Part shown: positions 1 through 64,000 of the stretch, in pieces
Layout: each line of letters starts with the position of its first letter
Numbering within the stretch: position 1 is the stretch's first letter
Source: Acytostelium subglobosum
Taxonomy: Eukaryota
Direction: 5' to 3'
DNA length: 64,000 nt
Assembly (NCBI RefSeq): GCF_000787575.1
Contig: NW_012236531.1
Span: 281,054 to 345,053 of the forward strand
Program-made: the position numbers and the translations under genes
Notes under the pieces: generated by a model
Database searches by the model: none
What the model was told of the DNA's origin: nothing
The model's input: only the letters and a program-made list of their open reading frames with translations

Positions 1-513
1 GAGAGGCAAAAAGATTCCATCAAAGACCACAACTTCACCGAAGCATGTTCAATCTCCAACAGAGTGGATGAGATCGTCAACAGGATCACAGGCCACTCAC
101 ACAAGGTGATTGAGATAGAACTTGGCAAGAAACTGATACTATCCAAACAGATAATCAGTAACTCCTTAAACAATCTGAACATTGACTCATTGTTTGCCGA
201 GGACAAGAATATCCTCGAGAGCATTAAACAAGCCACCAAAATAGATAATTCCTGCTCGGCTAAGTTCAAACAACTGGAGGACACCTACATTAGGAAATTG
301 TCAACCAGGGCCGAGTCAATTCAGGAACAGATTGACAACGGACACTCCTTCGATGCCATGATCAAAAAGAACGAGTTAGTAGTAGAGTTCAAACAGATGT
401 CCAAAATCTTCACTTTGCCTACATGTATTATTGACAACCTAAATAGGGACTTGGACAACTCAGTCACAACCCAAGATAATGTTCTCCATAACCAACAGGC
501 ATTGCATGGATGA
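1..513 (+). CDS. 3' portion of a tandem paralog of the giant GTPase/SecA-like protein (5' end lies outside the window). It terminates about 1,070 aa earlier than the full-length copy, so it is a truncated paralog or a pseudogene
   Basis: Frame-1 translation from nt 1 (ERQKDSIKDHNFTEACSISNRVDEIVNRITGHSHKVIEIELGKK...FTLPTCIIDNLNRDLDNSVTTQDN) aligns colinearly, at roughly 45-50% identity, with residues about 990-1160 of the 4273..10983 ORF (NFNEACSYSNRVKEIVNRITGLSNKEMDVELARL...FTLPKYIIDNLKRDIENTVTKQDE). A stop falls at 511-513 with no convincing GT donor nearby. Confidence 0.6.
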   Translation, partial: ERQKDSIKDHNFTEACSISNRVDEIVNRITGHSHKVIEIELGKKLILSKQIISNSLNNLNIDSLFAEDKNILESIKQATKIDNSCSAKFKQLEDTYIRKLSTRAESIQEQIDNGHSFDAMIKKNELVVEFKQMSKIFTLPTCIIDNLNRDLDNSVTTQDNVLHNQQALHG

Positions 514-611
514 ATAACAATCAACTTTCCAATACTTGAACAAAGACAACCAACTTTGGTTGTCTAATTGGTAACTCACATCAATAAACAAAAGAGGAGT
601 GATGTATGAAA

Positions 612-790
612 GATGGTAGTTTATTACTTTGGCACCAGGATGATAGTTGTCAGTCGGACAATGCTTCCAACGGCGGTGAATGTGAACATGTTGTTGTCGT
701 GGTAGGGGGAGAGGATAATGTCGTAGTCGGGCGTGGCCTCAACGATTGAGTTCTTGTTGAAGAATGGGAGGTTGAACGTGGCCACATGAT
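612..790 (-). pseudogene. 3'-terminal fragment (last ~55 codons, end of domain III) of a Cry-like delta-endotoxin gene
   Basis: The reverse complement translates to VATFNLPFFNKNSIVEATPDYDIILSPYHDNNMFTFTAVGSIVRLTTIILVPK*, nearly identical to the C-terminus of the minus-strand Cry-like gene at 14504..16531 (TFTLPFLNKNSIVETTPDYDIVLSPNHDNNLFTFTAVGSNVRLTSIILVPK*). Nucleotide similarity to 14500..14660 is obvious, and the homology ends abruptly near 790. Confidence 0.65.
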
Positions 791-1896
791 GGCATCCTCA
801 TCCTCGCTGGACTCATCCTTCTTGCTCTTCTTCTTCTTCTTCTTCTTCTCCTCATCGAGTGACTTTGTTGTGGCCGCCTTGTCTTTGCTTGACTCTTTCT
901 TTACATTCTTCTTATCGCTGTTCTTTGTGATTGGTGTATCTTTGTCGTTTGAATCATCATCATTATCATCATCATCATCGTCGTAGTTGTTTGATCCATC
1001 TGCTCCAGCTGACTCTGAATCCAACACAGTCTGACGCACCCTATCTTGCAAGGATTGAGTAACTGGTTGTTCCACATGTTTCTTGATCACAGGTTGTAGT
1101 AACGACGGCGCCGATATCAGGTCGGGATACGCATCATGAGTACTGGCGTGCAGCAGACGTATCATATCTTTAAAGAACCTGGGCAGCGCGCCCTTCTCTC
1201 CATTGTCTCTCTTGAACACACCATATTCCGCGAGGAGCACTGACTCGAGGTTGATCCACTCGAGGTAGAGCTGGTCGTTGTTGGCTATCTTTGATCTGTC
1301 CACGCTGTCAAACACCTTGGGCAGCTCGGCATCATACGTGATCTCGAGCACGTACAATATGTACTTGGAGCCAGGGTACCAGAGTTTGAGGGTGGCTGGC
1401 GCAAACATCTGAACTCCTCGAGACGGTCGGCAAAGATGAAGGCCATCTCCTCGTTGAACTCGCGGATCGCTGTGTGCTCGGCCATCAACTCATGCGTCTC
1501 CCACTTGCCGCAAACGGCCCACATCAACGCCACTCTTGGACACTGAGTGGCACCTTTGAACCTGTGTCGCTGTGATACAGGACGGGGGCAATGTCGACCC
1601 GTGTTGACCGAGTCGAAATGATCACATTTGTGTCCACCAACCGGGATGAACATCGATGTGCCCAGCAACAGAGGTTGTTGGTGTTGTTGTAGTTGACAGA
1701 GATGATCTTCTTTTGTAGTCGCTAACTGATGCTGCTTCAGTTGGCTCACCCTGCTTTGTACTCGGAGTGGAGGTTGTCGTTGGCGTGTTGGACTTGGTTG
1801 AAAGTTCTTGTTATTCACCTGCTGCGTTCTCTTTGTGAGGACGGAGCCATCCTCTTCTTTGTTGGCCGGTGTGTATCCACTTTTTATCGTGGTCAA
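791..1896 (-). CDS. unknown protein with a Cys/His-rich N-terminal part and a long acidic D/E plus K-rich C-terminal tail. An intron or frameshift lies near 1410-1440. The annotated 3' end reads out of frame into the Cry fragment
   Basis: Two overlapping minus-strand ORFs (1285..1896 MTTIKSGY...FADRLEEFR and 650..1408 MFAPATLKLWYPGSKYILYVLEITYDAELPK...NYDDDDDDNDDDSNDKD...EEKKKKKKKSKKDESSEDED) have protein-like composition. The tail ...AIMWPRSTSHSSTRTQSLRPRPTTT... is the +1 frame of the Cry fragment. I do not recognise the family. Confidence 0.4.
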
Positions 1897-2689
1897 ACCT
1901 GGAAGAGGTCCTTCCTGCTATCATTCTTGCTGATGGTAACCAAAGTGGGGAGAGAGTATATGCATCGATTTCACCTGTCCGCCCATTGCTGCCATTGTCT
2001 GGTTGGCCGCCATCATTGTCTCTGTGTTGTCTTGGACTCTAGCATTCTTAATTTTGATTGATTGATTAGTATGGAGTAGCCAATGAACTGATGGCTGGGT
2101 CAATCCTTAGGTCGGAGAAGTAGTTTAAAAAGAATTGCTCAGCCTTGCCCTGTTTTGAATGATTTATTGAATGATTGAGTGAGTTATTGATTCGCTAGCG
2201 TCTCATCAACTTGATGCACCATGTTCATACCTTCCCTCCGTTAGATTGATCATTCTGGCTCATACTCCTTCCTCTTTAGTTGTATCTTGATGTCTACTGC
2301 TGCAGTTACTGTACGTTGGCACTGTCTTTGCTGTAAGACAACATTCTATCCAGTTTGAAATGGAATATCTTGTTATCCTCTCATAATGAAAAAAGATATT
2401 ATCTATATGTATAAATATATATCTATGTATATGTATATATATTAATGTTAGTATAAGTCAAGTAGAATTGACTCTATTATCGCCCACGCCCAGTTAAGAG
2501 GTGCTTCATGTTGAAGAAGTTATTAAAATATATTAAAAAAAACACTCCCTTCGCAACAAAAATCAAATAATCGAACAAATGCCATCATTACCAAAGAATC
2601 AATCAAGTACAAACACATACATCAATACAGACATACTATATCTTTGTTTATAGTCGTCTGCGACCATCGTCTCGTTCAGCCATCTAGTC

Positions 2690-2890
2690 AAGTCATCAAT
2701 CATCATCGACGTCAACCATCATCGCCATCATTCATCAATCACTCATTCTCAATCATTATCTTCGTCAACCATCGTCGCCATTCATTCATCAATCATTCAT
2801 CATGATCGACGTCATCCATTGTCGCCATTCAGCTGGAGGGTCGGTCATTGCCAATCATCAACCATTGTCGTCGACGGTGTCAATCATCAT
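2690..2890. repeat. imperfect minisatellite, about 60-bp unit, 3-4 copies (catcatcgacgtcaaccatcatcgccatcattcatcaatca...)
   Basis: Direct visual repeats of catcgacgtca(a/t)ccat(c/t)gtcgccattca..tcatcaatcat in an intergenic AT/CA-rich region. Confidence 0.5.
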
Positions 2891-3810
2891 GTAGTAATAG
2901 TGTCGATCAAGAGAACGAGCAACAAGACCTCATCTGATTGATAATGACATTCCTTAGGAGGTGTCTCAAAGTTGATAATGTAACTATGTTGGTAAATTAT
3001 ACAACAAAGAGGCTGCTAACATAAGATTGAGCAGCACAGCATAGCGCGATATAGGCAACTAGACATGTTTGGAGTGAGTCCTGGCCCTGGTGATCGTCAG
3101 CGGACTCGGAACATATGAATGATATCACCTTCAATCATCTCGTTGGTCACCCTCGATGCATCGAGTCCGCGTGAACATGTTGTATTTGAGGACGAGCATC
3201 AACATCAACACAAAGATTGGTGCTCATCCTCAAAAACAATAGCAATAACGACAACAAATCATCACAAGTAGATAAGAATGATGCATCATTCTTTCCAGGC
3301 TCTACACTGATGTCTTCATACTGCCCCTTCTCAGTGGCCATTGACTGTTGAACACGAGCGATTGTTAACAGCAACAACAGTGTCAACAGCAACAACATTG
3401 TCAACAGCAACTCCAGAAGCAGGATGACTAACAATGACAAAGGCGATCTGGACCTCAACAGCTCCATCTGTTGTTAATGCACATCAAATATATCATCAGA
3501 GCAATTGATGGACCAATGATCCATCCTAGTCTAGATTACTTTTTAGATGTTGGTGAGCATCCATCTGTTTGATCTTTACTTGTTTGAAAGTATCTGTTTG
3601 ACCATAAAGAGTAGACTGGTTTGGTGTGAGTCTTGGATGTGAGCTGGTTTGGTTTGATTTGGGCATCACCCTTTAGCTGAAGGATAGCACCCACTTGTAT
3701 ACTTATTACTTATATTCTTATACATCAATCAATTATTCAATCAACTAATCATCTATTTACTTATATATCTTGGTGCAGTACCAAGAGATGACGATAAAGA
3801 CCACAATGGT

Positions 3811-3928
3811 ATGTTCATTCAACCTGAGAGCTCCCGTGCACCTAATACTAACAATCACCAACTTATAATATTACTACCACTACTAAACTTCACAGGATAT
3901 AATGTTGGGACCCGACCCTGTTCCAATC

Positions 3929-3978
<50 letters not shown>

Positions 3979-3995
3979 CTTAAATGTGACAGATG
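3811..3995 (+). CDS. possible 5' exon (poly-Q) of the giant gene, ending in a GTAAGT donor; weak
   Basis: ORF MFIQPESSRAPNTNNHQLII...NQQQQQQQQQQQQQQQQQLKCDRW is followed directly by gtaagtag at 3996. Acceptor-like cag/aag sites occur at about 4058-4060. No clean in-frame join to 4141 can be made. Confidence 0.2.
3929..3978 (+). repeat. (CAA)n microsatellite, about 17 units (poly-Gln in the + frame)
   Basis: caacaacaacaacaacaac... read directly from the sequence. Confidence 0.85.
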
Positions 3996-4140
3996 GTAAG
4001 TAGTTATTCACTTTGTTCTATGAAGCCAAGAATAACTTTCTAACAAACATAAACTCTCAAGATACACCGACGCCGACACCTACACTGACACAAGCCAAAA
4101 GAATCACCAAGACCATGTTAATGGATGAGAAGCTCAACGT

Positions 4141-7100
4141 GTCATCGAGCTTGCTTGCAAGGGACGAGAAGTAGCTCGGTTAACTGTTGGCAAGGATATC
4201 ATCTACGTCGTCGGACTGTCAGGATCTGGAAAGACAACTCTATGCTACTATTTGACTGGCCACAAAATTTAATTGGTAAAGATCGAGATACCGCTCTTAG
4301 CTAAAGGTATGCCTACTGGAATGAAAACCACTACTGTTGATGTAGATGGTCTAGCCAAGTCCAATATTGGTGGCCAGAAATGGTCCATGACCAAATTCAA
4401 TACCCTGTACAGTATCAAGGATGTACACATCGCAGACACCCCCGGCACCAATGACACCGAGGGAGAGGCAGTTGATCTCGCTAGCTCTGTTTCAACTACC
4501 AACGGCATCCAAGCCTCCAAGTCCGTGCGACTAGTGCTCGTCCTCTCACGACATGACATTGATGGCAACAAAGGAAAGGAGTTCAGCGATCTCCTCGAAT
4601 ATGTGGCCAACATGGTTCGAAACCTGGCCACCAACATTCAATCAATAACTGTTGTCTTCACCAGGATGGATGCTAATCAATCTCTGAGCACACAACATGG
4701 CGAGATCCTGAGATGCATTATCGACCAACTCAACTTTGAGCAGGACATGGATTCCTCCAGTTTGAGAATGACTCTGATCGAACAGATATTCAAGGGTGCC
4801 CAAGCCAAATACAATCAAGTAGAGAACAATATCCATAGTCCTGATTCCAACATCATCCATATCGCCAACCCTCTGGACCCCAACGACCGTGACAATCTCC
4901 TGTCAATCATCATGTCCAAGCCGCCAATCACCGACCCTCAGGTGGTGTTTAAGTACAACATCTCGACTGCCTCCCAGAACTACATTGAGAGTGTCGTATA
5001 CAAGATTGAGAACACTATCAAGGATGCCATCGTCTTCAAGGACTATGAGGCATTGAGGGAGGCCCTTGAGGTCCTAGGCCTGCTCAACACCAATCTTGGA
5101 CTCAACATACTTGATACCTCATACCGTTCATCATTCTCAGATATCACAAGACACCACAGCCAGCTCGTACAATCCACAAAGGACAGTCTGACTGAGAGTC
5201 TCAGGCTGGGTGGCATCTTCAATCCATTGTCACTCAAGTCACTCACTGACAACATCATGAACATCATGATCCAAGTGGGTGAGCATTTGACCAACGTTGA
5301 GACCCACGAACAAGTGTTGGACTCTTTGGTTCAGATTGCCACCGAATGTCAGCTCTCATTGAAGGACATCAACGAGTATGGATCAATCAAATCTCAGTTG
5401 GGCAAGCTTGAACAACTCTCTCTTCTTGGCGCATGCTTCCATCCAGTGTTTGATCAAGCCAAACAAACAATCTCCGAGCGTGTCAGGTTACTGTTTGATG
5501 AGTTCAACACCTGTCTTGACAACTTCAAATGGGAGGACATTGCCTCCGTCCTGACTGCCATTCAAAACACAATGGTAGTCCAAGTCTACATCAACAACTT
5601 TGACATCAACGAGCTGTATCAGTTGGCAATCCAGAGGATTCAATCTTCGCTCGCCCATCTTCTTGATCGTATCACCAAGACCATCAATGGTGATATGCCC
5701 TCAACAATCGATATTGAGAGCATCCACCGCCAATGGACACTTTTGGTTGAGGCATCATCATGCTCTAGACTTGGAGAACACCTTGGCATATCCGTAGAAT
5801 CAACATACATCGATCCTGCCATTTCCTTGATCTCAAAGTATGTTTTAGACATGCTGAACAATCTTGAGAACAGGAACATCGACTCGGTCAGGCTGTGCTC
5901 ATCCTTCCAGAAGACCTCTACGATCAGATCGTTTGACTCGAGGATCAGAGACATGACGAATCCGGAATACAAGGAGGCGCTGAGGATTGTTGATAAAAAG
6001 ATGGATGACTTGCTCAGTGTCTTAAGACAAACAGTTGATAAGGACAACGCCCGTGCACTGACGACCGTCTCCTCTCAGCTCCGAGAGATCAACAGGTACT
6101 CGCAGTTGGATCAGTTCCTATCTGAACCCAGATGTTTGCCAACCTACTTGGACTCACTGGACGTTGTGCTTAATCAAGTGCTGGATTTGGGTATGACCAT
6201 TTGCGAAGCCATCCAGGGCTCTGACTTTAAGACGGCTTCCTCACGAATCAAGAACCTGTGCATCTTGGTCGATGAACTTGGATTCAGTGAGTCATCTAAA
6301 CTCACAGAGGAGCGCGCCCTGCTCGAGAAGATCGCCAACACCAAAGCCAAGATCAATGAGTTCTTTAGCCAAGCATGCACTGTTGACCAGGTAGCCATGT
6401 CGGACTCAATCAAGAATGGAAGGTGGGCAAGGTTCAAGCGAGAGTTTGAGAAGTTGAATCACTTCAGGACATGCCCACTCTTTCCATTTGTATCCACTAC
6501 CCTGTCAGCGATCGAGAAGGAACTCAAAGACACATTTGATGAATGGGTCACCATCATTAAGACCAAGCTGGCCGAGGACAAATATGAGGAGGCATCTGAA
6601 CTTGCCAACCGTATCAATAATGCAAAGAACATCGAAACCATCTCCACCATCATTGGCGACGACTACTTCATGGAATTGAGCGATCATATTAACAAGACCA
6701 TCGACAACTTCATCAAAAAGATGCGCAACCACCTGTCCGACAACAACCTCATGGAGTTTGCCACCCAAAGACAATCGCTCAATGACCTCCTCAGTCTTCC
6801 AAATACAAAGGTGGAACTCCACAAGGTGATCAGTGGGCTCCACATTGAATTCAAATCGAGCCAAGACTCCAATGTTGGCAGCGTTGTTGAATTCCTTAAA
6901 TCTCGCGACTACGACAACATCAAGAGCAATGTGGTCAGCTTCACTCCAGGCTCCGTTGTTCACACAGATATCATGTCCAAGACAATTGCCGTCTTGAGCA
7001 CTGAGGAGAAGAACCTACTCATGAAGGCCAACAGTCTGGACATGGCCGTCCCTCAAGACAACGATATTACACAGTATATCACAATGTCATTGGATCTCTC

Positions 7101-10100
7101 ATCATTCTACAATGCTGCCATATTGGCTGATGATCTACTCTCGGGCACCAACAGATATGACATCATATCCAAGATCAAGGGCATCCAGGACACCCTTTGC
7201 AGGAGCATTCAATCATTGTGTGAGAAACAGAGAGTTGCGATCAATATCCATAACTTCAACGAGGCATGTTCATATTCCAATCGAGTCAAGGAGATAGTCA
7301 ACAGGATAACCGGCCTGTCAAACAAGGAGATGGACGTTGAATTGGCAAGACTCCTGGAAATATCAAAATCAATGATCACAGACGCCCTCAACAACCTGGA
7401 TGATTCATTGTTTAAACTGCCCTCTTACAGTTACAAGAGTATCCTTGAGGCACTCAAGCAAGCAACTGGCACAGATTTGTCTTGCTCCACCAAGTTCACC
7501 CAGCTGCAGGGCGCCTACATTGAGATACTCTGTGCCAAGGTAGAGCCAATTCACCAAGATATTGTCAATGGAGACTGCAACTCTGCCAAGATCAAGGTTG
7601 AGAGCATAGAGGCAGAATTCACCGATATGTCCAGATTGTTCACTTTGCCCAAGTATATCATTGACAACCTCAAGAGGGACATTGAGAACACCGTCACCAA
7701 ACAAGATGAGACTCTCAAGAGCTGTATTGCCGACGGCAACTTTGATAGGTTGGCCAACAACAATCTAAGTCAGCCCACCATTGTCGCCATCCGCTCAACA
7801 ATCTCAGAGAACTTCATGACACTGCAGAGTGCTGTCCATGAGAAGCATTATGGCATAGTTGCCAAACAACTCAGTTGGTTCAATGGCCTTACCAAGAACA
7901 ATGCCATCATGACCATGATTGGATCAACAGCCACGCCAGACCTGAAGACATTGGTTGACATAGCGTCAAAATTGTTTGAGGAGATTGATGACAGCATCAG
8001 GCAGAATGCGCCAAGCACCGATCACTTGGAACACTTCACTGGCTTGTATCTTCACCTGTCGCCATTTATCTCTGACCTGAACATTATCAACAATTCGTTG
8101 GTAAAATGTTTGTACAACTACATTGGCACAATCAACAAGATCATTCAAGACACCACCACCAGAATGAGCAAGGATATCCTTACCAAGGAGACAAGTCAAT
8201 GGGAGATTGTGGCAACAACACTATACACACTCAAACAGTACCCTGGCTTCTTCAACATCACACGAACAATGTTGCTCAAGTCCAACCTGTCACCTGTGCA
8301 AATGCCTCCAACCTACAATGACACTCACTCCAAGCTTCAGACGGTCCTTCAGTTCCGTATCAAGAGCTTCTCCGATGACATTGCCAGACATCAATACGAG
8401 AGATGTGCATCAACAATGATATTAACACGAGACCTCACCTACATACTCAACTCCCTACCCTTGGTCACAGAGGAGAGCATTGTAACTTTATCAAAACTCA
8501 TCGAAGACCACTCCAAGCATCTTGTCGCCTCCAGCAAGGTACAGTGGGACATCCAATCGTTCACCAACTTTGGAAAGCTGCTTGACCAGGCCACTCTGTT
8601 TGAGAAGCACATGTCCACAGTCCCACAGGTCACACTTGCACCATATGGATCAATCATTGCAGTTGTCAGGAGTTCAATTGGAGAGATGGTGATGATGTCA
8701 CAACATCTAAGCACCACTGATCTTCCAATGAAGTTGAGGGAGATCAAAATCCTTTCAGATGAGGCTCCATACGGATCTATTAAAGAGATCGTTGATGAAT
8801 CCATACACGCAATCATTCTCCACCATAAGAAGAACCATGGACATGACTCAATCAATTATATCGGGCTTGCTCTAACCAGACTTGGTCGGTTGGGCAAGGA
8901 GATTGTAGACGAGTCTCCTCACTTCAAGTCTCTCAAGAACGCCATGTGGAACAAGAAGACATCCACTCTCTCACTCGACGACACCCTTGCTGACTTTGAG
9001 GGCACCGACATCAACAAACACCTCCTCAAGACGAGCTACCAGTCCTTTGAGAGGCTATACAATAGGCTGACTGAGGAAGGATTGAGATCTGATCAATCCA
9101 TTGAAGTTGAAGTCAGTAAGATCATCCAGAATGCCAAGGTGATTGCCTCCTCTATCTCACCCAACATGAGAGTCGAGAATGGTGGAAAGTTTATCAAACT
9201 ATTGGCTCACATCTTTGCAGTGTGGACGTTGGCCAAGTCCGGCGCTCGATTCATGGAGGCTGGAGATGTGAATGAGCTGTTGAAGCCACACACCATCCAA
9301 GTTCTCAGCATCATACGACTGCTGGGTATTGACAACGAGAAAGGCTGGTTTACATCGACTGTAAACTCATTTATTGGAATGTCGAGTCCATTCATCAATC
9401 ACCTCATTGAGATCAAGACTGGCGAAGGCAAGTCCGTCACACTGGCCATCCTCTCACTTCTGATTGCGCTTCTTGGGTTCGACGTCAAGTGTGTCAGCTA
9501 CAGCAGTTACTTGTCCAATCGCGACTACAACGACTTTATGGATGTCTTCGTCCTGTTTGGCTGCCAAGATAACATCTCGTATTCGACCATTGGCCAACTT
9601 TGTGAAGTTTTGATCAAAGAGAATGGAGATGTGCGCGATCTTACAGAGTCATTCATCAAGAACAAACTTGTTAAACAATCACCAAAGCCATCGCCCAGTC
9701 CCCGAATCTTGCTCGTTGATGAAGTGGACATTTTCTTTGGAGATTCATTCATTGGTCACACATACAATCCATCCATCACACTCAAGTCGCCAGCCATCAC
9801 TGCTCTCTTCAGGTACATCTATAAAAACCGTGCCTCCATAACCTTGGCTGCGCTGGTCAAACAGCCAGAATACACCAAAGTAGTTGGTGAGTTCCTTGGA
9901 CACGGACCCATAATCACCTACTCGATCAAACAAATGATAGAGTGCGTGTCCCTCTTCAATCATCCAGCATACGAGGTCGACAGAGTCAATCAACGAATAG
10001 GATACCGCAAACATGATGAGATCTCCTACATCACCGAGTACACCCACCGAACAATGTTTGCCTACCTTGCCGAGAATGAGAAGAATGTGATCACTGACAA

Positions 10101-10983
10101 GACCATTGACAAGACCATTGGCATGAGTGTTGTTTGTGGACATTTCAGCTACTCCAAGATCCCAGGCAAGTTCGCAAACATTCTTGGTGTCACTGGCACT
10201 TTGAAGAGTCTCTCACAGCCAGTCAAAAACATCATAGAGGGTTTTAACATCAAGAAGAGCACCTACACACCATCCATCTTTGGAAAAACCCAACTGCATC
10301 ACAAGGAGATTGCGGATGTCATCATGGAGGACACTGTCGTGTTATGGCATCGCAAGATTCAAGACAGCATCTTGGCCGTCATCAAGGCCGACAGAGCCGC
10401 CATTGTCTTCTTTGAGAATGAGCAACTGTTGACAGCGTTCCAACAATCAGAATATTGCAAAGGATTCGACAACATGGCCATACTTGTGGAAGGTTCAGAT
10501 AAGAAGGATAACATCATCAAGAAGGCTGCCACAGCTGGTCGTGTCACCTTGGCCACGAGCTCATTCGGCAGAGGTGTGGACTATTATGTCCGCGATGACA
10601 AAGTGATTGAAGCTGGTGGAGTCCATGTGGTGCAGACCTTCCTGTCAGAGGACATCACCGAGGAGATCCAAATCAAAGGACGAGCTGCACGCCAAGGTCA
10701 GAATGGATCATACCAGTTGATCATGTGCAAGTCACATCTGATCAATATGGGCATCAACGAGACGGAGCTCACGACCAACTATAAGAGTAATTCATTCTAC
10801 CTCTTCGTCAACAAGGCTAGACAAGGCATCCATGATGCTAAATGCACCAAGCAGGTTGCCAATGCCAGAATTGCTGACGAGCAGGATGAGCAATCCGTCG
10901 AGTATCTAAAGGGACTATTGAGTTACGATCCAGAGAACAAACACGAGCTGTCCCAAAAATTGGAAGGAATAATAAAGGCATGA
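4141..10983 (+). CDS. giant (~2,280 aa) multidomain NTPase: N-terminal septin/AIG1/Toc-type GTPase domain, a ~1,500-aa alpha-helical middle region, and a C-terminal SecA-like DEAD motor ATPase (NBD1, PPXD-like insert, NBD2). The main ORF 4273..10983 has no introns
   Basis: GTPase motifs: G1 P-loop YVVGLSGSGKTTL at 4207-4245, same frame as the main ORF but separated from it by an in-frame TAA at 4270-4272; G2 region MKTTTVDVDG; G3 DTPG (ORF residues 55-58); G4 TRMD (about residue 130). SecA-like block at ORF residues ~1680-2180 compared with E. coli SecA: PHTIQVL / PHSVQLI; IEIKTGEGKSVTLAILSLLIALLGFDVKCVSYSSYLSNRDYNDF / [56 protein letters not shown] / YALVDEVDSILIDEA; EYTHRTMF / DEHTGRTMQG; FANILGVTGTL / YEKLAGMTGTA; GRVTLATSSFGRGVDY / AAVTIATNMAGRGTDI; VIEAGGVHVVQTF...QIKGRAARQGQNGSYQLIM / [42 protein letters not shown]. 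An upstream ATG at 4115 (MLMDEKLNV) is in a different frame, so the 5' structure is unresolved. Confidence 0.8.
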
Positions 10984-11127
10984 AGTATATTTGTCTTTCA
11001 ATAATTATAAATTAATTAATTAAATATATTTCTAGGAGAGTCGAGGAAAGACAGAATGAGTGAGTAGGTTTGGTAATTTTGAACATGTATATTGATGACG
11101 CCTGGAAAGTGACCAAGAGTCCATATC

Positions 11128-11458
11128 AAATTACGGGCCGATCAAATCATCTTTGTATTTTTAGAATAAAGTAATGCTTCGACCTACTGGTCAAAGGCCT
11201 CCTTTCCATTTTTAGCAAAAAGTTGATGACCCACCATCTGGTGTCCATTGGTTTGGATTTATCCCGAGTGTGATCTCCAACCCCTCGTTAGGTGCCAAGA
11301 TACAAACCTCGAAGTGGTGAAGAGACAAGACACAAAGGAGTGGATCTGCACTGGTTTGGGTTAAAGTATCAATCTACTGAATGATCAATAATAATATGTA
11401 TATATAAATAAATACTCAATCATTCTTATCATTCAAAGGATAGTAATAATAATATAAA
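11128..11458 (+). promoter_or_regulatory. conserved upstream element plus proximal promoter of the Cry-like family (copy 1, upstream of gene 1)
   Basis: The core aaggcctcctttccatttttagcaaaaagttgatgacccaccatctggtg...gatttatcccgagtgtga is shared at about 85% nt identity with 16850..16960 and 21786..21870. The proximal motif cattcaaaggata(g)taataata..ata(g/a)aatgaatta sits about 20-40 bp before the ATG. Confidence 0.5.
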
Positions 11459-13532
11459 ATGAATTACAAGTACTTTGGACTATTCCTTTTGTTGGTACTC
11501 TGCCTTGAGATGGTTGTCCAAGTAAGTACTTTTTTTATACTAAATATTAATAATCCTTTCCAATCATTTATTCATTCAAAAGACTCATGCTGCAGTAGCT
11601 ACAAAGCCAAAAAAAGAAAGACTTGGCACCAACCAAGCCCAAGAGATTGGTCAACGCGCAGATCGAGAAGATCAATTGGCACAAGATGATGATGGTGTAC
11701 ACTGAGACTTTGATCAACAAAAAGACATACTTTGTGAAGCCGGAACAGCCACTCCAGTTTATGGAGATGTTGAAGGCCTACGTGATAACCGGAGTATCGT
11801 TCATCCCAGAAGTTGGTCCTGCCCTCAGTGGTATGATCGATACGATCTGGTCCGGCTTTATCGAGAACACTCCCATCAATGACTTCAACGAAGACTGGTA
11901 CCTGGCAGGCATCAGGGATGTGGTAGGCGACGAGTTGATCAAGTTTGATATTAGTAACTCCCTCGCGACGCTTCAGGGGCTGGTCAGACACTCCCAGGAC
12001 TTTCACACTTACGTCAATGAATCAAAGTACAACAGCTCCCAGGGTGTTCATGACATGATCAAGTCCTTCTACTTTTCTCTCGACAGTGGTCTGCGTGACC
12101 ATCTGGCTGGAGATTTCAATCGCCCAGGTTATGAACTAGGCGAGCTGCCCAGCTATGCCATCGCCGCCACCATCTACTTCATGCTCCAGGTCGAGTTCAA
12201 CAGACATGCAACGGAGTGGGGCTATGAAGAGAACGTCATCTGCATCCAGCGCCAAATCGCGTTTAATGTAATGCCCATCTACACGAATAACTGCATGGCC
12301 ATCTTCCAATCCACGCTCGCCAAGATTGTCGCCACCGAAGACACTGATGAACCAATCTCTGGGAGGAACACGTTTGAGAAGATTTTGGCGCTACGACGTA
12401 TCTTGATCCTGGCAGTGTTTGACTATGTCGGCATGTGGTGGCAGATGGACTCGGTCATGTTCCCCATGGGTGTATATGCTGAGAGGGTGCGCAAGGTGTG
12501 GGGGCCGACCTTGGGCTATGCCCGAGATATCGACGCAGTCCACGACCCCAATCAACTTGACCCAACCTACTTTGATAGGTTCACTGGCCCGGACATCACC
12601 TATGCTCGATACATGGAGATGTACGACGAGAAAGGAATTGAGCAAGTCAATGGCCTTATCTCTGCCGCTCCAGGACCGACCATTTCATCACCGGCCTCAC
12701 GGCGAAATACAGACACCCTGACAACATCATCTATGCAACCGAATGGAGCCGGAATGACAAACCACCTGCTGACTATGATGGCTACTTTATCTATTTCCCC
12801 AAGACCTTCAGGGACTCCAAGCTGACAATGATAGGCACATCCGTCCCCAAGTACATCAGCAACGACAATCCCGAGAACTCATTCCTTTTGTTTGTCGACG
12901 CCTACTCAGACGATATGGAGAATTGCATCGATCCTCAAGTCGGATGCTCTACAACGCCAGAGGAGAGGTACAATAACTTTAAGGTGCCATTCCACAAGGT
13001 CGGTGACATTGTGGCCTGGGACTCGAACAATGTGATCAATTTGAAGTACGAAGTCACCGACGCCCTCATGGTTGGCTTTGTGCCAACCAATGTGTTCCAC
13101 AGCAACACGGTGTTCAGGCACACCACCACTGCCATTGACGCCCAGAAGTTCACTGTAAAGCAGGGAGGAAGCATCTTTGTCCGCGACCACTTCACCATTG
13201 GCTCGCATGCCTTGATGATCCCAACTGGCAACGTCCTCTCGTACAACTTCATCGCCCAGGACAACAAGGGTAGCGATCACTACCTTGGTATTCTGGCCTG
13301 TCTGAAGACCGCTGGAGCTCCGGTGACTGTCACCATCACTCACTCGATACTCGGCAAGGTGTGCGACATTGTGATTGGCAGTACTGACTACCATCCCATT
13401 CTGGACATCAACCAAAACCTCGTGAGGCTGACCAGTGCTGGATTGAACGCTCAGAGTCCAAAGCTTGTCATTTCTGCAACTGGTGACTTCTATCTCAAGT
13501 CAATCATCTTTGTTCCATGGTTTAGTCCTTAA
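11459..13532 (+). pseudogene. Cry-like three-domain delta-endotoxin homolog, copy 1, with two frame-disrupting differences (probable pseudogene, or two sequencing errors)
   Basis: Exon 1 at 11459..11521 encodes the signal peptide MNYKYFGLFLLLVLCLEMVVQ. The GTAAGT intron spans 11522..11582 and exon 2 starts at 11583. An A7 homopolymer at ~11609-11616 carries +1 nt relative to paralogs (removing one A restores ...TKPKKKDLAPTKPKRLVNAQIEK...). A 7-nt deletion near 12668 (paralogs gcagctcacttcgccatgaccgac; here gccgctccaggaccgac) splits the ORF into 11623..12825 and 12828..13532. The rest is colinear with the intact copies, including block-1-like LPSYAIAATIYFMLQVEFNRHATEWGY and the C-terminal YLKSIIFVP. 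Confidence 0.6.
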
Positions 13533-13900
13533 TAAACTGATTATACATCCGTCCTTCCCTTGACTAGATCGATCGATTCATGCTTTGGAGTGCCAAATGA
13601 ATGATTGGCTGACTGAATGCATCGATGTCGACAATGATGAATGATTGATACTTTGTGCTGATAATGTTTCACACCGTCGACGACAACTCTGACTAAGATT
13701 GATTGTTTGATTGGTTGTGTAAGATCAAATTATTACTAATCGGAAGCAACGAGATCAAAATTGGTCAAGTCCATCTGTCTTCATTCTTTTATATTCATTC
13801 TTGCACTTTGGTGACAAAGTCATAAACATACACATACACTTTAGATATATATATATATATATATACAAACAACAAGATAAATGACGGCTTAATATCATAA

Positions 13901-14185
<285 letters not shown>

Positions 14186-14503
14186 TGAGTCTGGAATCAT
14201 TCCACTGACCCCAGTGACGCACCAACAGCGGAGCTGCACCATTCAATCAATAAACAACAACAGCGCGACGACCCCAGACACGTCCACATCAATCCAAAGT
14301 CGAACAGATGAACTTGGACGAGGAGCGAATGCATTCTGAACCAACGCTGGACATAAGGAGGCACGTCTCCTCACCATGGACGTCTACTCTGCCCAAACAA
14401 GACTTGGCTCGCGCAAATCATTATCACAACCAGCGGCTCAAGTCCACAACATCAGTAAACAAAAAGGATTGGAGAAGGAAAGATTAATCGATACTGTAGT
14501 TTA

Positions 14504-16531
14504 TTACTTTGGCACCAGGATGATAGATGTCAGACGCACATTGCTTCCAACTGCGGTGAATGTGAACAGGTTGTTGTCATGGTTGGGAGACAGGACAATG
14601 TCATAGTCAGGCGTGGTCTCAACGATTGAGTTCTTGTTCAAGAAGGGAAGAGTGAATGTTGCAACATCGACACCGTTCTTGGACACCTTGACACTGAGTG
14701 GCACCTTGGAGCCTGTGTACACGCGAAGATACAGGTCGTAGGCAATGTCGACCGCGTTGACAGAGTCGAAACGATATGTGATCGAGCCACCAACTGGGAT
14801 GAACATCGAGTGCAGGCCTGGGCCAAACGTCTCGGGCTCAAAGTAGGCGCCGCCATCGATGGACTGGTACTTCTGAGCGTCAATGACAGTGGTGGTCGCG
14901 CGCAAGATAACATTGTTGGCAAACACGTTGGAGGGGATCAGACCCACGGTGATAGCGTCGAGCGCCGGGTGGAGGGTAGTCCTCTCGTTGGTACCCCATC
15001 CAAAGGCGGTGCCAATCTTGTGGTCTGGGACAGCGATGTTGTCGGTGATACGCTGGCCGATCTCGCCGTAGAATGTTTGGCAGTACTCGTCGTTGGAAAG
15101 ACATCCGCGGTCCAGGGCAAGTCCGCCGACGCCGGGGAAGACGAGTCGGCGAGGAAGATGGTCATGGTGGAAGCTTGCGTTCTGGGTGACGGATGTGGGT
15201 GGGAACTTGAAGTTCTTGTTCTTGGTCACACCTGGTTCAGCGACGAGCGTTCCAACTTCGGCGCCCTTGCGAGTGCTGGCGGGGGTTGCAGGACGGCTGG
15301 TCGTGTAGGTTGGTTGGGCGCTGTAGATGATCTCGTCGGGCTTGTGAACAATGAGGAAACTGGTCATCTCTCCCTTGTAGTCCTCCTGTTTGAGTCCCCA
15401 CCACATCTCGGTCAGACGCTCGAATGATGGACTGACGTAGTCGGAGATGTTCTCAGAGCTGATCATGTCTGGGTCGACACTGTAGCCAATGGTCTTGGAG
15501 AAGAGGTAGCGCACACGCTCTGCATGGAAGCCGTGGAGGCCAGCGATCTTGGGGTCGAGGTTGTACCACATGGCGACAAAGTCAGACACCTGGGTGATCA
15601 CGATCCGACGCAGATCCTGGAAGTTGTCAAATCGGCCAGAGCCGTCAAAGTTACCCAAGTTGGTCATTGGTGTATTGGCTTCATCGAATACGTCTCTGGC
15701 GTAGTGTGAGTAGTCGTCGATGACCTCGTAGTAAGTATCGCGGTATGTGGTCACATTCTGGGTGGAGAAGCCCCAGGTCTCACCCCAGCGCACAAGGTCG
15801 GTCAGGAGGAGCACGTGAGAGGTGGCGGCCAGGGAGAAGATGGTGAGCTGATCGAGGGGATGTCTGCGGAACTCCCCGCCGTCCGCAAGCACAGTGGTCA
15901 GCAGGCTCTCTAGTTTATCAATGGCAACTCTAAGGTAGAGAGCTGTGGTAGGATTACTGGGTGCAGCAGTGAAGGCGGTGAGCGAGTTGGTGTAGTCCTT
16001 TGCGGCAATTTGGATAAACTGGTAGTATACTGGATCTACTCTATCTGCGCTGTCCTCGTTGTAGAGGATAGAATTAGGGTCGACGGAGGCCTGGACGATT
16101 GCAGAGTAGAGGCCAGTGACCTTGGCGTCGCCCGTAGTGTAAGGTGTCTCGTTCTCCACCACGTAGCTCCAGATAGAAGTGATAAAGCTGGATGTGGCTA
16201 TGAATGGTGAGTAGCCAGCGGTGTTGAGCGCGTTGATCACCTTGCTAACGTGAGCATAGAATGATGGACCAAAATCGGTAAACAACGGGAAGGAGTAGTC
16301 GTCCAGTGGCGACGTGAACCTTCCAACAAAGGCAGTGTTCTCAGTGAGCCATCCAACTTTGTTAAAGGCTGCGTCCTAAGATGTGCCATTGTATATCAAG
16401 TGATTGGAATTTGAGAGTTAGTGAGTGATCAGGGTTGGCAGACATAGAGTTAGCTAAATACAAACAGACTTGTCAACAGTGATCATAATCATGGACACCA
16501 AGATGGCACCCAATATTATATGTTTGAACAT
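14504..16531 (-). CDS. Cry-like three-domain delta-endotoxin homolog, copy 2 (divergent subfamily, inverted orientation), about 646 aa, predicted secreted
   Basis: Exon 1 at ~16466..16531 encodes MFKHIILGAILVSMIMITVDKS (signal peptide) with a GTTTGT donor. The intron spans ~16379..16465 and ends in an acceptor reading ...cttag on the minus strand (plus-strand 16376..16378 = cta). Exon 2 runs 14504..16378 and begins DAAFNKVGWLTENTAF.... Block-1-like: HPLDQLTIFSLAATSHVLLLTDLVRWGETWGFSTQNVTTYRDTYYEVIDDYSHYARDVF, compared with Cry1A [55 protein letters not shown]. Block-2-like: DLRRIVITQVSDFVAMWYNLDP compared with [21 protein letters not shown]. The C-terminus ends ...VRLTSIILVPK. Confidence 0.8.
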
Positions 16532-16779
16532 GATGGATATATTTGTATATATTTAGTATTATTATTATTATTTGTAATTTTATATTTATTTATATTATTA
16601 TATCAAGTCTCGAGAAATGAGAGAACGAGTAGTAGAAGGTCCATCAGATAAGTTTAGGGGATGAATGGATAGAAGGACAGCACTTGTAGTATGGTCACAA
16701 GGAACATGTCGATTGATGATGCCTGGCATGTGACCATCAGATATATAATGAACGATAGGCACAATTCCACGATTCCAAA

Positions 16780-17224
16780 TCAAATGGCGGGTCGATCAAA
16801 TCAACTTCGTATTTTTAGCCTATTGAATTGTTTGGTGAGCATCAAATCCAATGATGGCCGGGTGTATCCAAGGCCTCCTTTCCATTTTTAGCAAAAAGTT
16901 GATGACCCACCATCTGGTGGCCTTAGGTAGATTTATCCCGAGTGTGACCACCAATCGCCATCGACCATGTGTACCTTCAATCATCTTTGCATCATCAATT
17001 AATTTGATCCCTCGTTCTATTGTCCATATTACAAAGACTGGGAAGGAAGTGCACTGACCCCACACAACTGTGTGGACATGGTAGGGACAAGAAGGACCTG
17101 ATGTATCCATCCACATCAATAATGATCAACAATAACAGACAAATCCACACAGACTACATCAATTGATTAATCATTCGTTTCTTACAAAGGGTAACAATAA
17201 TAATAATAATAATTATAATATAGA
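16780..17224 (+). promoter_or_regulatory. conserved upstream element plus proximal promoter of the Cry-like family (copy 2, upstream of gene 3)
   Basis: Same aaggcctcctttccatttttagcaaaaagttgatgacccaccatctggtg core. The downstream blocks tgtgtaccttcaa..cat.tttgca...ccctcgttct..tgtccat.ttacaaag...ggaagg and attcgtttcttacaaagggtaacaataataat...atagaatgaattacaag are shared with the region upstream of gene 5. Confidence 0.5.
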
Positions 17225-19337
17225 ATGAATTACAAGTACTTGGGACTAGTCCTGGTGCTTCTCATGTCCCTTGAGATTGTTGTTCAGGTATGTACTTATA
17301 CTTTAAAAGACTGACCATGGTCAATCTTTGATCTAATTATTAACCCTATTCATTCATTCTTTCATTCCAAAGACTCATGCTGCAGTGGTAACCCCAAGAA
17401 AGAAAGACACCGCCTCCACCAAGCCCAAGCCCAAGAGATTGGTCAACGCTCAGATCGAGAAGATCAATTGGCAGAAGTTGATGTTGGTGAACACAGACTT
17501 GTTGATCAACAAAAAGACATACTTTGTGAAGCCGGATCAGCCATTCCAGTTCATGGAATTCCTGAAAGCCTACGTAGTTACCGGAGTATCGTTCATACCA
17601 GAAGTTGGCCCAGCCCTCAGTGGTGTCATCGACAGTGTGTGGTCTGGCTATATCGAGAACACCCAGAGCAATGACTTTAACGAGGATTGGTACCTGGCCG
17701 GCATCCGCGAGGTAGTTGGTGACGAGCTGGTCAAGTATGACATTACCAACACTGTCGCGACCCTCAGAAGTATTGCCAAGCTCACCAAGGACTTTCACAA
17801 ATATGTCAATGAGACCAAGTACCACAACACCGACAGCGTTCGTGAGTCTGTAAGGAACTACTACCATACACTCGCAAGTGGTCTGCGTGATCATATGGAA
17901 GGAGATTTCGCCCGCCCAGGCTACGAACTTGGCGAACTGCCCAGCTATGCCATCGCCGCCACCGTCTACTTCATGCTCCAGGTCGAGTTCAACAGGCATG
18001 CATTGGAATGGGGATTTGACGAGAACGTTATCCGCATCGAGAACGAATTGTCAATGGAGGCAAGGTCCAATTACACCACCCACTGCATCACGACCTTCGA
18101 GAACACGCTCGCCAAGATTGTTGCTGCTGAAGATGATGGCGAGCCAATCTTTGGAAGGAACCAGTTCGAGAAGATGCTGGCGCTGCGCCGCATCTTGATC
18201 CCGGCAGTGTTTGACTATGTTGGCATGTGGTGGCAAATGGACTCGACCATGTTCCCCATGGGTGTATATGCTGAGAGGGTGCGCAAGGTGTGGGCACCGA
18301 CTTTGGGATATGCCCGAGATCCTGACGTAGGATATAACGATGATCAATTCGAGAATCGGTACTCAGGCCCGGGAGTCTCCTATGCTCGCTACATGGAACT
18401 GTACGACCAGAAAGGAATTGAAGAGTACAAAGGCCTAATCAAGGTCGCTCATTTCGCCGTGAACGACAACTTCATCACAGGCTTACGCAAGAGCTATTTA
18501 TCCCCCACCAATGATGCTTATTCAACTCCTTGGAGCCACAATGACAATCCACCCGCGGATGATAGGGGCTACGTCGTCAACTTCCCCAGGACCTTCAAGG
18601 AAGCCCAGCTGACATTGATTGGCGATTCCATCCCCAGGTACATCAGGTCCTTTGATCCTCAGAACCTATTCTTTTTGTTACTCGATGGCGAAACTGAAGA
18701 ATCGAGGAAGAATTGCTTCAAATCCTCCTATCTCAACAATGTAGCCCCAATTATATGCCCAACATCGGCAGAGGAGAGGTATGAAGACTTTTCTGTGCCG
18801 CTCCACAAGGTCGGTGACATCATTGCCTGGGACCAGAACGTGGTGATCAATCAGGAGTACGACGTCACCGACGCCATAATGATTGGCCTTGTGCCAACCG
18901 ACGTCTTCCACAGCAACACTGTCTTCAGGACTACCGCCACGGCCATCGACGCCCAGAAGTACTCTGGAAAGCATGCAGGAAGCACCTTTGTTCGCGACCA
19001 CTTCACAATTGGCTCGCATGCCATGTTGATCCCAACTGGAAGCAGCCTCAAGTACCACTTTATCGCCCAGGACAACGCCGGTAGCAATCACTACCTTGGT
19101 ATTCTGGCCTGTCTGCAGAATGCTGGAGCTCCAGTGACGGTCACCATCACCCACTCGAAACTCGGCAAGGTGTGCGACATTGTGATCAGCAGTACCGACT
19201 ACGCTCCACTTCTGGACGCCAACAAAAGCCTCTTGAGGCTGAATAGTGCTGGATTGAGCGCTCAGAGTCCAACACTTACTATCTCGGCCACTGGCAACTT
19301 CTACCTCAAGTCAATCATCTTTGTTCCAAGACCTTAA
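17225..19337 (+). CDS. Cry-like three-domain delta-endotoxin homolog, copy 3, intact, about 675 aa, secreted
   Basis: Exon 1 at 17225..17287 encodes MNYKYLGLVLVLLMSLEIVVQ. The GTATGT intron spans 17288..17372 with acceptor ccaaag, and exon 2 runs 17373..19337 as an open frame (THAAVVTPRKKDTASTKPKPKRLVNAQIEKINWQK...). Block-1-like LPSYAIAATVYFMLQVEFNRHALEWGF, block-2-like LALRRILIPAVFDYVGMWWQMD, C-terminal block-5-like NFYLKSIIFVPRP. Confidence 0.85.
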
Positions 19338-19869
19338 TAAATCATCCATCCATCTCTTGAACTCGATCGTTGAAACCTGCTCGACAAGTGAGATAGATGT
19401 TGGAGTTTGTCCTCGTCAATGTCCACAACAACACACCTGATGGATGGACAGTGAGTACTTGGATGACAATGTATTAGTATATGATGTACTTGTTTGGATG
19501 TCTGGTCGATCCCTAAATGGATAATTTAATCTGTTCAACAACCATTGACGTCAGTGTAGAGCACCCCCTGTGTCGTCTTGTCCACAACTTTGGAGAATGA
19601 TTGCTCCCCAGTACCAGCTTGAGTGAATGATCATGTTGATTATCAACATGTAAGTTATACTTGAGGACCAGCATACATCAACACAAAGATTGATGCTCGT
19701 CTTCAAATAAAACAAGTTCATCATTGACATCCTTGACCAATGTTGTCTGTCAATCAAATGTGTCTGTTTCTTCCTTGCATGGTTGAAGGAAGACAAGCTC
19801 ATCCATTCTCCAGAGTCCGCTGAGGTCTTCAATCAATCAATCAATCAATCATTATCATTCATTCCAAAG

Positions 19870-21815
19870 ACTCATGCTGCAGTGGCAATCCCCAAGCCCA
19901 AGACCAAGTCCAAGCCCAAGAGAGTGGTCAACGCTCAGATCGAGAAGATCAATTGGCAGAAGATGATGATGGTGAACACAGAGTTGTTGATTGAGAAAAA
20001 GACATACTTTGTGAACCGGAACAACCATTACAGTTCATGGAGTTCATGAAAGCCTACGTAGTTACTGGAGTATCGTTCATCCCAGATGTTGGCCCAGCCA
20101 TCAGTGGTATCATCGATGCGGTCTGGTCGGGCTATTTGGAGAACACCCAGAGCAATGACTTCAACGAGGATTGGTACCTGGCCGGCATCCGTGAGGTAGT
20201 TGGCGACGAGCTGATCAAGTATGACATTAACAAGACGCTCGACACGCTCAAAGGTATTGCCAAGCTCACCAAGGACTACCACAAATATGTCAATGCTTCA
20301 AAGTACAACAACACCGACAGCATTCGTGAGCAGGTCAAGTTCTACTACAATTCACTCAGCAGTGGTCTGCGTGACCATCTGAACGGAGACTTTGCACGCG
20401 AAGGCTTCGAACTTGGTGAACTGCCCAGCTATGCCATCGCCGCCACCGTCTACTTCATGCTTGGGGTGGAGTTCAACAGGCATGCATCTGAATGGGGATT
20501 TGACGAGAACGTCGTCCGCATCGAGAACGAAATGTCATTGGAGGCAAGGATCAATTGCACCAACCACTGTCGCACTACCTTTGAGAACACGCTCGCCAAG
20601 ATTGCCAATGCCGTGGACATTGGTGAACCAATCTTTGGAAGGAACCAGTTCGAGAAGATGCTGGCGCTGCGCCGTATATTGATCCCGGCAGTGTTGACTA
20701 TGTCGGCATGTGGTGGCAGATGGACTCAATCATGTTCCCCATGGGTTCATATGCTGAGAAGGTGCGCAAGGTGTGGGCACCAACCATTGGCTATGCCCGA
20801 GACCCTGACGTAGACTTAAGTTATGAACAGTTTGAGAATAGGTTCACTGGCCCGGGAGTATCCTATGCTCGCTACATGCAGCTCTACGACGAGAAAGGCA
20901 TTGAACAGTTCAATGGCCTTATCGTGGCAGCTCACTTCGCCATGACCGACCACTTCATCACCTGCATGCGTGCGAGATACCTCAGACCCAGCAACATCGT
21001 CTACTCAACTGAATGGAGCCGCAATGACAAACCCGTGGATGACTATGGCTATACAATTGTATTCCCAGGGAAGACCTTCAAGGAAGCCTCGCTGACATTG
21101 ATTGGCGAATCCACACCCAAGAGAATCAGCTCCTATGATCCCGACAACGTATTCTATTTTTCGGTCGATGGCCAAGGTCTATTGTGAAGACCGGGAAACT
21201 CAAACATGCACCAAGACGCCAGAGGAGAAGTATGAAAACTTCTACGTGCCATTGCACAAGGTCGGTGACATCATTGCCTGGGACAGGAACAATGTGATCA
21301 GTTTAGAGTACGACGTCACCGACGCTGTCATGGTTGGCTTTGTGCCAACCGATGTGTTCCCCAGCAACACGATCTTCAGGAAGACGGCCACTATCATTGA
21401 CGCCCAGAAGTTCTCTGGAAAGCACGCCGGAAGCATATTTGCCCGCGACCACTACACCATTGGCTCGCATGCCATGTTGATCCCAACTGGCAACGTGCTC
21501 TCGTACCACTTTATCTCCCAGGACAACAAGGGCAGCAATCACTACATTGGTATTATGGCATGTTTGCAGACCGCTGGAGCTCCAGTGACGGTCACCATCA
21601 CCCACTCGAAACTCGTCAAGGTGTGTGACATTGTGATCAGCAGTACCGACTACGCTCCACTTCTGGACGCCAACAAAAGCCTTGTGAGGTTGAACAGTGC
21701 TGGATTGAATGCCCAAAGTCCAACACTTACTATCTCGGCCACTGGCAACTTCTACCTCAAGTCAATCATCTTTGTTCCAAGATCAAAGGCCTCCTTTCCA
21801 TTAGCAAAAATTTGA
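19870..21815 (+). pseudogene. Cry-like homolog, copy 4: pseudogene with at least three frameshifts, no recognisable signal-peptide exon, and a 3' end replaced by the upstream-element repeat
   Basis: Acceptor ccaaag at 19868-19869. Frame breaks: 1-nt deletion near 20020 (gtgaa-ccgga versus paralog gtgaagccgga); 1-nt deletion near 20690 (gtgttgactatg versus gtgtttgactatg); an indel near 21150-21200. The ORF pieces 19783..20049, 20037..20813, 20708..21187 and 21102..21815 are all colinear with copy 3. The end reads ...IIFVPRSKASFPLAKI because aaggcctcctttccatt (the repeat core) abuts at 21786. Confidence 0.75.
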
Positions 21816-22340
21816 TGGAGGGTCATCCAGGTGGCAATTCGTTTAGATTTATCCCGAGTGTGATCACCATTCGCCATCGGATCTGGAGGAAGTTGCGACG
21901 GGTCATGATGTGGATGAAGGTCTTCTCGTCAGTGCCGATCTTGTTTTTGGAGATCGTCAAGCCATAAATGTTGTTGTTATTTCAACAACATCACCCATTG
22001 GCCATCATCACCATGAATCATCATCCATTCATTGTTTGTCCATAGATAACAACAATAAACTCACTTTATTGCACTCTGTATAACATAAATCTTCATCGAC
22101 CCTGTGTACCTTCAAACATATTTGCAGCAACCATTGATATGACCCCCTCGTTCTTCTGTGTCCATGTTACAAAGGATTTGAAGGAAGGAAGATGCTCTCC
22201 ATATAGGCACAACCGCCTCTCTCATCCATGTCCTATACCTGACCTGAGGTATCCTTCCATTCACTTCATTTATAAACAATAATAATACAATAAAATACAT
22301 AATAATTATTCGTTTCATTCAAAGGATATAGAAAATATAG
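21786..22340 (+). promoter_or_regulatory. conserved upstream element plus proximal promoter of the Cry-like family (copy 3, upstream of gene 5), overwriting the 3' end of pseudogene 4
   Basis: Core aaggcctcctttccattagcaaaaatttgatgga...gatttatcccgagtgtgatcacc at 21786..21870. Blocks ccctgtgtaccttcaaacatatttgcagcaaccattgatatgaccccctcgttcttctgtgtccatgttacaaagga...ggaagg at 22100..22200. Proximal attcgtttcattcaaaggatatagaaaatatagaatgagtaac. Confidence 0.5.
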
Positions 22341-24443
22341 AATGAGTAACAAGAATTTGGGACTATTCCTGATGCTGATAATGTGCCTTGAGCAGGTTGC
22401 CCATGTATGGGCATAACAAAATACATTCATCATCAATCAATCATTGTAAATATTAACAATAACCTCCATAAATTGTGATTCATTCTTTTCTTCTTTCCAA
22501 AGACTCAAGCTGTAGTTATAGCCAAACTAACGACCAGCCCTTCAACGATTCCCAAGCCCAAGCCCAAGAGAGTGGTCAACGCGCAGATCGAGAAGATCAA
22601 TTGGCAGAAGATGATGATGGTCAACACAGAGACATTGATCGAGAAAAAGACATACTTTGTGAAACCGGATCAGCCAGCCCAGTTCATGGAATTCATCAAG
22701 GCCTATGTGATTACCGGAGTATCGTTCATCCCAGAAGTTGGCCCTGCCCTCAGTGGTGCCATCGACTCAATCTGGTCTGGCTTTCTGGAGAACACCAATG
22801 ACAATGACTTCAACGAGGATTGGTACCTGGCCGGCATCCGTGACGTGGTTGGCGACGAGTTGATCAAGTTTGACATCACTGACACGATCTCCAAGCTACA
22901 AGGTTTTGGAGAACTGACCAAGAACTTTCACACATATGTCAATGAGTCAAAGTACCACAACACCGCGAGTGTTCGAAAGCAGATCCAAACCTACTACAAT
23001 GCCCTCGACATCGGTCTGCGTCTACATCTGAACGGAGACTTCAAGCGCCCTGGATTCGAACTTGGCGAGCTGCCCAGCTATGCCGTCGCTGCCACTGTCT
23101 ACTTCATGCTCCAGGTCGAGTTCAACAGACATGCATTGGCATGGGGCTTTGACGAGAATGTCATCCGCATCCAGAGAGGCTTCGCCTTGGATGCTCTACA
23201 AAATTACACCTCCCACTGTCGTACAACCTTTGACAACACGATCGCCAAGATTGCCGCTGCTGAGGACCCCTATGATCCAATCTCTGGAAGGAACACGTTC
23301 GAGAGAATGCTGGCTGTGCGCCGAATCTTGATCCCAGCCGTGTTTGACTACGTCGGAATGTGGTGGCAAATGGACGCTATTATGTTCCCCAAGGGTGTAT
23401 ATGCTGAGAGGGTGCGCAAGGTGTGGGCACCAACCATTGGCTATGCCCGAGACCCTGACGCCCTTAGTACCCCAAACAACGTGAATATGTTCACCGGCCC
23501 TGGAGTCTCATACAGTCGCTACATGTATTTCTATGACCTGAGAGCAATTGAGCAGGTCAAAGGGCTTATCTCCGTTGCACACTTCTCCTTGAACGACATG
23601 TACATCACTGGTCTTCGCAAAACCTATAGGGGCTCCAACATGGACTACTCAACTGGTTGGAGCCGATGTGACACACTTCCTGGGGACGACCTGGTCCGTG
23701 GCTATGTCATCAACTTCCCCAAGACTTTCAAGGAAGCTAAGCTGACTTTGATTGGCGACTCGGTACCCAAGTATATCAGGTCCATCGATCCCGATAACCA
23801 ATACTTTGTCTTGGTCGATGGCGAGTTCACTGAAGAGTATTGCAACCAAGCTGAGTACTCTTGCACGCCAACGCCAGAGGAGAAGTATGAAGACTTCATT
23901 GTGCCGCTCCACAAAGTCGGTGACATGATTGCATGGGACCAGAACAGTTTGATCAATTATAGGTACGATGTAACCGACGCCATCATGGTTGGCCTTGTGC
24001 CAACCGACCTGTTCCACAGCAACACTGTGTTCAGGCACACCACCACGGCCATCGACGCTCAGAAGTTCTCTGGAAAGGAGGAAGGAAGCATCTTTGCCCG
24101 CGACCACTTCACTATTGGCTCTCATGCCATGATGATCCCAATTGGACATAGTCTCAAGTACCATTTTATCGCGCAGGACAACAAAGGTAGTGATCACTAC
24201 GTGGGAATTATGGCATGTTTGAAGACCGCTGGAGCTCCAGTGACAGTCACCATCACACACTCGGTACTCGGCAAGTTGTGTGATATCGTGATCAGTAGTA
24301 CCGACTACCATCCCATTATGGATGCCACCCAGAGCCTGGTGAGGCTGACCAGTCCAAGGGCGACCTCCAAAAGTCCTTATTATTCCATTTCCGGAACAGG
24401 TGACTTCTACCTCAAGTCAATTATTTTAGTTCCAAGACCTTAA
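22341..24443 (+). CDS. Cry-like three-domain delta-endotoxin homolog, copy 5, intact, about 667 aa, secreted
   Basis: Exon 1 at 22341..22403 encodes MSNKNLGLFLMLIMCLEQVAH. The GTATGG intron spans 22404..22502 with acceptor ccaaag, and exon 2 runs 22503..24443 as an open frame (TQAVVIAKLTTSPSTIPKPKPKRVVNAQIEK...). Same conserved blocks, ending ...DFYLKSIILVPRP. Confidence 0.85.
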
Positions 24444-24495
24444 TAAACAATCATCTTCTATACATCCCTCCTTGAACTCAATGTTGACACATGTT

Positions 24496-24530
24496 TGGTT
24501 AGGGTAGGGTAGGGTAGAGTAGGGTAAGGG
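24496..24530 (+). repeat. short interstitial telomere-like (TAGGG)n tract, 6 units with 2 variants
   Basis: tagggtagggtagggtagagtagggtaaggg read directly, about 50 bp downstream of the copy-5 stop codon. Confidence 0.4.
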
Positions 24531-24807
24531 CACATTGTTGGTGGTCTGTCCAAGTGTTCCCCTGAATGATTGGAGCAAGGTACTTGGCATCGACTATGTT
24601 CACCCGAAGGATAGACAGTGCTCGAGGCATCTGCTGGTGCGTTGCCAATGAGCTTAAAGTTGGCACATTTCCATGTTTTTTGAACTTCTTTTTGATCACT
24701 TTTCAACTTTTTCGCTTCAATCAGCCGAATCCTCCTTTTCATTCATTCTCGAGAGATAGTAGACATAAACAAATACACATCACATACTAAACATATATAT
24801 ATATACA

Positions 24808-25161
24808 ATGCAAAAAAGCTTCTTGGCATCACTCATTCAAAGTACTCCAAAGTACATCAATCCAATTGTTGGATCTAGAAACAGCAGCAATATTGGAGCT
24901 TGGTCAGCATCGTCGATATTTGGCAGTGCACCAACAGCTTATGATGCCCTGCCGCCATCATCTTCAAACACTCCAATCATCGAAGAGGACTGCGAGATGG
25001 AGTTGACTGCCGTGCCCAAGAAGCGCGTCTCCTACACTCGCAACAGAAAGAGAAACAGCGCCAAGAAGCACGAGAACATCCATCATCACACAGTCTGTCC
25101 CAAGTGCCAATCACTCAAGCTTAGACATCACCTCTGTATAAACTGTCTCAGGAAGCTGTAA
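24808..25161 (+). CDS. mitochondrial ribosomal protein bL32 (L32 family) with an N-terminal presequence
   Basis: C-terminal ...TAVPKKRVSYTRNRKRNSAKKHENIHHHTVCPKCQSLKLRHHLCINCLRKL matches the bL32 signature (AVPKKKxSxSRRxxRRSH....CPxCGxxKLxHxxCxxCG). The S/A-rich N-terminus is presequence-like. Confidence 0.65.
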   Translation: MQKSFLASLIQSTPKYINPIVGSRNSSNIGAWSASSIFGSAPTAYDALPPSSSNTPIIEEDCEMELTAVPKKRVSYTRNRKRNSAKKHENIHHHTVCPKCQSLKLRHHLCINCLRKL

Positions 25162-25682
25162 ATCAATCAATCATTCAATCAATCAATCAACTCAACAACA
25201 TATATATATATATATCCATTCAACAACAAGGACATCGAGCGAGCTGCGACACTCGCTCCCCTCAACAGATGATGACATGACGACAACGAGCCAGACAGAC
25301 ACAATGCTTTGGTAGCGCAACCGAGGCAAAAGGAATGCTCTTGGCTCATGACTAGCGATGAACGAGATTAAGTACACCACAGTAACAGAACGCTTGCGAT
25401 CGGTCACCTCAATCAAACAATAAACGAAGCGATCATTGGCGAGACACCTAAACATACATACTGGGAAAGAATGAATGATTGAGTGAATGAATGAGTAGAG
25501 TGGAGTGTCCATCTACAAATGTATATGGACATGTAGTTTAGTTTAAAGTTATGTTAAGAAGAAGACGGTAAAGGAGGAGATGAATCTGTTGTTGGGGAGT
25601 TGGTAGTAGTAGGTCGCAGCGTGGCGTGTTTGTGTTGCTGCTGCTGGATAGCGATTGGATGCGCATGTAACATGTTTGATAT

Positions 25683-26899
<1,217 letters not shown>

Positions 26900-27470
26900 C
26901 TTTATCGCTCCTTATAATATATTAAATGTATGTATGTATGTAATTGTTATGAGTTTCTTGATCGATCACGTTATTGTCTCTGTTGTCTCTAAATATTATA
27001 TATATATTGAATGAGTTTGATTGATGAAGTTGATTGAATTACTAAATATATATATATTTATAAATATATGTTATTATTAATAATTAAGTTATTATATTAT
27101 ACAATGTTTGTTGACTCTGTATGTCTAATCTATCTATCTCTATAATGTGTATAACAACAACAACAACTACTACAACAACAAACAAAGAGTGAAGTGATTG
27201 AGTTGTGTTTGATGATGTTGAATGAAGTGTGAACAACGCGAATGCAATAATTATGTTTGGTGGTGTGTGTTGCTGTTGCGTGTGTTGGAGAGAGAGTGTT
27301 TGAGAGCTTGAACAAACAACAAACAGATGAGATGCAGTGGGTGGATTGAGCAACTAACCCAAAAACAGGGTTTGCCATGCATTCGATTCGATCAATTCTT
27401 CACATGTGCCTTTAATAAATGTTTACTTCTTTTCTTATTACAATTGACATCCATCCAAGAATGATTGTCT

Positions 27471-29998
27471 CTAATACTGACTCTCAAACATCTTATCAAT
27501 CTTACGATTGATATCATCGTTCGATTCGAATGGAGCAAAGTTCTTCTCCAAATGTGTCTTGTCTTGTCTACATCTATTCATTCATAGTTTGTTTGTAATT
27601 AGTCAATATATGTTTGATTGAATGGATTGATTAATTGACAACTTACTTCTCTTTAAATCTTTCATATGTCTTTGTTACACTATCCTTGGCAATGTTTGAT
27701 AACTTTGTTCTTAGTTCATGGTCAGGTATCTCAAACTTCATCTTACTAATCTCTGTCATTGTCTTGAGGAAGTTCTGGAAAGTATGATAATGGATGATGC
27801 ATTAGTCTCCATCCAGTGCTCCATGTCCATCCAGTTCAACAACTTACAGTATGTCTCTTTACAATAGCCTTGGTCTCAACATCTTTGCCTGGACGTAATG
27901 GCTCTGATAGGGCCATCCAGAACTCTCGATAGATCTTGATCTCGTTGTCACATGCTGTCTCCATCTCTTTGAGTAGGTATGATTGAGCATCGAGTATGGA
28001 CTGCGCACCAAGCGACTCGACTATATACTGATAGTTGTTGATCAAGAATATGATGCCACGGAATGGAACCTTGTTGTTCAACTCAATGGTCGACGAGATC
28101 ACTGTAAAGTCCTTCTTGCTCTTGGTCTGCAGGTAGGTGCTGAGTGTGCGCAGCGTCTTCTCGGTGAAGTCCTTGAACGACGACTTGCTGCGCGTCAAAA
28201 GGAACTCCACCGAGCCCTTGTACTCGATAAGTCGCTTGAAGTAGTTGAGCATGTTGGACGTGACCTGGTCCACTGTTGTCGACTGATCCAGCTTCTCCTC
28301 CTTACGGAACTCCTCCTCCAGCGAGAAGTCCAGCAGTGCCGAGCACGTGTTCTCCAGGTTCTTGATGATCTCTTTGATATCTGAGATGTGCTTGCCGTCG
28401 CGCTGCGACAGGGCGCCGGCAAACTCGGGCAGCAGCTTGGTGAATGTGTCAAAGAGGTCGAGCAGCGGGAAGATTCCAAACACCTTGTCGACCGTCTTCT
28501 TGGCCTTGATGATGGGCTCGGTCGTGTCGAGCAGCAGCTCATGCGACGGATGCACGATCTCCTCGAGGAACGAGTGGTACTGGTCCCCAAACAGTTCCTT
28601 GGCCAGGTCCGACTCGATCTGGTAGAGTCGCAGCGTCTCGTGTGTGTAGCCAATGAGGGGATGCGAACCCTTGACGTAGGCCAGGTTCTTGGACTCGGTC
28701 GTCACCTTGATGAACTTCTCTGGCGCCAGCTTGTTGAGCGACATTAGAATGAACTTTGATCGCTTGTCCTTGTACTCCTTCTGGTAGTTGTGATACTTGA
28801 GTCGCTGGAACAGCTCGATCGACTTTGATATCTCCTCGACCGAGTTGGGTGGGACGATGGCCAGGTAGCGCTTGGCCGCGGGCAGCGCGGGGATGGTGGT
28901 GGGATCGACAATGTTACTGATCTTGAGCAGCAGTGACTTGAAGTTGTTCTCGAGCTCGGATAGACCCGTCGACTTGAGCTCCTTCAGTGTGGACAGCGTC
29001 TTCTCTGCCGCCTTAAACTGAGGGTTGGCTTCAAAGAAGTCGATCGACTGGACCACGTGGTCGAGCGTGGCCATGTACGATGCGTAGTCGCCCTTTGCAC
29101 CCTCCCTGATCTTCTGGGCCACCTTTGACAGATCAAAGCGCTCGAGTATAGTGCGCATCGACTCCATTGTCAGGTTGATATTGTTGTACACTGTTGACCA
29201 CTCCTTCATCGATGCGTTGATGGGCGCCACGTCCTGCTCCAATGTCGTCAGTCCCTCATTGAATCGATCCAATATGAACACCATCTGATTGGACAATGAT
29301 GTAGTCTTTGCCAAGGTCTCCTTCAAGAATGCCAAGTCGCGCTTATCATCTTCGAGTTGCTGCTCCTCCACTTGTTGCGCGGCGTCATTCTTCCAGGACA
29401 GCACGACCAGACTGCCTCCCTTGAGCTGGCCAAGACTCTGATGCGTGGTCACCGAGTACTCTGAGTTGAGCAATGCCTTGATCTGTTCAAACTCCTCGTC
29501 GTCCTCTTCAGTGGGTGTTGAATAGAAGAGCTCCTCGTCGACGTAGTCTTGGTAGGACAGCACGTTGGAGCCCCATCGCGGACCAGCCGCGGCCGTGCCT
29601 CCACTACCTCCTCGCGATGCCTTGCGCGAATGTCCAGAGACACGTGATAGTTGTGCATTCTTTGGTATCAAGTAGTTTGTAAGGTTGCCACTGGAGAGTC
29701 GTGAGTGTGAGGGTGTTGACGGTGCAGACTGTGGTGCAGACTTGTTGTAGCCGCCACCGCCATATGACGACGATGAAGTCGAATGAATGTTTAGAGTTGG
29801 TGTTGTAGCGCCTGATGTCGATGGCGTGTTATATTGTTGTGGTGGTGTGAGTGAGCTTGTTGATGTCCTGTGACTGATCGGAGGTGATGATGACGATGGC
29901 TTTGTAATGCCACCTGATGTCTTTAATGTTGGCAAAGGTCCACCTGGTTTCCTATCGAGCAATGATGCTCTCGCACTAAGACGAGGTGGAGCTGACAT
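27471..29998 (-). CDS. exocyst complex component Exo70-like, 3 exons, about 791 aa
   Basis: Main exon 27848..29998. The Exo70 hallmark ...VPFRGIIFLINNYQYIVESL... (compare IFLLNNYNYI) is present, along with an S/T/G-rich N-terminus and helical rod composition. Donor ACT|GTAAGT is at 27842-27847. Exon 2 spans ~27647..27774 (NFLKTMTEISKMKFEIPDHELRTKLSNIAKDSVTKTYERFKE) and exon 3 ~27471..27567 (..QDKTHLEKNFAPFESNDDINRKIDKMFESQY*). Confidence 0.65.
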
Positions 29999-30563
29999 CT
30001 CTATCTCTATCTTATCTTATCTATACTATAATATTATTATCTTGTTATATATACATGTAATTAATGAACAACTTGAAGTGAAGTGATTGAAGTGTTTGTT
30101 TGATTGAGCATTGAAAGTGCACTATCCCATAAATTAAGTTTTTTTCAAATCATTTGGACCTGGGAAAGTCACCTATCAATCTTATAATCCCAAGACATGT
30201 TGAATGATCAGGACTGTATCATTGCTAAGAGGATATTAATATCTCGACTGTAAGTATTTGATTGAATTGACAAAGTTGGAAACAAAGTCGAATGTGTTAT
30301 GAATTGATGATCCAGTCCCATAACTGATTGATTGTAGAGATAATAGTTCAATTATATGTATCTTTATAATCTATATTTAACAAGGTCTCATCACAGCAAT
30401 CAAACAAACATTAGCAGAAGTTTCAAACCCGAGACCTGTCCAACAACAACCTAACTTTAATACTTTTGTTGATTTCCCATCAATCAAATTGATAATCCTG
30501 GAAATTGAAGAAATAATTAATGTATCTCGGCGATACTATATATTTATTATTATTATTTTTATT

Positions 30564-31691
30564 TTAGACCCATAGTGCAATGACAGCTAACAATGCCCAA
30601 CCAATGAAGGTTAGGAATAGTTTGGTCTTCATCCAACCTGGCTGGCCAAGTCCTGATGGCATCAGTTCGATAAGTGAGATATAGAGGAATGAGCCTGTTG
30701 TGACTGATAGGATGATGCCTTCTGAAAGGTATGCCTGGGTACCCTGATATAAACTTGCAATTGCCATTCCAATTCCAATGCCCAACGGTGTCATTGCTGC
30801 ACAGAAAGATAGTGCCAATGCAGTTTGTAGTCTTGAGAACTTGGCGTAGAACACTGGTACACCCAACGCAAAGCCATCCAATGCCTTGTGGGCCAGTACT
30901 GCCACCATTAGTCCATAAAAGTTACTTGGATCGGTCTCGGCACCTAGTCCCAGTCCATCAAAAATCGAGTGGACTGAAAGCGCCAGCATGAATATCCAAG
31001 CCTGAGACACGTTGGCGGCATGTGTCTTTCCATTATCCACTTTTTGACCATGGCCAACTCCATCTCCTCCAGCCCCAACTCCTGCTCCATTGTTGTCCAT
31101 GATGACGTGAATTGTCTGTGCGCCATCGTCCACGACTGATATTGAAGTAGGAACCAATACAATGCCACCGCCACCCTCGGTGTATCCGGGCGTCGACGTG
31201 CTCAGTGACTGATCGATCAGGACTGTGCTCTCGGTGAGGTGATGCGAGACATCCATGTGATTGTGGCCAGTGTGGCCGCCACCCACAACGCCACCTTCAA
31301 TCACCAGCTTGTCCAGTGCGACCAACATGAACATCACAAAGATGGCGATTGTTTCGGCGTAGGGGAAGTCGGCATACTGGTTGTCCGGGTCGGCCGCAGC
31401 AAAGTATTGTTCAAAGTTCTCGCTGGCATCCGGCAACAAATGATTGAATGCACCAGCCAAGATGATACCGGCGGCAAAACAAGTCATGAAGGTGAGGATT
31501 GTCACCAGACCACGTACCTTTGACCTTCCAAGTATGAATGGTACATACGACGCCAACAAAGTCATACCAATTATAACGAATATCAACATTATCTTTGTCT
31601 TTATAAATGTATGTTGACCATCATCTCCTCCACTACTGTCTCCAACATTATTATTACTAATATTATTATTATTATTATATAATATATCCAT
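30564..31691 (-). CDS. ZIP (SLC39/ZupT-like) zinc/iron transporter, single exon, 375 aa
   Basis: Multi-TM protein with a His-rich loop (GGGHTGHNHMDVSHH) and ZIP signature helices HSIFDGLGLGAETD and LAVLAHKALDGFALGVPVF. Confidence 0.85.
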   Translation of the reverse strand: MDILYNNNNNISNNNVGDSSGGDDGQHTFIKTKIMLIFVIIGMTLLASYVPFILGRSKVRGLVTILTFMTCFAAGIILAGAFNHLLPDASENFEQYFAAADPDNQYADFPYAETIAIFVMFMLVALDKLVIEGGVVGGGHTGHNHMDVSHHLTESTVLIDQSLSTSTPGYTEGGGGIVLVPTSISVVDDGAQTIHVIMDNNGAGVGAGGDGVGHGQKVDNGKTHAANVSQAWIFMLALSVHSIFDGLGLGAETDPSNFYGLMVAVLAHKALDGFALGVPVFYAKFSRLQTALALSFCAAMTPLGIGIGMAIASLYQGTQAYLSEGIILSVTTGSFLYISLIELMPSGLGQPGWMKTKLFLTFIGWALLAVIALWV

Positions 31692-32571
31692 TATTATTAT
31701 TATTTTATGTATTTATGTATCTGTATCGATCTGGACAAGTGTCGTAATAAACCAAGTCCAACAAGTGACACGCGAAGATGTTTGAATGAGTGAAGTGAAT
31801 GAACTGATTGAGTGAGTGAAGTGAGTGAATGAGTGGCATGTGATGTTTGAATGATTGTTGGACAAGCAGATAGATATTGATTTTGTTGGATAGAATGATC
31901 AATGGAAGATAAGTAATGTTACAGTGCAGGAGTGTCATACTACCGCCACTCCGGTAGCCACTTCACACAGGCATTGGACTCTCCTTCGTCGTTTGTTTGA
32001 TTGGCGTGTCTGGTCCACACACCAAAGTTTCAAAAAACTTGTCTAATTCCCTCCAACTGACATTTCTCGCGCAAAATTAACAGTTAGTATTTGATCAAGA
32101 CTGACAATGACAACTTTCATGATGATGTTAAGGTTTTAAGTATAACAAGTTATATAGTACATGTACTATATATATATATACATATGAATATTAGATATAT
32201 TAAATGTTGAGTCGAAATGAGGGATAACTAACCTTTGTCTTTGAGTTGGAACCTGCTGTGTTCCAAACAATTCGTTGGGGATTCTTCATTGAATAATTGA
32301 AAAAAAACAAAAAAGTGGCAATGTTGACAACTTCCCAGGCTGACGATTTCAATCATTTAACAACCAACCTATCTCTCTCAACACAAATACATAAAATATA
32401 TATATATATTTAACAATTGTACAATACTCACACATATATATATACATACACAAACACATACTCAATCACAATCAATCAATCAATCAATAATTCATTCATT
32501 CAATCTATCAATCAATCATCAGTTTCGAGTCGAGATACACAGATATAGTCAAGTCACATAAGATATATAGA

Positions 32572-33042
32572 ATGAAGTTACAATTTAAGAATATGTCATA
32601 CAAGACATTGTTCATGGTCGGTCTGTTGGTGATCGTTTTGGACAGCCAATTGGTATCAGCACAGGAGGACTCTAGCCAGGCATCAATAGACAACCCAGCC
32701 AAGCAGTATTGTTTGGGCAACACATTCGATGATTGTACAACGGCGGGCGCTTGTTGTGTCTGGTGCACAAATGTCACAATCACAAACACGACAGGCAGTG
32801 TCAACGTGTCGACGGGCGTCTGTGTCTACAACGAGAAGATCAACTTTGATGGAGTGTGTCCGGGCACCGTGTCCACACTGTTTGCTCCGACCTCATCAGA
32901 AAAGGCTGTCTGTCCCGTTGGCTTCAGATCAAATGCTGCCTGCACCTGCTCCTACCCCCTCTTCTCCAATGATAGCAGTCCATCAGTATTCAAGCCATCA
33001 TTCCTACTATCATTCATACTTGTAATACTGTCTATATTGTAA
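32572..33042 (+). CDS. small secreted Cys-rich, N-glycosylation-rich protein with a C-terminal hydrophobic segment (GPI-anchor-like); a short 3' intron is possible
   Basis: N-terminal signal peptide MKLQFKNMSYKTLFMVGLLVIVLDSQLVSA, 12 Cys residues, and multiple NxT sites. The C-terminal FLLSFILVILSIL is followed by gtaagttg. Confidence 0.45.
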   Translation: MKLQFKNMSYKTLFMVGLLVIVLDSQLVSAQEDSSQASIDNPAKQYCLGNTFDDCTTAGACCVWCTNVTITNTTGSVNVSTGVCVYNEKINFDGVCPGTVSTLFAPTSSEKAVCPVGFRSNAACTCSYPLFSNDSSPSVFKPSFLLSFILVILSIL

Positions 33043-33308
33043 GTTGTTCGCGTCCAGCTCAAGACGAAGACGACAAGACTAACTCTTTATGTTTGCTTGC
33101 TTGCAGTATCTTTCGAACGAAACAACAGGTATAGTTAAGCCAGGACAGACGATCATATGATCAATCAATCAATCAATCAAACTGTCTTGGCCCTCAACAA
33201 CTGCCAATGAATCAACTAAATATACATACATACACACAAGTAGTAACAACAACTCTTAGTACAATAAACATGTTCGAATGATACATGTATTCAATAGTAT
33301 ATTATGGA

Positions 33309-34187
33309 TTACTTGTCCTTCTTCTCTGGCTTTGGCTGCTGTGACAGAGGCCTCTTCTTTCGTCCAAAGATGGGCGCGAGGAATTCTGTCTCGCCACCCC
33401 ATCGCCAACGATTCAGCTGGCGCGTGATAATGTACAGAGAGACGCTTAGACAGCTGGACGAGAAGATAAAGATGATCTTGGAGTGCAGCGGGATCATCTC
33501 AAAGAATGGGTACACCCAGTGGCCTTGAACATAGCGCGACACCACCAGGATCGACAGGTAGGTCAGGTTGAACGAGACGACTTGCCCCACGTCCTGGTAG
33601 ACGTTGGCCGTCGTCGGCAGGCCCGCCACAACAGGCTTGAGTTGTCGATGGTACTGATGATTGACAAACAGCATCTCGATCACCATGACGACTGCAGGCA
33701 TCGTGTGTTGTATATGGTTGAGCACTGGTGGGTAGGAGGTTGGCGCGTCGACCATTAGCAATGCCGGGTCAATATTATAGAGTATCCAGAACATCAATGT
33801 AATGAACATTCCAATGGGGAAGGCAATCGATCTATATACAAGGTCACGACACTTTAGGAATGCATAATACAATCCAGGTTCACTCTGACCAATCGATGTA
33901 ATATCCATCAAGTCTACAATAGTAGCCATGAAGAAGAATACAAAGTGAATGAGCTATTATTTAATTGATTGATTGATTGATTAATTGAGTATTAGTTATA
34001 ATGTTGATGATGTTGAAGATTGATGATTGATGATGATATATACCTGTCCCCAAACAGTCAAGAAGGTGACTAAGGCGAATGGATTATGACCAATATCAAG
34101 AAAGTGTTGATAGATCCAGAGTATGCCATAAGATACAAGACCAAAGGTGCCAGCATGAAAGCAAAGCAGAGGTAGTTTGGTATCCAT
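33309..34187 (-). CDS. FAR-17a/AIG1 (androgen-induced gene 1)/ADTRP-family multi-pass membrane protein, 2 exons, about 262 aa
   Basis: Exon 1 at 34044..34187 (MDTKLPLLCFHAGTFGLVSYGILWIYQHFLDIGHNPFALVTFLTVWGQ, then GTATAT donor). Exon 2 at 33309..33953 (LIHFVFFFMATIVDL...). Motif comparisons with human AIG1: AFPIGMFITLMFWILY / AFPVGVFVVAVFWIIY; PPVLNHIQHTMPAVVMVIEM / [41 protein letters not shown] / [20 protein letters not shown]. Confidence 0.8.
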
Positions 34188-34600
34188 TCTTATATATATC
34201 TCTTCAACAACAATTAATGAAGTGACACAAGTGAGTGAATCATGTTGAAGTTGTCAACCCAACACATTGATTGAGAACCAACCCTAACACATAAACAACC
34301 CTCAACCCTCGATTGTTCAATCAAACTCACACACTTTGAACCAAACAATTAAAAAAAAACAAAATAAATGAACAAGAAGACGAGTGTCGGTCTTCGTCTA
34401 TTTGTTTCATGCATTCATCATTCTCGAAACATTGTGTACTTTCTTACTCGAGTATATACATATATACATATATATATATATATTATTATTGATTGAAATA
34501 TATATAATATAGGTTGTGTATGATCGATCACACACAATAGCCACTCACTTGAACGTTCATTCTTTCAATCATATCAATCAATCAATCATAATATATAATA

Positions 34601-37600
34601 ATGAACTCATTGGCAATCAAGAATGAGGTGTCTACCACTTCATTTGCCTTCTACTCTGCCGATGAGATTAGAAAGATCTCTCAAAAGCAGATCACAGAGC
34701 CAGAGACCTTTGACATCCTAAGCAACCCTCAACCAGGAGGTTGTTACGACAAGTCACTCGGTACAGTCGAGAACAGAGAGAGGTATGTTGTGTACATGTT
34801 ACACATGTTAATGTCATCACATCACTTATTGACCATTACCATCATAGATGTATTGTCTGTAACATGTCACATATGGATTGTCCGGGACATTATGGACATA
34901 TCGAGTTACCAATCCCAGCTTACAACCCTGTGATGTTTAAGATCCTTCACAAGTTGGCACAAAGCACATGTTTCAACTGTCATCACTTCAAGCATGGCAA
35001 GTCACTCGTATGTATACAATCATACTTCATACTAAATCATTCGCGAGCACAACACTGACACGCATGCCCCATCGCGCAACAACAGGTCGACTCATACATT
35101 CAAGAACTTTCACTACTCTATAGAGGAGAGATTGTAAAGGCAAAGCATGTGCGTGAAGCACATTTGATTAAGCGTGGCGCTACAGTTAGGAGAGCTACGA
35201 GTAGTAAGGAGGCAGAGGATATTACTACAAAGAGGGACGATGATAGCAGCGACGAGGAGAGTGATGATGAGGACGCTGATAGGATGAAGGACGACGAGGA
35301 TCTCGGATCGATCGACATCCAGTACTCCAAGTTCCTGGCCAAGGGCGGCAAGGTCACCCACTTTGAGTCGGTGCGCCGTGAGATCCTGCGTGACTTTATG
35401 AGCTCGGGCAGCAGCTCGCACAGACCCTGCGCCAACTGCACGGCCTACTCGCCCGCAATCAGAAACTCAGACGCAGCCAAGTCCAAGCTGTTCATCATGC
35501 CACTCAACGCCAAGCAGAAGACCCAGAACATCTCTGTGAATGCGCGCTACAACTTCTCATCGGTCGACGAGCAGGCCGAGCACGGCACATACTTCCCACA
35601 GTGGGAGCTGCAGGCCAACATGGTCAAGCTATTCAAGAATGAGCGCGAGCTGCTCAATTTGCTGTTTGGCACGGTGCGTCCCATCGCTGCCAAGGATGGC
35701 AAGCGCGTCGAGTTTGTCAAGGAGGTCAGCGTCGAGCAGTTCTTCTTCATCGTCGTACCCGTCATCCCCAACAAGTACCGTCCAGTCAACTTTGTCAACG
35801 GCATTGCGTCCGAGCACGGTATGAACGTGCACTACAAGGGCATCCTGCGTGCCAGCAAGCAGATCCGCAAGTACATCGAGTCGACCGCCGAGGCCGACAG
35901 CGCCAAGAACCTGGTGACACACGTCAGCGACCTGCAGATGAACATCAACAACATCTACGATAACTCGCGCACCAGTCTCACGTCGGGCGCTTCCGTGCCA
36001 CCCGGCATCAAGCAGGTGCTCGAGAAGAAGGAGGGTCTGTTCCGTAAGAACATGATGGGCAAGCGTGTCAACTACGCCGCACGTACCGTCATTTCGCCAG
36101 ACATCTCTCTCGAGTCCAACGAGATGGGTATCCCTCAGATCTTTGCCATGAAGCTCACATTCCCTCAGCCAGTCACCGCACTCAACTACACCGAGATGGC
36201 CGCCGCTGTCATCAACGGTCCCAACGCCTACCCCGGCGCCAACTTCATCGAGGACGAGCTGGGCAACATGCTCAGCCTTGAGCGCGAGACGCCAGAGAAG
36301 CGTGTCGCCCTGTCAAAGACACTGCTCACAATCCGTCCCCAAGCCCCACCAGGCGCCGTCAAGAAGGTGTACCGCCATCTGGTCTCGGGAGACTTTGTGC
36401 TGGCTAACCGTCAGCCCACACTTCACAAGCCCGGTATCAGTGGCCATCGCGCCAAGGTGCTGGGCGCCGTCGAGAAGACACTGCGTATGCATTACTGCAA
36501 CTGTTCGACCTACAACGCCGATTTTGATGGTGATGAGATGAACATCCATTTCCCGCAGTCGTTCCTGGCGCAGTCAGAGGTGCGTGAGATCGCCGCCAAC
36601 AACTTCCAATACCTGGGTCCACGTGCTGGTGTTCCCCTTCGTGGTCTGATTCAGGATCACATTCTTACTGGAGTGCTGCTGACCAAGCGAGACACCCTGT
36701 TCACACGTGCCGACTTCCAAAAGGTGCTGTACGCAAGTTGCTGGGCTGTCAACACCTCCCATCCCATCAAGACACCACCACCCTGCATCATCAAGCCCGT
36801 GCCATTGTGGTCGGGCAAGCAGCTTATCAGCGCGGCCATGGACCATCTGACCATCGGCTACCTGCCACTCAACTTCACGGGCGCATCCAAGATTCCCGCC
36901 AAGCTCTGGGGTAAGCACGGATCCGATCTGATGCGCGATGCCACCGTCATCATCAAGGACAACGAGATGTTGGTCGGTATTCTCGATAAGAACCACTTTG
37001 GTGCCACAGGCAACGGTCTGGTTCACACATGCTACGAGTTCTACAGTCCAAACATTGCTGGCCAGCTTCTCACTGTGCTGGGCCGTATGTTCACCAACTA
37101 CCTGTCGACACGTGGCTTCACATGTGGTGTGGACGACCTGCTCATCAACGCCAAGGAGAACAAGTTCCGCACAGAGACATTGAACAAGGCCAACTCCGAG
37201 GGTCTCGAAGTGGCCGCTCGTTTTGCTGAGCAAGCCAAGTACGACAAGAAGGACAACGCAGCATTCATGGCCAACGCACTCAAGGAGGAGCGTGAGGTGG
37301 CTCGTCTCGACTCGATGCTCAAGAAGGCACTCAACTCGCACACATCAAAGATCATCGATACACTGCTGCCAGGCGGCCAGCTCAAGGCCTTCCCCGACAA
37401 CAACTTCTCGCTGATGACCAACTCGGGAGCCAAGGGTTCCGTGGTCAACTTCTCGCAGGTGTCCTGTCTTCTGGGTCAGCAGGAGCTCGAGGGCAAGCGT
37501 GTTCCTCGCATGGTGTCTGGAAAGACACTTCCATCATTCGAGCCTTATGATGCATCAGCACGTGCTGGTGGCTTCATTATGGACCGTTTCTTGACAGGTG

Positions 37601-39639
37601 TGCGTCCACAAGACTACTACTTCCATTGTATGGCCGGTCGTGAGGGTCTGATCGATACCGCCGTCAAGACTGCACGTTCTGGTTACTTGCAGCGTTGTAT
37701 CATCAAACATCTTGAGGGTCTCACCGTGCAGTACGACAACACAGTGCGTGACTCTGATGGTTCGATCATCCAGTTCAACTATGGTGAGGACTCACTCGAG
37801 ATCACCAAGCGCCAGTACTTGCTCAACTTTGACAACATCGCTCAGAACTTTGATCTGTTCAAGAGCCACTTCCGCGAGGAGTTGAAGGACATTGAGAAGA
37901 ACTGGAACAGCAAGGAGACCAAGAAGATCTTGGAGGCACACGAGAAGATCCAATCAAAGCCCATGGACAAGCGTGACGACCCAGTCATGAGTCGCTTCAA
38001 TGCCAACGAGATTGGTGTCACCTCTGAGTTGTTCATGGCTCAGCTCAACAAGTACATCGATGAGAACCCATCGGGCCTGATCAAGACCGCCAAGAACAAG
38101 ACTGGTCGTATTGCCGAGAAGGAGTTCCGTCAAGTGATGTGCCTCAACTACAACCGCTGCACTGTGGCACCAGGTGATGCCGTCGGTCTGCTGTGCGCGC
38201 AGTCCATTGGAGAGCCCTCCACACAGATGACCCTGAACACATTCCATTTGGCTGGTCGTGGTGAGGCCAACGTCACACTGGGTATCCCACGTCTGAGAGA
38301 GATCATCCAGACTGCATCCAAGGAGCCATCGACACCACTCATGGAGATAGTGTTGAAGGACCCAACGGACAAGTTGGCCACAGAGATGTTGGCCAAGAAG
38401 ATCGAGTGGCTCAAGATGTGCGACATCATCGAGGGTGTCACTGTGCACGAGCAGCTGCGAGGTGTCGACCGTTGCTACGACATTGTCCTCACATTTATCC
38501 CCAACCTCAAGAACCTGCTCAAGATCAAGGAGATTGGAGACAAGCAGCTGCCCGACATCTTTGAGTCATTCATCAAGCAGGTGCAGAGCAAGGTGAGACG
38601 TGCCAACAGTCAAAAGACGATCGACGTGTCACAGGGCCAGAAGATTGGCTCAGAGTACGGCGCCGACGAGGCTGGCGGACTGGACGACGACAACGAGCCC
38701 CAAGCTGACGGTGACGACCAGGCTGATGGAGACAACAACGACAAGCAGAAGAACAAGAAGAAGAAGCAGACCAAGCGCCAAACTAGAGAGGACGATGACG
38801 ACAGTGCATCGGCCAAGCAAAAGGACAATAAGAAGGAGCGCGCTAGCTACGACGAAGACGACGAAGAGAAGGATGTAAATGACGACGATGATGACGAGTC
38901 CAGCGGAGTGGACCAGAGCGGCAGCGACGACGAGGACAAGAAGAAGAAGTCCAAGGCCGCCGACAGCGACGACGAAGAGGACAGGAACGGCGTGTCCACC
39001 ACTACCAAGATCGAGTCAACCACGACCGAGTTCAACTTCTCCACATACACATTCAAGATCTCTGTGCCATCCAACAGCAAGAAGATGCTCATTCTCAATA
39101 TTGTGGAGCAAGTCGCCCTCAACTTTATCATTAAGTCCTTCAAGGGAATCTCACGTTGTTTCATCAACGAGAAGTCGGGCAGCGGCGGCAAGACCGAGTA
39201 CTCAATCCAGACTGAGGGTGTCAACTTCAACGACCTGGCGCAGATCCAGGACAGCATCCAGATGAGCAAGCTCTACACCAACAACATCGCCTTTATCCTG
39301 GAGAAGTACGGAGTGGAGGCATGCAAGAGCGCCATCGTCTCAGAGATTACCACTGTGTTTGGTGCTTATGGTATCACAGTCGACAAGCGCCATCTCACAA
39401 TGTTGGGTGACTACATGACATTCGAGGGAGGCTACCGCGCCCTGAACAGAAACGGTCTGGACAACAACCCATCGCCACTGCAAAAGATGTCGTTTGAGAC
39501 CACGTGTACCTTCCTCCAGAAGGCCGTCCTGCTTGGTGACAGTGACATCTGTGAGTCACCATCCTCCCGTATTGTCCTTGGACAGGTGGTTCGCGGAGGT
39601 ACCGGTGCCTTTGAGATCGTTACACCTCTCAATCAATAA
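34601..39639 (+). CDS. DNA-directed RNA polymerase I largest subunit (A190/RPA1), 3 exons, about 1,631 aa
   Basis: Exons 34601..34782, 34848..35007 and 35086..39639, with introns GTATGT...tag and GTATGT...acag. The N-terminus has FAFYSADEIRKISQKQITEPETFD, the zinc motif CIVCNMSHMDCPGHYGHIELPIPAYNPVMF, the catalytic NADFDGDEMN, and Pol I-specific regions. An acidic D/E/K-rich insertion lies at about 38640-38960. Confidence 0.9.
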
Positions 39640-40042
39640 AACAAACAAATTTCCAAATCATTCGTCATTCGTTCCTTTCTCCAACAGCAATCAAGTACAT
39701 AATCACTACAGATAGGACTTATCCTTACGAAACAACTATGGTCCACTGAGTGACACTCGATGTTGTTGAAGGATGTGGACATGGGAAGATGATTATTGAG
39801 GATGGTTGGTAGGTCGATTAATCAACCACAACCATCTTCTAATGAACAGATATTTGAAGCTCGTAAGGAGAGTACTATACTCTTCTTGTATACTTGCTTG
39901 TGATAATAACTATTCGTTATGATTCCCAACGATATCTATCCTTCAACCAAACTGCGAGCAATAGAACAACATACTTCAATAAAGCAGGTCAATGGCCTGA
40001 CCCTAGCCCGAACAACAATCAATTGATTAAGACAAACAGCGT

Positions 40043-43000
40043 TTACTTCTCACTCTTATCACTATCCTTCTTTGGACCTCTGCTGAGGAATTTGGACTTG
40101 AACGATGACATTGACAGCTTGGCGGCAGAGAGAGTAGAGGCAGACTTCTCCTCTTTGGACGAGGAGGATGAAGACGAACCAACACTCGATGGGTTGGTGT
40201 ATGGATTCTGGGCGATATTCAGAGAGGACAGTGATGATCCACTGGAAGCGTTGATCTGTGGCGATTCTGTTGGACTTAGCATTGGCATCTGTGAGCCAAA
40301 CATACTTCCAATAGTCTCCAAACCTTCCTTATACTCAATCTTCTTGATTGTGTCCTTCAACAGCTTTACACAGTTTGGTGATGTGTACATCATGTAATAG
40401 AACTTTGCCAATTCCTGTTGATTGATTGATTGGATGAGTTAGCGAGCTGTCATTGGATAGTGGAACAAACAAACTAACTTACAATGAATGCCAGACCAGG
40501 ATATGACGATATGTATCGCTTGTAAATCATGTGTATCTTGATAAACATGAACTTGGATATGAATAGACTGATCAGGGACTTGAGATCCTTCTCCACGAGC
40601 TTGGTGGTCTCCTTGGAGCGCAGTTGAGGACTCTTGGCGGACAGCGTGGCAATGTTGAACATCTTGGTGATGTAATGCAGTGCGTTGGTGATGACGGTGG
40701 TGTGCGAGCTGATGGCAATCAGATCCATGAAGCCGCCCATGATGGTGTCCTTGCTCAGGTATTCCAGTGTGCCCACGTGATTCTTACACAGCTGATACAA
40801 GAACTTCCAGGCCTCGCGGTTGAGGTCGGGATAGGTACCATCTCGGCAGTAAGCCAACAGACGCGTGTAGAAGTCCTCCTCAGTCTTGACAATCGTGTAG
40901 ACCGGGTAGCACTTAAACAGATGTCGCATACAGCGAAGCAGGTAGGTACGTGTTGGATAGGAGTATGGGTTGGTTGCTGACGTGAGTGAGTCGTTGATGC
41001 GGTTGGACAGGTTACGGATATCGATGGGCGACAGGGTCAGTGTGGATTGACCCCAGCGCTTCTGTGACGTCTTGACATCCTGCGTCGCCTGCAATGTACC
41101 GAGATGAGAGTGTATCTTGCCCAAGTTGGACAACAACTGAGCAATGACCATTGTTTGATTGTTGAGCACGCGAGCATTCTTTGTGATGTACTGTAGCAGC
41201 AGATGGAACAGCATGCCGTCCAGGACAAAGAGGAACTTGTTGCGCACGCCCATTGGGATCTTGGGAGTTGGTGATGCTGGTGTGCTGCCAGGTGATCCGA
41301 CTACAGATGGCGATGTGGCCAGGTTTAGAGAGGAGCCAGAACCCGATGACGAGCCGGAAGAGATGGTTGCGTTGGGGTTGGCGGCGGGTGCGTTTGTGGC
41401 CTCGATGGTCGAACGGATTGCACTTTGGAAGATCTCCAGCACAAGCTCCAGCAGCAGACCGCTAGGTCGTTGCTCCTCGTTGCCGATAAAGTCGCGGATC
41501 GATGACTCGGGGTCCCTTGTGTACTCCTTGTAGACAAACTCGACCCATGGCGGACGGTTGAGCACGGCGAATAGACGACGTGCGGCAAACTGCACATGCT
41601 TGAGTTTGGAGTCGCAAACCATCTTGCAGCGGTTGAAGAAGTAGGATGGCTCGGCCTTGAAGCAGTTGTGGATGGCCATTCCCTCCTGGTTGTGCATGAG
41701 CTGTAACAGGATGAACAGACAGAATGACGACACGGTGACGCTGCGATGTTTGATGCCCACGAACAGCTTGTCCAAGATGCTAGAGGTGTTGTGCTGCAGC
41801 AGGTTGGCGAGGTTGTGTGCGATCGACACTTTAGACTGGCTCACAGTGGACTTGGAGTAGTAGAGATGGACGTGCACGTCCAGCACGCGACCAATGATCG
41901 TGAGGTAATAGTAGCAAAATGTGAGCCTGAAGATAGACTCGAGAGTGTCGCCCAGCGTGGCGCGCACCAGCGCGTACGTCTCCTCCTTCCATGGGAAGAT
42001 GTCCGTTGGTGACTCACTGAGGAAGTCGAATGTGTAGGCCAGCAGCGACAGGGTCTTGACATCCTTGGCCGTGATAAGCTGGGAGAGGATGGGCGAGCCT
42101 TGGTTACCACTGAAGATGTTCATAACGAGGAACGACATCTTGGCATGGAACATCGTGCTCTTGTTCTCCTCAAGAAGACGCAGCAGATTGCTAAAGTTGT
42201 CGGGTGTGATGCACTTGGTGATCATCGTGGCATACGACTTGCCGCCGTCAAAGTCCTCGCTGAAGCTCGTGTCGAGAAGGTCTGAGAACTTGTCCAAGTA
42301 CATGCTGCCGTGCAGTATCTCGACGATCGTGTCGAATGTGAGCGAGTCCTTGGTGATATGCTGCTGTGACGTGATGATCATGTCGATGTCGTCCTTGTGC
42401 TTCTGATGCGTCGAGGCCGACACTGTGGGGTGGTACCAAGAGTAGAGGTGGTTGTATCTATCGGCCGAGATGTACATGCGCAGCTGCTGTTGATGTTGCT
42501 GCACGTAGTCGCTGTTGGCCAGGCTAGAGTGATCCAGGATGATGTCGTGGCCAGGCACGTTGAACAGCACTGATTGGCCTTCGGTCTTGGGCGGGGCGTC
42601 CTGGCACGAGCGCAGCTGCTCAGGCGTCAGGTCTGTGCGGCGCAAATGTATGTTCTTGAGCTCCTTGTAGTTCTTTACCAATGACATCATTGGCAGCGGT
42701 AGTGTGCCGTGAATGCGAGGCAGTAGTTGTGTCTGCTTGTGGCTAAACAATGAGTGAGTGCCACCAAACAACTTATTGGACATATTGCCAAACGTTGTAT
42801 TAATGCTCCTCTTTGATGCATCATTAGGTGTGAACAGTTTATCCTTGCTAAACTCTGGTGATACTCTATCATATGACTTGGCAACAGTCTTTAAGAATGT
42901 CTTGTTCTGTTTGTTTGATTGATCGATTGAGTGAGTGGGATAGTTCCAGTGATTGATTGATTGGATCGAGTGAGTTGCCAGGAGTGTGCGAGACATGTTA

Positions 43001-44154
43001 GTCCATGACAATGAATGATTGATTGATTGAATAAAGTCCATGACTTACCTCAAAGAATGTAACCTCCTTGATACCAGACTTGATCTTGATCATTTGTTTG
43101 GCAGCTTGATCGGCAGCAGCCTTGTTACTCAGATGATCGGATGGTGTGAGACCTGAAACATCCTCGGGGAGGTTGGAGGCATGCTCTCTGATGGACTGGA
43201 TGGGGATCAAGTCCTTGAGCTGTGATGCATGTGGTGGGAAGTAGGGCAGTTGGACACAGACTGATGCCCATCGCAACAAGGCTTCGTTGTACTCCTCGTA
43301 GGAGTTGAAGTCGTCGGGTGTTGGCTCCTGGGGATAGAGATGCGAGTCCCATGGATCGGTGTTGTTCTCCAGGTCCTTGATGTCGACGAGGTCGATCGAG
43401 TCGGCCAGCACTGTGATGTCGTCGTCGATTTCGCTGTTGAGTGGATCGCTCTTCTCGTCTGAGTCGCCCTCGTTCGAGAAGGACGACACGGACGGACGGA
43501 AGTCAAACGTGGAGTTGTCGCGCACACCACGATAGTCAGACAGCTTGGGGCGGTAGTAGGCGCGACCCGACACTGACGGCATGCGGATGTCCGAGAAGAT
43601 CGTCTCGATGAGGAAGCGCCACGCGAGGAACGCCTGTTCGTAGTCAAAGAAGTTCTCAAACTCGTCGAGCTGGGGGATGGTGTTGTGCAGGTGCGAGATC
43701 TGCTCCTCGAGCGACATGTCCACGTCGTCCTCAATGTCCACATGTCCATTCAGCTGTCTATCCACTGGCTTATACTTAAACAATGGCACGTAGTTCACAT
43801 CATAAAAGTTGCCATCAGGTGACATATACATTGCCTCTCCAACCGCTGTCCTCTTCTTTAACTTTGCTGTAAACTCTTCAGGTTTCTTTGATGGTATAGC
43901 GTATGGCTTTTGTTCTGTTTGATGTATGTATGATTGATTGAGTGAGTGAGTGAGCATGATTGATCGATTGATTGGATTGATTGATTGAGTGTCATTCATT
44001 ACGTACGCGCTGTCTTTAAAGTGTTTGAACCATCATTGAGAATGAGACATTGTGACTTTGAACGTGAGCCAAAGACTGCAGTCTTGCGATACTGTGACTT
44101 GAGATGGCTGCTTACTCCTCCTCCACTATAACTGCCTTCTCCTGTCATTGACAT
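40043..44154 (-). CDS. large (~1,270 aa) alpha-helical protein of unknown function, 4 exons
   Basis: Exons (minus strand): ~44007..44154 (MSMTGEGSYSGGG...LKTA, then GTACGT donor), 43049..43914 (ORF 42998..43999, ending FFE|GTAAGT), 40483..42906 (ORF 40474..43041, starting NKTFLKTVAKSYDRVSPEF and ending GLAFI|GTAAGT), and 40043..40414 (ELAKFYYMMYTSPNCVKLL...). Protein-like composition with HEAT/ARM-like helical repeats. I do not recognise the family. Confidence 0.6.
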
Positions 44155-44894
44155 TATTTGATTGATTGATTGATCACTTTGATTGATTGATTGATTGATC
44201 GTGTTGTGTTATATATAAATATTATTACAATGAAGAATAAGTTATTATGTTGTTATTGTTGTTATTGTTTGAATGATGATGATGATAAATGTTGTTGTTA
44301 TGGACTTTGACCAAAGTGATAATAGAGATTGATGAGAGATGATAAGTGTTTGTTGTGATAGCGCAAACACCAAACTAACACACAACACGACACACAGAAG
44401 AGACACAATAAGATGAGGTGAGGCGAGCTGATGTGGTGTGATGATTGATGATCGAAACAAAAGTGGTGGGTGGGGGGGTTTGGTTTGGTTGGCTTTCACT
44501 CCTCACACACAAACTAGTTGATATTTGTCAATCGTCAGGTAATTATTATTATTATTTCTTTATATTTGTATGGTATATATTTAGTAATATAAGTGTAAGT
44601 GTAGGATATGAATGAGTGAGTGAATGAATGAATGTGAACCTAGATTTATGTCATGTGGGCTCTACATTGAGGTGCAATCTCTTTGGATTACGAAAGGGTG
44701 CACGAACACCAAGTTGTTGTTGGATATTTTGTTGGCTAAAAATGAAGAAGAATGTTGCGTGACAAAGTCTTTGAAGTGAAGCTGGAGTTACAACAACAAA
44801 GTAATCAACATACGTCATCAATGAAGAAGAATATAATAATATCTACATGTTATAATATGACATTTGTTTTGTGTTTATTAATCAATCTAATCCT

Positions 44895-45480
44895 TTAAGG
44901 ATTCCTCTTCTCCAATTCATAGTCCTTGTCATTGCCCTTCATTGTCTTGATTGCATATTGATAGGATACTATACAGACTGCTGGAAGTAGTAGTACGTTG
45001 AATGCCCAGAATAGAGTGGTGGCAACGGCCAAGTATTGTCTAATACTTTGACAGAATTCAGAGTAGACATCAGTGCCTCCACAGCTATTACGTACATATC
45101 TAGGTAGGAATCTACAAAAGATAATATAAGCTACGAATGCTTCTAATGTTGTCAATGCTGCCATTATAAAGTATAGTTGACATAGTCTCTCTCTTCTTAA
45201 TATTGTCGCTAGGAATCCAACTACACCAGTGGCAACACAACAGAATCCATTTGCAAAGTATACCCAAGTATGTTCAATCTTTACATTCTTATCAGTCCAT
45301 GCAATTACTACTTGTGCAACTCCAAACAACTAAAGCGTAAGTTAAGTTGAATAAGTTAGTTGGATTGTGAGAGGGCGAGGGCGAGGGTTGAGGGTGAGGG
45401 CGAGGGTTGAGGGTTGGGGACTTACAAAGAGTATGATTGATAATGTTCCAACAAGTCCTCGTGAATGTAACTTCATTATT
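44895..45480 (-). CDS. small 4-TM membrane protein (~160 aa), 2 exons
   Basis: Exon 1 at ~45430..45480 (MKLHSRGLVGTLSIILF, then GTAAGT donor). Exon 2 is ORF 44895..45329, which carries four hydrophobic helices and a conserved CC pair (GFCCVATG). Confidence 0.45.
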
Positions 45481-46136
45481 ATTATTATTATCAATTATCT
45501 ATATAATATTATTTGTTTACAATATTTCTAAACAACAGTTTAAAGATTCTGCAGTACAATATTAATTGACGACTCTATCAAGTGCGCCATTGGTTCCTTA
45601 GAATTGTTGACATCTTAGACTTCAACTTCAACTTCCAACTGCGATCCATTATATCAGCTGGGGCCTTGATATCATAAAAGAGGATGAGGGACCTATCCTG
45701 TCCTAATTTGGAAATTTACAAGGCCTCAAAAAAAAAAAAAAAACAAACAGTGTCCAACCAACTATTTGTTTTCCCGACTTTGACAAACAGTAACCTGCGG
45801 CCTTCAGATTGTTTGTTTGTTTGTTGAAGGACCATACATTGTGAGGATCTAAAACAATCCACTTATAGTAATTATGATTCAGAAGGGAGGGAAATTTCAA
45901 AAGTATCACATGTGGGCCTTCTTGAGGCCTCCTCTATCTTGGTTGGTAATCAATTATCCAAGTTACTCAGTTAATTATAATTAAATGGTATATTTATTAT
46001 AAAGTATGTAATTAATAAGTAGTTGTACATAAAATAGTAATAGTATTATGTTTGATTGATTGATTATTTGATTGTTTGTTTGATTGATTGTCTTTGTTTT
46101 GGGAGTTGGGGGAGGGGAGTTGTAGAGAGTCACTCA

Positions 46137-49100
46137 CTAGTCCTCATTCAATTGCTTCTCATCGATCTCCATTCGTTGGATATCCTCTGGCGCCATTCGT
46201 AACATGGCCATCGTGTGAATGTGCTGGACACGGAGACGATTGATGAATGGACGGAAGACAAAGAGGTACATGAAGAACATGACCACGCACACCAATGACA
46301 TGACCAGCGTGATGATCGTGATGGCGTACTCTTGGATGTCCTGCCAGTACTGGAAGTAGAGGAATGATGCGCGGTCCAGGCCGTCCAGGATGTCGGTCTG
46401 GCCCACGGACTTCATCCACTGCACATCGGTATTGTTGGCAATGATCAGACTGCGCTGCGTGTAGATCAGATTGAGCGAGTGCTCGATGAACTCGTTGACA
46501 AGCCAGTCGAGGCCGTGCGCCACGTCGTCGTAGTATGGGTCGGATTCGTTGCGGCACTTGGACTGGTCGATGAGCCAGCAGCCGTAGCTGCCGTCCATCA
46601 GCGCGCGCGTCTGCGGTATGTCCGTGAGCATGTTGTGATTATACTGCATTTCCATTGTGATGTTGGTCATCCAGCCGGTCGTTCCATCGTTGGTGAGTTC
46701 AGGTGACATGATACGAGAGACGAGTGTATTGAGGATGCGCGCGTAGGTGGCACGCTTGCTGTTCATGGCAACTTGCACGCCCGAGCCATAGTCGGCGTAG
46801 ATCTCGTAGAAGGATATGTAGAGTCCGATGGTGATCACTGCGAACAGGATAATCAGGGCGACCGAGTAGTAGATGTGTTGGCGACGCAACACCGATCTGA
46901 TGCCGCGCTTGTTGACGTTACGCTTGCTCTTGCCGTCCCATGCGCCAAACAAAGTGAGCTCACCGCGACCTCCGCGTGGCAGGTCTGCCTTGGCGAGAGG
47001 TGAGGCGTTGGCGTTGGCGGCAGCGACATTGGCGGCCGTGGCATCCTCGTGGATGTGCACGGCGGAGAGGCCAGATGCGCCAATGAGTGGTCGCATGTCG
47101 CCGGCGCTCCTGTCCAGATGGAGGGAGTCGCGCTTCAATTGCTCGACCAGGATGCCATTCTTGCCATACGAGTCGTAGGATGGGCGCATGAGTGATGATG
47201 AGCTCTGCATGTCCTCGCGGGCAGACGACAGCTTGGGGGTGGTCTCGACTGGTGTGTGTGGCACGGCTGCCACCACGTCGTCCTCCTTGTCAGACATGAG
47301 TTCGCGGTCAGACTCGCTGTCAACGCTCACAAGTCTGTGGCGCTGTGCGGCCATCTTCTCCAGCACCTCCTTGGGTGCCAGGGTGAACAGCACCAGGATG
47401 CGGATCTTCTCGCGAGAGATACGCGACACTACAGGTCGGAATGCCAGCACGGCGCACAGCAACAGGACGACAAACAGCGCGAGCCAAGAGTAGACGATGC
47501 TGAACGAGATTTGGTTGGCGCGGTCCATCACCGTCTGGCTGTAGGCCATCTGGATGTCAAAGTAGGCGCGGGTCAGACTGCGAGGGCCATTGTCCGAGAC
47601 GAAACGGAACAGCGGGTTGGAGTAGGCTGTGCTTCCAAACATCGAGATGTTGTTGCCGGCCATCATAGCGCGGCCACTCTCAACAAAGAGGTTGCCGGCC
47701 TTCCATGCGTTGTATGTTTGGTTGGTGGACGAGTTTCGGAAGTTGATGTAGTTGTCAGCGGTACCATTGCGAGTGCCGTTCCATTGACCGCCGCCGCCAC
47801 CTCCATTCCAGCCTCCGCCGCCATTCCAACCGCCACTGCCACGACCGCCCCAATTGTTGCCCTGGCCGGGGATGGTGAGGAAGATGCTCATCACAACTGA
47901 GGGCTCGTTGTAGATAGCCGAGAGCAGGGGTTCAGTGGCCGGGCGAGTCTTGTTGAATTGGCTGTAATCAAATACCTCGGAGCCAATATCGTAGATGTTG
48001 GGCAGGCCGTAGAGACGCTTGAGCTGGGCCATGCTGTCGCTGACGTACGGGTTGGCCGACTGCTCGCCCCAGTATATGGCATGATGTATGTTCTCCAACA
48101 CGTTGAGTGAGCGTATTGACCTGTTGTAGTAGTATGAGAAGTTGCCGAAAGCCTCTTCGACTGTGATGTTTTGTACGATGAAGCCTCCGGGACCCCATCC
48201 TGAGCGACCTCCATCACGGCCTCCACCGCTGCCTCCTCCACCGCCACCTCCACTTGTTCGTCCAGTAGTTGATGCTGCACCAGTTGTTGAAGCTGTTGTT
48301 GCTGCGCCAGTGACACCTCCAGTTGTTGATGCAGTTGTTGTTGCAGTTGTTGTTGCAGTTGTTGTAACAGTTGTTGTTGCAGTAGTTGTTGCAGTAGATG
48401 TTGTGGCGGCAGTCGCTGCGCCAGTTGTCGTAGTTGTGGCGCCGGTTGTTGTGGAGTTGCCAGATGGTGTCCAGCCAAGTGTTGCAGTTGTAGTTGATGT
48501 TGTTGTCGGGTCTGTGGTGGGTGTGGTCGTTGTCGTGGTCGTGGGATCAGTAGTGGATGTCGTCGTTGTGGTAGTTGTAGGCGTGGTCGTAGTTGTTGGC
48601 GTGGTCGTAGTCGTGGTGCCAGTGGTCGCTGCGGTTGTGGTCGTCGCTCCAGTAGTTGTCGTTGTGGTAGTGGCAGCCGTCGTTGACGCCGTAGTTGTCG
48701 TCACTCCAGTGCCAGTCGTGGTAGTAGTTGTTGTCCCTGCCGTCGTTGTCCCTGCCGTAGTTGTACCGCCAGCAGTCCAGCCGCCGCCACCCGTGGTGGA
48801 GGATCTGTTGCCATTATCAGTGGCGTTGAATAGGTAGGTGAGTGCATACTGTTGCATGTTGTTGAAGTTCTGAGCGATGCGGTTGGCCTCGATGGCAGCC
48901 TCACCCGCTGACAAGATGTCCTGGAAGGCGTTGCGCTGGTTGACCATCTGCGTGCGCAACAATGCCAGACAGATGATGGAGAAGATGATTGTGACCACGG
49001 TTGTGGCGATCATTATCCATGACAACGCGTTAATAGCGTTCGAGTGCTGGAATGCCTGGTAGCGAGCCCTCTTTAGTGCGCTCGATGAGTTGGACTCGGA

Positions 49101-50135
49101 GTTCGAGTCCTTGTTGTGGCTGTTGCGATCGTCAATCTCAATGCTGCCCGACTTGTCGATGGGGATCATCTCGATGTTGCCACCACCACGCTCAGCCATG
49201 TCGAGCTTCTCGTCGTCGGACAGATTGGTGCCGGGGTCTGATGCCAGCACGATCATGTGTTCGCTGGACTTGGACTTGGACATGTCGTCCTCGAGTAAGT
49301 CAGCCTTCTTGCGCAGACGCAGAGCCTTGTCGCCGTCCTTGACCACCTCCTCCATGAACAGGGCAAAGTCACGGATGACACGCACCGAGTTGGGGTTGAG
49401 TGCCAGGAGACGTTCGTATAACTCGATGGCCTTGGTCTCCTTGCGCGCAATCCTTCCCGACAGCTCGTTGAGGCGCTGTAGGTCGATGGTCTCGTGAAGC
49501 AGCTGGCGCCAGAAGCGGTTGATGTAGTGCAGGCAGGAGTTGTGCGACTTGCGTGCCGCGATGTACAGCTTCTTGAACTCCATGTACGACACAAAGTCCT
49601 GGATTTTGCCGCCCTCTGGTCCCTTGAGGTCTGAGTCCATCATCTGTTGGCGGTCCTTGTCGTGGCGGTAGATGAAGAAGCGCACGTCCAAAGGTGGTTG
49701 CATGCGTCTCAGCTTCTCCAGTGCGGCGTAGCCCACATGTATGTTGCGACGTACGGTGAACAGGTAGTTGGCGTAGGCCATCCACAGCAGCTCCGAGTTG
49801 GGATAGTACTGCAGGCCGGCCTGGTACAGGAAGTTGACACGCTCGATGGCCTGGCCGTCGACGCTGTCGTGCAGGATCTTGCGAGACATGATCTCGACAA
49901 AGTAGGCAAAGGCGAATCTGCGCTTGAAGAATGGGAACTCGATGTTCTTCTTGGAGCCCAGTGTGTTGTCAACTGCTTCGAACTTTACAACGCGTACACC
50001 ATCCACACCATCATTGATCTGCAAGCCTTGATCACTCGATTGCTTTGGCAATTGTATATTTGTAAGATGTTCAGCCTGTGATGTTATGTACTTATAGAAT
50101 CGTCCTAGAGTGTAGTGTAATGTTATGTTAGTCAC
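46137..50135 (-). CDS. very large type-I/III membrane protein (1,332+ aa): N-terminal TPR/HAT-like cytosolic region, a TM segment, a mucin-like poly-Thr/Gly ectodomain, and a C-terminal multi-TM region
   Basis: Single minus-strand ORF. N-terminal helical repeats (ELLWMAYANYLF...), a TM helix INALSWIMIATTVVTIIFSIICLALL, about 250 aa of T/G/A low complexity ((ACN)n at 47900-48800), GGGW repeats, and further TM helices near the C-terminus. Family not recognised. Confidence 0.7.
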   Translation of the reverse strand: MTNITLHYTLGRFYKYITSQAEHLTNIQLPKQSSDQGLQINDGVDGVRVVKFEAVDNTLGSKKNIEFPFFKRRFAFAYFVEIMSRKILHDSVDGQAIERVNFLYQAGLQYYPNSELLWMAYANYLFTVRRNIHVGYAALEKLRRMQPPLDVRFFIYRHDKDRQQMMDSDLKGPEGGKIQDFVSYMEFKKLYIAARKSHNSCLHYINRFWRQLLHETIDLQRLNELSGRIARKETKAIELYERLLALNPNSVRVIRDFALFMEEVVKDGDKALRLRKKADLLEDDMSKSKSSEHMIVLASDPGTNLSDDEKLDMAERGGGNIEMIPIDKSGSIEIDDRNSHNKDSNSESNSSSALKRARYQAFQHSNAINALSWIMIATTVVTIIFSIICLALLRTQMVNQRNAFQDILSAGEAAIEANRIAQNFNNMQQYALTYLFNATDNGNRSSTTGGGGWTAGGTTTAGTTTAGTTTTTTTGTGVTTTTASTTAATTTTTTTGATTTTAATTGTTTTTTPTTTTTPTTTTTTTSTTDPTTTTTTTPTTDPTTTSTTTATLGWTPSGNSTTTGATTTTTGAATAATTSTATTTATTTVTTTATTTATTTASTTGGVTGAATTASTTGAASTTGRTSGGGGGGGSGGGRDGGRSGWGPGGFIVQNITVEEAFGNFSYYYNRSIRSLNVLENIHHAIYWGEQSANPYVSDSMAQLKRLYGLPNIYDIGSEVFDYSQFNKTRPATEPLLSAIYNEPSVVMSIFLTIPGQGNNWGGRGSGGWNGGGGWNGGGGGGQWNGTRNGTADNYINFRNSSTNQTYNAWKAGNLFVESGRAMMAGNNISMFGSTAYSNPLFRFVSDNGPRSLTRAYFDIQMAYSQTVMDRANQISFSIVYSWLALFVVLLLCAVLAFRPVVSRISREKIRILVLFTLAPKEVLEKMAAQRHRLVSVDSESDRELMSDKEDDVVAAVPHTPVETTPKLSSAREDMQSSSSLMRPSYDSYGKNGILVEQLKRDSLHLDRSAGDMRPLIGASGLSAVHIHEDATAANVAAANANASPLAKADLPRGGRGELTLFGAWDGKSKRNVNKRGIRSVLRRQHIYYSVALIILFAVITIGLYISFYEIYADYGSGVQVAMNSKRATYARILNTLVSRIMSPELTNDGTTGWMTNITMEMQYNHNMLTDIPQTRALMDGSYGCWLIDQSKCRNESDPYYDDVAHGLDWLVNEFIEHSLNLIYTQRSLIIANNTDVQWMKSVGQTDILDGLDRASFLYFQYWQDIQEYAITIITLVMSLVCVVMFFMYLFVFRPFINRLRVQHIHTMAMLRMAPEDIQRMEIDEKQLNED

Positions 50136-51574
50136 TGTATCAATCTTTCGCCGCGTGTGGCCGCATTAATTTTAATGCGGCCAGTGTGTTGCCGCCCAAG
50201 AATCTCAACGGTGAAGGGGTGGTACTTACTGCAAGCAAAGTATCCACCTGCAAAGGCTGGGGGCATGCCTATCAGTACAATGATGGCTGTAACCTGTGAT
50301 GAAGTATTATTAACAGCCAATGTGATTATACTCCATAAACTGACCCATAATATAGTGACAAAGAAGCCAGTGTTCTGTTTGTGTGATGGATAGTTGAGTC
50401 AGAGAGTCATCCCAATGATGTACTGACGCAATATATATACATACCAATTGATTAATCTTCTGATTGGAGTATGGCAACACTATGATTGATGCCAGGGAAC
50501 TTGCAAGAATGAGTATAAAGTATATAATAACCATCAACCAAGCGTATTCCTCGAGTAATGTAAAGAAGAACACAAAGATGGTCTTGACAAGAAGCATGGC
50601 CAAGTCGAACTAGAAGTGAGATTGATTGAGTGAGTTAATGTTAGGGATAGTTCCAGGGCATGATGATATACGGGACGACTTACCCTTGAGTGCATCTTGG
50701 CACAGCTGTTCTTCTTGCTCGAGTTGCTCTCAAAGGTGGTACATGTGCTAAAGACGGCGACGATGAAGAAAAGGATGATGTAGATGATGGCAAAGATTGA
50801 GACTGCTATGTTGTCGCGTACAAAGCAAACATAGTTGTCGGGATCGTCGTAGATATCTTTGGATTCTTCGTCGTTGCCGGCGGTGGGTGCACTACCCTCA
50901 CAGTCAATAGCCTGTATGAACAACGTCATTACGGGTATATAGAACAATGGTACGATGAATGCCACGAACCAACGCAAGGTACGCAACAGCCACACGTTGG
51001 CAATCCTGCCCTTGTAGAACTGGTAGGCCACGTAACCAATGTTTAGGCAGCCCAATGTAGTCAGGGCGATCACCACCCAAAAAGTGATGACATAGCCATC
51101 ATAAGGCAGTTTCATGGAAGGATTGGAGAAGGCTGGAATCACATATATAAGGTAGCTGTTCATTGTGATTGTGATAGGATGGTTGTGTGTTAGTGTCAGT
51201 ACTGCTGGATCATGATGATGGATTGATTGATTGGTACTCACTATCCAAGGTTACCTCCCCATGGTACGTAATGCTTGAATCCAAAAGATACAATCTCTGG
51301 AAGATGGAAGTGGTTGAAGTGATGGTCAGACTTGTGACTTCGTTTTTTTTTAATCCGATCAGCTGATTGCAGGGATATCAGCTGATAACAGATATATCAG
51401 CTGATCGCCTGTCAGCTGACTGTTTACCATATACTTACGAAGGAAGTTGAACACTATGGAGAGGATTGTGAACCACATAAAGTAAGAGGAGTTACCCTTT
51501 GTCATTGAGTAAAGTACACCAAATGTACCTAATAATATATGTCGTTTGGGAATGGTGAAGGTTTGGTAAGTCAT
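50132..51574 (-). CDS. multi-pass membrane protein of unknown family, at least 4 exons (ORF fragments 51359..51574, 50534..51241, 50310..50603, 50132..50320)
   Basis: Hydrophobic-helix-rich ORF segments are separated by short AT-rich gaps with GT...AG boundaries, for example MNSYLIYVIPAFSNPSMKLPYDGYVITFWVVIALTTLGCLNIGYVAYQFYKGRIANVWLLRTLRWFVAFIVPLFYIPVMTLF. Exon limits are not resolved. Confidence 0.45.
51355..51425 (+). repeat. tandem cluster of 5 CAGCTGA (E-box-like) motifs, likely within an intron or 5' region of the membrane-protein gene
   Basis: gatcagctgattgcagggatatcagctgataacagatatatcagctgatcgcctgtcagctgactg. Confidence 0.5.
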
Positions 51575-53080
51575 TCAGCCAGATTGAGGGGTTGGATCAT
51601 CCAATGTCCTATCCACCTATCCTAACCTAACTTACCCTTCTCGACTGACTTTGTAAAGTCAAACAGGGCACCTAGTGAGCCAGACGAGTGGGAGGACCCA
51701 CTGTGAGACCTCTTTCCATTCTTGCTCGACATGTTTGTAATGTTACAAAGACAATAACTACTTGTCTATGTGTATGTATATATAAGTATATATAGATGTA
51801 TAAGTATATTTATAAGTATGTATATATGTATGTTACAAACTAGAAAGATAAAGATAGAACTAGAACTTGATCAATCATTCGTTTCAGATCAAGTGAGCTC
51901 ACGGCCTAGCTGACAGTTGGATGGATAGGGTTAGATAGATGCGGATGGGAGACGGAACGAGGAAGAGAGGAGAGAGGACCTACTTAAAAGCAAGCAAACA
52001 AGCAAACCCATTGTCCTTGGTTGATGGTCGGTCAATCACACCCGGTGTTGTTGCCTCCTGTTAACAAGCAAGCCGTCGTTACAACAGGTACAGAATGGGG
52101 ACGAAGGTAGGTTAGTTGCGACACTCAACATAACCAAATCATTTATTGGATGAGCGGATGTTGTTAGTTCCATCGATGACCTGTCAGGCCCATACATCAA
52201 AAACACATGACCCATCGATATAGTGCCCAATCGGATTGCAAAACTATCCAGATCACCGTTCGCCTCGAGCAGCCCCATACTCATGGTCCTGTTTATCTTG
52301 TCAGCGCAAAATCACTGCGAGGTATAAGGGGAGGTTGTTGACCCGTCCATTATCATCAAGCAGTATTTGATTTGGATACTTTTGATTTGATTGACGATTG
52401 GCATGTACAAATCACTTTTGTGCCCTATGAAGGCTGTAAGGTCCCCACCCATCACATGATCAACAGGTTGTTTTTTTTCGCTTTTTGTTAAAGACGATAT
52501 TTAAATATTCGCAGGCCCACTGCAAGTCCTAATCATGACTCTAGAGTCATGCCCCATTGAACTCCTTGTGATATCGCCTAAAGATGGAACAAGGTTACGA
52601 TTTGCAAATCATTAATAGTTTGGAGATTATAAGCCAGATCATGATGTAATAATAATTCGTCGAATAACGTGTGGTACATGTCTTGTCTAGGTTCTGATCG
52701 ATACCCTTGATCGCAAAGGGGTTCTCACAAACACACCAACTTGTGTTGATGCATAATCTCGATCGTGGGGACTGCGCCGATCGGAATTGTCGTCCACCAC
52801 ACATCCAGCAAGTCTAAGATGATCTGGCAAGACATTCGGGGACTTTGTTGGGGCTTGCCTCCGCCCATGGCCCGAACTTTTATGGACTGAATACCAACAA
52901 GTGTTCCTCCATGTACTTGAACAGATAAATCTTGGACTGAACATAATGTTTAATATTGATGATCGCAACATTGAGTGCGTAAGTTACGTGCGCGTGCGTT
53001 TAATTGTATTGTATTGTATTGTGTTGTGTTGTATTGATGTGCAAAGTTGTGGATGATGTCCATGGTTCATGGTCCGGTAA

Positions 53081-54243
53081 CTACATTAGGTATGTTGGAA
53101 TATTGTTTCGTTCAGTCTTCCTGTTGACCCTATCAAGTACGGCCTTCTTTGTGAATAGTTCATCGTTGATGAGCTCAGTTCGGATGAATGCGCCAAGTGT
53201 ATGATTCAACAAGATGTATGAATAACCATTGCCAAACTCTCTGATCTGCACCTTGCATGCGCTGTTGATGTCCAGTGTCATGTTGCACACCGTGTTCTTG
53301 CTAATTTGGTTGCGCAGGGGTTGGTAGAAAGATGAGTACGGCTTGGAGTAGACATGTGTGATCTTGGCCACGAGGTACTCAACACTGTCTGGGATCTCAC
53401 CATAACCTTGATGAGCGGCGTATCGGTGATTGATTGACAGATGCTTGAGAGTTGGAGGCAACGAGTCCTTGGTCAATGGATGGATGTAACAGCATCCGAT
53501 GGACAAGCGAGTGAGTGTTGGCGGCAGGATATCTTGCCCCAGCTTGTGATTGAACATGTCACCAAAGTCCAATGTGGTAAGAGTCTTTGGGAGAGAGTTG
53601 GGCAAGATTGGTTGTGAGTAGTTGTCACCGAATGAAAGTGTTTCCAGTCCTGCAGGGAGGACATTTGGCTTGATGGAGGTGTCGAAAGACTTTCCAAACA
53701 CCAGCTTCTTGAGGCTCTTTGGCAGGATATCGGGTCCTATCTCCCTCTTGTAATTGTTTCCGAACCTTATCTCGGTGATAAAGTCCGGGATATCACCCTT
53801 GGCAAAGACACCATTGAAGTTCTTTCCAAAGTTGACAACAGTAATATTCTTTGGACACTCCTTGAGCTCATCAATCGACTCCACATAACACAGATGTGAG
53901 TTGGCCGACGGTGATGAGTCGACCAACATATCAAAGTCCAATCCAAATGTTATATCATCATCTGGAATTATTCAGGTAATCAATAATATTAATAAATAAA
54001 TTCCAATTATATTCTTTTTAAATAATGTTTACAATACATACCATAACACTTGTTAACCAGTTGGAATACCCTTGAACCATTGAATATTAATGATTCATCA
54101 TCACTGTTGTACTCCTTGAATCTGAGGATATAGCTTCGACAGTGGAACCAATATTTACATGTGAGTACCAAAGATACTCGATCAATGTTATCCTCCAACA
54201 TTGTTTGGATCTTCCACAATACAAGCAATGGTAGATTCTCCAT
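53081..54243 (-). CDS. FNIP-repeat protein with an F-box-like N-terminus, 2 exons, about 360 aa
   Basis: Exon 1 at ~54042..54243 (MENLPLLVLWKIQTMLEDNIDRVSLVLTCKYWF..., then GTATGT donor). Exon 2 runs from ~53961 down to 53081, with at least 6 FNIP repeats (FGxNFNxxIxxxxLPxSLKKLxFGKSFD...). Confidence 0.8.
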
Positions 54244-55095
54244 TTCTTATATTATATATATTCTTGTTATTAAATTATTATTATTATTTATAAGTTATAT
54301 TATTATTATATTCCTATTATATTTATCAATTCTATTTCTGTCCCGATTATTATATGCATTTAAAGTATCGTTTTTTTTTGATTGATTGTATGTTTGTTAT
54401 ATTTGAATATTGTTGCAACAACAGTGTTGTTATTATATATATAACTAATTATGTATTAATTACTTATACCAATTCAATCATGAACATTCGAGTCAATCAA
54501 TACTATTCATCCAGAAAGCACCACCTCAGAGATTGTCCCCTTCATGTTTTGTTCCATTCTGATGTTCTGTTAGTTTTCTTGGGTTGTGGTGTGAATGATT
54601 GAGTGAGGGATGTGAAGTGACACATTGTTTGTTTGCACGTCATGGCAATAGATAGAGACTTATAGATAGAGGATACTGAGAAATAGAAGAGAGAGGTCTT
54701 GAGCTAGAGTGACAGGTGGAGACCAACCATTAAGTCCGACGAAGAACTTGAAGGACTGACAGACTTACACCGCAACAAGATTGGTGTCAGTTTAAGTACA
54801 CTTATGACATTATGTCATTGACTTCAATCAACTAGTTATATAGCTATATAGTTACATGATTGATAATAATAATAATAATATTATTCAATGACTTGTATTC
54901 AAAGTTGATGGATTGATAATCTTGATGTCGATCTTTGTTTGATCGCGAATTGATAAACCGTTCGGACTGAACATGCCTCCTCGAGGTTGGTTGTTTCATT
55001 GAATTCAACTCTAAATGATTAATCATCTGCACAGAGATATATAACATCAAAGAACTGAACTTACTTACTTATTCAAACATACTTATATACATATA

Positions 55096-56196
55096 ATGAA
55101 TCAAGATAGTACAGTTATAATAGATAATGGATCTGGATATATAAAGGCTGGATTCTCAGGGAACAATGCACCTCAATCAGTGTTCCCATCAGTGTTGTCA
55201 AAGGTGGCTGGTGTAGGAGGTACCAACTACTACTTTGGTGAGGACGCTGTTAACATGGCCGGAATGATGCCATTGACATACCCAATTCAACGTGGAGTGG
55301 TCAATAACAACAACTGGGACGATATGACCAAGATATGGGAGCACACATTCTCCACCGTCCTCAATGTCCAACCAAGTGATCGTAGAGTACTCCTGACAGA
55401 GGCGCCTCGCAACCCAAAGATGAACCGCGAGAGGATGGCCAAGATCATGTTTGAGACATTCCAAACACAAGCCCTGTGCATTGCTCCCACTGACTACCTG
55501 TCATTGACAGCATCTGGTCGTGACACAGCAATCATAATCGATTCAGGCTATGGAGTCACCAACATTGTGCCATATATTGATGGAGTGGCACTCAAGAACA
55601 CCACTCATCATGCCATGGGTGGACGTGATGTTGACAACTACATGATCGAGCTCATGTCTGATTTTGGAACATCACTACCATCAGCCAACAAGAATGTGAT
55701 TGCCAGCGCGATCAAGGACAAGCTCGCATACGCCACACAAGACTGTGAAGCAGACATGAAGAATCAGTCAAAGGAGGCGTACACACTACCAGATGGAATG
55801 GAGATAATGGTTGGTCCCGAGCGTTTCCTGTGTACCGAGGGATTGTTTGATCCATCACTCTTTAGCATGGTCCTCGCTGGCACGACTGGTATCACTCAAG
55901 GACTGCTCAGCTGCATCAACAAGGCCGATATAGATGTCCGTGGCAGCCTGTGTGACAATGTCATTATCTCTGGTGGCATGAACAGACTGCGAGGTATGAC
56001 ACATCGCATTGAAAAGGAGGTCAGCAAGGTAGCTCCACGTATGAAGTTGCACATTGAGATTAATCGCAAGGAAGCTGCATGGGTGGGAGGCTCAATCCTT
56101 GCTTCCAAAGCATCATTCCAAGAGAGCAAGTTCGTCACCAAGTCTCAATACGAAGAACATGGTCCATCCATTATCCATGAGATTTGTAGATTCTAG
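55096..56196 (+). CDS. actin-related protein (divergent Arp; subfamily not assigned), 366 aa, single exon
   Basis: Actin-fold signatures VIIDNGSGYIKAGFSG, VLLTEAPRNPKMNRERMAKIMFETF, IIDSGYGVT, and a C-terminal WVGGSILAS...SKSQYEEHG. Confidence 0.8.
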   Translation: MNQDSTVIIDNGSGYIKAGFSGNNAPQSVFPSVLSKVAGVGGTNYYFGEDAVNMAGMMPLTYPIQRGVVNNNNWDDMTKIWEHTFSTVLNVQPSDRRVLLTEAPRNPKMNRERMAKIMFETFQTQALCIAPTDYLSLTASGRDTAIIIDSGYGVTNIVPYIDGVALKNTTHHAMGGRDVDNYMIELMSDFGTSLPSANKNVIASAIKDKLAYATQDCEADMKNQSKEAYTLPDGMEIMVGPERFLCTEGLFDPSLFSMVLAGTTGITQGLLSCINKADIDVRGSLCDNVIISGGMNRLRGMTHRIEKEVSKVAPRMKLHIEINRKEAAWVGGSILASKASFQESKFVTKSQYEEHGPSIIHEICRF

Positions 56197-56327
56197 AATG
56201 CTGCGAGGATATTGAGTGGCTGGCGACTGTTGCGTGGATGTCGGGACGACACTTTTTACACGACACATTCATTCGTCGTCTTTGATCTCAAGACGAATGT
56301 TATAATTAATATATATAATATATAGAC

Positions 56328-57980
56328 ATGCTTAATAGATGTAAGAATATATTGAACAAGTTATATAATGTCTCTTATAATCATGTCTTGGATACAGCTA
56401 GCAAGTTAACATCTTATGTGAATGGCAACAACAGCAACAACGACAACAACACAGTCAACAACAAAAGGGTAGCCAAAAGAGATAGATCAAAAGTATCCAA
56501 TGTATATGTTGGAACTGTTACAGACTATGATGATCAACTCAATGGAGTTGTAAAGCCAGAAGATGCAGTTGGTGCATTGACACTTACCAAACCAGTGATG
56601 GTACGCAATGCTGTTTTGGGCGAGAAGGTTGAGCTAAAGGTGTTTAGATGGGGCGGCCCAACGAGTGAAGGCCGTGCCTATCAGATACTTGAACGCTCGC
56701 CACATCGCACTGAGCCAGTGTGCCAGCACTTTGGTCTGTGCAAGGGATGCACTCTCATGCATATGTCGCCGCAGCATCAGCTGCAGCACAAGCGATTGCA
56801 GCTGTGTCGTGTGTTTAGCGAAGCTGGCATCTCAACGCCGATCGACGAGGATGTTATACAGGTTGAGAATGGCGACGTAGGATACAGGCGCAGGACCAGA
56901 TTGGCAGTACGTTGGAATCGCAAGTCGGACAATGTCGATGTTGGCTTCGTGTCTGAGCTCAAGCCGAGCTTTCAAGTGGAGCGATGTCATGTGCTGGAGC
57001 CCAGCATTCAGACACTGCCACTCAAGCTGTCTGTGCTCTTCCAGTCATTCTCCAAGAACGCCAAGACCAACATACCATCTGTTGAGGCCACTGTTGCGGA
57101 CAATGCCACAGCCATTATCGTTAGGAATCTTGTTGAACTACTTCCAGAGGAAATTAACGGGATCAAACAGTTGGCCAAGGCTGAAGGACTCGTGGCATAT
57201 CTACAGGTATGTATGGTATGATTTGCCATGGCCTTGGACATCTTGGTACTAATCAAACAACATTGATTGCCTCAGCCCGAAGGTTACCCATCGATCAAAC
57301 AGATATATCCAGAACAGCCGATTGACTTGGTGTTCAGGCCTGTTGACAACCTTGATGTCAAGATAAAGCCATATGACTTCCTTCAGATCAACTCCAAAGT
57401 GAACAGACTGATGGTACAACAGGCAATTCAATATCTGGACTTGAATGATAAAGATATAGTATTCGACTTGTTTGGTGGCAAGGGTAACTTCTCGTATCCG
57501 ATCGGTCTACATGCCTCGCATATATACTCTATGGATATTTCAAGATTACCTTCTACCACAACACAACTCAACAACAATGTCACTGGTATCAATCTAAACC
57601 TTTACACAGACAGCATTGCACATCTATACAGCGAGAAACAGTGCAACAAGGTCTTGATGGACCCAACTAGAGCTGGGTATGTTATGTTATATTATGTTAT
57701 GTTGTGTGATTGAAAGAATGATCGAACTTACCTTACCTTAACTTACCATGATATATATAGTGCTGAGAAGGTATGCCAAGAGATACCAAGTGATTTGGAT
57801 ACAATTGTCTATGTATCGTGCAACCCTGGAGATAGCTTAGTTCGAGACTTGAAGATATTGGAGAGCAAAGGTTATATGATACAGTCAATCAAACTTATTG
57901 AAATGTTCCCAAATACATCAAAGATGGAGGCTATTGTGTTGTTGACAGGTACTGCATCACACAATATTGCCGTAGTCTGA
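56328..57980 (+). CDS. TRM2/RumA-family SAM-dependent RNA (uracil-5)-methyltransferase with an N-terminal TRAM-like domain, at least 3 exons
   Basis: Exon 1 is ORF 56328..~57210 (...GLVAYLQ, then GTATGT donor). Exon 2 spans ~57275..57680 (PEGYPSIKQIYPEQPIDLVFRP...DLFGGKGNFSYPIG...NKVLMDPTRAG, then GTATGT donor). Exon 3 spans ~57763..57980 (AEKVCQEIPSDLDTIVYVSCNPGDSLVRDLKILESKGYMIQSIKLIEMFPNTSKMEAIVLL). The motifs YVSCNP and MFP.T.H.E match m5U methyltransferases. Confidence 0.7.
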
Positions 57981-58204
57981 TTATGGCCGCCAGTCAATCA
58001 ATTCGTTTCCATCCAGTGGGTCCACATCCTTTTTTGCAAGTGATTGAATGAGTCCCCACAAACTTGGTCCTGTTTGCAAACATGGACCTTCCTATGTGAT
58101 CTCGCAAGGCTTTCCATCCCTCATCATTCATTCATTCATTCCTTAAGCCTAACTATCGATACATATACAGAGATATATACCAACAAGCAAACAAACAATC
58201 GATC

Positions 58205-59125
58205 ATGGATCATGAGATAATGGATCTGCAACGCCAGGTCGACGAGTTGACTATTGAGTTGGAGTATGAGAGAGAGGCAAAGAGGAAGTTAATGCGACAG
58301 ATGGTCCAGCAGACATTGAGCTACAATAAGATTAATGATGAGAATAATCGTCTATTAATGGAGTTGGATGAAGTTCATAGAATGGTACACGAGACAAAGG
58401 AACAAATGCGACAACATTCTAGCACGAATCGGCCTTCTAGTGACCCTGGACAGATGTCACAACGAGAGAAGTTCCTTGTGAGCCAGATCAAGAATCAAGA
58501 GGAGCAGCACAAGAGGATGTGTGAGCAGCTGGCCGAGTCAAGGGAGCAAGTGACACAGTATGCCGAGAGGTTGGAGCGGGCCGAAGCTGAGAGCAAGGAG
58601 CAATCGTCCAAATATCAAGCCATCATAGAGAACCTCAAGTACAAGAATAGAGTTGCCAGAGACAACAATAACAACATCATCAGCATGCTTTCCGAGTCAT
58701 CCAAGTGCTTTGATACACTCACCATCTCTGACGACCATCCTCTCCAGACCCCTGCACGACTACCATCTTCAACTCCAGCTCCAACTCCAGAACCAACTCC
58801 AAAGAAGCTTTATGAAACAGCTAATGAAATACTATCAAAGTATAGAAATGCACCATATAAGACAGGATCCACCTCCTCTGGTAGCACATGTTCATCATTA
58901 TCACTCTCTCCATCATCATCATCTGCATCATCATCGTCATCCAGTACTAGTGGTGGTGGTGGCGGTGCCAGTGGCAATTGCAATGGCAATGGCAGGTCAT
59001 CATACAGCTCTACTGGCCGCACTCCAAAATACCCATCATCCAATGGCATTGACATCAGGAATATTAATGATAGCATTAGGGGAAACAGTAGTTCCAGCAC
59101 TAACAGTGACACTTCCTCCAAATAA
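58205..59125 (+). CDS. coiled-coil protein with a Ser/Gly-rich C-terminus, unknown function
   Basis: 306-aa ORF. The N-terminal 150 aa are heptad-rich (DELTIELEYEREAKRKLMRQ...) and the C-terminus is S/T/G/N low complexity. Confidence 0.5.
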   Translation: MDHEIMDLQRQVDELTIELEYEREAKRKLMRQMVQQTLSYNKINDENNRLLMELDEVHRMVHETKEQMRQHSSTNRPSSDPGQMSQREKFLVSQIKNQEEQHKRMCEQLAESREQVTQYAERLERAEAESKEQSSKYQAIIENLKYKNRVARDNNNNIISMLSESSKCFDTLTISDDHPLQTPARLPSSTPAPTPEPTPKKLYETANEILSKYRNAPYKTGSTSSGSTCSSLSLSPSSSSASSSSSSTSGGGGGASGNCNGNGRSSYSSTGRTPKYPSSNGIDIRNINDSIRGNSSSSTNSDTSSK

Positions 59126-59300
59126 TAAAACATCTGTACTCTATCTACTTGCGAGTGATTGGTTGATCACGACTTTGGGGGTTTTCCAAAGACGCGTCTA
59201 CTTGGAAACCATGAACTTGAATACAAGTTCTCATTCACTCATTGACTTGATTGACTGACTTGTGTAACTTTGCACCCTTTGTGTATATGTATGCTCAACG

Positions 59301-61469
59301 ATGTCTACGACATCGGCTTCACCTATATTCTATGTCACGCACAGGAGTTGCTTGATCAAGATATCAACAAAGAAGTCAAAGTCTACTGCTGCTGCCCTCC
59401 CTCAACTACAAGATAGCAAGGCAATCAAGACAACATCGGCAGCATCACCAACAACATCAAAAACAGCAGCTGCAATCACAGGGGCAACAACAACAACTAC
59501 GAAGCAGTTGGTGGATGTAGAGGCATCGATCATACATATCAAACAGCCTCAGAGACCATTGGACGACATTCATCTAGCAAAAGAGAAGGAACTACGTGGC
59601 TTCAATCGACAGGGTCAATGGGACTACGTGTCGTATGAGCGTGGCGCCAACATTGATGTGATGGCCAGCGAGTCGCTACCAATCACCTCACTCATCACAT
59701 GCGGTGTAGTGTTGTGTAATGTAGACTGCCAGCAACACATTGTGTTGGTGTTGCAACTATCATCTGGCTTGGTTCAACTTGGTTATCTCGATGACAATTC
59801 ATCTTTGGAGTGTTCATACTTTGTTGCATTGTGCGAACCATTCACATACAACAAGAAGAAGCATTGTCGACTCCTTGATGGACCCATGCTAGTCTGCCAT
59901 GACAACGACTCCAACAAGATCACAGTCCACTCACCAAGTACAAGAGATGACAACATTTCGACGACACATCATACTCTCCCCTTTGAAGAGAAGGACATCA
60001 CAATTCATTCATGTTTCATTGACGTTGGCAATACAGGCAGCGTAGTAGGCTTAAACATGATTGTTCAACAAAGGTCACCTCAGTCCAAGTTGATCACAAT
60101 AGATATCAACACAATGGAGAGCAAGAGTATCAAGGCTGACAGCAAACAACTGGACTCACTACAAGTTGTCAACAGCTATGCAAACGACATTGACAACAGA
60201 GTGTTCTTGTTGGCATCGAACAACTCAGTCTCATTGAACAGATACAAGAAGGTCATATGTACCATCGCGCTGCCTCATCCTCCAACACAAGTGTATGTTT
60301 GTCCGATTAACTCACTCAATCACTCAATCACTTCTAACTAACCTACGATCTCCAGATACATGGTGAACATACCTTATGAGTTCAAGTTGGACAAGATTGA
60401 TAAGAGGGACCCTTGGGATCAGGGCGCCATCATAGTTCACTTTGGCGCACAAGACCTCGCTCATATATATTCATTGTCTACAAAGAATCGATTAAATGAA
60501 GTGGCAATGATCAAGGATATATGGATACATGACTTTTACTCTGATGGCAGTGATCAGATTCTGATCAGACACTCACAGACCAAAGCGATCACACTCACAT
60601 TGATCCCAATGCACATGGGCAGTAGTGGTGGCAACAACAATCAAGATGGAGCATCCGAGCATCAGAATGGCAAGCTATCAAGCAAGTTCAGCTTGGACAT
60701 GGTCGTCGAGTCATTGGAGATGCGATGTACGCAGGCCACTTCAGAGCTGGCCTATCTCAACTCTACGCTACGCTCAAAGGAGCTACTACTGGAGCACTCG
60801 CTCAAGGTGCTCAACTCACTTGGTCGACCAAATTCAAACTACAACACTCCTGGCACGCCACTGCGCGACGGCAGGGTATGGGCGGACATCGACCTTGTAT
60901 CACTCTTCACCAATGAGAGTGTGGAGGGGCATGCTGGACCAAAGCAAGCGCCCGTACAATCATACCCCAAGCTTAGCGCATCCGATCGATGGATGAAGGA
61001 TCACACTCTGTACTGTCTATTCAACTTTACCAACCCTGGTGTGGAGGACATTCTGATCACATCAATATTTTTGTGCAGTGACTCGATGACATTTGAGTGC
61101 AAGTCGTCATGTTCCAATGTGACACAACTTCAACGACTACGCGGCAACATAACATCGGGATCATTGGACGAGCGTACAATCTATCTTGAATGTACATTAC
61201 CAATTGTATTTGATGTCAAACAAACAATCACAGCGATTGTTGAATGGCGCAAACTACAAACTACCAACAACAACGAGTCCAAAGTATCATATGTGGACTC
61301 ATTCACACTTACCAAAGAGTCTTTGGAAGCATTCAAGCCACATCCAATCAACTTGGACATTGTTAATACTTGTAAGTTGGACTACCTACTCCATTCAGTC
61401 TGGATCATGATTATAGCTAATATTCCTCGCTTAATCAAACAGTCCCAATCGAATTCCTATTTAATATAA
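59301..61469 (+). CDS. unknown conserved protein, at least 2 exons (about 700 aa); small downstream ORFs 61647..61841 and 61923..62180 may be further exons
   Basis: ORF 59301..~60295 ends ...HPPTQ, with a GTATGT donor. The intron ends at 60355 with acceptor tctccag. ORF 60356..61469 continues in frame (V YMVNIPYEFKLDKIDKRDPWDQG...). The 85-aa ORF 61923..62180 is preceded by an acceptor-like site. Confidence 0.5.
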
Positions 61470-62221
61470 ATCAGCCAACCCGACAACAATCGACCAATAT
61501 CGATCTGCTCCAAGAGCACCTACAAACGGCCATCACCTCCTTGTTTCCAACCCTTGGCGCAGACAGTTGCATTATTGATAACAATGGAGTATTTATCGAG
61601 ATCAATCGATGGCATGTGACTCATAACTAACAAAACATACTCATAGTTGGAACTGACGTTCAATGAAGGATCGAGTCAAATGGGTCCAATCCGTATCAAC
61701 TTGGAGAAGAATAGTCGAAACACCTTCCTCAACTTATCTATGCATTCCTTCAAAGTGTCCAGCGTATTCTCATTCATCTCCCAACTCATAACCAAGTTAT
61801 CCGGTTGTAACGACAATAGTAATCTCAGTGATGGTATGTAATTAGTTAGATGGAACTGGAACCTGGAACCTTGAACCTGGAACTAATCCCAATCATTCCA
61901 ACCAGTTCATATAACTTTATCATTGAATAATGGATGGTATCAATCATTGTCAAAGGAGTTGTGTCAGAGTTTGAATCAGGAGATGAAGCTGATAGAGGAC
62001 AAGGCAGCAATCTTTGACAACAAACTCTCATTGAACAAGAGGGACCAACGCGAGCAATACAAACAATACTACGAACTGTACCAGAGCCTCTCAGTGCTGA
62101 TGGCCGACACCGAAGGCCTACTCTATAACATGACAATGATGGACAAGTACTACAATTGCGCGAGCCAAGGCTCAAAGTAATGTCGGACAGCCAGCCAGAG
62201 TATCAGTTTACTGTATGGGTA

Positions 62222-63923
62222 TCAATAAAAGGTCTCCAATGACTTCTTGATGTTGTCGTCAATGATTGATTGGAAGACGAAACGGACATTGGACGTGTCG
62301 ATGGCGCATGTGAAGTGGATGTACAGGGGTCGCTTGTGCTTGATCTGCTTCTTAAAGAGATCGGCAATGAATGTCGCGCCAGCCTTTGTCGACCCGGCCG
62401 TCCCAGTGAAGCCGTCAAGGTAGTTGGCCAGCGGGATGCGCTTGATCTTCTGCTTGAACAGATCGATCTTGTTCAAAAAGAGTATGAGCACGCTGTTCTG
62501 GAAGTAGGCGCTGTTGGATATCTCGTTGAACAGTTGCAGCGAGTCCTTCATACGGTTGGTCGTTGGGTCCTCCTCCATCACCTGGTCGTAACAATTCAGT
62601 GGCGCTACAAACAGTACTGCATAAACATTATCGAAGCAATGTATCCATTTCCTTCTATATGTCTTTTGTCCACCTACGTCCACCATTCTAATGGATTGAT
62701 TGGATTGGATTGGATTGGATTGGATTTGTTAGTGTCTTGGACTTGGACCATGGTCGACCGTGTCCACGCCACAACACATACCTAAACTTCAGTCCTCTGA
62801 ACTCTGCGTCTTCCTCGATGACGCTTGTAGTCTTTGCTCGCACTCGTAGTATATCTTGCTCGGTTGGTATGAATGAATCGGTAGTATAGGAGTCTAGGTT
62901 GTTGAAAAAACTAGTAGGTGTAGCGTCGTCATGGATGTTAGAGTCAGGCCAAGGGCTGGTCCAGTGTCAAGGGTCTTTAGTTACTTACTATGATGCTGAA
63001 TCGTTTAATTGTAGGGCGGCCGGCATCTGGCCATCGGGGTTGCTCGCATTGCTATGATTGTATATTTGATTGAACTGTCGCTGTATCTCGTTTGATTGCC
63101 ACAGTGTCTTGATGTCGGATATCACTGCCGTCCATGATATCAGACTCAATTGATTGAGTAGCTCGCCAGCGTGTTTAATACGTGCCGCCCTTTCCAAATT
63201 GATTGGATCCTCAAAGTACATCATATGTTGTTGTCGTGTTGTAGTTGTTGTTGTAGTAGTTGTAGTTGTACTTGTAGTAGATGTAGTTGTTGGTGTTGAG
63301 GAAGTTATTCCAATATTATCGCCATTACTACTACTACTACTTCCACTTCCATTATTATTATTGTTATTATTATTATTATTATTATTGATGTCAATGAGGT
63401 TGTTGCTCTTGCTAATATTATTATTAATGTTATCAATTGATGTGTACATGGCATCGAGTAATAGGTTCATCTGACTGACAATGTTCTCAAATATAAGCTG
63501 TCTACTCTCCTTATACTCATTCTCTGTGAAGCCTCCATTCTCCTTGATCAACTTCATCTGTTTGAATAATGTAGACTACATCGTGATGATTGATTATGAA
63601 TGAGTGAGTATGAATGAATGAATGAATGAATGGAGTATTATATATACCTTGCCACTGTCTGATGCACCTAGTAATAGTAACTTTATGAGCCTGTTGGTAT
63701 GAGCTTCTTTCCTGAGGTTCTTGTCTATCTCTTTGGACTTTTGCCGAGCATCTCTTGCTGAAGAGTCATCATGTGAGTTGCTCTTACTAGAGTGTTTAGA
63801 TGACGAAGATGAATGTTTACCACTACTACTTATATTGCTACTACTGTTGTTATTGTTACTGCTGCTGTTACTACTACCTCCTCCTCCTCCTCCTCCACTA
63901 TATATTGTTGATGATGATGACAT
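62222..63923 (-). CDS. heterotrimeric G-protein alpha subunit, multi-exon, with an unusual S/G/N-rich N-terminal extension and a poly-Asn/poly-Thr insertion in the helical domain
   Basis: Exons (minus strand): 63630..63923 region (MSSSSTIYSGGGGGGG...ARQKSKEIDKNLRKEAHTNRLIKLLLLGASDSGK, then GTATAT donor); 62988..63557 (KLIKENGGFTENEYKESRQLIFENIVSQM...poly-N...poly-T...); unresolved middle exons between 62700 and 62990; last exon 62222..62686 (VDVGGQKTYRRKWIHCFDNVYAVLFVAPLNCYDQ...LFLNKIDLFKQKI...YIHFTCAIDTSNVRFVF). Confidence 0.85.
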
Positions 63924-64000
63924 TATTTGTTTGTTTGTTTGTTTGTTTGTTGATGTTCACAATAATATTATATATTTATATATATATATTTGTAGTTGTT

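Follow-up and report, generated by a model that had tools for sequence, protein, structure and literature searches.

What is a SecA-like ATPase doing at the end of a giant protein of Acytostelium subglobosum, and is it joined there to a GTPase? In the textbooks SecA is the motor that drives protein export in bacteria, and we know of no function for it away from a membrane channel. The window, a stretch of 64,000 nucleotides, contains the large open reading frame reported in the first-pass annotation; it is a nuclear gene of A. subglobosum and matches SAMD00019534_001220 of strain LB1 with 100% identity on a 1.84-Mb contig. The reading frame opens with TTG and runs for 2,236 codons with no internal TAA, TAG or TGA before terminating at a TGA (Table 1), and stop-codon reassignment was rejected on this basis. 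In the annotation, protein P0001 begins with the Met codon at position 4321. No transmembrane segment or targeting signal was seen in P0001; a membrane-like hydrophobic window at residues 1702-1710 was rejected as the buried helix that follows Walker A, and Pfam matches to Hfq, TetR_C, HMD_N and RXLR_WY were rejected as sub-threshold noise. Rfam and tRNA scans of the window returned no matches. Four Cry-toxin-like genes lie directly downstream of the locus.

Table 1. Features of the locus, in coordinates of the window.
Feature	Position	Strand	Basis and content
Third paralogue, truncated fragment	1..510	+	tblastn and translation; 52% identical to P0001 residues 968-1132
Putative exon 1	3788..3808	+	MTIKTTM with start codon; aligns to P0002 N-terminus (MTVKTT..); GTATGT follows; inferred
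Putative intron 1, 87 nt	3809..3895	+	GT..AG, TACTAAC-like branch site; read from sequence
Putative exon 2	3896..3995	+	DIMLGPDPVPIN(N)n..NVTD, AAC-repeat poly-Asn tract; matches P0002 residues 12-36
Putative intron 2, 66 nt	3996..4061	+	GTAAGT..AG; read from sequence
Exon 3, 5' part	4062..4272	+	Frameshift, G1 loop, TAA; three-frame translation, tblastn against P0002 and P0125
Main ORF	4273..10983	+	2,236 codons from TTG; stop TGA at 10981-10983
TRAFAC G-domain remnant without P-loop	4321..4959	+	phmmer with paralogue G domain, family alignment, paralogue AlphaFold model
Middle region, ~1,390 aa	4960..9129	+	phmmer coverage along P0002; no known domain
SecA-derived ATPase module, 617 aa	9130..10980	+	Sequence/profile matches; AlphaFold pLDDT 89.6; hhalign probability 99.6%
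PHTIQV	9286-9303	+	First SecA-type motif of the series
NBD1, first part	9400..9739	+	Walker A KTGEGKS 9415-9435, YLSNRD, Walker B LLVDEVD 9709-9729
SSYLSNRD	9502-9525	+	SecA-type motif in NBD1
~140-aa insertion at SecA PPXD position	9742..10162	+	hhalign collinearity; includes YTHRTM 10039-10056
Rest of NBD1 and NBD2	10165..10732	+	Motif III GVTGT 10186-10200; motif V FGRGVD 10564-10581
Motif VI / arginine finger	10669-10710	+	QIKGRAARQGQNGS; sequence
C-terminal helix, 42 aa	10795..10920	+	Model helix 556-597

The 5' end of the gene departs in two respects from the first-pass annotation, which had called the gene intron-less and had placed the G1 loop GLSGSGKTT inside the reading frame. The N-terminus of P0002, the intact neighbouring paralogue (79% identical to P0001), aligns to three exons separated by two GT-AG introns. 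Removal of the first intron joins MTIKTTM to DIMLGPDPVP and splicing of the second restores D-DTPTPTPT, in both cases as in P0002. The G1, or Walker A, loop is found at 4213-4239, outside the main ORF. A 1-nt frameshift at ~4136-4138, where a base is missing relative to P0002 between MDEKL and RVIELA, lies upstream of it, and an in-frame TAA at 4270-4272 separates it from the ORF, while the annotated start of P0001 is downstream of both lesions. The homologues P0002 and P0125 read straight through both positions. Loss of the TAA by splicing of a short intron, GC-AG or 25 nt long, was rejected, as no GT is found upstream of the stop and the two homologues align straight through it. As assembled, this copy has lost its reading-frame connection to the P-loop through the frameshift and the TAA. 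Judged from its sequence, the gene would either be in early decay or specify a protein shortened at its N-terminus, in which the G domain is dead and the motor intact. The third paralogue of the cluster ends at a stop codon with no SecA-like part after it, and of the three linked copies one is intact, one has 5' lesions and one is truncated.

It is possible, if doubtful, that both lesions are sequencing or assembly errors and that the gene encodes a full-length protein of ~2,350 aa with a working P-loop, like its paralogue. The missing base falls in a short A run (ctcAAcgt against a K codon in the paralogue), identity to the paralogue is 67% in one frame on both sides of the TAA, and the remnant of the G domain shares 68-81% identity with the paralogue, which falls within the 64-96% of the remainder of the protein. 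However, the two lesions are independent and less than 140 nt apart, the TAA is a substitution rather than a homopolymer-length error, the deposited annotation begins downstream of both, and the truncated third copy next door indicates that decay does happen in this cluster. We consider it unlikely that the whole locus is a pseudogene from which no functional protein is made. Although the frameshift and nonsense codon take away the start region and the P-loop, and the adjoining paralogue fragment is truncated, 2,236 open codons are impossible by chance at 45% GC, identity to the paralogue is 93-96% over the last 200 residues, none of the ATPase motifs is damaged, and Met codons in frame follow shortly after the TAA.

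The fold of the N-terminal domain is that of a TRAFAC G domain. Across the family and in P0002, G1 GxxxxGK[ST], the switch-I Thr, G3 DxxG and G4 [NT]KxD appear in order on a Ras-like fold, and the AlphaFold model of the paralogue's G domain has a pLDDT of 86. The window gene retains G2 to G4 within the ORF, as a switch-I-like SMTKF (4384-4398), G3 DTPG (4435-4446) and G4 FTRMD (4657-4671), at invariant columns of the family G-domain alignment A2, and the paralogue G domain matches the remnant at 2e-98 by phmmer. The proposal of a septin/AIG1-type GTPase is partly confirmed, by the fold, G3 and G4. Pfam AIG1 (PF04548) matches neither the window protein nor P0002, with 6 of 23 other family G domains matching (best 3.8e-8), and Septin (PF00735) has no match in the Acytostelium proteins and reaches 0.004 in 2 of 23 family members. 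GIMAP, Toc and EngB are near-equal top matches of the fold, and Foldseek returned E ~1e-5 alike for IRG, FeoB and GIMAP7. A PDB profile search with the G domain gave mostly Walker-A-only matches (midasin, ABC proteins), and a homologue search with the G-domain profile returned only fragments of the same family and no informative outgroup. Since the G4 aspartate varies across family G domains, some members may lack GTP specificity.

Between the G domain and the motor lies a middle region in which a Pfam scan found no significant match. Based on phmmer coverage along P0002, it varies in sequence and, apart from ~100 aa at its beginning and ~150 aa at its end, is conserved in dictyostelids alone. 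The linker of P0001 measures 1,397 aa, compared with mostly 1,400-1,900 aa in the family (full range 365-1,920 aa).

In the last ~530 residues the motifs of the SecA DEAD motor follow one another in canonical order, as the first-pass annotation had claimed, although two of the motifs had been slightly misquoted (YTHRTM as HTGRTM, and SSYLSNRD as NDYL..RD). Pfam SecA_DEAD matches at E=3.2e-9 with 36.9 bits against a cutoff of 24.6, and P-loop_SecA reaches 25.6 bits, just below its cutoff of 27. In a PDB sequence search, all 22 significant matches were SecA or SecA2 (best E=4e-10), with P0001 residues 1708-2151 aligned to SecA residues 81-526, and hhalign of the family profile against canonical SecA gave E=6e-24. 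The ~140-aa insertion is collinear in hhalign with SecA residues ~217-345; in the control SecA P0037, SecA_PP_bind covers residues 231-339. The expected Pfam matches were only partly recovered in P0001, with SecA_DEAD present and SecA_PP_bind (PF01043) joining AIG1 and Septin among those absent; PF01043 was also absent from the listed family members. Neither SecA_SW (PF07516) nor SEC-C (PF02810) matches P0001, and SEC-C is present in P0037. The protein ends ~85 aa past NBD2, where the AlphaFold model has one long and one short helix. The long helix is probably the first helix of the SecA helical scaffold domain: a global hhalign puts FYLFVNKARQ on SecA's YDDVMNxQR, a weak correspondence in an alignment that was forced to be global.

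Because the best sequence, profile and fold matches are all SecA or SecA2, the C-terminal module is taken to be SecA-derived and not a generic SF2 helicase; its specific derivation from SecA is confirmed far beyond chance, and the refuting result named in the first-pass annotation, a best hit to an ordinary SF2 helicase, did not occur. An ordinary SF2 helicase or translocase engaged in RNA/DNA sensing or remodelling, rather than in acting on polypeptides, is an improbable account of how the module works. Far less credible is a canonical or organellar SecA/SecA2 subunit working with a SecY-type channel. Its appeal comes from those same best matches and from the UniProt name of the Heterostelium homologue, "Protein translocase subunit SecA", but P0001 has no SecA_SW, SEC-C or PP_bind match in Pfam, the NCBIfam SecA/SecA2 equivalogs score 18-53 bits against cutoffs of 725-1,085, the family forms a separate long-branch clade (bootstrap 100%), the module forms the C-terminal end of a protein of 2,200 aa, and Amoebozoa have, to our knowledge, no plastid. 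With the wing/scaffold and SEC-C missing and the NCBIfam scores so far under their cutoffs, the protein, as read from its sequence, is not a SecA orthologue.

A word-indexed search with the full protein returned only 4 matches, and profile and exhaustive searches were needed to recover the family. At E<=1e-30 the SecA-like module family comprises 1,098 clusters (50% identity). In the profile search, family members score 169-525 bits, after which the scores fall to 113 bits (P0035) and to at most 90 bits (canonical SecA). We define the family here as an N-terminal G domain (profile A2) followed by the C-terminal module (profile A1) in one polypeptide, ~1,400-1,900 aa apart; P0001 fits this definition with its G-domain remnant (2e-98), its module (1,086 bits) and its linker. 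The layout occurs in the same order in 82 proteins examined, mostly with that spacing, and the proposed two-NTPase architecture is real and conserved. We found no paper describing or characterising it, in line with the novelty ascribed to the fusion, which is nevertheless not a one-off, given the ~1,100 clusters and its presence in intracellular bacteria. That the family consists of giant soluble proteins with a G domain, a variable linker and a SecA-derived ATPase is a conclusion in which we have high confidence.

Among eukaryotes, the two-domain protein is found in dictyostelids and Thecamoeba, and the SecA-like module in Polarella, Amphora and Culex. Bacterial two-domain giants occur in Legionellales, Parachlamydiaceae/Chlamydiae and gammaproteobacterial MAGs (including 2.9- and 3.8-Mb contigs), with two-domain ORFs at loci L002, L003, L005, L007, L010, L018 and L019. 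Wolbachia has the module without the N-terminal G domain in the members examined. Many relatives carry an extra divergent vWA-like C-terminal domain, and one bacterial giant, L007, has a U-box at its N-terminus. Only three weak matches (23-28% identity) were found in IMG/VR viral contigs, and those in INPHARED phages and PLSDB plasmids were weak (22-30%) and mostly canonical secA, so these collections give no support for a family in viruses or plasmids. The PADLOC anti-phage models gave no match beyond P-loop-level noise (E ~0.006-0.008).

A neighbour-joining tree of the SecA-like part, the phylogeny that had been suggested as a check, recovers the family as monophyletic and groups the amoebozoan relatives together with a bootstrap of 87%; its backbone bootstraps, at 5-44%, do not show whether the genes passed from bacteria to eukaryotes or the other way. 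That the gene came into the assembly as bacterial contamination, or was inserted from bacteria very recently, has next to no probability in spite of the close relatives in Legionellales and Chlamydiae genomes, since the gene sits among eukaryotic genes (actin, Exo70, Rpb1-type polymerase and ZIP) on its 1.84-Mb contig, has GT-AG introns between its 5' exons, finds its nearest relatives in the well-grouped Amoebozoa and has a GC content like that of the adjacent sequence.

Our current hypothesis for the mechanism is that the PPXD-like insertion and NBD2 together make a clamp, which the motor would drive between open and closed states with ATP. No SecY channel would take part, and the extended substrate gripped by the clamp would most likely be a polypeptide. 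The polypeptide clamp is a tentative proposal. SecA pushes polypeptides with a two-helix finger, which this module lacks, so a translocation cycle like that of SecA should not be taken for granted; against the clamp it also counts that SF2 relatives act on nucleic acids and that the PPXD homology comes from a collinear profile alignment with no Pfam match. The G domain, together with the vWA domain where present, would be a switch, gated by nucleotide, that controls dimerisation or the binding of partners. Because the family is common to Amoebozoa and obligate or facultative intracellular bacteria, the eukaryotic cytosol is the most likely site of action; the U-box of L007, the lack of a transmembrane segment and the domain lists in PMC5062602 and PMC3482391 were also counted towards this. 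The setting would be one of host-symbiont conflict, with an amoebal defence or surveillance protein set against secreted bacterial effectors. Circumstantial evidence favours a role in host-microbe conflict, and we put a cytosolic setting of this kind at about even chances. Three unequal linked copies, the hypervariable middle and the four Cry-toxin-like genes downstream are supporting points for conflict-type evolution. On the bacterial side, candidate secretion of these proteins as effectors is inferred from one U-box fusion and literature statements, and the defence or membrane-remodelling role suggested in the first-pass annotation is speculation.

Conceivably, although we would not lean on it, these proteins represent an undescribed class of cytosolic machine, in which a channel-free SecA-derived clamp motor works under an immunity-type G domain (with vWA or U-box in some), is used by both sides of the amoeba/protist-endosymbiont conflict, and has genes that move repeatedly between the partners and from Wolbachia to mosquito chromosomes. 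Taken as a whole, the explanation covering family, mechanism, setting and the state of this copy is one we consider likely. The analysis defines a family of about a thousand clusters with a stripped-down SecA motor and its fusion to a GTPase within giant soluble proteins. It corrects a misleading database label under which eukaryotic members are named "protein translocase subunit SecA". The family is a new candidate for a part in the innate defence of amoebae or in the effector repertoire of bacteria, and it clearly exemplifies genes shared by hosts and their endosymbionts (Legionellales, Chlamydiae, Wolbachia). Dictyostelids are genetically accessible, and through them the family gives a tractable entry point to the role of a channel-free SecA motor.

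Compared with known systems, the module has the two RecA-like domains of bacterial SecA and SecA2, with TGEGKS, YLxxRD, DEVD, GxTGT, GRGxD and GRxxRQGxxGS, and shares with SecA an insertion at the PPXD site and a long helix after NBD2. Unlike SecA, it is without the wing, the two-helix finger (IRA1), the C-terminal linker and the SEC-C zinc motif, its identity to SecA is ~20%, a PPXD is not recognised in it by Pfam, and it lies C-terminally in a soluble protein of 2,200-3,500 aa that also has a G domain, here encoded by a eukaryotic nuclear gene. The family G domain has the TRAFAC fold and DTPGxxDT-type G3 region of GIMAP/AIG1, Toc34/159 and IRG proteins, and the Acytostelium proteins have a GIMAP-like T(K/R)xD-type G4. 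In contrast to GIMAP/AIG1, the Acytostelium proteins have no AIG1 match, EngB, Era and SRbeta score equally well, there is no evidence of the GIMAP conserved box, and the G4 aspartate of the family is variable.

Three bacterial settings offer further parallels. The eukaryotic association module of phage WO of Wolbachia lists "SecA" as a eukaryotic-like domain (PMC5062602), and the SecA domains of wHa_3920 and wHa_3930 were noted to be closer to eukaryotes than to bacteria, with the domain type just listed and assigned to "secretion" (Bordenstein and Bordenstein 2016, PMC5062602). Wolbachia loci L012 and L015 encode proteins of 1,509-1,515 aa that fall inside the family, and L015 has a second SecA-like giant adjacent, as described for WOHa2; the Wolbachia members examined differ in having no N-terminal G domain, with wHa_3920 compared by description only. 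In Amoebophilus asiaticus, "SecA-like helicase-related" and "GIMAP-type GTPase" domains occur in effectors (Zhang et al. 2012, PMC3482391), where they are listed separately as variable C-terminal effector domains, with no fusion, family or eukaryotic counterpart described (PMC3482391); the same two kinds of domain are reported there in host-directed proteins of an amoeba endosymbiont. Divergent SecA_DEAD domains have also been reported in giant Omnitrophota and Actinobacteria proteins and as "secondary SecA_DEAD proteins" (bioRxiv 10.1101/2023.11.21.568195; PMC4452313), which have in common with the present family a SecA motor without scaffold or wing, in very large proteins or as an extra copy. 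Those proteins differ in their many transmembrane segments, extracellular or carbohydrate-active domains or type I secretion neighbours, and in having kept PP_bind, and they are thought to be self-exporting, whereas the present family is soluble, carries a G domain and is also eukaryotic.

The C-terminal module of the giant protein encoded in the window can be assigned as SecA-derived. In Pfam scans of the deposited protein (P0001), SecA_DEAD scored 36.9 bits (cutoff 24.6, E=3.2e-9) and P-loop_SecA scored 25.6 bits, slightly below its cutoff of 27. All significant PDB sequence matches (22/22) were to SecA or SecA2, with P0001 residues 1708-2151 aligned to SecA 81-526. A local profile-profile comparison of 90 family sequences with 70 canonical SecAs gave a probability of 99.6% (E=6e-24), and the two profiles run collinearly from Walker A to motif VI, including the stretch that holds SecA's preprotein cross-linking domain. 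The last 617 aa, modeled by AlphaFold with 38 family sequences, had a mean pLDDT of 89.6, and all of the ATPase motifs of the P0001 module are intact. The first-pass annotation had read this part as a SecA-like motor and had allowed that an ordinary SF2 helicase might prove the best match; the SecA reading is borne out, with SecA/SecA2 and no such helicase on top.

The giant protein does not qualify as a SecA orthologue. Whereas SecA_SW (scaffold, wing, and two-helix finger), SEC-C, and SecA_PP_bind were all detected by Pfam in a control SecA, none of the three was recognizable by Pfam in P0001. Downstream of NBD2, the AlphaFold model holds one 42-residue helix, which in a forced global alignment maps to the start of the SecA scaffold helix, one short helix, and nothing more. 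The NCBIfam SecA/SecA2 models scored 18-53 bits on P0001 versus cutoffs of 725-1,085, and no transmembrane segments were found in P0001.

The N-terminal domain was analyzed in P0002 (SAMD00019534_001180), an intact paralogue of 2,333 aa from the same genome that is 79% identical to P0001. A model of P0002 residues 36-330, built with 23 family sequences, adopted a Ras-like fold with flanking helices (pLDDT 86), and Foldseek returned IRG proteins, FeoB, GIMAP7, mitofusin, MxA, and Toc34 at E ~1e-5. When single G domains were scanned with Pfam, MMR_HSR1 was matched in 20/23, AIG1 in 6/23 (best 3.8e-8), and Septin in 2/23; the Acytostelium domains matched MMR_HSR1 only, with no AIG1 or Septin match. 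In the family alignment, G1, the switch-I Ser-x-Thr, and DxxG are invariant, a DTPGxxDTxGxExD stretch is conserved, and the G4 aspartate is variable. Based on the fold search, the Pfam matches, and the alignment, we place the domain among TRAFAC G domains near the GIMAP/Toc/Era region, with membership in AIG1 or septin not demonstrable. Thus the GTPase first proposed here holds as a TRAFAC G domain, but its septin/AIG1 subclass is unproven.

The combination of the two domains had been thought to be without a characterized eukaryotic counterpart, and this claim of uniqueness was wrong because the family is large. When 1.84 billion cluster representatives were searched with a profile built from four C-terminal modules, 1,098 clusters matched at E<=1e-30; every one of the best 150 exceeded 467 bits, and many were 2,000-3,400 aa long. 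In a word-indexed profile search, family members scored 169-525 bits, the related protein P0035 scored 113 bits, and canonical SecA reached at most 90 bits. Among the proteins examined, 82 carry a G domain and, C-terminal to it, the SecA-like module, with a linker between them of mostly 1,400-1,900 aa (median 1,592, full range 365-1,920). Conserved sequence comprises the G domain with ~100 aa beyond it and the last ~750 aa; conservation of the middle region is limited to dictyostelids. In many members, the C-terminus is formed by a domain of ~240 aa, which contains a DATGSM motif and bears a weak resemblance to vWA (Pfam VWA E=0.003). The vWA match is significant in a Thecamoeba protein (VWA_2 3.6e-8) and, in precomputed hits, in the family proteins P0013 and P0025. 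The Acytostelium proteins are without this domain, and FNIP repeats replace it in one Synstelium protein. An FNIP-repeat ORF in the window (286 aa, E=1.9e-38) resembles the C-terminal extension of the Synstelium homologue P0125 (tblastn 32-35% identity).

The nearest relatives are found in Synstelium polycarpum, Heterostelium album (PPL_09767, labelled 'Protein translocase subunit SecA' in UniRef), and Thecamoeba quadrilineata, and further eukaryotic matches come from Polarella, Amphora, an MMETSP transcript, and Culex pipiens pallens. When a single genome from each bacterial species was scanned, the family turned up in Legionellales, Parachlamydiaceae/Chlamydiae, Wolbachia of Pentalonia and Tribolium, and several gammaproteobacterial MAGs; contigs of 2.9 and 3.8 Mb carry two of the hits. 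The bacterial side of the distribution is restricted to intracellular lineages. The bacterial ORFs span 1,500-3,550 aa, and both domains are present in those of seven loci (L002, L003, L005, L007, L010, L018, and L019). The 3,050-aa protein of the Pseudomonadota MAG locus L007 (3114-12263, +) carries a U-box E3-ligase domain N-terminal to its G domain (E=8.7e-8); since a U-box is meaningful only in the eukaryotic cytosol, this points to action in the host cell.

A crude neighbor-joining tree (567 columns, 100 bootstraps) recovered the family as monophyletic (100% bootstrap) on a long branch. Its sister clade consists of a 4,445-aa Legionella ORF (L025, 2753-16087, +) and a 3,309-aa Wolbachia ORF (L015, 11873-21799, +) that directly follows a family member, and P0035 forms the next sister branch. 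The sister clade is more SecA-like, scores 64-85 bits against the family profile, and is another uncharacterized lineage of giant SecA-like proteins. Within the family, an Amoebozoa clade has 87% bootstrap. Two chromosomal genes of Culex pipiens pallens (P0024 and P0026, on contigs of 224 and 186 Mb), which carry the annotation 'protein translocase subunit SecA-like', group within the Wolbachia branch with 100% bootstrap, suggesting transfer from Wolbachia to the mosquito. The sister groups of the family appear to be bacterial, and a bacterial origin of the module would be more parsimonious on a tree whose backbone bootstraps are only 5-44%.

The window gene itself belongs to the dictyostelid Acytostelium subglobosum LB1. 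Its main ORF is 100% identical to the hypothetical protein SAMD00019534_001220 (P0001, 2,220 aa), which starts at the Met at 4321. Contamination was ruled out because the contig spans 1.84 Mb, the gene has eukaryotic neighbors (actin, Exo70, an RNA polymerase subunit of the Rpb1 type, and a ZIP transporter), and the GC content is similar to the surroundings. The interval of the first-pass annotation began at 4141 in order to take in the P-loop; the observation was real, but the 5' end was misread, as an in-frame TAA separates the P-loop from the ORF. Alignment of P0002, whose N-terminus (MTVKTT...GRSGSGKTTLCYYLTGHTLKVIKLPL) is unbroken, yielded the 5' gene model below. In putative exon 2, an AAC-repeat tract encodes ~17 consecutive Asn, and the N-rich run of P0002 is shorter and interrupted there.

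Features of the window and their positions
Feature	Position	Strand	Remark
Third paralogue, tail	1-510	+	52% identical to P0001 residues 968-1132
Exon 1, from ATG	3788-3808	+	P0002 alignment
Intron 1 (GT-AG)	3809-3895	+	P0002 alignment
Exon 2	3896-3995	+	P0002 alignment
Intron 2 (GT-AG)	3996-4061	+	P0002 alignment
Exon 3	from 4062	+	P0002 alignment
Absent base	about 4136-4138	+	P0002 alignment
P-loop GLSGSGKTT (G1)	4213-4239	+
In-frame TAA	4270-4272	+	between P-loop and main ORF
Main ORF	4273-10983	+	2,236 codons
Endotoxin_N ORF	11623-12825	+
Endotoxin_N ORF	14504-16285	-
Endotoxin_N ORF	17385-19337	+
Endotoxin_N ORF	22572-24443	+
TPR ORF	46137-50135	-	1,332 aa
FNIP-repeat ORF	53081-53941	-	286 aa

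One base is absent relative to P0002, shifting the frame from ...MDEKL to RVIELA where P0002 reads MDEKIKRVIELA. As assembled, the main ORF is cut off from the start region and from G1 by this frameshift and the TAA, both of which fall inside a 140-nt stretch. An intron removing the TAA was ruled out because GT is absent upstream of the stop, and the alignment of the Synstelium homologue runs uninterrupted across this position. The lesions could be sequencing errors, which is conceivable for the frameshift, located in a short A run; the TAA, however, is a substitution. The G-domain remnant is 68-81% identical to P0002, inside the 64-96% range of the remainder of the protein, so any decay would be recent. 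The genes form a small tandem cluster, in which the window copy is probably the damaged one. The third paralogue is probably a truncated or pseudogenized copy, as its tail ends in a stop codon without any motor domain downstream.

Four ORFs with a delta-endotoxin N-terminal (Cry-toxin pore-forming) domain lie directly downstream of the giant gene (Pfam E 4e-19 to 1.5e-32), and this tandem cluster of toxin-like genes adjoins that of the giant NTPases. In the 1,332-aa ORF, a TmcB-type TPR is the sole recognized domain (E=1.8e-38).

The protein is soluble and has an intact SecA-type ATPase core with an insertion at the clamp position, and the family has a switch-type G domain. In the proposed mechanism, the PPXD-like insertion and NBD2 would make up a clamp that the motor cycles on an extended substrate. 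This substrate would most likely be a polypeptide, with nucleic acid a possible alternative. The SecY channel would not be involved, and the pushing mechanism of SecA cannot simply be assumed because the two-helix finger is absent. The G domain, with the vWA domain where present, may gate the motor or recruit partners. It is established for SecA that the N-terminal fragment of DEAD motor and PPXD acts as a deregulated ATPase when its C-terminal regulatory domain is missing; a role of the large upstream region as a regulator in cis would fit with this. The paralogues are clustered and partly decayed, with a hypervariable middle region, and the family may act in host-symbiont conflict.

We found no paper describing the G domain/SecA-like architecture or testing any member, and the family is uncharacterized and unusual in joining a channel-free SecA motor to a G domain, a fusion common to protists and their intracellular bacteria. 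Related material has been published. SecA is among the phage WO EAM domains, is closer to invertebrates than to bacteria, and occurs there as two adjacent homologues (Bordenstein and Bordenstein 2016, PMC5062602), which the adjacent SecA-like pair in the Wolbachia locus L015 fits. The effector domains of Amoebophilus include 'SecA-like helicase-related' and 'GIMAP-type GTPase' (Zhang et al. 2012, PMC3482391). Divergent forms of SecA_DEAD without scaffold and wing are also present in membrane-anchored giants of Omnitrophota and Actinobacteria (bioRxiv 10.1101/2023.11.21.568195) and in the 'secondary SecA_DEAD proteins' tied to type I secretion (PMC4452313).
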